This document shows positions 1 to 64,000 of a DNA stretch of 64,000 nt, piece by piece. The first letter of the stretch is position 1. The number at the start of each line of letters is the position of its first letter. The stretch is from assembly GCA_039621445.1 (NCBI GenBank), contig CP154954.1, positions 27,392,123 through 27,456,122 on the forward strand, given 5' to 3'. The translations under genes and the position numbers were made by a program. The notes beneath the pieces are model-generated. The model saw only the letters and a list, made by a program, of their open reading frames with translations. It did not search any database and was not told the DNA's origin. Source of the stretch: Euglena gracilis. Its lineage: Eukaryota.

Positions 1-884
1 ATTTTTTGCAAACATTCCTGGTGCTTTTTTCTCTTTTTTTCTTCTGTGCCCAGAGGGGGGGTCAGGGCAGAACGGGAATCGGCCGAACAGCCAGGGTGGT
101 GAGTGGGGGGGGGGGGGCGACCCCCCCCACCCCCTGCATTGTGGGTGGGGGGGGGGTCGACCACCCCCCCCACCACCTCTTCCCGTATTTCCGGGAGCAC
201 CAATTTTTGGCCCCGAAAAAATTTTCCGGCGCCTTCGGCGCCGGGTGTTTTTTTTTTTGACCCATTTTGGGACCCATATAGGGGGTCCCCCAAAACCCCA
301 TTTTTTCACACCTTCCAAAAATTCAACATTTTCTCAAAATGTTGATTTTGAGAGGTTTTTGAAGCAAAAAATGCCATTGAAAGTCCAAAAAATTTCAACG
401 AGAAAAAATGTCTGTAAAATTTGACTGTGCCAAATTTTGTCCACTTTTTTGACCTTCGTTTTTTTTTACCCCCCTTTTTAAAAAAGTACAAATTTTTAAC
501 CCTGAATTTTTTGAGATTTTTTTGTGAAAAAAATGTGGTTTTCCATCAAAAAATGATCTGTTTTGGGTTCATTTTTCAAAAAAAAATTCTGGCCAAAATC
601 CCCGTTTTCCCAAAATCGATGAAAATGCGGTGGTGGGTGGGCGGGGTCGACCACCCCCCCCCCCAGGCCTTCCCGTTCTGCCCTGGGGGGGGGGTTATTA
701 TTTGGGCGGCTGAAGGCGGTCCTCAGGGGGTTTATTATTTGGGGTTTTTTATTATTTGGGGGGTTACACTTTTTGACGCATTTGTGCCCCCTTCAACCAC
801 CCCTCACCGCACTGTCAAGGTTCAGGGTCTGGCGTGGCGCACGAAGCACGTTGTGCCTGCACCGTCCCCTCCCCGCGCCCGCAG

Positions 885-3913
<3,029 letters not shown>

Positions 3914-5104
3914 GTGTCGGCAAGGGGTCAGTCTCCCAACGTCGCCGGATGGCATCGCCCAAAAAAATACTGGTGCCCAAACCCCAAATCCATTGTTCAC
4001 TGGAGTTGTTTTGTGTTATTTGGGGGCATTTTCAAACTCGGAAATTCCCTCTACTCTTCATCAGGATATACTTTGTGGTTTGGGTGTGGGTTCAATTCCA
4101 TCAGGTTCTGTGATTTTAAGGCCATCGTCATTTTCTTGACCTCCAGAGTGGAGCAGGAGGGAGGATCTTTGTTCTTATTTCTCAGCCAAATTCATTTGGA
4201 GGTTATTTTATATTCTGACGGACCCCTGCTTGTACAATGAGCACCGCTGTGATCAGCATTTTCCCTTCGGTTTCTTTTTGCACTGTTTGTCTTCTTTGCT
4301 CACATTTTTTATTTTCCTTTTTGTACCTTACCTCAGTTGGCAGCTTGTTGTGTATATTCTCTCGCTTTTACAATAATCATTGTATTCACCCTGACTGACA
4401 CTCGAGCGAGGAACCGATATTTGGCAGATTGGCAAAGGGATCATTGCACGAACATTCAGAAACAAGTCGGGAAATAATAGACTGCATGGTGATATGGAGA
4501 TGATGGGTTCTGCTTATGCTTCTTGCGTTGTGTTGCTTTGCTCAAAGCAACCAACACAAGTTTTCTTTTGAGGGGTTGATGATCTGCTGATTGAACGTCG
4601 GCCCCTTTGTGTGGATCTTTAACGTTTTCTGGGTTGAAACCCAGGGGAAATGCAAATTTTGATGTTTTTGACCTCTTAAAAAGAAATATCGTGCGGAATC
4701 CTCCGGGACAAACCCTGGGAATGGGAAATTACAAGAATGCACGAAACCTGCTGGTTCTATCCCCCGCGTTTTCCCCCCCCTGTGAAAAGAGTGTGTTTAC
4801 CAGGTTGAAATGGACTGTTGGAGCACTCTGAAAGTTTCGTGTGTATTTTATGCTGTGGTGGCCCCTGCTCTAGGGTACCCTAACTTTCTACAGTCTTTGG
4901 CAGGGCGGAAGTTTGAACCCCCCCAGGGATGTTCAGCCAGCCAGCAGCCTTTTTCTAGTCCTGACCCCCCCCCCATCGTGGGGGAGGGTGGTGAACAACA
5001 AACCGACTTGGGAACAGAAAAATCACAGAAACACATCAGAAAACTGCAGGAGGCAGCAAACGACGACACCAGAACGGGCCACGGCGGAAAAACCGAAACC
5101 ATAA

Positions 5105-5470
5105 ATGCTGGATTTTTTCTGTGGAACGAAATGGGTCGGCACAGTGTCTGAAAAAAATGGGTTTCGAGGTGGTGACGGTGGACTCAGACCCCAGGTGGAA
5201 AGCAGACTACCAGGTGGATGTGCTGGACTGGGACTACAAAAAACACTTCAAACCGGTGAATTCCACACGGGTGTGTGGAGATCCTTGCACAGAGTTCAGC
5301 ATTGCACTGACGACAAGACCCAGAAACCTTGAAAAAGGAAACAGACTTGCAAAAAAGCCCTGAAAATTGTGGAATTACTGCAGCCACAGAAATGATAGTT
5401 GGAAAACCCAAGGTACGGACACCTGGGAAAAAGAGAGTCCGCGAAACCGTACCCGTACATTGACGTGCCA
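5105..5470 (+). pseudogene. Degenerate DNA cytosine-5 methyltransferase fragment
   Basis: Motif I-like MLDFFCGT, then GFEVVTVD..P...ADYQVDVLDWDY, catalytic PCTEFS and motif VI-like ENP, spread over several frames with a stop; truncated by a repeat near 5470. Confidence 0.7.
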
Positions 5471-7771
5471 AGTTTTTTTTTATTTTTTCCAACCAGGTGC
5501 AAAAATGGCAAAAATGGGTCGGAAAAGGGCGGCGGTGGCAAATTTTGGGCAAAAAAAATCGATTTTTTACATAATTGGCAGATTTTTTGGATATTTTTGC
5601 AATTTCGATTTTTTGGGTACCCGGTTCGATCCTGGGTTTGGCCCAGTTCCAGCCCTGACCCCTATTGGGGGGGGGGGTCCAGTCAGCCAGCAGCCTTTTT
5701 CCATCCAGCCCAAGTTTTGCAGCCTCTGAGGTGGAGGGGTCCTTCAGCAACGCCAGGCTTTGCACTTCACCCTGCGGTCTCGGGTCGCTATGTGTTGGGC
5801 CTTATTTTAACAACAGCAGCAGCAGCAGCAGCAGCAGCAAAACACAAAAAAAATTATGATTTTTGTGCAAAGGAATAAGCCAACCACTTGTTAAATGATC
5901 TGCCGCAAAGTCCTGGCTTTTGAGAAGTTCTCAACATTTCTTTACTTCCGTCTCATGTGACTAAATTATGTGCTTTTGGGCATAATCTTTTTGGGCATGA
6001 GCTTTTGGGCATAACCCCCCTCCCCACGACCGCATTAAGTCCTCTGAGGCTCCTTTCAACAGCGTGTTCCAGCAATGCTAATATTTATGGTATCTTTTTT
6101 TTGTATTTGGAAACGTCGTTTAACCCAAAAATCTCACACTGCTTGGTATGTGCCCTCATCAAAGTGTCCATTTATCCCAGGGTTGAGGTTGAGGGAGTGG
6201 TTCCTTTTTGCCCTCGTTACTTCTGCTGCTGGTTTTCAGGCAAATGAATTGTCCATTTGGTTTTCCACCACATGTAGAACATGTTGCAATGAATCTGGCG
6301 CTCCACGAAACACATTGCAAGCCTTGCAGTTCCCAGCGCCACCCCATATACCTGCCCCACATCTCCTCTAGCCAGAGTGGGCTCATCAGGAAATATTTGC
6401 ATTTTTCTTTGCAGCGGTCTGCCTTTTCTTGCTGGCTGCTTTTTTTAACACGTTTGCAGTGCAGGGTTTTTTTGCCTGTCCCTGTGCATGCTTTAACCCC
6501 CCCCAAATGACCTGGCGGGGTGCCAGGTCATTGGAACCAACTGCCCCCCTGCCAGGTTATTTGGGCCTTTCTTTCAGCGCCGTAGAGAAACTTTGCCTTA
6601 AAAAGGGGGGGGTGCCAAGCTACTGGAACCATCTTTTTTGCCCCTCCTCCTGCCAAGGTATTCGGCCACTGCCAGGAGCAAGAGCCCCGCCAGGTTATTT
6701 GGGGGCGGAATTACACCTGTTGGAGTTTTGGAGTTTTGGAAAACCCAGGGGTTTTCTGAAGGACCCCTGGCTGGAGGGTCCCTGGGCGAGCTGGAAATGG
6801 TGCTGAGTGGAAAAAGTTGATGGCACGCAATATTTTCAAGGCGAAATTTTCAAAATGTTTAAGGCTTTTTAAGGCCTCTTTAAGGCTTTTTGTTTCAGGG
6901 TTTTAAGGCCGTTTAAGAATTTTTAGGTATTATTTTCCAAGGGCTGTCCAAATGCCATCCCAGCATCGCGGGGGTCCAAAAGTAAAAAAAAAAAGATCGA
7001 AAATCCCATTTTTTTCGAATTTTGGGTTCCAGCAATGCCAGGAATCATTTTCCCCCCTGGAGTTGGCTTGATTTTAGAGAGATTTTGCGCTTTTTTTTTA
7101 TTTTTTGCTCAATTGGAGAAAAATTTCACGGAATGGTTTTTTGAGGGTTTTAAGGCATTTTGGCAAAAATTTAAGGTGTTTTTTTTAACAAAAACCTTTT
7201 TAGGGTTTTTTTTAAGGCGCCTTAAAATTGGATTTCCCCCACAGGTTGGTGGTCAGGGGTGGGGGTCCAGCTGGCTAGCCGCCGGACCTGGCGGGTTCCT
7301 GGAAGAAAAGGCCAAAAAGCCCAAATCCGGCCAGATTTGCTTTTTCAGCAAAAAACCTAAAAACCATTCTATTTTTGGCCATTTCTGACTCCTTTTTTTA
7401 AAAAAAATTCGGTTCAATTTTTTCGGTCCAAACTTTATTTCAGGACCCCCAAGGTGGCCGTAGCCCTGCTGGGAGCTGCTGGCTGGAACGGAGGGGGGGA
7501 TCATCTCCGGCTTAAAAAAAAAAACCTCCTGGTGGGACCCGCTATTTGGGGAGAGGGCTGCTCGGTCAGCCAATGGACTTTTTGAACCTGCATTTCCGCT
7601 ATCGGTATCGGAGGTTTTGCCGCCGAATACTGAATTGAATATGTTGTGTTGCCCGGGAGCCGGTTTGCTCCGTACCACCCGGAACCCTTTTTGTGGGGGG
7701 GGGGGCGATTCCATCTTTGCCAACCCCTCCCACCCCATGGCCGTTGCAGGGCAGCGCACTCGGCGGGCTGC

Positions 7772-10700
7772 ATGGCCGCCGCCGCCGATGCCGGGAGGGG
7801 CCACCGGCCCCGCGGCGTGTGGCACCGCCGCCAACCGGTATGGAGCCCCCCCCCCAGTGGTCCAGCCGCCTGCCCGGCTACAAAAGCACTGCTGTGGTGG
7901 AATGCGCCGGAGAGGGAATTGGAGGAGGAGGAGGAGGAGGAGGAGGAAGTATGAACCCAAAATGTTTGCTTTTTGGGCAATGGGCTCCTTCTGGTTACGG
8001 CTGGCTCAATTGGCCCAATTGATGACCTCAATTTGCGTTCCAAACTTGGTGGATGGGTGAATTGCGCTTGTTTGACAAAATTGTGAATCCACCCCCTCAC
8101 AAGAGACCCCTGCCATTTTCAGCAAAATACCTGGACACTGTGAAACAATCCCCCAAAATGAGTGATTTTTCACTGTAAAAATTGGTGTTTTTCGGTGGAT
8201 TTTTTGTCAATAGTGAAACTGTTTCGACACGTTTTTCGAACGCATCCATAAAAAAATAGCCGATATTTCAGCAAAAATTCAAAGAATCCCCCCCCCCCCC
8301 CGCAAGTAAGACCCCCTCGGGATTTTCAGCAACTGACTCCAAAAATAGGCCGGGAGCTTGTTAGGGGGGATTACTTTTTGCCCAATGCATCTTTGCCTGA
8401 TGGACTGCAGATGGGTTTTGCACTCTCCCCAGTCAAGTTGTCTTCGTGTTCTGTTGACGTCCGTGCAGCACCTTCCCCTGCCTTGTTCAGTCCACAGAGC
8501 CGGCCACCGGCCATCGCGAAAGGCTGGCCCACTTCCTCCACCCCCACCAGCCCCATCCCGTCCACCGAAGCAGCCCAGAGATGACCCAGGTACCTCTCTG
8601 GGGCGACCCTGTGGGGAGCAGGCTTCTTTTTAACTCACAAGACCCCCCTTGAGGGAGAGAGGTGCAGGCCCCCCTTGCCCCTTGCCAGGCCCCCTTGGGG
8701 TGGGAGTTTCCCATGCTGGAGGCCCGGATGTTGGTATTGGGCGAGGAGCCCCAAAATATTTTGGAAATGTCTTTCGATGGCCTGATGTCAGCCCAGCGTG
8801 GGACCCCCCCCAAAAAAAATCGGGTCGTCTGAGGGCATTTCCCAAGAAATTATCGGCGTTCCGCACCGAAACCCATTCCTGCGACGGGACCCCCGCTGAA
8901 AGGGTCTGGCCCAGACGGTCTTCTGACTTAAAAAGAAGCCTGGTCTGGACCCCTCCTCTGTGTGTCCCATAAACCCTCTGAAATTGAACCCTGGACGAGA
9001 CCTCCCGGCGGGCGGGGCCCCGGGGGGGGGGGGGCTTAAAAAGAAGCCTGGTGTGGACCATGCCCCCCCAACCTGCCAGGGGGTCCGGACCGACCCCCCA
9101 AAATCCTTGGGCATTTTTTTGCAATTTTTTTGCCCAGAAAGTGCCCAAATGGCACTTTTGGCCGGTTTTGGGGGCAAAAAGTTTCCGCCCGGCGCTTTGC
9201 GCTGGGCCGAAATTCCATCACCCGCACCGCACCACTGTACACTCCCCCCCCCCCTGCTGGACCAGAGGGGGGTACAACCCCCCCACCTGCCCTGGTCCCC
9301 CCTGGGGGGGCCAGGCTGGGTGGGTGGTGAGGGGACCCCTCAACCATACATCTCTCTAAGGTTTTGCGAACCCCCCCCGGGGGGGGGGGGGGGGCTGCAG
9401 CCAGCCCCGATTTGGGCCCAGCCCAGCCGCAGCAGCACCCCCCCCCCGGGGGGGGGTGCTCAGCAGCACCCCCCGGGGGGGGGGGGGGGAGCCAGTAGCC
9501 CAGCTAGCCAGCCCCTTTTTTGGGGGTCCAGCCCAAAATTTTTCGGCGCAAAGCGCCGAAATTTTTTGAAAAATTGTGTTCAAAAGTGGCCAAAAATGGG
9601 GTTTGGGGGGCGTTTGGGGCATTTTTGGGGGGTTTCAGATGCATCATTTTTTCAAAACTGTGTCTGCGGGTCATTTTTGGGCATTTTTCCGATTTCAGTC
9701 CAGCTCGCCCCGGTTCGGGTCCAGCCGGCAGGGGGGGGGGGAATGCAACTTGCATAATTTGCATTTTTTTGCATAAAATATTTTGCCCTGGAAAAAAATT
9801 TTGTAGTTGGTTGCCATATGTTTGGAATTTTTTGCATATTCTTGCATTTTTTGCATAAAATATTTTGCCCTGGAAAAAATTTTTGTAGTTGGCTGTCATA
9901 TTTTTGGATTTTTTTGCATTTTTTTTGCATTTTTTTGCATAAAATATTTTGCCCTGGATTTTTTTTTTGATTTCAGGCAGCAAAGCTCTGTTATATTCCA
10001 GCTTTTTCTCAGGTTTTTCATGCAAGTTGCATTTTTTTGCATTTTTTTGCATTTTTTTGCATTTTTTTTGCATTTTTTTGACTTGCATAATTTGAAGGGC
10101 CAAGTTGCATTTTTCCCCCCCCCCCCTGCAGCCGGGGCATAGCCCCCCCCCCCGGGGGGGCGGGCTAGCCAGCCCAAATTTCTAGCCAGCCCAAATTTCA
10201 AGCCCTAGCCCAGCACCCCCCCCCCCGGGGTCCTTAAAGAGATGTATGCCCTCAACCCCCCGGGGTCTTGAAAATGAAGTCTGCTGGGGAGGAGGTCCAC
10301 AACCGCCCCCCACCACCATCCTCATCGGCCACGCTTTTTCTTTCTTGAAAAGGTGGCAGTACACATCCCCCAAAAATCTGTTAACTCCATTAGACAATGC
10401 GAATATGGATGACTGCCGAACGTCCGGGTCAGTTGATGGAAGGCAAGGGAGGCAGGTGGACGACGCATCGGCCTCCACCCAAGCGTTCCCTCTCCCTGGG
10501 AAGGATTTGCTGGCTGCTCTGTTCCCTGGTTGGCAGGCATCGCAAGGGCCGGCAGGCGTCCCTCAATGTTCCCAGGTTTTCTTCTTTCCAATTGGAAGTC
10601 CGTTTGGCCATCACTTCCCAGCTAAAAACTCTGGACCCTTAAAAAGAAATCCAGAAATCCGGCTTCTGGGGGGGGTGGATGCCGCTCCATGAGTTTTCTA

Positions 10701-13700
10701 TTTGTAAGTTGCTTACAATTGTCTGTATACATGTGTAAGTTGGCCCTCAAACTGGAAACTGATTGCGGGTTCCTATTATGTTCCCGGGATAGTTATTCGA
10801 GTGTGCCGACCGGATGAGTGTCTACGGGTGTGAAAAACATGCAGATGTCATAAAACCTGCAAGGTTTAAAGGAATCTGGATGGGTGCTCTGGGACCCCAC
10901 CCCAAATGTGGGTACCCCTGGGTACGGTCAACAATGTGTATGCATATTTTGCATTCATTTCCCATGCACACAAACTGTGATTTTGAAGCTTTGCGACTTT
11001 GAAAGTTGACCACAGCCTTCCCTTACTGCCCTGAGAATTGGTGGCATGTTTTGGGTCGTAAATATATTTTGCTCGGCGGGGAAGGGGGACTTCAGGGACT
11101 CCCCAGGGATGGGAGTAAATAAAATTGTGTCCACAGGAATGCAACTTGGCTTGCTCTACGTCTCAGTTGGATGGGGGAAACCATGTCCGTCATTATCTTG
11201 TGGTGTGTTCAATCCCTTCACCCGTCTGCCCTCTTTTTAACATGTCTGATTTAAAAAAAAATGTCGACTCTTTTGACAGTCTTCAATCAAAACATCAGAA
11301 AGTGGTTCATTTTCTTCTCAGTCAAGGGAAAAACGTAGTGTTCACCTCAGTTTGCGCAGGAGAGTTTTTTTTTCCAACCATTCATGTGGCTTTCCCTGCT
11401 GAGTGCTGTCTCTTTCTCGCCGAGTTGTGCAGATTTGTGCATGTATGCATGTATGCAGGCCGCATCCCTCAGATAATAATCAAAGCCCAAAGGACAAGGC
11501 CCCCCAACTAACCTTCCCTAACAAGAGTATGCAAGCAAGCGACACACAAATTTCACCAGATGCATCGTTAGACCTAGACCAGCCGGCTTTAGTTTGCATC
11601 CCTGCCAGATCAATTGATCAGTTGATCATCCCTCTGTGCAGAAGTCGGCTGCCTCCACTGCATCCCATGGATTTTTCCGTCTCTTTGGCCACGATTTTGA
11701 CTCGGAGACAGACAAGATCCTGAAGGTAGTTGCCTTGGATTGCAGTTGGCTTGCATTCAGACAACGTGGGGGTGGTTGCTGTGAGGGCCGGGGTTCATAG
11801 GAGCGCAGAAGTTTTTCTTCTCACAGGGAGCTGTGTCTGATGACCCTGTGGTCCAATCTGCTTGTCCCACTGAAGTCAGCCAACCAGTGCCAACATGCCC
11901 AAAAAGTTTGCAATCGCGGCCCTGCCATAATTGAACACCACACAGCTCAGTTCTGGGCAGGTCTGCTGTTGCGGTTCCCCAGGAGTATTACGAGTTGGAC
12001 CCGTTCGCGACCATCACGGTGGAGGGCATCCCCCAGGCCGGCGCTGGCCTGGGATGGGGTCTGGGCACAGTCCCATCGTCGTTCTGCGGAGAGGGGGCGT
12101 GCCCGCCGGGGTTCTCAGCATCTCCCCAATTGTATGAAGGCTCTGCAAGTCTGTTTTTTTTACCCATGGCTGAGGCCAATGCCAGTGCCAGTTGTGTGCC
12201 AGTGCTAGTCAGGATGGCGGCGGCCTGGCGGAGGGCCCCTGCCCGCTGGCTACCCCAAGGTGGTGGTGCACTGCACCGCAGTGGACACCGGCCGAGCTCA
12301 GGTCCGCCCCGGGAGCACCTGCATTGTCCCACCCACGGTTCATCAACGATTTCCCGCTTTTCTTCCACAAATCACCCTCAAATATGAAAAAGAAACCTAG
12401 GTTCTATTCTCTCGTGAGGAATCAAGGAGTTCTATATTTGCTCGGAAATTTAATCCAAGGTTGGGTTTTGTTTTTGTATTTTTGGGGGGGTCCCAAAATC
12501 GGCCCAAAAATTTTGGGGGGGGGGGTACCCAAAAATCAAATTTTTGGGTCTCCATTGACGATGAGAGAAAGCCACGGAAACAATGGTCGACATCCGCAAA
12601 GTCACGAAGGGGCTGTCGCTCAGAGTTGTCCTGAACACTCCCCGCCTGCTTGAAACGCTTTCTGGCGTTTTTTTTTTCAATAGTCAGACCTTCCCCCACC
12701 CAGTTAGTCCAGTGAGTTTAGTTTAGTTAGTACAATTTTGAATCCTGAAAAAAAAATTTTTGGGGCCACAAGGCCTTTCAAAATGCCCCAAAATGCAATT
12801 TTCTGTTCAAGACATGTAAACCCCCCCAAATAATACCCCCGGGCATTATTTTTTCGCCTGAAGTCCCGGCCCGAGGGGGGGGGGGTATTATTTTCCAAAA
12901 TTTTTCGTTCCGTAGGAGCAAAAATAGTGCCAAAACCCCCCTTTGGGGTCATTTTTTGTATTTTCTCATGAAATTTAGCATTTTTTGGAGGCCAGATGAT
13001 CCAGAAAAAAATCGACTTTTTCGTATTTCGTTGTCAGAGATTGTGATTTTTACCTACATTTCCAGGTCAAAAATCCGGGCCTTCGGCCCGAAACCAGGGG
13101 GGGGGGGAGGGTATTATTTTGGTGGCCGAAGTCGGACCCCGAGGGGGGGGGGGGATTATTTGGGGGGGGGGGGGTTCATTATTTGGGGGGAGGGTTTAGA
13201 TCACACCTCCCTGCCCCCCCCAATCAGAGTCCACAATTCTGGAGGGCATGATTTTTCCTCCGAATATAATAGTCTGGATTCCAACGATCACCCCTCATCA
13301 GAATCCACAATTTTGTTGTGCCATCCTCCCCCCCCCCGTGTGTATAAACACCGGCCTTGTACAAGCACTGCCCCCCCCGTGCGCTTCCATCCTTTTGGAC
13401 GTGTTGGACAGGAATCCTGCTTTGCACGTGGGGGGGGTCAGTGGTTCGATTCCGGCTGCAGCCCTAGGGATTATTTACCCCCCGGGGGGCCCAGAGGGGG
13501 GTGTGATAGCCTTTTTGGCACCGCAGGCGCAGAAAATTTTGATAAAAATGTCTTTCTTGGCCAAAATCGGTCTTTTTTAGGTGGTTAGGGGCTAGGGGTT
13601 AAATTTTTCAAAGAGGCGGTCCCAAAAATACAAATTTTTGGTGTTTTGGGGGGGGGGGTAAATTTGGGGGGGACCCAAAACCCAAAACCCAACCTTGCTT

Positions 13701-16700
13701 AATCAAGCTGCAGGCAACTATATTTTCGTAGTATTTCATCATGTGTGAAGCTTTGGTACTTTTTCACCACACGGTTTGATTGTTTGTGTTCATTCTGTGC
13801 TTTTGGTGTTTTTCCCACTCGCGTGGGCGGCGTTTGCACCACAACAGAAACCCGATTTCCTTGATCTCAGGACATACCATACAGTGAACCCTCCCTATCC
13901 CTCTTTTCTGCATGTGAGGTGTCTCTCTGTTTGTCTGCATGTCTGTGTGTGTGTGTGTGTGTGTCTGTCTGCCTATCTGCCTGTCTCCATCCCTGTCTCG
14001 AAGGCTGCCCCTGAGGTGGGGCCCAAAGGCTGGTCTGTGACCTTCAACATGGCCGACCGGTTGTGCGACATCACCGTCCACCTCCTAAGTGTGCTGGGCT
14101 GAGGGAGAAGGGGGCCAGCAATCTTCTGCTTAAGGGTTCGCAGTGCCCCCCAAGGGGGTCGACTGCAGCTAGTCCAAAATTGGTTGTGGAAATCTTAGTG
14201 GACCCCGGGGGAGGCTGCTAGGCCTAGGTCTGCAGGGCCAGCTTTTTGAAAGCTTTTCCCTGGTGGCCGGCACTTCGATTTTTTTGGACCCTAAAAACCT
14301 GCCAAAAATGCCCATTTTGGCCATTTTTTGGATCTTTTGGAACACTGAAAGCCCCGTTTTTTCCCCCAGTCAGGGAATCCCTGGGACCCCCTTTCCCCAG
14401 GGTGGGGGTATAGCCAGTGGCCAGCTAATGTATCCCTCGGGGTCCTCGAGCCTGGGCAAGGAATGATTCTGTTGCGTCAAGGTTTGGGCGGTTCATTTAA
14501 GCTGTTCGGTGTTTCTGACTGCGGAAGTGAAATAAAATTTCTTCAATTCTCATGGAACAACAGCAAAAGTTCATCCCCTCCTTTTTTGTTTTCAGCTGGG
14601 GGGTGCTGGCTGGTGTTTTAAGCCCTGGGAGAAACCCAATAGCCCACTTTTTTTCTATGGTGCCTTTTCAGCGATGTGCAGAAATCATGGTTCGCGGCTT
14701 GAGGATCATTGAAAACACGTACTCCCCCCCCCCAAAAGGGCTGATTGGCAAGTGCTCAGATCATTTTTCTTCCCCTGGCTGGCACCCTCTGGCGTGCCCA
14801 AAAATCTCATGGAAAAAATGGTGCTTTTTTCTCCAATATTTTTTCGCGAAGTGACAAAACCGCTGCAGAAGAAATCTCTGAAGCCTCTCCTGCCCGGACA
14901 CCTGGACCAGAAAATTTGGATCAGAAGATGGTTTTCTGACCCCATTTAGAAAGCTAAGTTCGGGGCAGAAGGGAGGATTCGGAAGTGTGGGGCATTGACG
15001 GCGGACCAGGGGTTACAGACTGGTGCAGAGCTGCTCTCATCGGGACCGCGGTTGGTGCACTCTTTGTCAAGAGGAAGAACATGCTCATTGTCCTCAGTTT
15101 CTCACAAAGGACAATTTAATTCAATTTGATTGTATTTTTTTGCTGGAGCACAGTTTTTGTGCAATTGCGGACGTGCGTGCCAAGACCAGAGAAAACCTCC
15201 CAGGTCTTTTTTTTTGTGAGACGTGCCTGCTTGATGATGGTGAGGTGTGAGGATGATTGAACAAGAAGGATTTCTCAGTTCAGGAGTCTGTGTTTTTGAA
15301 GTGCTATAAAAGCTTCTGTTCTAGGGTTCGCAGTACCCCATTGGGGGGAGGGGCTGGACTGCAGCTAGCACAACTTTGGATTTGTGCAAATCGCAGTGGA
15401 CCTCACCCCCCCCCCGGTGTCGGAGGGACCCAGGACCACAATGGGGGGAGGTGGTTTTTTTTATCCAGTGGCTAGGGAAAAAACAGCTAGCTGATGCCCC
15501 CCGGGTCTTTCAGCAACAGTTTGGTGCCCTAGCACTTTTGTTGCTGGCAACATAATGGCCACCACTGGAAATAGTTGGTTTTCCCAACTCAGCTGCACAT
15601 TAGCACACAGCATCAAGTTAGCTTGCACAACTGCGCAAACAAACCACTTAGTTGACTCGAACGTTTTTCGCACCATTTTTATTGCGCAAACAAAATCGAG
15701 ATTGAATTGTTCAGCAGCGCAAGCTGACTTGCTTTTTTTGTGGCACAGCTGTGCAAACTGATAATTATATTTGTTTGCACAGTTGCATATGCATCTCTTC
15801 AAGGTTTTGGAGACTCCCCCACTGGGGCTGTTGCAGCCAGCCCCGACCTTGGCCCAGTGCAGCCCCAGAGGGATGCTGGCTTTTTTACCCAGCCCTTTTT
15901 GCTTGGTCAGCAGGAAGAAATATTTGAAAGAAGTGGTAAAATGAAGAATAAAGTTTTGGAGGGTTTTCACTTTTTCATGTAGTTTCTTGGTTTTGTTCGA
16001 TTCCAAGGCCTGGTTCAGATTCAGCCAAGGCCAAGCCACTCCTCCAGGATCCTTAAAGAGATGTATGGCCGTGAAGCTGGCTTGCTAAATTTGTTTGTGC
16101 AGTTGTAATTCACATTTCTGGGCAAGTCCAAAAGAACCTGCATTTTGATGCCATAAAAGTGCCCTGATCTGTGCCATTCTGCACTCTTTAGAATGCTTTT
16201 TTCCCTCCGTCCCTTTTTCCCTTTCCTGTATGCCTTTGTATTTCCCCAAAGGGCATGTCTGATGTCTTTTGTTGCCCCCCCCCGTTCCCTCTGCACCCAG
16301 TAATCTAACAATGGGTACCTGGTAGAGAGGCGTGTGCTGGACGAATGGTCTTTTTTATTTGAAAACCAAGAAGCTGCTCTGGAGAATTTCGCTGGAAACA
16401 CTGAATCCCATTTCCAGTGTTCCAATACAACCTGTGCCTGGATGTGGTAGCAATGGTCTTTAACCAGATTGTGCATATCACTGTGTATGGCGTTTTGACC
16501 CCCCCTTCGGCGTTGGTCTCCTTTTTCGCTCGCAGCCAAGTCGGGCAAAGTTGGGTTGATGACGGGAGTACAGGTGCCCTCCATCGATGTGGCGCCTGTC
16601 GACCTTGACCTGCCCTTGGTGACACTGCCAGACGAACGGTGTCCCCTGGGTCTCCATCCTGGGGAAAACAGCGAAAGAACCCTAGCGTTTCATTCAAAAT

Positions 16701-18775
16701 TCAAGCCAGCTACCTCCCCCCCCCCTCAAGCCCAATGAACAGGTGGTGTTCGGACTGTCTAGATTGTCACCATATACTTTTTTTTGTGTCGGCAAGGAAA
16801 TATTCCTTTGTTGCTGTTGTTAGGATGCCAGGGATTCTGATTCAGGTCACGGTACTGATTCCAGTCAGGCTTCCGGATTTGTGGGAGGGTCGACCACCTC
16901 CCCCCCCCCCCAACCCCCTGCATGCAAACCACCCAAAACCCCATTTTTTCACACCTTCCAAAAATCCACAGTTTTCTCAAAATTTTGATTTTGAGAGTTT
17001 CCCGAAAGAAAGAATGCCATTGAAAGTCCAAAAAAATTCAAAGAAAAAATGTCAGTAAAATTTGATTGTGCCAAGATTTGGACCACTTTTTTGACCTTCG
17101 TTTTTTTTCACCCCCCCTAAAAACTGCCAATTTTAAATCCTTTATTTTTGAGTCTTTTTGTAACAAAAAAAAATGTGTTTTTCCATCAAAAAATCATGTG
17201 TTTTGGGTTCATTTTTAAAAAAAAATTCAAAAAATTTTCTGGCCAACATCCTCATTTTCTCGAAATCAGTGAAAATGCTGTGGTGGGTGGAGGGTCGACC
17301 CCCCCCCACCTCCCGGGTGGGGGGTCGACCACCCCCCCCCCCACCATGCCTTCCCGTTCTGCCCTGGCATGCACTGTTTATGCATGTTTCAAGGCTACAC
17401 TGAGAAGGTGACAGAATTAGTGAACACCCATGTCCAATGAACGCCCCCCCGCTCGGACCGTCTAGGTTGTCACCTTAGTGTTCATTGGGCTTGGCGGGGC
17501 TTCCTTTTCCCATGCCAGCTCTAGGCAAAAAACACTGGTTTTTTTTTAATGTGACCCACCCTCCCCCGGGGTCGGCAAGCAATATGGGATGCCCCGTTTG
17601 AATTTCGTCTCATTCAGCGGCAACTCCAGGTTAGAAATGATAATTTTTCCTTCTTTTGTTTACACTGAACAATGGATTCAATGGTCAATTCTGGGGAAAT
17701 TCACACAACGATGGTGTTGCGGTCAGAAACATTTGACTGCCTTCTTTTTGATGGCGTGTGAAGACATTGAAAATATTGGTTTAGTTTTGCATACAACAGT
17801 TAAGTGATCCGAACCAACAACTCACCTGTATGCCCAGAGTGCCACCCGCTGGGATTGTCTGAATCCTGCCGGTGATGTGTCAGGGTTTGTGGAAGGACAC
17901 CATCCAAAATAGCCCTGCATCGGAGAGGTCCGGAACCCCCCTCCCCTGGATTAATACCTCTAGTACCTGGATAATACATAATAGTTAAAAATTAAACGAA
18001 TTCGTTCGAATTTTCTATTCAAAATATGCCCAACACAGGCTGCAAAAATGACTGCTTCCTGCTTTGCTGGATGGCGCCTCTCATTTGAAGCATGCAAGAG
18101 ATTGGTGCACATCCTGAAATGGATAGCTACAGACAATACAAATAAAACATGGACAATTCAGAAACCCCCAAATATGGATAACTATGGACGATAATGCAGA
18201 TAACTACAAATAACTACGGATCACCACTGATATACCAACTTGGTGTTTGGTATGGCTGATGAGGTCTTTTTGAATAAGGGGTAAGGTCTAAACAGTATCA
18301 GCATGTATTGGATGCATGTCAAATCTTTTTGGACGTTTCAGAAGTTGCATTGCACTCGATCTGTTTTCCCCTATTGTATTCAAATGCAGATAACTGCGTA
18401 AAACTGGGGACAATCATTTGACACCCAACCCTGGATAAGCACCAATCCCTGCTGGGTGTATTTGTTTTTTGTGTGTTGGAGCGTTTCTTTGCTTTTTTCT
18501 CAGTGACAAGGAAGCAGCAACAGTTGGGGTATTGAAAGTTCGATTTTCTGTGGCATACAACAGGTGTGTGTGGGTGGGTGCGTGGGTGGGTGGGTGGGTG
18601 GGTGTGGGTGTGGGTGTGGGTGTGGGTGTGGGTGTGGGTGTGGGTGTGGGTGTGGGTGTGGGTGTGGGTGTGGGTGTGGGTGTGGGTGTGGGTGTGGGTG
18701 TGGGTGTGGGTGTGGGTGTGGGTGTGGGTGGGTGGATGGGTGTGGGTGTGGGTGGGTGGGTGTGGGTGTGGGTGT

Positions 18776-18809
<34 letters not shown>

Positions 18810-21800
18810 ATATGGTCACGAACAGTTCAGTATGAGTATATTTATTCTGCATGATTTGAATCACTCTAGTTGCAAGAAGGCCTCCTTTTGTTTTTTGAAC
18901 AATTTTTGATGTTTTTGTGTGTGCATTACTTTAAGAGTCTTTTGTCTTTGTGGTTTTTCCAGTTTTCACAGTATTGTTTTCTTTTATGCTCTTTGCTCCC
19001 AGAGATGTGGAGAAGAAGAACCTTTGGGAACACCTAGTATGCAACCTCGAGACCAATGGTTTTTTTTCCTGCTCAGATGTTCATTGTCCCAAATGATTTT
19101 GTTCTTTCGATGCAATCTCCCTAAGCAACAAATATTCCTCACGTCACAATGGTCAGTTTTGCTGCAGCACGTGGGTTGTTTTTTTTGAATTTGTTCTGTT
19201 TTCTTATTGTGCAAATTCGGCTGTCTCACTGAATTAAGATTGAGATTATTAAATGTTTTTGTATTTCTCAAGCCAGAATCACACAGTCAACTGTTTTGAG
19301 ATTCTGATCAAACTCAATTGTTGAAAACACGCAACTCAATTTTCGAATTCTGCTGATTTTGAATCCCACGCCCTGGTATCGTCTAACCAAGCATTTCTGG
19401 ATCCCAGGCCACACCTTGCTCAGCGCTGCCTCGCCCGCCTCGCCTCAGGTGCCGGTGCAGGACATCATCTACCCAGAAATGGATTGGGGCCAGCCCCCTT
19501 CTGACACATGATTAATGTGGCCCAATTTTTTACTGTTGGGTTTGGGAGGATATGCACAAGGGGGGCTCACCCCCGAAGACACAGTTTTTTTTTGAAAAAA
19601 GGCAAAAACTCAATTTCTTGGCCACTCCCTGCAAAAAAAAACAACGTCTATGATGAGCATGTTAGGACCAAAAGGAGCCCATCACCGGCTTTACAGCAAG
19701 GGGGGGATATGCAGCTTGCTTAATTTGCATTTTTTTGCATAATCGGGTTTTTCCGAAGTTTGCATTTTTTGTATTTTTTTGCAAAAAAAAATGACCTTTG
19801 TGCTGCATTCCTAGCATCAGATATGCTCTCAATTCTCGTAAATGTCCACTTTATTGATGTTCAATGGTGACCTGGAGGGACGATTTGCTTAGACTGAACA
19901 TGCAGGTGCCATTCGTGTTAATTTTCAAAGCGTCAGTGCTTGCCGTTGTCTTCCAGGAGGTCTTCTTTGGGAATCATTGACAAGTACCCCCCCCATGCCC
20001 AATGAACACCCTTGCCCAATGAACAGGGGGTGTTCGGACCGTCTAGATTGTCACCATATACCCTATCTACACAGAAACCGTACCCAAAGCCCAATGAACA
20101 CCCCCCGTTCGGACCGTCTAGATTGTCACTTTAGTGTTCATTGGGCTTGGGGGGGGGGGGAGGTACCCCGGCACATGTTTACGGATTTTAGGCAGCAAAG
20201 CTCTGTTGTCTTCCAGCCTTTTGTCAGGGGTTTTATGCAAGTTGCATTTTTTTGCATTTTTTGCATTTTTTTGACTTGCATAATTTGAAGGGCCAAGTTG
20301 CGTCCCCCCCCCCCCCTGCTGTACAGGGCATGATTCCAGGTTCTAAGGCTCAACCTGACCAACTTTTATGTTCAACTGTTCCAATCCGGAATGGCAATCT
20401 TGCCATCGACAGAGTCCAACAGCGACAGCCTGTGCACGCCGACAACCAAAACGTTGCCAGCAGTGGGGCCGATTCGGCAACAATCCCCGAGGTTTGAGGA
20501 CCCCAGGGGCCTCGGAGAGGCGGGTGACCCGGGGGCCATCCCTCCCCACCTGACTGCAATCCCAAGTGGTGAAGACCGAAAGAAAATCCTCCCCCTGACA
20601 TTTTCAATGGCAGCTTTGGGCCCAAAAGTCAACGTTTCAAAAAAAATATAGCCCAACAATTCCAGCCTTTTGCAGCCACGGTGGGGTTGCGGGCTGTGCC
20701 GTGGTGCCTCTCACCTCTCTCGGGGGGGGGGGGGGGCGGGCTCGGCGGGGGCGCTGGGCGGGACGCCGTGGTGCTGGCGGTGCGGTCCGCCCGAGCCCGG
20801 ATCCTGCTGAAGGCGGAGTCCTCCGGCCTGGCCCCCAAGCTGGAGGCGTGGAACCGGCTGCTGCTGTTCGACAGCCCCCGGCGGTCGGCGCTGGTGTTTG
20901 GCACTGGTGTGGGGGGTCCTCCTCGGCTTCCACCCCGCCAGTTCTGACCCATTCCCCACCCCTGCGTCGCTCGGTTTTGGCCCATCCTTTGCAATTGTGT
21001 GTTGGTTTGTTGGCTCTTTTATGCCTGTTTTATGTCCATGTGCCGGGCAGTAATCCCCCCAAACATAACCAACCTCTATATGTAATATATAGAGGGTTAC
21101 AATTTGGTGTCCACATATAACCATCCTTTTTAGATGGAATGGGGGAAATCCCTAAACAGTCTCATTCTGCCGCTTTTTTTGACAATAAATTCGACGTTTT
21201 TGCCTCAAAATGGTTCCCTGCTGGATTTGTGCTGAAAGTCGGTGGGGTTTGAGCAAGGAATGTACTCGGGACCATTTTGGAATTGGGATTTTAGAATCGG
21301 GATCCCACACCAAATTCGACCCCCCACCCACATGAAACGCCTGAGGGTCTTGAAATTCCACCCAAATGTGAATTATTCTTTGGGAGGTCACACCGTCCTC
21401 CCTGGAGGTGGGTGGGTGGGTGCCCTTCCACTCCCGCCGCAGTGATGGGCGTCAACGGGGTGCTGGGGCATTACCACCTCTGGGGCCAGGGCTGCGCCAG
21501 AGCTGGGCCGTCCTCGGTGCGGCGGAGGGGGGGGGGCGGGTGTGGACCGTTCGGGTCCGGGCTGGGTCCTCCTCCGACCCGTACCACGATGTCTTGTGCG
21601 GTTGGAGGTTGCTCTGCCCCTTCCCGTGGGGCGGTTTCTGCCCAAAAGGCAAACGGCGGAAGGAATTGGGCTGAGGAAGGTCCACGGTACCAGCGCGTCC
21701 CTGCCATGGTGCCTGGCCTCTTCGCCCTGTTCGTCGGCAGCTTTCTGGTCGGGTACCTCCACCAGGATTTCTGGACCGAAAAGGTGACCTCCCCCCCCAC

Positions 21801-24800
21801 ACTTACAAAACCCCCATGGTTTGCTGGTCAGCCGAAAGGGGGGTTTGGTAAAATCCGACCCCCAAATTCCCCAAATGCCCCAAATGCCCCAAATGCTCCC
21901 AAAATGCCCCAAATTGGCAATTTTTGGGCAAATTTTGTCAAAAAGCCATTTTTTTTTGATGGTCAATCGCATAAAAATAGCCAAAAAATCATTTTTGGGA
22001 GGTTTTGCAGCTGAAAACAATCGTTCTCGGCATGTGTAATTTTTCCCCAGGGGGCTATTATTATTAGTAGTCAAGGTTTCGTGTGGTCGGCCTGAGACGG
22101 GGTTTATAATGGGGAGGGTAAGTGGGGGGGGGGGGGGTATCATTGGAGGGGGTTTATGGTTGAGAGCCAACTGGGCTGGCCAGTGGTCAGCTGCACTTTG
22201 TTGCGCATAGTCTGGTGGACGCGAGGGTTGCCAAAAAAACTTATTTTGATTGTTGTTTCCGAAAATTATTTCATCGTCGTTCACTCCTTTGAAAATATTT
22301 TCCCGCCCACATTCCAAGCCCAAGCAACACAGAGTTATAAGGTGCTTTCTCCTTTTCAGTCCAGGAGCCAACACAGTCTATTGAGGAGAATTGAGAAAAA
22401 CACAGTGTGTTCGCAAATCTCCTCAATGTTCTGAAGAAATATTTTTATGGATTGCGGTCAGGGCTTTGTGAGCAATTCGAGCTTTGTTCGGGCCAAACGT
22501 TGGATGACTCTTCTTAGGTGTGTAAACCATCCCACATGAAGGTGGAGAGGACGAAGAAGACCAAGCAGGAACTGGGAAAGTGTGTCCCGCTCCACACCCA
22601 GGAGCTACATCATTGATGTCCACAAGGAGGGGTGCATGTTCATGATTTTCATCGTAAATGCTTTTTTTGAAAACGCGTGAATTTTGGTGTTTTCTTTTGG
22701 TGATCCGCACTGTGGACCCTTGAGGAAATAAGACCCCCCCTGCCTTGGCGACCGATCTCGCATTTGAGCTGTATGCCGGTGAATTTGCCCGACTGGGCCA
22801 ATGTCCCTTTTATTTGCCGGGGTTCTGGTCCAGCTTTGTTTCCGGTTGGTTTCACATTACCCCTACACTACGTGTGGAACACGACCGTTTTGGAACTCTG
22901 GGACGGGCAAACATTTCGCGTTCTTGGCCCTCTGTAAAATTGCACTGGGTTTTGTTTCCCTTGGTTTCATCCTCGAGAAGCAAGAGAAGCCCAAAAAAAT
23001 ACACGAAAGCGCTGGTCTTCCTCCCCCTGCATTTCTGTGTGGCAACTTCCAATGCCAGGTGGTGGTGGGTTTTGAAGTCAGGGAAAGGAGGCAGTTTCAC
23101 ACGAATGGTCCGTTTGTGTGCAATTCCAAGAGTTGACCAAAAAGATTTCACTTTTTTGAACCTTGACAGTCGCTTTTGAGACAAGAGCAGAGTGAACACA
23201 GCTCCACAAAATCTAGGTGCTGCAGAATACCTTAGGTGGTCAATGAAAGTTTGTCAGGGTATTGCATAATGCGTCCCCCTGAATGCAAAAAAAAAAATTA
23301 TGTCGGCCACACCATCTATTCGCAGCCGATGTATTGCGCTTCATTTCTCAACTGAAAGATTGGGTGAAGAGTGGTTTTCAAATATTTATAATATTTATTT
23401 TATATATATAATATATATAATATTAATAATATAAATATATATATAATATATTTTTCCAGAAATAAAATTGTTATTTGGCATTTATGTTGGTGTTTGAGTG
23501 GTAAAAGTGATTTTCACAAAAAAAATGGTTTTCACGGCTCAGCTACCAATGCCTAGATTTGGGCCCCTGCGGCATCATTTTTGTCCAATTTCAAGTTAAG
23601 ATTTAAAGCATGTTGAAGTATTTCCTTAATATGTCCTTATTACACATATAAAATCTATAATACCTAGATATAAAGCACATATAATATACTGAATCGTTTA
23701 AATGCATTTGAATCAAGTGCTTGTGCAGTTGCACGAATAATCCTTTTTTTTTGCTGGTGAAAGTGTTCCGTTTGCACAAAAGCAAATGGACCATTTTGAC
23801 AATTGCGCAAATGGACCACCAAATTTTCGAAGAATAAAATGTGGCATATGTGACTCTGTCTTACTTGCTCAAAGTTGTTCCTGCAACATGCTATGTTGAT
23901 GAGGCAGCCTGTTGGGCAGTCTCCAAACATATGTTTGGCCTGTGGACCCTGTGTGCTCCGGGGGACACTTGGTCCGGGCACCCTAACTGTCAAAAGCTTA
24001 GTTTTCATCTCTGGGTCCTGGCGCCCAGCCCACACCATAATTAAATTGTCCTGTTTTGAATGCCAAGTGGTGATTTTCAAAAAAGGTTGTCATTTGCGCA
24101 ATTGCACAATTGCACCAATGGCCCTAAACAACTACCTGTTGAGGTTAAGGCTTCTCCAGCCCTGCTGATTTCCAGCAAGGATCCAAAAAAAATAACCCCT
24201 CAAAAATTGAATCCCCTACAAACTTCCAAAAAAAACACTGAATTGTGTTTGATTTCTTTCAGTATTGTGTGAAAATTCATATTTTTTAATTATGCAAAAA
24301 ATAAATGTTTGACCGAAAATTTGGGCCCATTCTCCAATTTTTTTGCACCCCCAAGCAGAAAATATGTTGCCATCCAACCGCCCTTCGATTGGTTGGATGG
24401 GAAACCGAATACAAGCTAAGGGGCCTGGACTGGGAAAAAGGGCTTGACCCTCCCTTTAAGCTACAGGGAGTGGGACCACCTGTTGCTTGGATGGCACCCT
24501 GGTTGCTGATGGATCAAGTTTTGGTCCTAGCCCGTATATTTTTCAAGTCGCGTTATTTTTTCAGAGGAACTTTCCAAGGAACTGCACCAACCAATAAAGT
24601 TGAGGAAAGGCTCGACGTTTGGCATCAGGCCGAATTCGATCATTTTGAGAGGGGGCTTCAGAGTACCCTGGGGTGTCTGGGCGGGCAGACACCCCTGGGG
24701 ATCATCCTTGTCCTGTTGTGGGCATGAAATTGCCCAAAAATGCGTCTTTTTGGGCCTCAGGCGCTGAGTGCCTTTGGCCGAGTGCCCAGGAACACCCCTT

Positions 24801-27728
24801 CCCCAAGGAAGGAGATATTGGTGCCTTGGAGTGCCTGTTCCAGTATACGCTCCCATGGAAGCCTTAAATTCAGCCAATTTGAGTGTGACAATGCAAGTAT
24901 CCCCCAAAATTATTCTGATTTCTGTATCCCAAAAAATAATTCCGATTCTGGTTTTTTTTTGAATTTTTGAAATGGACCCAATTTTTTCCCTGTGGATGTG
25001 TCCAAAAATGGTCAATGAAAATGTTTCATTGTTAACAAACAAATCTGAAACGAGCCAATTTGACACCTGAAAAATAATGGGTGAGGATTTGCTCTGTTTG
25101 AGATTTTTGCCAATTTTTCTGCATCTTTTTCGGGCTTTGTTCCAACTTGTGGGACCATTGAAGGACTCTTGGAAAGCTGTCTTTTCACAGTCAACCCGAA
25201 TTTGCAAGGTATTTTTTTTGGCACTTTGTGTCAATTGTCATTTTCATGGGTACAACACATGCCGAACAGGGGGGTGCTATGGGAGGGCACGGGGTGGGCC
25301 CCCACGGGGGTCTGGCGCTGGGCACATTTGACCAGAGACACACGCAATCCACATAGCACCAGACCCCCCCACTCCTCCAAAGCCTCCCCCCTCCCCCACA
25401 TCCCTGCCACTCAGGGTCATGGTCAGCACCGCGTGGCTGAACTGGCGGGTCTTCGACCGCTTCCTGTCCCTCGCCACGTGGCAGCACCCGCGGTCCAGCG
25501 TCCTCGCCCTCGGCTTCTTTTCCGGCTGCTTCCTCCTCACGTTCGTCCTGCCGGGCTGGGTGATGCTGAACTTCCTGCTGGTGGTCTATTTGTCCATCGG
25601 CGGTCTGACCAACCTTCTGGGCATTTTGACGGCACAGCTAAAAGTTTTCTTTTCGGTGAAGTCGTGTATTTTTTTCAAAAAAATACTGGTTTGACAGCCG
25701 TGTTGGTGTGCATTTTGTTTCACTCCAACAAAACCTCTTTTCCCAAACATTTTTCCTCAGTCGCTAGCCACCCTCCCTTCCGCCTCGCAGTATTCATTCG
25801 CTACCCCATCCTCCGCTGCTTCACGTTTGCGTCTCACATGGATGGTGTTCGGCTACGGTCTGCGCCGTCAGTGCACCCTTACGTCGGTGTGCTACCCTCA
25901 ACCCCACTGCCACACTGGAACAATAGCAGTAGCATTTCTTTCCCCGGCATTCTGGTCATCTCATCTGTGCACATGTAATTGCATGTTATTTCAACCCCCC
26001 ACCAACGAGTTTTTTTTATCATTTATTTCCCGCCGCCCTTCAGGCTCGGCGGTAACAGTGTTCGTCGCCTTTGGAGGGGCAAAAATGGGCCGAAAATCGG
26101 CCGAAAATGGGCATGTGGTCCGGAAAAGGGTTGGCCAGGACAGTTTTTGGGTCAAAAAAGTATTTTTTTCTTCATAATTGGCATTTTTTGGACATTTTTG
26201 CAATTTCGAGTTCTGGGCACCCGGTTGGACCCCAGGTCTGGCCCAGCTCCAGCCCCCCAATACCTTGCCGCCCCTTTTTTTCCCTCTCACCCCCAGCAGC
26301 ATTCCAGCAGCGACGCACCCATCCTCCGCTTTTGAGGACATTATTTGATCCTCTATTTCAGATCGTTCTCGGAAGTGAGCAGAGTTGGGCATTTCTTGGA
26401 ATGATTCAATCAGCAAGGTGGGAAAATACCTTTTTTTGAAACTGTGGGGGGTCAGCCAGCAGCCTTTTCCAGCCAGCTCAAATTTTCCAGCCTCTGAGCT
26501 GACCCCCCCCCCCCGGGGGGGCGTCCTTCAGCAACGTCCACAGCCTCGCCATCCAGGCCGGCTCTTCGTCACCATCCACTGCGCCCACGGCTTCCGCGCC
26601 TCCGACCACTTCTCCACGGACCCCTACGTGGCGGTGATGGTCGGGCAGCAGATGGACCGCCCCCAGGGGGCCATGGGCGGCGCCGCATCGCTGGCCGGCC
26701 GGCACTCCTCTCACTTGTGGGCTCTCCATTTCAATCGATACCGCGCGCCGGCCGACCCCGCCTGGGGGGGGGCCAGTTTTTGCATTGTGATGTTTTCCTC
26801 CTCCCCACATATTTGTGGCATTTTCGCCTCAGAACCCGGAGGTCTCTCTCAGCGGGAGCATCTGGCTGGTGTTTCCGCTTTCAGCACCGGCTTGTTTTGC
26901 AGAATGAAATCGCCCTTTCTGTGCGACTGCTTCTCCCGGCTGCTTGGCCGCCGATTGCTCACTGGCGGTGGCGTCCGTCCGCTTTGCCCCATGGGCGCCC
27001 TGCCCCCACCAAGTCCAAGCTGAAGGACATGCACCCCCTCTTCGAGGAGGTGTGCCCCGCCAAAGACCGGCCCCTCCCAGCAGAGGGGTCTGTCTTTGGG
27101 GTGGTTTGGCCCACGGAGCCATCCGATGGATTTGTTTATTCAGCAAATTGTGCAGCTTTTGTTGGGGTGGAAGGGTGGCAGGCTTGGGGTCCGAAGGCAG
27201 AGCTCTCTGTGGGAGGCCCAACGTTTGGCTGAAACCCCGGGAGGGGCGGGGTGGGGGGACAGGCGGTCCGGGGGGTCCTCCGCAGACGATGCAGTTCGTG
27301 GTGTTCAGCCCCAACACGCACGTCCAGGTCCTCCTGTGGGACTGGGACCGGTCGTCCTCCGACGACTTCCTGGGGGAGGGGCAGTTCCAAACCACCGGTG
27401 CCCCTCCATCCCCCCCCTCTCGCGCTGCTGCCTTGTGCGTTGCCATTCACCCAGTTCCGGCAGGCGGCCAGCTTTGGGGCTCAGCGGGACTCACATGCAA
27501 CACGCCTCATTTCGGGATGCCAGCATTCCATCCCGTCAGGATTAGCCGCCCATTGCGCCGGTGAAGGTCCTGCCCCCCCCCCCGGCAGGCATCACGGGGT
27601 GCACCACGAGCAAGTCCAACGTCTGGGTGGACATCCGCCTCCGCCCCGCCTGCTTCGCGGACTACCGGCGGTTCGTGTCCGGCCGTGTGCGGGTCAGCTG
27701 GCAGCTGGAGGACCTTACGCCCCCCTGA
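7772..27728 (+). CDS. C2-domain and transmembrane protein (MCTP/PRT_C-like) with an extra C-terminal C2 domain; exons 11983-12030, 12233-12301, 14004-14088, 16536-16638, 19424-19487, 20762-20906, 21443-21483, 21709-21783, 22518-22579, 25415-25602, 25791-25886, 26557-26660, 27008-27049, 27286-27378, 27561-27728; tentative 5' exons 7772-7837, 8491-8589
   Basis: Phase-consistent joins give a C2-like segment (ELDPFATITVEG...WSVTFNMADRLCDITVHLL), a membrane region (FDRFLSLATWQHPRSSVLALGFFSGCFLLTFVLPGWVMLNFLLVVYL) and a clear C2 domain (GRLFVTIHCAHGFRASDHFSTDPYVAV...TKSKLKDMHPLFEETMQF...LWDWDRSSSDDFLGE...GRVRVSW). Stop TGA at 27726-27728. Exons before 11983 are low confidence. Confidence 0.75.
9729..10128. 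mobile_element. MITE with internal TTTTTGCA repeats and 7-bp TSD, nested in another repeat
   Basis: CAGCCGG|CAG(G)nAATGCAACTTG ... CAAGTTGCATTTTT(C)nTG|CAGCCGG. A related copy lies at ~19697-20318. Confidence 0.8.
18563..18806. repeat. (GGGTGT)n plus (GT)n microsatellite
   Basis: Direct inspection. Confidence 0.95.
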
Positions 27729-30700
27729 CCGCCCGGGCCGCGGCGCGAGCCCCCGGGGCCCCGGCCCGCCGCGCCACGAGTCGACCTCTCTTCCCCTGCG
27801 CCGCGCATCGCTTAGCCGCCCCCGGCGAATCGTCGCTTCCCCTTCCCTGTGAATTGCCAGCGCCGCATGGCTGGCCCGTCCTCCTCCCGCTGCGATTCCA
27901 TTCCCTCCCCCCCAATGCTGAAGGGCCCCCTCAGCACCCCTTCCACGCAAAATTACAGGTTACGTGTTGCAGGTTTAGCTTGCGCTTTGAGAGTTAGCGT
28001 CGTTTTCGCTGTATTTGGCCCTCGCGAGGGTTCAACTCAGCACGACCCATTTTTTGGAATTGCCTTACGCTTTCGGCATACCACTTGTTTGACTTCTGGA
28101 TGTGCCATTCTTCGGCGCTTGTCTGCCCTCCAGGTTTCGCCTGTTGCTCAGCGCTTTGAAACGGCGTGACCCAGAATGCTCCCCAGCCCCCAAAGCTGGC
28201 TGCCAAGTCTGTCGAAGCAAGCAGCGATGCCCGCCATGCATCCGTTCAGCGCCGCAGCTTCACTGGCTTTGCCTGCTGTGCTTCTCAGCCTCGTGAGCCC
28301 AACGCTGGTTGGGTTTCCGTTCCGTTCCGTTCCGTTCCATTCCATTCCATTCCCTCCATCCCCCCTGCTGCCCTCCAGGGGTCCGGCATGGCCAGCTGCC
28401 TGAGGCCATGGGGGGTCCTGGAGGTGGATGAGTGACTGCCCGCTTGCCTCCAGCCTGGGCCTCCAAGACCTCCTTCAGCCCCTTGCCCCACTCGGCTCCC
28501 CCCAACCAGGCGGGTGCCAGGGTGCCCCCAAGCCCTGGCCGGGGTCTGGACCCCCCCTCGTTGACAGGTTTCAAAAACGAAAAAACTTTTTCCAGCGCTG
28601 CATGCCGGAAAATGCATAATATTGCTCGCTGTTCAGCATATTGCACTTTTTTTGGATGCTTTGGTGCTCGTCCGCATGGGGAAAAAAGTTCAAAATTTTC
28701 AAGTAGAAGAGGATGTTTGGATTTTATTTTCAAAGAAAAATTGGGGATTTTCCAACAATTTTGGCCTGATATCCGGTTCTTTGGCCGTCCAAAGAACCGA
28801 AAGTTTTCTTGGCACCTTGCCATTTCGAAAGGAGGAGGGTCTGACCCCCCCATGTAGGGGTCCAGACCCCCTGTGGTCCGCTGAAATGAAGTTGGGCCAG
28901 CACACCCAAGCTGGGTGATGGGACAAAAGTGGTCAAAAATCGCCAAAATACTTTTTTTTTATCTATTTTTGTTTTTTTTGCTTCAATTTTTATTTGGCAG
29001 AAAAATAGCCCGGCTGAATTTTGGTTTTTGCTTCAAAAGGTGCCCTGAATAGCATTTTCGGTCGATATTGGGGTGTTGAATTCTTTCAGACCGGCTCGAA
29101 GCTGCAGGGGCAAAAAAAAATTCTGGCGCTTCATGTCGGGTGCCCACCAGCCTGTCCATAGCAGGCACCCCCCCCCCCTCCGAGCCCGGCGCCAAAGGCA
29201 CCGGGGCCCAGAAAAGGCCATTTTCAATGAAAGTTTTCTGGGTCCCCCCCCTCAGGGCGGTGCGCCTGCTAGGGGCAGGCACCCCATAGCACCCCCCCTC
29301 CCCCCCCGGTCGGTGAGCACAAGCCTGCTTGACGCTCAGTGTGAAATTTTGGCAAAACAGCCAAAATTGGTCGAAAAATGCTCGTAACTCGGGCTAGACA
29401 GGGAGTTGCGGAGAAATCAAATACTGTTAGATGGGGCATTTTAAGGGCTTCAATTTAAGTCTCTGGATATTTCCTTAAACACCCCGCCATTTTTGAGAAA
29501 TTTCAGAAAAATTCATTTTTGACTCAAAGGCCGAAGTTTTGCACTCAACGGCGAGAAGTTCGGCGACCGAAAACTGGAGGTAGGAGGGGGGGGGTCCCTC
29601 CCCACCCCCCCCCCTCTGAGATTCCCATACAAGCCTTTCAAGAGTTTCAAGAGTGGGTGGCCAGGACTCCCCCCCCCCCCCCCCGGGGTGCGCCAGGGGT
29701 CAGTTTTTATCCGCCCAAAAGCCGGGCTGGAAACATTTTATCAGCATTTTCGGCCAAGTTTGGCTTGATTTTGGGTGGGTGAGTGGGTGGTTGGCCCCTG
29801 GGGGGGGGGGGGCGTGGGCAGGCTGTATTTTAGTCGGGTGCCGACCCCACCCCAGGGAGGGGGGGGTGCCTGCCTGGGCAGGCACTCCAAGGCACTCCAA
29901 ATCCGACCCCGGGGGGGGGGGGGCACACGGCCAAAAGTGCCCTAGCACAACGCCGGGGAGCCAAAAATGGCCTATTTTCAAAGGAATGTGCCTAGGCACA
30001 GGCCGAAATCCAACTCCCCCCCCCCTGGGGGGCAGTGCCTGCCTGGGCAGGCACTCACAGGCACTCTGGACCTCCCCCTCCCCCCCGGGGTTGGCAAAAA
30101 AACAGCCTGGTCGTGGGTGGGTTGGGGGAGGTTTTAAACAAAAGTGGGTGAGTTGGTTCAGGGCCGGGGAAAAGTTCCCCCCCCCCAGGGGGTGAGTGAA
30201 TCTCTGGTTCAAGGATCTTTCCCGTTTATTTGACCCCGCCTTGCATCGATAGCCGTGACCGCATTGGGCGTGTATCCCTCCCGCGGCCGTCTTTTGGAAG
30301 GTTTTCTGTGTCATTGCCATTGGGAACCCAACCCGTGCCCCCTTCCTGCCAGAGAGCTAGGACGTCCATTGGCACGTCAGGAGAGAATTGTGTTCATGTT
30401 GTGCTTGGAAACTTCTGAGAAATATGCCAGTTCTATAAAAATTCTTCCCGAATCCCAGAAAGGTGTTGCAGTTCAGCTGCACCTTGTTTTGGGGGGGGGA
30501 ATCTTTTTCCACCTGTACACAGTGTGTCCCCCCACGTTGGTGCAAGGGCAGGTTTGTTTCATTTGTATCACCCAAAAAAGAGTATCATTCATTTGTCACA
30601 AAGTGAAATTTTGTGTATCACATATGTTCACCAAGAAGTGTCAGAAAAAGAAATAATTCCACCTAACGTGGTGGGAAAAAAGGGGCATGATGGCTGAAAA

Positions 30701-31608
30701 GGCTCAATCCTTGAGATTGCATTAACACGTACAAACCCGTGCCAATCTTCCAAAATCGTCCAAACGTGCACTTATGTGTAAACGTTTGGACAATTTTCAT
30801 TAAAAAAAATCTCAGAAAAACTCCGCAAATGCGCAAACTGGTGTAGGCAAAAAGGCAAAAAGAGGCAAAAAAGAAATGCCCATTTCGTAACTGGTGTAAC
30901 CCCTCTCAATTTGCATTGGGGTTTGATTTTGCAGTTTTATGTTTCTTCCCTGGAGAACATGGTTTTTTTGTACACACCCAGGTTGCTGTCACCATAATGC
31001 TTTAAAAAACGCCCAATCTTGCCACGGGTGGGGATGCATTTTGTCAAATCTCCCCCTTGACGGAAAGCAGGGTTCGGAACCCCACCTGGCCTGAATGTCA
31101 AATTTCACCACCCCGCCCTTCTATGTACAGGGTAATCTCGAAAGCACTGCCTGACTGTGTGGTGCAAACCCCCCAATAACAACATGCCGGGGGCATATTT
31201 CCGGGGCATATTTTTGGCACGTTTATATTGGTGGTGCAGACTTTCCCCCCTTCCAAGTACCCCCCTCCCCCGCTGCACCCTGAGAGAAACCAAGCAGAGA
31301 GTCATCGATTTCTCTCCGAGCGGCGTATTTTGGGGGGAAATAATACAGCCAGCTCGAGGCAGCACCAACGTGATATAACGTGCCAAGGGCGTGCGCAATT
31401 CCGAAATTATGCCGACGGATGCGGGTTGCCGAAGGGCGCGAAAGGGGGCCCGGCCCTGCGGCCGGCGGGATGCGGGGCGCCGGGCTGCCCCAGCACCCCC
31501 GCTCCCCCGTCCCTTACCGGACCGGCGCCGGCCGCAGCCGCCGATCCCCCACCCCTCCGGTCGCTGCCCATCGCTGTGTCACGCCGGTGCTCGGCCGGCC
31601 CCGGCAGC

Positions 31609-38355
<6,747 letters not shown>

Positions 38356-39783
38356 CGCTGACCCCGGCGGGACGCGTCACGTGCTTGTGTTGGCAGCTGC
38401 AGCGATATTACAGCGTTACGCAGGCCTCCTCTGAATGCTCCCTCATTTTACGTTGTTTGGTGCATGGAATGGTCTGCACAACCCTTGCCCCTGCTTGGGA
38501 AAACATGTTCAATGTGTGAATTTTTATTTTCTCAGTCTTGAGATTTTTCCTCGACTTTTTTTTCAGGCGGTTTGCTTCTTGATGATGCTGCAAGTGAGGA
38601 TTCCGGCAATTCTGAGCCCAGTGGCACAGGGGCAAGTGATGGCAGCCCAGCATGGCCGTCAGCCTCGCGACGGTTATCCTTTCTTTCCCCCCATTAAATT
38701 GCTGTTGGTTGTAATATTTGCACCTATCTGCACCGTCATCGTTCCTCGCACAGACCTGGGCTGCATATGGAATTTTATTTCCATGTGTCACACAGATTTT
38801 GAAGGCCAGAACCCCAATTGGAGCGAATTCCGGGTGCTGAAAGGCCAGCCCCGAATTGGAGCGAATTCCAGGTGCTGAAAGGCCAAAAAGTTGCGTTTGA
38901 AGCACATCGTCCGGATGCAAGTTGGTTGCCGCTATTTTTTCTCTCTTAAATTTAGCGTTTGTCTCCCGACGCACCATTTGGAGAAAATAGAAAACTTCGG
39001 GGGAGTGGGGTAGCGAACGCAGGAAGAAGTCCGGCAGCTGGGCCAAAATTTTGAGTCCTCTTTGAGCGTGCGCGTTCATCCGAATCGACAGGCAGCAATT
39101 CAGAGGGCCTCCGGCGAGCAAGGCATGTGAGTCAAAAGCGCCACTCACTGCCAAATGCCAGAAAGTGAACCAGGAACTTCAAGCCCGAGGCCGGCGGGAA
39201 ATGGGGGCCAGGGGGAAGGAAGAGGCGGGAAGGGACAAGAGCCCAGGTCGGCGCCACATCGTCCGCAAACAGGGACCCCAAACCCACCCAAAAAAGCACC
39301 GCCGGCGAGCAAGGCACGGCCTCGCAAGGACTTTGTCCCTGGTCGGTGTTTCTCAAACGTGCCAAAAAAAACCACATACCACACAGCTGGCTGGCATCCC
39401 CTCCAAAGTGGCACGCAACTGGAGGTGGCCCACCCAACCAGCCAAACCCACCCAAAATGGGCTGAAAAAGCTGGAAATTGTTTTTCGGCCCATCGCCCCC
39501 CCCCCCGAGGGGGGTCCAACAGCCAAACCACCCCGCACCCACTGGGGGGTCACACAGGTGTTGAATCTCGGCCCAAACCACCCCCAAAGGGTTTTCAGAG
39601 TTTAAAAGGCTTCAAAGCGGTTCGTTCTCTTCGACAAAAGTGTTCAGAAAGCAGTTCCGTCCAAGATCACAGTGGGATGGATTACAGCGCGCTTTCTGAC
39701 CCCGTGACAACTTGTGCATGCGGCACCCTGCGCACGCAGCTGACCATTCATTACAGTCATACGGAGGAAGGCCGTTTCTCAGC

Positions 39784-40072
39784 CAGGGGTTTTTTTGAGA
39801 CCGGGGGGGAGGGGGTCGGCACCCACCCACCAACCCCCTGGGGTTGGGCCGCCCCCCCGGGGGGGGGGGGTCCTGGGGGACCCACCCAGTTTTGCCTGAA
39901 AATGGCCAAAAATGGCAATAGCACCTTATTACAAAAATAGCACCTTATTCAAAATTTTCGGCGCCAAAAAAGATATACCCAGACCCTACCCCCACCCCCC
40001 CCCCCGGGAGAGGAAGGGACCCACCCACCCTACCCCCCTCCCCCAGGGGGTCCGAGACTCAAAAAACCCCTG
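39784..40072. mobile_element. hAT-like MITE inserted at the LYS2-like stop codon
   Basis: TIR CAGGGGTTTTTT...AAAAAACCCCTG with perfect 8-bp TSD TTCTCAGC (39776-39783, 40073-40080). Confidence 0.9.
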
Positions 40073-40075
40073 TTC

Positions 40076-42792
40076 TCAGCGCTGGTCAGGGCGGGGGGCG
40101 ATGCGGGTGATCAGCAGGTGGGTCTTCCCGGACGGCTTCAGCCGGTCGTTGGGCGGCATGAAGCCCAGGTCCACCAGGTACTGGAGGTAGACGTCCATGG
40201 TGGCGTCGATGTCGGGGAACGAGAAGCCGCCGGGGACGCTCGCCAGGCCCGCATCCAGATTTGTCCGCTCCCACTTGGCCGCAGGCCACAGAGGGCTTCG
40301 GTGTAGGCGAAAAAAGGGGGAATGACAGCAAATAAACACAAGTGCTAAGTATAAGCCCAGTATAAATCACTTGGCAGTATAAACACTACGCTCGCCCTTT
40401 CAGCATGCCATCATCATGCAAAAAAAAATCTTGGCGAGCGCCGGGAACAGGCTTCTTTTTAAGACCCCCGGGGGGGGGGGGGAGGGGGGGTCCCCCCCAC
40501 CCACCCAGGGTGGCGCGGGACCCCCGCCCCCCAGGGGGGGCAGGGATGGATGGGAAGCCTTGAGGGGGGGGGGGGGTGGGTCGGACCCCCCCTCCCGACA
40601 CGGAGGGGGGGGGGGGTGGGTCGGGCCCCCCCCTCCTACCTCGAAACTGAGGGGGGGCCGAAATTTTTTCGATTTCATGGACGGGCAAAGGGCCAGAAAT
40701 CGGGTCGGAATCGGTCAAAAACACCTGATTTTTCTTTGAAAATCGTTCCAAAAATGCTCATTTTTTGAATTTTTTTGAACATGTTTTTGGGGGAAAACAC
40801 CAACACATCAAAAAATGGGCAATATGGCCAAAAGTCAGCAAAAGGGGTGTTTTTTGCTCATTTTCCGGCGCGCAGCGCTGGAAGAAAATTTTCTGCTATT
40901 TTTGGCACCTGTCAAGGAGGGGGGGGTGGGGGGGTCCGGACCCCCCCTCCCAACATCTAGGGGGGGGGGGGGGTCCGGACCCCCCCCCTACCCCCTTACC
41001 CCCCCAGGGGGGGGGGGTGGTCGGGACCCCCCCCTACCACCTACCTCAATACCGAAGGGCTTCCCATCCATCCCTGGGGGGGGGACCCCCCCAAAATTGG
41101 GCCCGCTAAAGGCAATTTTCAAAAATTTTCGGTGCTTCGCGCCGAAAAGGTATACCCGGCGCCTCCGGCGCGGGACCCCCGGGGGGGGGGGGGTCAGGTG
41201 ACTTAAAAAGAAGCCTGGCCCGGGAACCCCAAAGAGAAAAAGGTTTCTAGGCTCAAAAAATGCTTCCAAAAAAAACAGTCTCTGGTGGTGGGCGCCTTGG
41301 GCAGCCTGGGCGGGGCGGATGCGCGTGTCCAGCCAGTTCTCTGTGAAGGTTGGCAGGATGGCCGTGAGGGCGTTGGGCTCGGCGCTGTCTCCCTGGCCGG
41401 CGATGGCGGCGATCAGCCGCTGCCACCCCCAGAGGCGTGTTTCCCGTTGGGGCGGGGGGGCGGACCAGGTGATGGGCCACGGTTGGATGCGCAAAAACAG
41501 CCTTCTTTTCCACACCACCTGCCCAGCGTGGGATACCCCCAGAGGGTTTGAAATGAGCGGGAGGGAGGGGGGGAGGGGGTGGGGTGGATCTACTGGAGGG
41601 ACTGGAGGAGCAAGCCCAAAGAAGATGGGAACATCCTTCTGGCTGCCACTCAGCATATGGTACAGGGGTGACGGCGTAACCATTGCGCCTGTCCGAGGAA
41701 GTGAGAAGCAGTGGCACAGCAATTCTTGCAATGAACGGCAGGGCAGCAAAACTGTTCCTGTTTTCCTTATGGCGGCTGTACATCAGGGAGTTTCTTGGCA
41801 ACATGTGTGCGTAATGGTTGCCCATAACCCGGATTAACCCGGATTCAAATTCAGATACTGATAATTTAGAATTATAATCCCCCCCCAAAAACAGCAAAGC
41901 CCAAAAAGAAATAAAAACCAAAGGCCATAAAAAATTTGTGACTTTTAAACTTAACCAACTAGGGCCACTCCTCAGGAGCTCAAAAAATGCCATTTTTGGC
42001 ATGTTTAGTCCTTTTCTTAAAAAAAAATGTTGGTTGGTGCTCTGGTCCAGTATCATATTTTTTTAAGCATGCATGCTGTATGCTGCCTGGTTTATTATGC
42101 AAAGTGAAAGTGAAATAACATTTGTTCGGGGAATTCTTAAGCCGGACCCCTCAGGCCCCCCAACGTTCAAGTGGCAACAAAATTTGCTGACGGGCATTCT
42201 TACGTGAAGAATGCACACGCACAGAAAAACCACACGCAGGGAGATGAGGATAACAGCAACACACCGCAGTGACTCAAAATAGCGTGGGTAGGGGAAGAGC
42301 TGTGGGGACACGACGTGGTACGTCTTGCCATGCGTGTCGGGGTTGATGGCCAGCCGGACCACCGCCCCCGCGACGTAATCCACGGGCGACATGTCGATCC
42401 CCAAGTGCCCCGGCAGATCCGGGTGCAGGCCCAATTGGGTGCAGCCCTTGAGGAAGCGGCAGAGGAAATCGTCCGTGGTCCACTTGCCGGTCTGCGAATC
42501 ACCTGAAGGACAAGAGGGGAGGCGGCAGGATGGGGGGCTTGGCTTGCAGCACCGCTTGGCCAAAATCAGGGCTGGGGGTCTGCAAATCCTTTGAAGAGAA
42601 ACCACGTGCCTGTATTGGCGACATTTCTCTGGTGGACCCTGATGCTCGTGGCTGAGATTCGCAAGAGGAGACACCCGCTGCAGGAGGTTAAGGAGAGCAG
42701 CAGCAGCAGCAGCAACAACAACACCAACACCAACAATCTCCATTTGTGTTTGTTGTTGTTGTTGTTGTTGTTGTTGCTGTTGTTGTTGTTGC

Positions 42793-42844
<52 letters not shown>

Positions 42845-45800
42845 GCTGTTGTTGTTGTTGTTGTTGTTATTTGTGGTGGTTGTTTTTACAGCGCCAACGT
42901 CGCCAGATGCTCGTCTTGCTTTGATGCAAAAGCAGAAAGGGCAGAAGAAATCCCATCATTCATCTTTAGGGGCTGCTGGGCTGGGGCAAAATTGGGTATG
43001 GTTGCACCCTCTGGAAGGTTCTGCAAGACGTTGCAACGATGTGTAACCCCTTTCTCATGGGAGAAGCGGAAGCCCTTGTGTTCCCCTGACACGCACACAC
43101 ACACACAGTGAGGCGCGCACCGGTGATGAAGCCGGGGCGGTAGACGGAGACGGGGATGCCCCGCCGCCGGGCGTTGCCCATCATGGCGTCGGCCACCCAC
43201 TTGCTCTGGCTGTAGCCCCCGTCAATGCCCTCCGTCACCGTGAGGTCCAGCAGCTCCAGAGCCAGGGAGGGGGGAGAGGAGCAGGTCATCGCCGCGGGGA
43301 ACCACAAATGCCCAAAAGGTGAGGAGGGGGGGTGGCAGCAACGGCCCCACTCCCTGGGTGGCACGGATGGCTTGGCCAGCAGGGAGGGGGTCTCGTACAC
43401 GTTGGTGGTGGAGATGTGGTGGCAGCTCTTCAGGCGCGACCCCGCGACGGCGAGCCGCAGCACCGACGGCAGGGCGCTTCGCCCCGAACCAATTGCCTTG
43501 AATGGCGGCCCATCTGGAGAAGCCGCGGGAACATGCTTCTTTTCGGAAATCACCCTTTTATGAGTTCTGGAAAAACTGCGGGTGCGGCTAGAAATTCAAC
43601 AGGCAGGCAATTCCATTGCCAAACTTGGCATTCAGGGTGACAAACACGGTGAGTTCTTTGGCCCTTTTCACTGAACCCAACTTGTCAAAAACCGCCCCGA
43701 AGGTTGAGTTTCGATTTCCAAGGGCATTGGGCTTGGCTTTCGACCATTTGTTCCATATTTGGTACATAAAAAAAGCCGAATAGAGGACATGGGCTTCTGC
43801 CCACACAATGTCCAGGAGTGCCCTGCTCTCTGCCGTGCCGCCGACGTTGATGGGCTTCAGGGTGTAGTAGTCGTGCAGCCAGTTCACCCACGCCCCGACG
43901 TGGAACAGGACGTCGGTGTTGTTGGCCACGTCCTCGTAGGCTTCAGGCGTCAGCCCCAGCTTGGGCTTGGCGAGGTTGCCCGGCAAGATGCGCAGGCGGC
44001 CCTCGCACGCGTCGGTCCACCGACCGATGGCCTCCAGCGCGCAGCTGCACACCCTCCCTTGCAGGCATGGACACCCCGGGGCCCATACCCATGAGGCTAA
44101 ACCTGGGCCTCTGGACCAGGACCCCCCCCTGGGCTTTAAAGCGGAAAGCCACAATGACGTCCATTTTGACCATTTTTGGAACTTTGAGTTGCCTTTTTTG
44201 CCAAAAAAAATATTCATTACCACTGACAAAAATTTCCCGCTATTTTCCCTCAACTTTTGAATTTTCCCAATCATTTTTTCAAAAACAAAATATTGCCATA
44301 ATATTTTCCCCCATAATTTCTGTCTCCTGTAATTTTTGTCTGCATTGTACTGCAGAAAAGCAGCAAAAAGAGCAAGGGAGGGAGTGGCAGAGTCATCCGA
44401 GCCTTGGCCTCGTCGACGCTCTCACTCAGCACCAGGCAGTAGATGGGGCAGTCGGTGAGCTCCACCAAAGTGTGCACCACGAAGCTGCCCACGAACCCGT
44501 CCGCCCCCGTGACGAAGGCCTGTGAGGCAGCACCGCAGACAGCAACGAACAAAAAAAGGCTACGGAGGAGGACGTAAAGTGCGCAATGGCTCTGTTCAGT
44601 AACCTGGGCCATTCAAGGATTTTGTCTGATTTTTCTGCCACCAATTTTATCGGAACAAATTTATCTTTGCCCAATTCCCCATCGCACTGTGTATTTCAGG
44701 CAGGGGTTTTTTTAAGACCGGGGGGGGAGTCCCGGGGGACCCACAAAAAAAAATGGCCGAAAAATCGCGAAAGTGCTAAAACAGCACTTTTTCTGCGCCT
44801 TCGGCGCCGAAAAGTATATCCCCGGGGGGGGGGGGGGCTCAGCCGGACCCAACAACACTACCCCCCCCCGGGAGTCCACGACTAAAAAAAACCCTGATTT
44901 CAGCAGATTCCTTGGGGGAAAAGTAAAATTTTGGGCACGTCAGAAGCAACAAACAGTGGCAACTAACCCCAAAATTATTACCAAAACCCCGGTAATTATT
45001 TGGACACTCGAAATCGAGGGCCGGGAGTTTTTCCATTTGGTGGGTGTCATTTTTGCTGGGGGTGACACAACCTGGACCCTTGAAAAAAGCGATGCAAAAA
45101 GAAGCAAAGAAAACACAAAAAACCCACAAAAAACTCACAAAAAAAGCCAAAAAAACAACAAATTGCATGCAAAATATTTCAGTTGGCATCAGGGCGTTTC
45201 CCCCCCCAGGGGTCTGGGGCTGGAGCTGGGCCCAACTCGGGGTCGAACCGGGTACCAAAAAAAAATCGAAATCACAAAAATGCCCCAAAAACTGCCAATT
45301 ATGCAAAAAAAAAATGTATTATTTGACCCCAAATTTTTGTTGGCCAGCCTAAATTTGACCCATTTTCGCCCATTTTCGCCTATTTTTGACCCATTTTTGC
45401 ACCCCTGAAAACAAAAAATCCGTTACCGTCCAGCCGCCCTTTGGGCAGCTGGAAAATTTTCGTTGAAGGGGGGTTCCCGGGTTGGAAAAGGCTGCTGGCT
45501 GGCTGGCTGGACCCCCCGGGTGGGGTCAAATTTTCTTAAGCTATGCCCTGGCTGGCATGCACACTTTCCGCTTTCTGCTGGAGAGGATTTAGAAGTGGGG
45601 GGGGGGGCTTCTAATTGGGTACCCTTTTGCAGCCTAAAAAATCTTCTGCACTTTGTACCAGGTGTAAAAAGTCTGGCTTTTTGGACTTCGATGTGGAAAT
45701 TGCTCTTTTTTCATTTGCCAAGCGTCCTCTGTCCCAACCCCAGGGTTCGATATAAGGAGAGGAGGGGGGGGGTGGTCCGGACCCCCCCCCCTGCGGGCCA

Positions 45801-48800
45801 GGAGGGGGGGGGTGGGGGGACACCCTCCCCCACCTAAACAGTGGCGCGGTCAGGGTGACCGAAATTTTTTGACCCCCCAAATCGACCAAAGTGCCATTTT
45901 GGGCACTTTTTGGGCAAAAATTGGCCAAAAATGCAAAAAAAAATTCGCACAAAGCGCCGGAGGAAAAAATTGGGTACCCCCGGGTACCCCCCCCCAGGGT
46001 CGGTCCGGACCCCCCTTGCAGGTGGGGGGGGGCGGACCCCCCCTGCGGGCCGGGGGGGGGGGGGGGGACACCCCCCCACCTAAACCATGTACGCCCTCCT
46101 TATATCGAACCCTGCCCAATCCTCTCTCACCAGATGGTTCAAGAAACCAAAAGACTGCTAAGTGTGGCAAAAACCTGATCTCTGTTGCATTTGTGTGTCT
46201 GCAGTTTGCCAGCGCCTTGAATACATGCGGTTGCCTGGGGGGCTGCTATTTGGATTTTTGGTAGGTCAGACCAGGGCGGTCCTTAAGCAAAAAAAAAAAA
46301 ATCCCATCCCGGCACAGCCGAGAAATTTTTTTGAAAATCCATGACCGAAAAGTGGCCGTATTTTGCCCGAAACGGGTCGACTTCGGGAAAAAAAGTGATT
46401 CCTGGCACTTTTGGAACATCGCCCATCCGCCCATAGCGTCAAAAAATGCGTTTTTCGACTTTTTGGTTTTCGACCCCCGTTCAAGTCCCGGTCGATCCTT
46501 GGTCGGGGGGGCGGTCCTTAAGGGGCGGTCCTTAACGAAAAAAAAAAACTTCCCGTCCCTTATGGACCGCCCTGGGTCAGACCATAGCAGGCCCACACCG
46601 CTTCCTCCTGTCCACTAGAGGGCCAATGAAGCTGAAAAAGGATTAGGAAAGTGAGCCATTTCACCCATGGGCAAATCGTAACTTCTTTAAACACAAAAAG
46701 ACCCTTTTTTTTCGAATGTTTCTCAATGTTTTGTCAGAAAAAAACTTCCTCGACAAAAAAAACAGCAACCCTGGCTTGGGGGGGTTTGTTTTAGGAGCCC
46801 AATCTTTTCATTCCCTACCATTTGATGTTTTGAAATTTTCGATTTTTTGGCCCCAAAAGTCCAAAAAAAAAACTGCCCCAAAAGATGCCCCAAAACACCC
46901 CAAAATCAAATGAACTCAGAAAATGGCTGTTTTGGGCCACAAAACCAAGCCCGAACATGTGCCAGGTGTGTCGGCGGCTAAAAATGACGAATGGGGGGGG
47001 TTAGAGGGTCTCCAGAGGCACATTTGGTCTGGCAGACACTTTCGGCAATAATGTGCGACATTCTTTTGAAAAATTGATTTCTCAACCCAAAACCTTACCC
47101 CGGCGAAACGGCAGAGTCGAAACTGGGGGGTGGGGCTAATCCTACCCAGGACCTGGAGTCCCCTTTGTCGGCTGAATAACTCGGGCCTGGATGGGAGTTC
47201 GGTGTCAAACAATTTGGAAAGCTGGGATCCAGTCGCTTGCGATTGAAAATTTTTTTCTGGGAATGGGTTCGGGGTCATGGTGATAATCCGCTGTTCTCAT
47301 GACCAACCTGTGGGGGGGTCCCCCTTTTCCCGGTGTTAAGCTTCACTGTTAAGCAACACTGAAGAGATAAGAGCTCAGCGATAAATACCCCCCAGGGATG
47401 TATGGGAAGCCTGTCGGTTTGAGGTTGGAGTAGGGGTCTTGACCCCTACTAGATGTTGGGTGGGGGTGTCCGGACCATCCTTGGCAGGTTCTAAAAATGG
47501 CTAAATTTTAGTTTCCGGCGCTGTTGTGCTGGGAAGTCCTCTTCCTCATTTTAATCATGTTGCACACTCAGTCATATTGCACATTTCTGGATGTTGTACT
47601 GTTTTCCACATTAAAAAAAAATGCCAAAAAATCAAAATGAGCATTTTCAGAATTTTTTTCAAAGAAGGATCAGGATTTCCCAACAATTTGGTCTGGTATC
47701 CGGTACCCTTTGACCATCCACAGACCAAAAATTTTCCTGGCCCCTTACCGTTTCGAGGTCGGGGGCTCCCATCCCTCTGTGAGTCATTGTCTGGTGCATA
47801 TGCGTCACAGTCCACAGATGTGCGTCACTGTCCGGTGGAGGTGTGTCACCGTTCGGTGGTTGTGCATCATTGTCGGGTGGGTGTGCATCACAGTCCGGTT
47901 TGATGTGTTGGGAGGGGGAGTCCGGACCGCTCCTTAAAATGTGACCCCCCCCCCCCCCCCGCTGGGTGTTGCTGATTGTTTTTTTTCAGACCCCCCCCTT
48001 CTGGCAGTGTGGGCAGCTTGGAATTCCTGAAAATGGTCACCCGGCGCTGGAAAATTTTTGGGATTTTGGCCAAAATCCCTTGATTTTAGGCCATTTTGGC
48101 TATGTGGCCAAAGTGGCCGACGCCCCCCCCCCCCCGGGTGGAAGTGGGTGACTGGTTTTTGAAAACGGCAAGCTACCCTCTACCCCGGGGTGGGGGGGGG
48201 GTTGGTAAGCAATGGTATGGTCTTGACCTCAGGACTTCCCAAACATCCCTGCCCCCCCCCCAAGTACTAATTTTGGCTGCCCAATAATAAACTATCCCTT
48301 CCACACTGTGGAAAAAGGCACAGAAAAAGGAATAAAAATCATCAAAAGCATTGCAAAAATGACAAAAAAGGATGAATTAGTCAGAATAGTAGTCGGAATA
48401 GTAGTCGCAAAAGGGTGCCTGTTTGTGGGGGAAAAAAAAGACCCTAAGTTGCAAAAAGGGGCACAGGTGCCCTGTTGATTCTTTTGTCAATTTTTGATTT
48501 TTGAACATTTTGCAAATACATGACAGGGCAAAGCGTTTTTTGGGTTTTTTTGATTTTAGGAAAATTTATATTTCTGCATTTTTGTTGTGTTTTGTGTTTT
48601 TTTTTGTGGTTTTTTCTATTTTCCCCTGACAATTTTTTGTCTCTTTTGTCATTTTTGCATTTTTTTGTAAAAAAAAGAATTGCAGACTGACCGAATAGTG
48701 CCCTGGGGGGCTTCTAACTGGGGAGGGGGGTTAAAGCGCTGGGGACCATCCATCACCCCACATCTCCAGGGCCAGCTGCGCGCCTGTGCGTGCCACCGGC

Positions 48801-51800
48801 GCAACACAAAACCTGGTCTGGGGGTTTTATCACTTAGTTGGTATTTGGGGGGAGGGAGGGGGTAATTCATCTCATTAAAACGGACCATTTCATAAAATGG
48901 GCCACTTCAAAATTTTGTGCTGTTTCCTTCGTCTGGGAACATTTGGGCCATTTTTTGACTGCACTTTCGTCCGAACCAACATTATTCAAACCCGCACTGT
49001 GGAGTTGGAACAGACGTAGTCCCTTGCATTTCTGCTCCAGGGAAGGACGGCACACCCCAACTGGCTTGCCGGACGGCGGGATGGCCCCGTCCCGCGCCTG
49101 GATGTCGGCCGCCGGCACCGCCTCGGCCAGCATGTCCACCTTGGGGGCCGCCGCCTTGCCCGCACTGCCGGACCGCACGGCGTCGACCGCCGACCCGATG
49201 CGAACAACACAGGCCGCTTGTGCGCACCTCCCTGGGGCTCGAAACTTGCGAAGCGCAACTGCAACTTGGAATTCATTCACCCCCCCCCCTGCCCCCCAGC
49301 TCTCATGTGAAATTGATTGAATTTAGAGTTCTCCAGATGGAGGTTGGAGAATGGAAGGCGATGTGTTGAAGAACATGAACCAGAGAGGGGAGACATGGAT
49401 GAATGGAAAAAAAAACGTTTTGTGTAGCAGAGGAAAGGGAAAAGATAGAAAAAGGTTGGGTGAGAATGTGGTCCAGAGCAAAAAAGGAGTGTTGTTTGAA
49501 GCCGGCGGCAGTTGTCACAGCCACAAGAGGCCTGGCCAGCGGTCTGCTCGTTGAAGATCACGGAGGTGGGCAGCTGGATACCGAACGTTTTGTTCAGCTC
49601 CATCGTGGTCCGGATGGCCGCCAGGGAGTGGCCGCCGACATTGAAGAAGTTGTCCTCCGGGCCTGTGGAGGCAATGAGGGCCGTTTTGGGCCGCCAGGTT
49701 GCCATACCATGCCAGTGTGCAGCCAATGAGCATCAGAGCCGACACGGAGGGCCATCCACCTGCCTGGCAACGCATCCACAGGAGGGGGGGGAGCGATGAT
49801 GGATGAACAGGGATGAATCATGAATGAATGGAGGACGGAGGAGAGAAGGGGGGGGAGCGATGAACTGCGGGTGATGATGCACTCATTTCACAGGATATGT
49901 CAAAGTGACTTGTGTTGTGCCAGGTTTTGCATGCATTGCTTGAGGTCGTTTGGACACATTTGCCGGCCCATGCCCATGCGCTCACACCAACTGCATTGGT
50001 GTGCAGGGCAGCCCGGATCACTTCCAGCACCTTCAGCTGGGTGGGAGTGAGGTGGTCCAGGCTGGCCGTGTTCTCTGGAAGGTCCGCATCCACACTGTCC
50101 AGCGGAGGCAATGCCTGAGAGAGGGGAACAGCATGCATGAGGTAACACAGCGTTGAAATTGTCTCCTTCATTCCCGGGTCAGCAACTATAAAGAATAAAC
50201 GGTTCAGGCAATTAACTTCTTTTGCTGTATAAGGATGCAATTTCACCCAAAACGTCAAAAAAAGCGTTTTTTCAACCTTTTATTTTCGACCCTGTTCATG
50301 CCCCAATCCGCCCCTTGGACGGCCCTTTGGCCTGAGGGCTGTCCTTGAGGGGTGGCCCTTCATGGGAAAAAAAACCAAAATCCGTTGTGAACCGCCCAAA
50401 TCTGAGTTTGGATTAGGATTGGGAAATGCGTGTTTTGTTTGCGCCCTCCAGCTGTGAACAAGGAAAGCCGAGCACGACCTTGTGGTTAATCTTTCCATTC
50501 GGGGTCAGCGGCATCTTCTGCAGCAGAATCACCGCCTTGGGCACCATGTAAGAGGGCACCTTGGTCTTCAGGAACTCCCACACAGGATTCGATGTGAGAG
50601 CGGGAGAGGGGTATCAGTCCGGGTCCCACCCTCGACCACAGGAGGGGGACATCCTCCCCACCTCAAGCTGGGACACCCCCCGGCATCGAACCCTGCTCCC
50701 GCAGCTCACCCGGCAGCGTGGCCACTTGGGCGGCCGCTGCTGCCGTGGGCACGACGTAGCACACAATTTGTTTCTCGCCGGCGCGGTCCAACGCCTCCGG
50801 CAGCCAACTCTCATGTTCAAGCACTGCCGGTGCCTCTGCAAGCATTGTGGCCGATTTCCCCAACTTAGAAAGCAACCCAATCAGAGTTAAACCAAGACAC
50901 CCCGGTTGTTAGAAGAGCCCAGTGAATGCCAAACTTAATCTGAGGGTCAGCACACAGAGAACTGGCTGGCCACACGGGTGACGCTCTCCTTCACGGCCGG
51001 GTGGGAGCTCAGCTTGGCGTTGATCTCCCCCAATTCGATGCGGAAGCCCCGGATCTTGATCTGGTCATCGGCCCGGCCGACGCACTCCACGTCGCCGCTG
51101 GGGAGGTAGTGGCCCAGGTCTCCCGTGCGGTACCAGCGGTCCCAGGCCACAGAGGGTTAATGGGCAAGGGTCGCCTGGGTGATTAACAAGTAAAAAGTCT
51201 TTATGGTGCGTCTGTATGCGTGTGGGCGTGCGAATGAGTGAGAAAGTGCACGTGAATGCGGGTGGGTGAATGTGCATGTGTGTGTGTGTGTGTTTGCGTG
51301 TGTGCGTGCGTGCACGTGTGTGTATTGTGTAGATGGGTGTGCGCGCGCATGCATTTTGTGTGGGTGTGGTGTGGTGTGGTGTGGTGTGGTGTGGTGTGGT
51401 GTGGTGTGGTGTGGTGTGGTGTGGTGTGGTGTGGTGTGGTGTGGTGTGGTGTGTGTGTGAGTGTGAGTGTGTGTGAGTTTGGATCCGTCACATTGTGGTC
51501 ACGATTGTGGTCTGTGGTCACGAGTGTGTGCAGGTGGACAGTTGCGTTCCAGGCCTCCTTGGGTGGAAGGGGTTGGGAATGAACTTGGCCGCCGTGTCCT
51601 CTGGCAAACCAAGGTAGCCCTTGGAGAGATGCGGACTGCGCACATAGATCTCTGCCGCCTCCCCAAAGCCCGCCTGGAGGCCAGCTTTGTTCAGCAGAAT
51701 CAGCCCCACGTCCTTCTGGCGCATGGCACGGCCCCCAGACGAGAAATGCCGCCAATCGATCTGCATGAAACGTTTGGATGTTGTTCCGGGGGGATTCTGA

Positions 51801-54800
51801 AAATAAAGCGACTACTGCCGGTGAAGATCAAGCTTCAGAACAGCAGGTCAACCAGCTCGAAACAGGACAAGACTTTTTTTGGAGGAAATGGTCCAGTTGG
51901 TTGGGTGTTCTGAGGAACTCAATGGAAACATGCCAAATTGAGAAACCCTATTCCAAAATAATTAAAAACGAAATCGAAACGAACAAACAAAAAGTTCATT
52001 CAGAAGATATTTTATTTCAAAAAAAGGGGGAAACATTTGTATAAAAAAAAACAAGCACATAGCGCAGCATTTGGGCTTTCAGTGCAAGAAATTGATGATT
52101 CTACAGCTGCTAGAAAGACCCAAAAGAGAGCACTAACGCAGAGATGAATTGACAAAATTTTCTCCAAAATGTTTCCAACTGCAATTTCTCTGGGCGAGCC
52201 TCTGCTCCAAATCCATTGCATCACCCACAAATGGGCCCTGCCCACCCACCTTGGCCTGAGGCCAGCCGTCATTTGCCGCCCCATGTGCATGCCCCGGCCG
52301 CAGGGAATGATCTCCTTCAGCTTGGCCAGCTGGGCAGCATCCCGGGGCACCTCGTAGTACCCCACCGACCGCTGGGTCTCCGTGGTGCCGAACATGTTCA
52401 CCACCTGAGAGGCCGGTGGCCCGCACATGGCTGTTGACGGCAATCCAGATAACAACCGGGCAGGACAGCTGGGGCGCCCCGCACACCTTGACGTTGGGCG
52501 CCAGCTTGTGCAACAGCAGCACGTCCCGCTTGATGAGGACGTCGCCCACGAAGAGGCACACTTTGAGGGACGGGATCGTGAAGGTGGGATCCTGGAAGGA
52601 AAGACACGGACGCTGAGAACGTCGCCAGGACGTGGCATTCACAACTGACTTTCAGGGAGCAACCGCCGCACCATCGACATTCAAAAATCACCTTCCAAAT
52701 AAATGCTTACCTCGCAGTCAGGATTCGATGTACAGCAGGGAAATTGAATGGTGGGACGGTCCAGGGAAACTAAATAGTGGAACACCCCCAAAAAATGCTA
52801 ATCCCCCGGAGACCATCCAGGGATTTGTGCTTATCCTTTTTTGGGAGGTCAAATTCTTATCCGTAGTTATCCGTAGTTATCCGTAGTTATCCGTAGTTAT
52901 CCGTAGTTATCCTTATTTGCTAAAATACCCTTCCTGACAGGGGATATCCATCTAGAAATGGCTGCAATTGAAAAGATGAAGAGAGTTGATCATCATAAAC
53001 CTCAGGAATGCCTAAAATTTGTGAAATATGACAATCTAAACAGAAAACGACAAGCATCCAAGGGCAGATGGAAACAACACTGTCCGGTGTGGGTTTTTTT
53101 AAAATCTTTCATCCACCGTTCTTCACAATCACCGTTGCAGAACATGCCACCGGCTGCCTGCCGGAGGTGAGACGACATCCTCTGTCGGCTTTTAACATCA
53201 ATGACGCCGGCCAAACTGAAAGCAGCCCATCTCTTTATAGGATGTACGCTGCCAAATGAAAAATTGTAGCGAAAAAAAAGCTGAAGAAAAGGGCTGCTTG
53301 AAAGACCGTTCAATCACTGCACTAGAGACAGGAAAATAGACATGAAAAACAGTCTCAGAAAGGGCGGGCTCACGTTGAGCCCAGAAAGGCCGAATGTCTC
53401 GTCAAAAATTTTGCTTATCCATAGTTATCCGTAGTTATCCGTAGTTATCCTTATTCAGACTTTTGGGCTCATCCGTAGTTATCCGTAGTTATCCGTTTTT
53501 ATCCGTATTTGGGGGTTTCAGGCTTATCCGTAGTTATCCGTAGTTATCCGTAGTTATCCATTTCAGGATAAGCACAAATCCCTGGACCATCTGCGATTGC
53601 AAAGGCCTTTCAAATTGTTGCAATATCAGGAGGCTTCAATGTGCGGCATGTATAAGGTGCACCCAGTACCATCCAACGGATAGCCTAGGGCTGTGGGGGG
53701 GCCTGTCAGCGATGGTTGGGACCACCATGAGCGTCGAGCACAACAGCAAGGCGGCTGGGAATCGACGTGTATAAAACTCGAATTTGTTCGGGAGAAATGT
53801 CAGCAAAAAGCACGCCCACCCCCATCCACGCCCACCCACCAGCCCCCCCCCCTCAACCCCACAAACCCGCCAACCCCTCCCCCCCCATCCATCATCCCCC
53901 CCAAGCAGCCCCCCACCTCCCGGTCAGGCCCCCCCCACCCCCCCCCCCCACCAGCCCCCCCCCCCCTCACCCCCCCCCGCCTCACACCACCAGCCAAATC
54001 ACCACCTCCCCCCCCCCAGCACCATCACCCCCACCAACGAGCAAACACCACCTCCACAGCACCATCACACACAACCCCCCAGCATACGCAATCACCCAAC
54101 CAAAACACGCTGCAGAGCTGCCCGTTCGTTTCGGTTAGGGAAAACCATCCTTCGAGCTTTGCAAGCAGAAACACCCACAGGTGTTCGATCGGTTGAGGTC
54201 CGGGCTCATTTCTGTGTTGCAAACAGGCCTCGTTCTTCGTCACCTTGCATGGGGGGAGGGGGCAGGGTGTTCAATCCACCTCTTATCTGGGAGATGCATC
54301 TGCCCCAGCCCATCATCAGATCATTTCCCCCCATTTGCTAAGCCTGTGCCTCACACTTCACAAGGGGAACGTTTGCGCAGAACCTCATGCTGGAGATTCC
54401 AACAAGATGGTGCACCGGCCCACCGAGCAAGACGCACGACGTCCTGGCTGCGGGACAATGCCGTGAAGATGCTGGATAACGGGTCCTGTGCAGGCATCTG
54501 CTTGGAGTTAGTGGATCTCATCAGTTTGCCAGGCGTAGGCGTGGGGAGGTCTCCGCGGTCCACTGTGAATGATGCATTTTCCAAGCTCTCATCGAAACCG
54601 TTCCCCTTGTGAAGTGTGAGGCACAGGCTTAGCAAATGGGGGGAAATGATGGGCTGGGGCAGATGCATCTCTCCCAGATGAGAGGTGGATTGAACACCCC
54701 ATGCAAGGTGAAGAAACGAGGCCTGTTTGCGGCACACAATGAGCCCGGACCTCAACCCGATCGAGCACCTGTGGGTGTTTCTGCTTGCAAAGCTCGAAGG

Positions 54801-57800
54801 ATGTGTTTTCCCTAACCGAAACGAACTTTGGGCAGCTCTGCAGCGTGCTTTTGCTGACATTTCTCCCGAACAAACTCGAGTTTTATACGCGTCGATGCCC
54901 AGCCGCCTTGCTGCTGTGCTCGATGCTCATGGTGGTCCCACCCGTTACTGACAGACCCCCCACGGCCCTAGGCCATCCGTTGGATGGTACTGGGTACACC
55001 TTATACATGCCGCACATTGAAGCCTCCTGATATTGCAACAATTTGAAAAGCCTTTGCAACTCGCAGATGGTCTCCGGGGGATTAGCATTTTTGGGGGGTG
55101 TTCCACTATTTAGTTTCCCTGGACCGTCCCACCACTTAATTTCCCTGCTGTAAGGGATGGTGGGGTCGGACCCCAATGGTGGGAGGGGGGGATTGGACCG
55201 TGCTACTGTTTAGGTGGGGAGTGACATCCCCCTCCCACACCTGAACTGCAGCGTGGTCCAGGTGACTAATTTTCGGCCCGGCGCTTTGTGCCAGGCCGAA
55301 AAATTTTCGCTGCCAAAGCGGCCAAAACTGCATTTTTGGAACTTTTTGGGGTAAAATTTGTCAAAAATGCAAAAAAAAAAGGCTCGCAGCGACGGAAAGA
55401 AAATTTTGATCTTTTGGGGGGTCCCCCAGGGGTCGGTCAGGACTCCCCTGGCAGGTGGGAGAGATGGTCCGGATCCCCCCCTCCGGTCCAGGAGGCGGGG
55501 GGGACACCCCCCCAACTAAACCCCGTGCACACTCCTTGTATTGAACCCTGGTACGGAGTGTCATCTCAAATTTTTTTTATCCGGGTTTTTGAAACCTCCG
55601 ATATCGAGGCTGTACTGGGGTATAATCTGAAAACCACAAAAAAGCCACCCCCCTTTGGACTGAGGGTGGGACCTTCCCCAGGAACCCACAAAAATATTTT
55701 CCGGGCTTCGTGCACGTTTCAAGCCCCCCCAGAATTCCAGCGCTTCACGCCGCAATTTTTTTTTGGCACGGGGGTGGATGCACGTCTGTGTGCTGGCGTG
55801 CGTGCATGTGTGCAGGTGGGTTGGTGGTTGTGGGTCCAGGGTTTTCAGGTGAAATTCAAATAAGACACCTGGTGGGATTTGGGGTGGTTAGGACTCTCCC
55901 CTTGGGGGGGTCTGACCCACCAGGAGGTGAACAAGCATATGAACCTGCATGTTCTAGCATGTGTAGGCGCGTCGCACACATGCATCCCCTCCAGGTGGCA
56001 GGTGCTATGGGTGGATGGCATTGCTCAAATAAGGGAAGGATGGACCGCAATATGAAGGGGGGGGGGGGTGGGACCCACCCCATCTGACCACTTTGCAAAC
56101 CAGGTGGCACAGCCACAAATGAAGGATTCACCCTAAAATCGATGCTCTGGAAGAAAAAAAATGGCAGGGAGGTGCAACACGCTGACAGTGCGCTGCAGAG
56201 AACTGCAAAAGAACTGCAGAAAGAAACTGCAAAAAAGAAACGCATAGAAAAAGAACTTTAAATTTCTGCTGTGCCTAGAGAAATTCGATTTTTTTCAAAA
56301 AACTTTCATGAAAGAAAAAGGATGCAAAAACCTTGGCCTGACATTTTCAAATTTTTGCTTTTGAAAAAAGAAAAAAAATTGTTTTAAAAAAACTCCAATT
56401 CAAAAAATCCATTCCAAATCCAAAAATCCACACCAAAAAAAACTGCAAGAAACTGCTCAGAACACATTTCCCCCCTCTGCGTGCGCATGTGCAGCTGCCC
56501 ATTTTTTGGATCGTCCAATTTTTGTTTTGATGTTTCATGTCCTGCTTGGCCCAAAGGGGTGGGGGAGGCAGCGGGTTTCTTCCCCACCGGCCTAAAGAGT
56601 TTATTGCCTCTGATACGAACATGGCTGAGTGGGAATTCCAGCAACTCTATTGCCTCTGATACGAACATGGCTGAGTGGGAATTCCAGCAACTCTTGGCTT
56701 GCAGGTGACCTGTCCATCCACCCCCAGCTCCCTTTTTGCTTTCAGCAAGCACACACGTTCACACACTCACGCACACCCACCCACACAAACATCCACCCAC
56801 ACCATACAATTGCTTACCGACCCCCCGGGGGGGGGGGGAGGGGGGTCACTCCACTTTTTTAAAAACCAGTCAGTCACTCATTTTCAAAAAACCAGCCAGT
56901 CACTACCCCCCCAGGGGGGGGAGGTCGGCCACTCAGAAAAATGGCCACTTTCCAGTCACTTTAGGTCATTTTAGGCCCAAAAAAATTTTCCGGCGCCTTC
57001 GGCGCCGGGGTCACTCAAGCCACTTTTGCCCACTCCTGGCCGCCCCCCCCCGCCCCCCCCCCCGGGGGGGGGGGGGGAGGGGGTCCGGGCCAAAAACCAG
57101 TCAGTCACCCCGGGGGGTGGGGTCGGTCAGTGCTTAAGCAATTGCCTGACCCACACGCACCCACCCACCTACCCACACACCTCAACCGTGATCAAGATCT
57201 GGCCCATTGCAGGAGTGCAGCAGGATTGTGTGATTTGGTTGTCGTACATCCATCTGGCCAACTGCCCCGGGGTGGTGATGGTATCCTGTGTTTCCAGCAG
57301 TGGATGACCTTCACCCACCATTGAAAGAAGGACAAACAAACAACAAAGAATACACGGGATATGGGTGGTGAAATGTTGCGTAAAAAGAATCCATGGGGAA
57401 TTGTTCTGAAATCACAGATCGAAAAAAAGCGGGGGGGAAAAAGATGTAGAAAACGAGTTACGAAATTATGCCGAGAAAATCAAAGATTAAACCCAACACT
57501 TTACAACAGGGCATGCTCTGCTTGGAATGCAGATGGTAGCTCCAAGGAAAAGTGGGGTGAAGATATCTCGCTGCAGAGGGTCATGGGCAATTCCACTGCA
57601 CATAGCAAAGCGGTCAGATTCTCCCGCTGGCAAGCAGCTGTGGACAGTTGCAACACCAGCAGAGGCAAGGGTGAAGGGCAGAAAGGTCACATTTGCTAAT
57701 ACAGGAAAACAATCCTATCAGTGAAAAAATCCTGTCCCAATGACGGTTGCATCCTGACTCCTGGCAACCAGAGGTGCTTGGGCATGCCAAACCGCTGAGA

Positions 57801-57845
57801 CATCCAGGGATAGAAAGCGGTGAGAGGGCTGTGCTTGCAAGACAC
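40076..57845 (-). CDS. LYS2: L-2-aminoadipate reductase-like enzyme (adenylation, carrier and thioester-reductase domains), 5'-incomplete; exons 57845-57784, 57625-57524, 57292-57181, 52591-52487, 52404-52289, 51716-~51565, ~51158-50972, 50795-50699, 50577-50479, 50114-49988, 49662-49538, 49205-49056, 44519-~44394, ~44040-43829, 43464-43360, 43257-43121, 42502-42265, 41688-41645, 41424-41312, 40276-40076
   Basis: LYS2-type motifs occur in order: [89 protein letters not shown], carrier FF..GGHSL, Rossmann [48 protein letters not shown]. There are 7 GT-AG and 12 nonconventional introns. Confidence 0.9.
40448..41217. mobile_element. MITE (CAGGCTTC family) carrying a nested MITE (~40541-41076, TIR CAGGGATGGATGGGAAGCC)
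   Basis: Outer TIRs match the 37960 element, with near-TSD GCCGGGAA. The inner TIR pair is flanked by G runs. Confidence 0.8.
42696..42868. repeat. (CAG/CAA)n followed by a long (GTT)n tract
   Basis: Direct inspection; lies inside LYS2 intron 43120-42503. Confidence 0.95.
44701..44896. mobile_element. MITE with CAGGG...CCCTG ends
   Basis: TSD ATTTCAGG/ATTTCAGC (7/8); ends resemble the 39784 element. Confidence 0.75.
45741..46114. mobile_element. hAT-like MITE (TIR CAGGGTTCGATATAAGGAG)
   Basis: 19-bp TIR with TSD CCCAACCC/CCCAATCC (perfect in the duplicate copy at ~60608-60979). Related copies lie at 52717-55550 (split by the Tc1 element) and inside intron 50578-50698. Confidence 0.9.
46272..46574. 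mobile_element. hAT-like MITE (TIR CAGGGCGGTCC)
   Basis: Perfect 8-bp TSD GGTCAGAC at 46264-46271 and 46575-46582. Confidence 0.9.
46916..47278 (-). mobile_element. Possible decayed LTR-retrotransposon integrase fragment
   Basis: [24 protein letters not shown] resembles the end of a Ty3/gypsy integrase zinc-finger region; no other motif was recognised. Confidence 0.3.
51363..51452. repeat. (GGTGT)n pentanucleotide microsatellite
   Basis: Direct inspection. Confidence 0.95.
52733..55150 (+). mobile_element. Foldback Tc1/mariner-like element (DD37E-type transposase 3' half) with long inverted arms, inside LYS2 intron 57180-52592
   Basis: Ends TA|CAGCAGGGAAATT ... AATTTCCCTGCTG|TA. 52733-~54370 (minus two insertions) is the reverse complement of ~54598-55150. 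Encodes [12 protein letters not shown] (~54397) and [11 protein letters not shown]...[19 protein letters not shown] (54742-54951). Confidence 0.85.
52818..53584. mobile_element. MITE with 20-bp TIR, 7-bp TSD and subterminal (ATCCGTAGTT)n arrays
   Basis: GACCATC|CAGGGATTTGTGCTTATCCT ... AGGATAAGCACAAATCCCTG|GACCATC. The opposite foldback arm (~55066-55072) shows the empty site with a single copy of GACCATC. Confidence 0.9.
56602..56693. repeat. Perfect 46-bp tandem duplication
   Basis: TATTGCCTCTGATACGAACATGGCTGAGTGGGAATTCCAGCAACTC occurs twice in tandem. Confidence 0.9.
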
Positions 57846-58922
57846 CTAAAGAGCAGGGGAATGATTGCACCCCCAGACGAGGTTCATCACTACAAGCCTT
57901 TGGCAAATAACAATAATTCAACTGTTCCCCTGCTGTCTCCATTATTCCCCACCATGGTTCCCTACTATGCTCCCCCATTATGCTCCCCCATTATCACATC
58001 GCCACAAACCCAGGCTCATTTTAAAAAACCTGGGGGAGGGGGGTCCCCCACACCCACTCGGCCCGGCGCGGGACCCCCACGGGGACCCTCCCAAAATCAA
58101 CCCTTCTAAGGGGACTTCCCAAAAAAAAATTGGCGAAAACCCATACATGAGCCTCCGACCCAGGGGTTTTCTTAAGCTGGAGGGTACCCCATCCCCCGGG
58201 GGGGGGGGGGGGTCCAGCCAGCCAGCAGCTCAAATCCAGCCAGCAGCCCAAATTCGGGCTGCGAGCCCCCCTCCCCCCCCCCAGGGGGTCAACTGAAATA
58301 AAGTTGGGTCCAGCCCGGCCGGAGGCCAGGCCAGCTGGCCGAAGGCCGAGCTAGCCGGCCACAGGCTGGCCAGCCAACTGGGCTGCCCAGCTCACCTATC
58401 CCTGCCTTTTTTCCCCTCATCACACCTTCTTCCATCACAGCCCCCCAGCATTGATCCAGCTTTATCCATATGTGTTATCCATCACAATGTCGAACAGGCA
58501 AAAAAAATGTAGAAAATTTTGTTTTTCATCGACCCAGCCCAGAGGGGGGTCCCGGGTTGGAGCAGGGGTTTTCTTAAGGACCCCCGGGGGGTCCAGACTC
58601 CGGCTGGCAAAAAGGCTGCTGGCTGGAAATGAGCTGCTGGCTGGACCCCCCCCCCCGGGGGATAGGGGGGGGGGGAGGGGGGGGTCCGGGGCTGGAGGGT
58701 CTGGCATCGCCAGGACGTAGGCTGGGGGGGGGGGGGGGCCCATTGGGGGGCCCGACTGACTCGGTCAGCCCAACAGAGGGTAGGTAAGGGTCGACCGACC
58801 CAAAACCAACAACTGCAGTATTACTCGCCAAATATGCGTGAATGAGCAACACAATCCATACATACATAAAGGGGATATTTCTTTTAAAAACACGAGGCCG
58901 AAGGTAGAGTAAATCTGCATTC

Positions 58923-58935
58923 NNNNNNNNNNNNN
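58923..58935. other. Assembly gap
   Basis: 13 N characters. Confidence 1.
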
Positions 58936-61900
58936 ACACCCTCCCTTGCAGGCATGGACACCCCGGGGCCCATACCATGAGGCTAAACCTGGGCCTCTGG
59001 ACCAGGACCCAACCCTGGGCTTTAAAGCGGAAAGAGACAATGACGTCCATTTTGACCATTTTTGGAACTTTGAGTTGCCTTTTTTGCCAAAAAAAATATT
59101 CATTACCACTAAAAAAAATTTACCGCTTTTTCCCTCAACTTTTGAATTTTCCCAATCATTTTTTCAAAAACAAAATATTCCCATAATATTTTCCCCCATA
59201 ATTTCTGTCTCCTGTAATTTTTGTCTGCATTGTACTGCAGAAAAGCAGCAAAAAGAGCAAGGGAGGGAGTGGCAGAGTCATCCGAGCCTTGGCCTCGTCG
59301 ACGCTCTCACTCAGCACCAGGCAGTAGATGGGGCAGTCGGTGAGCTCCACCAAAGTGTGCACCACGAAGCTGCCCACGAACCCGTCCGCCCCCGTGACGA
59401 AGGCCTGTGAGGCAGCACCGCAGACAGCAACGAACAAAAAAAGGCTACGGAGGAGGACGTAAAGTGCGCAATGGCTCTGTTCAGTAACCTGGGCCATTCA
59501 AGGATTTTGTCTGATTTTTCTGCCACCAATTTTATCGGAACAAATTTATCTTTGCCCAATTCCCCATCGCACTGTGTATTTCAGGCAGGGGTTTTTTTAA
59601 GACCGGGGGGGGGGGGTCCCGGGGGACCCACAAAAAAATGGCCGAAAAATCGCGAAAGTGCTAAAATAGCACTTTTTCTGCGCCTTCGGCGCCGAAAAGT
59701 ATATCCCCCGGGGGGGGGGGGGCTCAGCCGGCCCCCCCCCCCCTACCCCCCCCCCGGGGGTCCACGACTAAAAAAAACCCTGATTTCAGCAGATTCCTTG
59801 GGGGAAAAGTAAAATTTTGGGCACGTCAGAAGCAACAAACAGTGGCAACTAACCCCAAAATTATTACCAAAACCCCGGTAATTATTTGGACACTCGAAAT
59901 CGAGGGCCGGGAGTTTTTCCATTTGGTGGGTGTCATTTTTGCTGGGGGTGACACAACCTGGACCCTCGAAAAAAAGCGATGCAAAAAGAAGCAAAGAAAA
60001 CACAAAAAACCCACAAAAAACCCACAAAAAAAAAGCCAAAAAAACAACAAATTGCATGCAAAATATTTCAGTTGGCATCAGGACGTTCCCCCCCCCCCAG
60101 GGGTCCGGGGCTGGAGCTGGGCCCGACTCGGGGTCGAACCGGGTACCAAAAAAAACATCGAAATCACAAAAATGCCCCAAAAACTGCCAATTATGCAAAA
60201 AAAAATGTATTATTTGACCCCAGATTTTTGTTGGCCAGCCCAAATTTGACCCAATTTCGCCCATTTTCGCCTATTTTTCACCCATTTTTGCCATTTTTGC
60301 ACCCCTGAAAACAAAAAATCCGTTACCGTCCAGCCGCCCTTTGGGCAGCTGGAAAATTTTCGTTGAAGGGGGGTTCCCGGGTTGGAAAAGGCTGCTGGCT
60401 GGTTGGCTGTGCCCTGGCTGGCATGCACACTTTCCGCTTTCTGCTGGAGAGGATTTAGAAGTGGGGGGGGGGGCTTCTAATTGGGTACCCTTTTGCAGCC
60501 TAAAAAATCTTCTGCACTTTGTACCAGGTGTAAAAAGTCTGGCTTTTTGGACTTCGATGTGGAAATTGCTCTTTTTTCATTTGCCAAGCGTCCTCTGTCC
60601 CAACCCCAGGGTTCGATATAAGGAGAGGAGGGGGGGGTGGTGGTCCGGACCCCCCCTGCGGGCCAGGAGGGGGGTGTGGTGGGGACACCCTCCCCCACCT
60701 AAACAGTGGCGCGGTCAGGGTGACCGAAATTTTTTGACCCCCCAAATCGACCAAAGTGCCATTTTGGGCACTTTTTGGGCAAAAATTGGCCAAAAATGCA
60801 AAAAAAAATTCGCACAAAGCGCCGGAGGAAAAAATTGGGTACCCCCGGGTACCCCCCCCCAGGGTCGGTCCGGACCCCCCTTGCAGGTGGGGGGGGGGCG
60901 GACCCCCCCTGCGGGCCAGGGGGGGTGGGGGGACACGCCCCCACCTAAACCATGTACGCCCTCCTTATATCGAACCCTGCCCAACCCTCTCTCACCAGAT
61001 GGTTCAAGAAACCAAAAGACTGCTAAGTGTGGCAAAAACCTGATCTCTGTTGCATTTGTGTGTCTGCAGTTTGCCAGCGCCTTGAATACATGCGGTTGCC
61101 TGGGGGGCTGCTATTTGGATTTTTGGTAGGTCAGACCAGGGCGGTCCTTAAGCAAAAAAAAAAAAATCCCATCCCGGCACAGCCGAGAAATTTTTTTGAA
61201 AATCCATGACCGAAAAGTGGCCGTATTTTGCCCGAAACGGGTCGACTTCGGGAAAAAAAGTGATTCCTGGCACTTTTGGAACATCGCCCATCCGCCCATA
61301 GCGTCAAAAAATGCGTTTTTCGACTTTTTGGTTTTCGACCCCCGTTCAAGTCCCGGTCGATCCTTGGTCGGGGGGGCGGTCCTTAAGGGGCGGTCCTTAA
61401 CGAAAAAAAAAAACTTCCCGTCCCTTATGGACCGCCCTGGGTCAGACCATAGCAGGCCCACACCGCTTCCTCCTGTCCACTAGAGGGCCAATGAAGCTGA
61501 AAAAGGATTAGGAAAGTGAGCCATTTCACCCATGGGCAAATCGTAACTTCTTTCAACACAAAAAGACCCTTTTTTTTCGAATGTTTCTCAATGTTTTGTC
61601 AGAAAAAAATTTCCTCGACAAAAAAAAACAGCAACCCTGGCTTGGGGGGGTTTGTTTTAGGAGCCCAATCTTTTCATTCCCTACCATTTGATGTTTTGAA
61701 ATTTTCGATTTTTTGGCCCCAAAAGTCCAAAAAAAAAACTGCCCCAAAAGATGCCCCAAAACACCCCAAAATCAAATGAACTCAGAAAATGGCTGTTTTG
61801 GGCCACAAAACCAAGCCCGAACATGTGCCAGGTGTGTCGGCGGCTAAAAATGACGAATGGGGGGGTTAGAGGGTCTCCAGGGGCACATTTGGTCTGGCAG

Positions 61901-64000
61901 ACACTTTCGGCAATAATGTACGACATTCTTTTGAAAAATCGATTTCTTAACCCAAAATCTTACCCCGGCGAAACGGCAGAGTCGAAACTGGGGGGGGCTA
62001 ATCCTACCCAGGACCTTTGTCGGCTGAATAACTCGGGCCTGGATGGGAGTTCGGTGTCAAACAATTTGGAAAGCTGGGATCCAGTTGCTTGCGATTGAAA
62101 ATTTTTTTCTGGGAATGGGTTCGGGATCATGGTGATAATTCGCCGTTCTCATGACCAACCTGTGGGGGGGTCCCCCTTTTCCCGGTGTTAAGCTTCACCG
62201 TTAAGCAACACTGAAGAGATAAGAGGTCAGCGATAAACACCCCCCAGGGATGTATGGGAAGCCTGTCGGTTTGAGGTTGGAGTAGGGGTCTTGACCCCTA
62301 CTAGATGTTGGGTGGGGGTGTCCGGACCCACCCCATCCTTGGCAGGTTCTAAAAATGGCTAAATTTTAGCTTCCGGCGCTGTTGTGCTGGGAAGTCCTCT
62401 TCCTCATTTTAATCATGTTGCACACTCAGTCATATTGCACATTTCTGGATATTGTAGTGTTTTCCACATTAAAAAAAAAAGCCAAAAATTCAAAATGAGC
62501 ATTTTCGGATTTTTTTTTCAAAGAAGGATCAGGATTTCCCAACAATTTTGGTCTGGTATCCGGTACCCTTTGACCATCCACAGACCAAAAATTTTCCTGC
62601 CCCTTACCGTTTCGAGGTCGGGGGCTCGAAAATCCCTCTGTGAGTCATTGTCTGGTGCATGTGCGTCACAGTCCATAGATGTGCGTCACTGTCCGGTGGA
62701 GGTGTGTCACCGTTCGGTGGTTGTGCATCATTGTCGGGTGGGTGTGCATCACAATCCGGTTTGATGTGTTGGGAGGGGGAGTCCGGACCGTTCCTTAAAA
62801 TGTGACCTCCCCCCCCCCCCGCTGGGTGTTGCTGATTGTTGTTTTTTTTCCAGACCCCCCCTTCTGGCAGTGTGGGCAGCTTGGAATTCCTGAAAATGGT
62901 CACCCGGCGCTGGAAAATTTTTGGGATTTTGGCCAAAATCCCTTGATTTTAGGCCATTTTGGCTATGTGGCCAAAGTGGCCGACGCCCCCCCCCCCCCGG
63001 GTGGAAGTGGGTGACTGGTTTTTGAAAACGGCAAGCTACCCTCTCCCCCGGGGGGGGGGGGGGGGGTGGGTAAGCAATGGTATGGTCTTGACCTCAGGAC
63101 TTCCCAAACATCCCTGCCCCCCCCCCAAGTACTAATTTCGGCTGCCCAATAATAAACTATCCCTTCCACACTGTGGAAAAAGGCACAGAAAAAGGAATAA
63201 AAATCATCAAAAGCATTGCAAAAATGACAAAAAAGGATGAATTAGTCAGAATAGTAGTCGGAATAGTAGTCGCAAAAGGGTGCCTGTTTGTGGGGGAAAA
63301 AAAAGACCCTAAGTTGCAAAAAGGGGCACAGGTGCCCTGTTGATTCTTTTGTCAATTTTTGATTTTTGAACATTTTGCAAATACATGACAGGGCAAAGCG
63401 TTTTTTGGGTTTTTTTGATTTTAGGAAAATTTATATTTCTGCATTTTTGTTGTGTTTTGTGTTTTTTTTATCGTTTTTTTCTTTTGTCCCCTGGCAATTT
63501 TTTGTCTCTTTTGTCATTTTTGCATTTTTTTGTAAAAAAAAGAATTGCAGACTGACCGAATAGTAGCCCTGGGGGGCTTCTAACTGGGGAGGGGGGTTAA
63601 AGCCCTGGGGACCATCCATCACCCCACATCTCCAGGGCCAGCTGCGCGCCTGTGCCGTGCCACCGGCGCAACACAAAACCTGGTAGTCTGGGGGTTTTAT
63701 CACTTGGGGGGTATTTGGGGGAGGGAGGGGTTATTCATCTCATTAAAACGGACCATTTCATAAAATGGGCCACTGCAAAATTTTGTGCTGTTTCCTTCGT
63801 CTGGGAACATTTGGGCCATTTTTTGACTGCACTTTCGTCCGAACCAACATTATTCAAACCCGCACTGTGGAGTTGGAACAGACGTAGTCCCTTGCATTTC
63901 TGCTCCAGGGAAGGACGGCACACCCCAACTGGCTTGCCGGACGGCGGGATGGCCCCGTCCCGCGCCTGGATGTCGGCCGCCGGCACCGCCTCGGCCAGCA
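58936..64000 (-). repeat. Second near-identical copy of 44049-49132, including LYS2-like exons 59404-59279 and 64000-63924 (tandem duplicate or co-assembled haplotype)
   Basis: Collinear match starting immediately after the N run at 58923-58935, differing by scattered substitutions, homopolymer lengths and small indels. Confidence 0.95.

What the first reader, a model, noticed from the sequence alone, without database searches (positions are those of the whole stretch)
50575..50703. A nonconventional intron that is still recognisably a MITE with its TSD
Seen: the 121-nt LYS2 intron 50698-50578 (minus strand GAG-CAGGGTTCGATG...CATCGAATCCTG-TGTGG) must be removed to join ..[12 protein letters not shown]... 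Its stem ends match the TIR of the MITE at 45741 (CAGGGTTCGAT) and of the copy at 52717 (CAGGATTCGATGT, 13 nt identical). Its interior follows the MITE interior (GTCCGG..CCC..CAGGAGGGGG..ACA.CCTCCCCACCT.AA). It is flanked by an 8-bp direct repeat, CTCCCACA/CTCCCGCA (7/8). Inference: a MITE inserted into an exon and became a precisely removed intron, an intron-generating element using the non-GT-AG route.
Basis: partly seen in the sequence, partly recalled or inferred. Interest (0 to 1): 0.95.

Follow-up and report, generated by a model that had tools for sequence, protein, structure and literature searches.

The report
Transposon-derived nonconventional intron in Euglena LYS2
A 121-base intron without the usual GT-AG ends in a Euglena gracilis lysine-pathway gene still looks like a small DNA transposon with its insertion scar, which gives concrete support to an old idea about where these odd introns come from.

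Summary
The window is Euglena gracilis. A LYS2-type gene lies on the minus strand. RNA-seq from two studies (45 and 17 reads) and one transcript contig skip exactly 121 nt at 50575-50700, and the junction can slide by 5 nt. A transcript-derived protein reads GELREFLKT across the join.

Inside the intron is a 113-nt element (50583-50695). It has 12-nt terminal inverted repeats, 11/12 in the window and 12/12 in another DNA run, and an 8-bp flanking repeat matching 7/8. Its termini are those of a 374-bp repeat at 45741 and 60607 that has an 8-bp target-site duplication. That repeat collects about 5000 times single-copy depth in a DNA run.

Interior similarity is only modest (p about 0.001 to 0.04).

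Thirteen of 102 CAG...CTG inverted-repeat pairs in the window have 8-bp flanks identical at 7/8 or better. None of 102 shifted controls do.

A related species' genomic ORF is uninterrupted at this site.

The intron fits the published splicing code: N3-CAG...CTG-N5, then a purine. Since 3+5 equals the 8-bp duplication, splicing removes the element plus one duplicate copy.

MITE origin of these introns has been a published hypothesis since 2013. I found no family-level example in print.

The parts
50578..50698 (-). 121-nt nonconventional intron of the LYS2-type gene, in the N3-CAG...CTG-N5 register. Equivalent positions run from 50575-50695 to 50580-50700.
   Evidence: Junction search against P0013. 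RNA-seq joint skipping 121 nt in X21, X24 and X15. 13-bp terminal stem in the RNA fold.
50583..50695 (.). 113-nt MITE-like element, running from CAG to CTG.
   Evidence: Inverted repeat I2. Its best non-self BLAST hits in the window are the ends of the repeat family, and they end exactly at the element termini.
50583..50594 (+). Terminal inverted repeat arm, CAGGATTCGATG. X11 has G at 50587, which makes the repeat 12/12.
50684..50695 (-). Terminal inverted repeat arm, CAGGGTTCGATG when read on the minus strand.
50575..50582 (.). Target-site duplication copy CTCCCACA (minus strand TGTGGGAG). Its last 5 intron-side bases are spliced out.
50696..50703 (.). Target-site duplication copy CTCCCGCA (minus strand TGCGGGAG, which codes ..L R E).
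50699..50791 (-). Upstream exon, residues 705-736 of P0013: LDRAGEK...PGELR(E).
50479..50577 (-). Downstream exon, residues 736-768: [13 protein letters not shown]...NGKINHK.
45741..46114 (+). 374-bp MITE copy with the same termini. Its 8-bp duplication is CCCAACCC/CCCAATCC. It lies inside the 4536-nt conventional intron.
   Evidence: In DNA run X11 the summed depth here is 2.4-2.7e5, against 44-60 over exons. 33 contigs end at 46114 with differing flanks.
60607..60979 (+). The same insertion in the duplicated block 58936-64000. Its duplication CCCAACCC/CCCAACCC is perfect (8/8).
52719..52800 (+). Left end of a third, diverged copy. Its first 13 nt are identical to the intron's plus-strand end. 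The extent towards 52800 is approximate.
55296..55550 (+). Right part of that diverged copy (72.8% to the 374-bp copy). This is the best match to the intron interior.
40079..57845 (-). LYS2-type gene (alpha-aminoadipate reductase type), residues 425-1295 of P0013. It has 12 nonconventional and 7 GT-AG introns.

Best explanation
A short non-autonomous DNA transposon (MITE) inserted into a coding exon of the Euglena gracilis LYS2-type gene. It belongs to a group of elements with CAG...CTG termini and an 8-bp target-site duplication. The insertion duplicated the target TGCGGGAG (inferred).

In the pre-mRNA the two inverted repeats pair into a 13-bp stem that brings the exon ends together (predicted fold). 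The nonconventional-intron machinery of euglenids cuts 3 nt before the CAG and 5 nt after the CTG; this rule was established experimentally by others. It therefore removes the 113-nt element plus 8 nt, which equals one copy of the duplication. The mRNA returns to the pre-insertion reading frame (removal shown by RNA-seq).

So the insertion is tolerated and persists as a nonconventional intron. The match between the 3+5 spacer rule and the 8-bp duplication length is my inference from this locus and the published code.
For: Splicing:
- 62 RNA reads from two studies plus one transcript contig skip exactly 121 nt. No other joint at this place appears among the 15 joints shown; 270 more joints are not shown.
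- P0013 reads GELREFLKT across the site.

Code fit:
- The intron has N3=GAG, CAG...CTG, N5=TGTGG, and the next base is G. This matches the signature in the abstract and section 8 of PMC12501133.

Transposon anatomy:
- The inverted repeat is 11/12, or 12/12 in X11.
- The 8-bp flanks match 7/8. The one mismatch lies in the part of the duplicate that is spliced out.

Family:
- The termini are identical over 11-13 nt to three other loci in the window.
- With the intron as query, the best non-self hits are the family ends, collinear and stopping at the termini, with E from 1.5e-5 to 0.015.
- The family copy at 60607 has a perfect 8-bp duplication.
- The family stretch has about 5000 times the summed depth of exons in DNA run X11, and contigs break at its last base.

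Generality:
- 13 of 102 CAG...CTG inverted-repeat pairs have 8-bp flanks identical at 7/8 or better, against 0 of 102 shifted controls. These are 10 independent loci from several families.

Age:
- Among the gene's 12 nonconventional introns, only this one keeps its flanks (7/8, against 1-5/8 for the other 11).

Absence in a relative:
- Genomic ORF P0116 of a related species is uninterrupted at this site. That species' full-length orthologue P0121 is 76.6% identical to P0013.
Against: - Interior similarity to the two 374-bp copies is weak: 19-28 of 1000 shuffles reach it, and the reverse-complement control scores nearly as high. Only the diverged copy at 55296-55550 gives 1 of 1000.
- With the 374-bp copy as query, the intron end ranks 44th of 713 HSPs.
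- At 95% likeness the intron has single-copy depth in X11 (46, against 44-60 over exons). No near-identical sister copies were seen.
- All 12 nonconventional introns have 6-11 of 12 complementary end bases, because splicing needs a stem. An inverted repeat alone therefore does not mark a transposon.
- No empty site was seen in the 1 DNA run laid.
- Gain versus loss rests on one relative, with no outgroup.
- No transposase or autonomous partner was found in the window.
- A scan of metagenome contigs for the terminal pair found 7 loci, all unrelated.
Confidence: 0.75

Rival explanations
1. The intron arose by another route, such as double-strand-break repair with filler DNA, as proposed for an E. 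agilis gapC intron with 8-nt repeats. Its ends resemble the repeat family only through the constraints of nonconventional splicing (CAG/CTG plus a stem) and chance.
For: - All 12 nonconventional introns of the gene have CAG-type ends and complementary termini.
- Interior similarity is weak.
- The break-repair idea is in print (PMC4770533, passages read).
Against: - The splicing code needs only C-D-G/C-H-G and spacers. The 8 further shared bases (GGTTCGAT) at both ends are not required, and none of the other 11 nonconventional introns has them.
- The 11-mer is found only in family copies and this intron.
- The flank repeat has exactly the 8-bp length that 10 independent CAG...CTG elements show.
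Confidence: 0.1
2. The direction is the reverse. The repeat family descends from mobilised nonconventional introns, for example excised circles copied back into DNA. On this reading the intron is the older form and the intergenic copies are its offspring.
For: - Nonconventional introns are reported to be released as full-length circles (review PMC11282704, passage read).
- The intron is shorter and simpler than the 374-bp copies.
Against: - An 8-bp duplication with inverted termini is the mark of cut-and-paste DNA transposition. It is seen for several unrelated-looking families in the window.
- The intron is absent from a relative's gene.
- The family has very high depth, while the intron sequence itself is single-copy.
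- A copied excised circle would carry the 3+5 spacer bases, and the copies at 45741 and 60607 do not show them.
Confidence: 0.1
3. It is not an intron. On this reading the 121 nt would be an assembly artefact or a strain-specific insertion that disrupts the gene.
For: The window has an N gap and a duplicated block nearby.
Against: - An independent DNA run has the 121 nt in place on a 1067-nt contig.
- RNA from three runs lacks it precisely.
Confidence: 0.01

Closest known systems
Euglenid nonconventional introns (Euglena gracilis / E. agilis). Splicing code N3-CDG...CH'G-N5-6|R (PMC12501133).
   Same: - The ends are not GT-AG.
- CAG lies at +4..+6 and CTG at -8..-6.
- The next exon starts with a purine.
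- A terminal stem forms.
- The junction can slide because of a direct repeat.
- All of these were met here.
   Different: This one retains termini that can be assigned to a repeat family, and a near-intact 8-bp flanking duplication. The other 11 nonconventional introns of the same gene do not.
Recently gained gapC intron 4 of E. agilis strain ACOI 323 (PMC4770533).
   Same: It is a young nonconventional intron with eight-nucleotide direct repeats at the junctions (passage read).
   Different: - The authors attributed those repeats to double-strand-break repair.
- The passages I read name no repeat family. Their supplementary Table S3 could not be seen.
- Here the termini match a high-copy element that has its own 8-bp duplication.
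Introners: MITE-like elements that create spliceosomal introns, in Micromonas, dinoflagellates and others (review PMC11282704; PMC9860276 seen in search listing only).
   Same: A transposon family whose insertion into exons is neutralised at the RNA level, with the target-site duplication supplying part of the splice geometry.
   Different: - Introners use GT-AG (or modified) spliceosomal sites and short 3-5-nt duplications.
- Here the route is the nonconventional one, with cuts inside an 8-bp duplication and no GT-AG.
hAT-type DNA transposons and their MITEs; the maize Ds element spliced as an intron (cited in PMC3935182 as Giroux 1994, seen in the reference list only).
   Same: An 8-bp target-site duplication and short inverted termini beginning with CAG. 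That these are hAT hallmarks is recalled knowledge and was not tested.
   Different: No hAT transposase or autonomous partner was found in the window. Other superfamilies also make 8-bp duplications, so the superfamily is not established.

Membership tests
Euglenid nonconventional intron | Removed from mature mRNA, with no GT/GC-AG borders at any equivalent position | tested here: met
   RNA-seq joint skipping 121 nt. None of the 6 equivalent positions has GT..AG ends.
Euglenid nonconventional intron | Signature N3-CDG ... CH'G-N5-6 followed by a purine (PMC12501133 abstract) | tested here: met
   GAG-CAG ... CTG-TGTGG | G
Euglenid nonconventional intron | Terminal base-pairing that brings the intron ends together | tested here: met
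   13-bp terminal stem in both the MFE and centroid folds. The whole-molecule z-score is only -1.44.
Euglenid nonconventional intron | Excised as a full-length circle, independent of the spliceosome | not tested
   The single read-laying run listed no back-joint among the 15 rows shown, and 270 rows were not shown.
MITE (miniature inverted-repeat transposable element) | Short, non-coding, with terminal inverted repeats | tested here: met
   113 nt. The repeat is 11/12, or 12/12 in X11.
MITE | Flanked by a target-site duplication of the family's length | tested here: met
   7/8 here. The family copy at 60607 is 8/8. 13 of 102 CAG...CTG pairs have 7/8 or better, against 0 of 102 controls.
MITE | Member of a multi-copy family with similarity along the element | tested here: inconclusive
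   The termini are shared with 3 other loci, and the family stretch has very high depth. Interior similarity gives p of about 0.001 to 0.04, and the intron itself is single-copy at 95% likeness.
MITE | Presence/absence polymorphism showing mobility | tested here: inconclusive
   Absent from a related species' genomic ORF. Present in the 1 other DNA run laid.
hAT superfamily | 8-bp target-site duplication | tested here: met
hAT superfamily | Autonomous partner encoding a hAT transposase with the same termini | not testable with these tools
   No whole genome is held. The 146 window ORFs of 130 aa or more were inspected by eye only. The 4 ORFs sent to Pfam gave no family.
Introner (spliceosomal) | Creates GT-AG (spliceosomal) splice sites on insertion | tested here: not met
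   No GT-AG register exists. It works like an introner but is not one in the spliceosomal sense.

The most novel reading that the evidence does not exclude
The nonconventional splicing system of euglenids acts as an RNA-level 'precise excision' device matched to one class of DNA transposons. Its fixed spacers, 3 nt before CAG and 5 nt after CTG, add up to the 8-bp target-site duplication of CAG...CTG-ended MITEs. Any such insertion in a transcript, in either orientation, is therefore erased without a scar if the sixth duplicated base is a purine. On this reading most nonconventional introns (over 70% of introns in E. agilis) are decayed MITEs of this class, and the 121-nt LYS2 intron is a young one caught before its scar faded.
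Probability: 0.35. Interest if true: 0.85.

Novelty: new variant of a known kind. Interest (0 to 1): 0.66.

Why it matters
The origin of euglenid nonconventional introns has been open since they were described. MITE insertion was proposed in 2013 and was still called unclear in 2025.

This locus gives a concrete case with every part in place:
- termini that can be assigned to a repeat family;
- a duplication of that family's length;
- confirmed splicing;
- absence of the intron in a relative.

It also links the experimentally defined 3-nt and 5-nt spacers to the 8-bp duplication. That link explains why such insertions are harmless.

The hypothesis becomes testable genome-wide, by checking whether young nonconventional introns cluster into MITE families with 8-bp scars. 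It is also testable at the bench, by knocking in a family copy with duplications of 7, 8 or 9 bp.

Tried and rejected
- **Whole genome:** none is held. The family consensus and the count of spliced exonic copies could not be made.
- **Metagenome scan:** a scan of metagenome contigs for the two termini 75-105 nt apart gave 7 loci. None has the G/C-rich interior, and they appear unrelated. That used the only scan, so the relative's transcript contig could not be fetched.
- **Earlier findings of this scan:** three look-ups returned nothing.
- **tRNA or known RNA origin:** the TTCGA-containing terminus suggested a tRNA link, but ARAGORN found 0 genes and no Rfam match reached its gathering score.
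- **Transposase in the material between 52800 and 55295:** 4 ORFs gave no Pfam family at E<=0.01. One stretch looked transposase-like to my eye, and I drop that.
- **Other nonconventional introns as family members:** BLAST of all 12 against the window at E<=1e-3 found only microsatellites, the duplicated block, and MITEs nested in the 1035-nt intron.
- **First BLAST with the 374-bp copy as query:** at E<=0.01 it did not list the intron. With no HSP cap the intron's end is rank 44 of 713.
- **Literature:** four searches found no paper that assigns a euglenid nonconventional intron to a named or sequence-defined transposon family. Supplements were closed, so such a case in a supplementary table cannot be excluded.
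Full report
**What the window is.**
- The exon at 50968-51156 matches a 1295-aa protein from a Euglena gracilis transcriptome (P0013, EukProt EG_transcript_671) at 100% identity.
- The best NCBIfam hit of P0013 is TIGR03443, L-aminoadipate-semialdehyde dehydrogenase (LYS2 type). It matches end to end at 877.6 bits, which is below the curated cut-off of 1030.
- tblastn places residues 425-1295 on the minus strand between 57845 and 40079. Residues 1-407 are not in the window.

**Gene structure.**
- I searched for splice positions that reproduce P0013 exactly and found 19 introns.
- Seven have a GT-AG register.
- Twelve have none. All twelve fit N3-C-(A)-N ... complementary triplet-N4-6, and the next exon starts with a purine in 12 of 12. 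The 3' spacer is 5 nt in 10 introns, 6 nt in 1 and 4 nt in 1.
- This is the nonconventional code that Nomura et al. defined by knock-in experiments (PMC12501133, abstract and section 8 read).

**The finding itself.**
- The 121-nt intron has six equivalent positions, because GGGAG stands at both borders.
- In the N3/N5 register it runs 50698-50578: GAG-CAG...CTG-TGTGG, followed by G.
- I laid raw RNA-seq reads from two studies, one transcript-like contig set and one DNA contig set on 44300-51200.
- The joint 50574 to 50696, skipping 121 nt, is carried by 45 reads (38 start points) in X21, by 17 reads (16 start points) in X24, and by a 3853-nt contig in X15.
- The five other joints predicted from the protein (4536, 332, 325, 364 and 176 nt) are seen in the same runs.
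- DNA run X11 has no such joint. Its 1067-nt contig crosses the intron.
- X11 has G at 50587, which makes the terminal repeat a perfect 12/12.
- The RNA fold gives a 13-bp terminal stem. It leaves 2 nt free at the 5' end and 4 nt at the 3' end.

**Transposon anatomy.**
- The element 50583-50695 (113 nt) has 12-nt inverted termini.
- It is flanked by CTCCCACA and CTCCCGCA, which match 7/8.
- Read on the coding strand, the duplicates are TGCGGGAG and TGTGGGAG. The one difference lies in the five bases of the downstream duplicate that are spliced out and so are free to change.
- The chance of 7 or more matches out of 8 at one given place is about 4e-4. This is my arithmetic, assuming equal base use.

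**The family.**
- The 11-mer CAGGRTTCGAT occurs exactly seven times in the window. Two occurrences are the intron ends. Four are the two ends of a 374-bp element at 45741-46114 and of its counterpart at 60607-60979. One is at 52719.
- The copy at 60607 has a perfect 8-bp duplication, CCCAACCC.
- The copies at 45741 and 60607 are not independent. Block 58936-64000 repeats 44049-49132 at 96.5-97.2% identity, directly after an N gap.
- The end at 52719 and the 255 nt at 55296-55550 (72.8% to the 374-bp copy) look like the two halves of a third, older copy split by about 2.5 kb of other material. Its flanks do not match.
- In DNA run X11 the bins over the 374-bp element sum to 2.4-2.7e5 word depth, against 44-60 over exons. 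33 contigs end exactly at 46114 with differing continuations.
- The tool warns that summed depth is not a copy number. I take it only as evidence of a very abundant repeat whose boundary is the last base of the inverted repeat.

**How similar is the intron to the family?**
- With the intron as query, the best non-self hits in the 64-kb window are all ends of family copies. They are collinear and stop at the termini:

| Window hit | E-value |
|---|---|
| 55467-55550 | 1.5e-5 |
| 46060-46114 | 4e-5 |
| 60928-60979 | 8e-4 |
| 60607-60703 | 0.002 |
| 45741-45838 | 0.015 |

- For the 89-nt interior alone, 28 of 1000 dinucleotide shuffles reach the observed score against the 45741 copy, 19 of 1000 against the 60607 copy, and 1 of 1000 against the 55296 copy. 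The reverse-complement control is almost as high for the first two.
- Measured against 17,558 real segments of the window, the interior is in the top 0.24% for the 55296 copy and the top 3.7% for the 45741 copy. The segments that beat it are themselves MITE-like stretches at about 9.0-9.2 kb and 40.5-40.9 kb.
- With the 374-bp copy as query, the intron end ranks 44th of 713 HSPs.
- At 95% likeness the intron has single-copy depth.
- So the termini and the scar carry the argument. The interior adds modest support.

**Eight base pairs is the rule for CAG...CTG elements here.**
- I scanned for inverted pairs that start with CAG, with 11 nt compared, at most 1 mismatch, spacing of 40-3000 nt, and trinucleotide-repeat arms dropped. 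This gave 102 pairs.
- Thirteen have 8-bp flanks identical at 7/8 or better. None of 102 does when the flanks are shifted by 20 nt.
- After removing three pairs that lie in the duplicated block, ten loci remain, from several families with different termini. Perfect duplications include GGCTGGCA, TTCTCAGC and GGTCAGAC.
- The intron is the only one of the ten inside coding sequence.

**Why the intron is harmless.**
- The published code fixes 3 nt before the CAG and prefers 5 nt after the CTG.
- For an element that starts with CAG, ends with CTG and is flanked by an 8-bp duplication, these cuts fall between bases 5 and 6 of each duplicate. The spliced product therefore carries exactly one duplicate.
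- Here 113 + 8 = 121 nt are removed, and TGCGG + GAG is restored, reading L-R-E.
- The term 'target site duplication' does not occur in the main text of PMC12501133.
- The 2024 review draws TSD-like repeats at the borders of these introns (PMC11282704, passages read).
- I did not see the 3+5=8 argument stated in the passages I read.

**Age and polarity.**
- Of the twelve nonconventional introns, this one has 7/8 flank identity and the other eleven have 1-5/8.
- A related species has a full-length orthologue, P0121, that is 76.6% identical and named L-aminoadipate-semialdehyde dehydrogenase by its source.
- That species also has three ORF fragments on one 830-kb contig.
- The fragments look like plain genomic ORFs. 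P0122 starts with M where the full-length protein has V. P0116 and P0122 both end in tails, absent from the full-length protein, that begin at positions where E. gracilis has GT-AG introns (768/769 and 1098/1099).
- P0116 and P0122 run uninterrupted across 7 of the 7 E. gracilis nonconventional intron sites they span, including this one.
- This fits the published pattern of conserved conventional introns and lineage-specific nonconventional introns (PMC3935182, PMC4770533). It also fits a gain in the E. gracilis lineage.
- With one relative and no outgroup, a loss is not excluded.
- I could not read that contig's DNA.

**What is known.**
- Milanowski et al. proposed MITE-like insertion as a source of these introns in 2013 (PMC3935182, passages read).
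- In 2016 they reported a strain-specific E. agilis gapC intron with eight-nucleotide direct repeats, and suggested break repair as its source (PMC4770533, passages read).
- The 2025 genome-scale study still calls the origin unclear (PMC12501133, Discussion passage).
- Four full-text searches returned no paper that ties such an intron to a sequence-defined repeat family.

**Verdict.**
- It is evidence for a published hypothesis rather than a new idea. It is also an unusually complete single case.
- Together with the 8-bp rule across ten loci, it makes the hypothesis directly testable.

Noticed in passing
39784-40072 (flanks 39776-39783 and 40073-40080): A 289-nt MITE with termini CAGGGGTTTTTT... 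sits 3 nt after the LYS2 stop codon. Its 8-bp duplication GCTGAGAA is perfect and contains the stop. On the coding strand it fits the nonconventional code (GAA-CAG...CTG-GCTGA|G). It may therefore be a 297-nt intron in the 3' untranslated region. Splicing was not tested.
   Followed up: partly
58923-64000 versus 44049-49132: Block 58936-64000 repeats 44049-49132 at 96.5-97.2% identity, directly after a 13-N gap. It includes two LYS2 exons and three MITEs. Exons for residues 1-407 are missing from the window. This could be an allelic or paralogous piece placed by scaffolding, or a real partial duplication.
   Followed up: partly
window-wide: 63-685, 29819-30109, 37960-38198, 39784-40072, 40541-41076, 44701-44896, 45741-46114, 46272-46574, 53664-54992: Several different families of CAG...CTG-ended elements have 8-bp flanking duplications identical at 7/8 or 8/8. 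Their termini differ after CAGG, for example CAGGCTTCTTTTTAAG, CAGGGGTTTTTTT, CAGGGCGGTCC and CAGGGATGGATGGGAAGCC.
   Followed up: partly
40277-41311: The 1035-nt nonconventional intron holds two nested MITEs: 40448-41217, and inside it 40541-41076. Most of this intron is therefore later insertions.
   Followed up: partly
gene 40079-57845: The gene has 12 nonconventional and 7 GT-AG introns. A related species' genomic ORFs lack 7 of the 7 nonconventional sites they cover, but end at two GT-AG intron positions that are shared with E. gracilis.
   Followed up: yes
53627-55029: A long near-perfect palindrome: many nested inverted pairs centre near 54480. It lies inside the material that splits the third MITE copy. 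Four ORFs from this area gave no Pfam family.
   Followed up: partly
50744, 51033, 51067, 51082, 51091: Exonic positions where about half or more of the RNA reads differ from the window. These are probably alleles or strain differences. X11 DNA shares two of them (51033 and 51067).
   Followed up: no
51277-51475 and 42750-42884: A GT-rich microsatellite lies inside the 406-nt nonconventional intron. A (TTG)45 array lies inside the 618-nt GT-AG intron.
   Followed up: no
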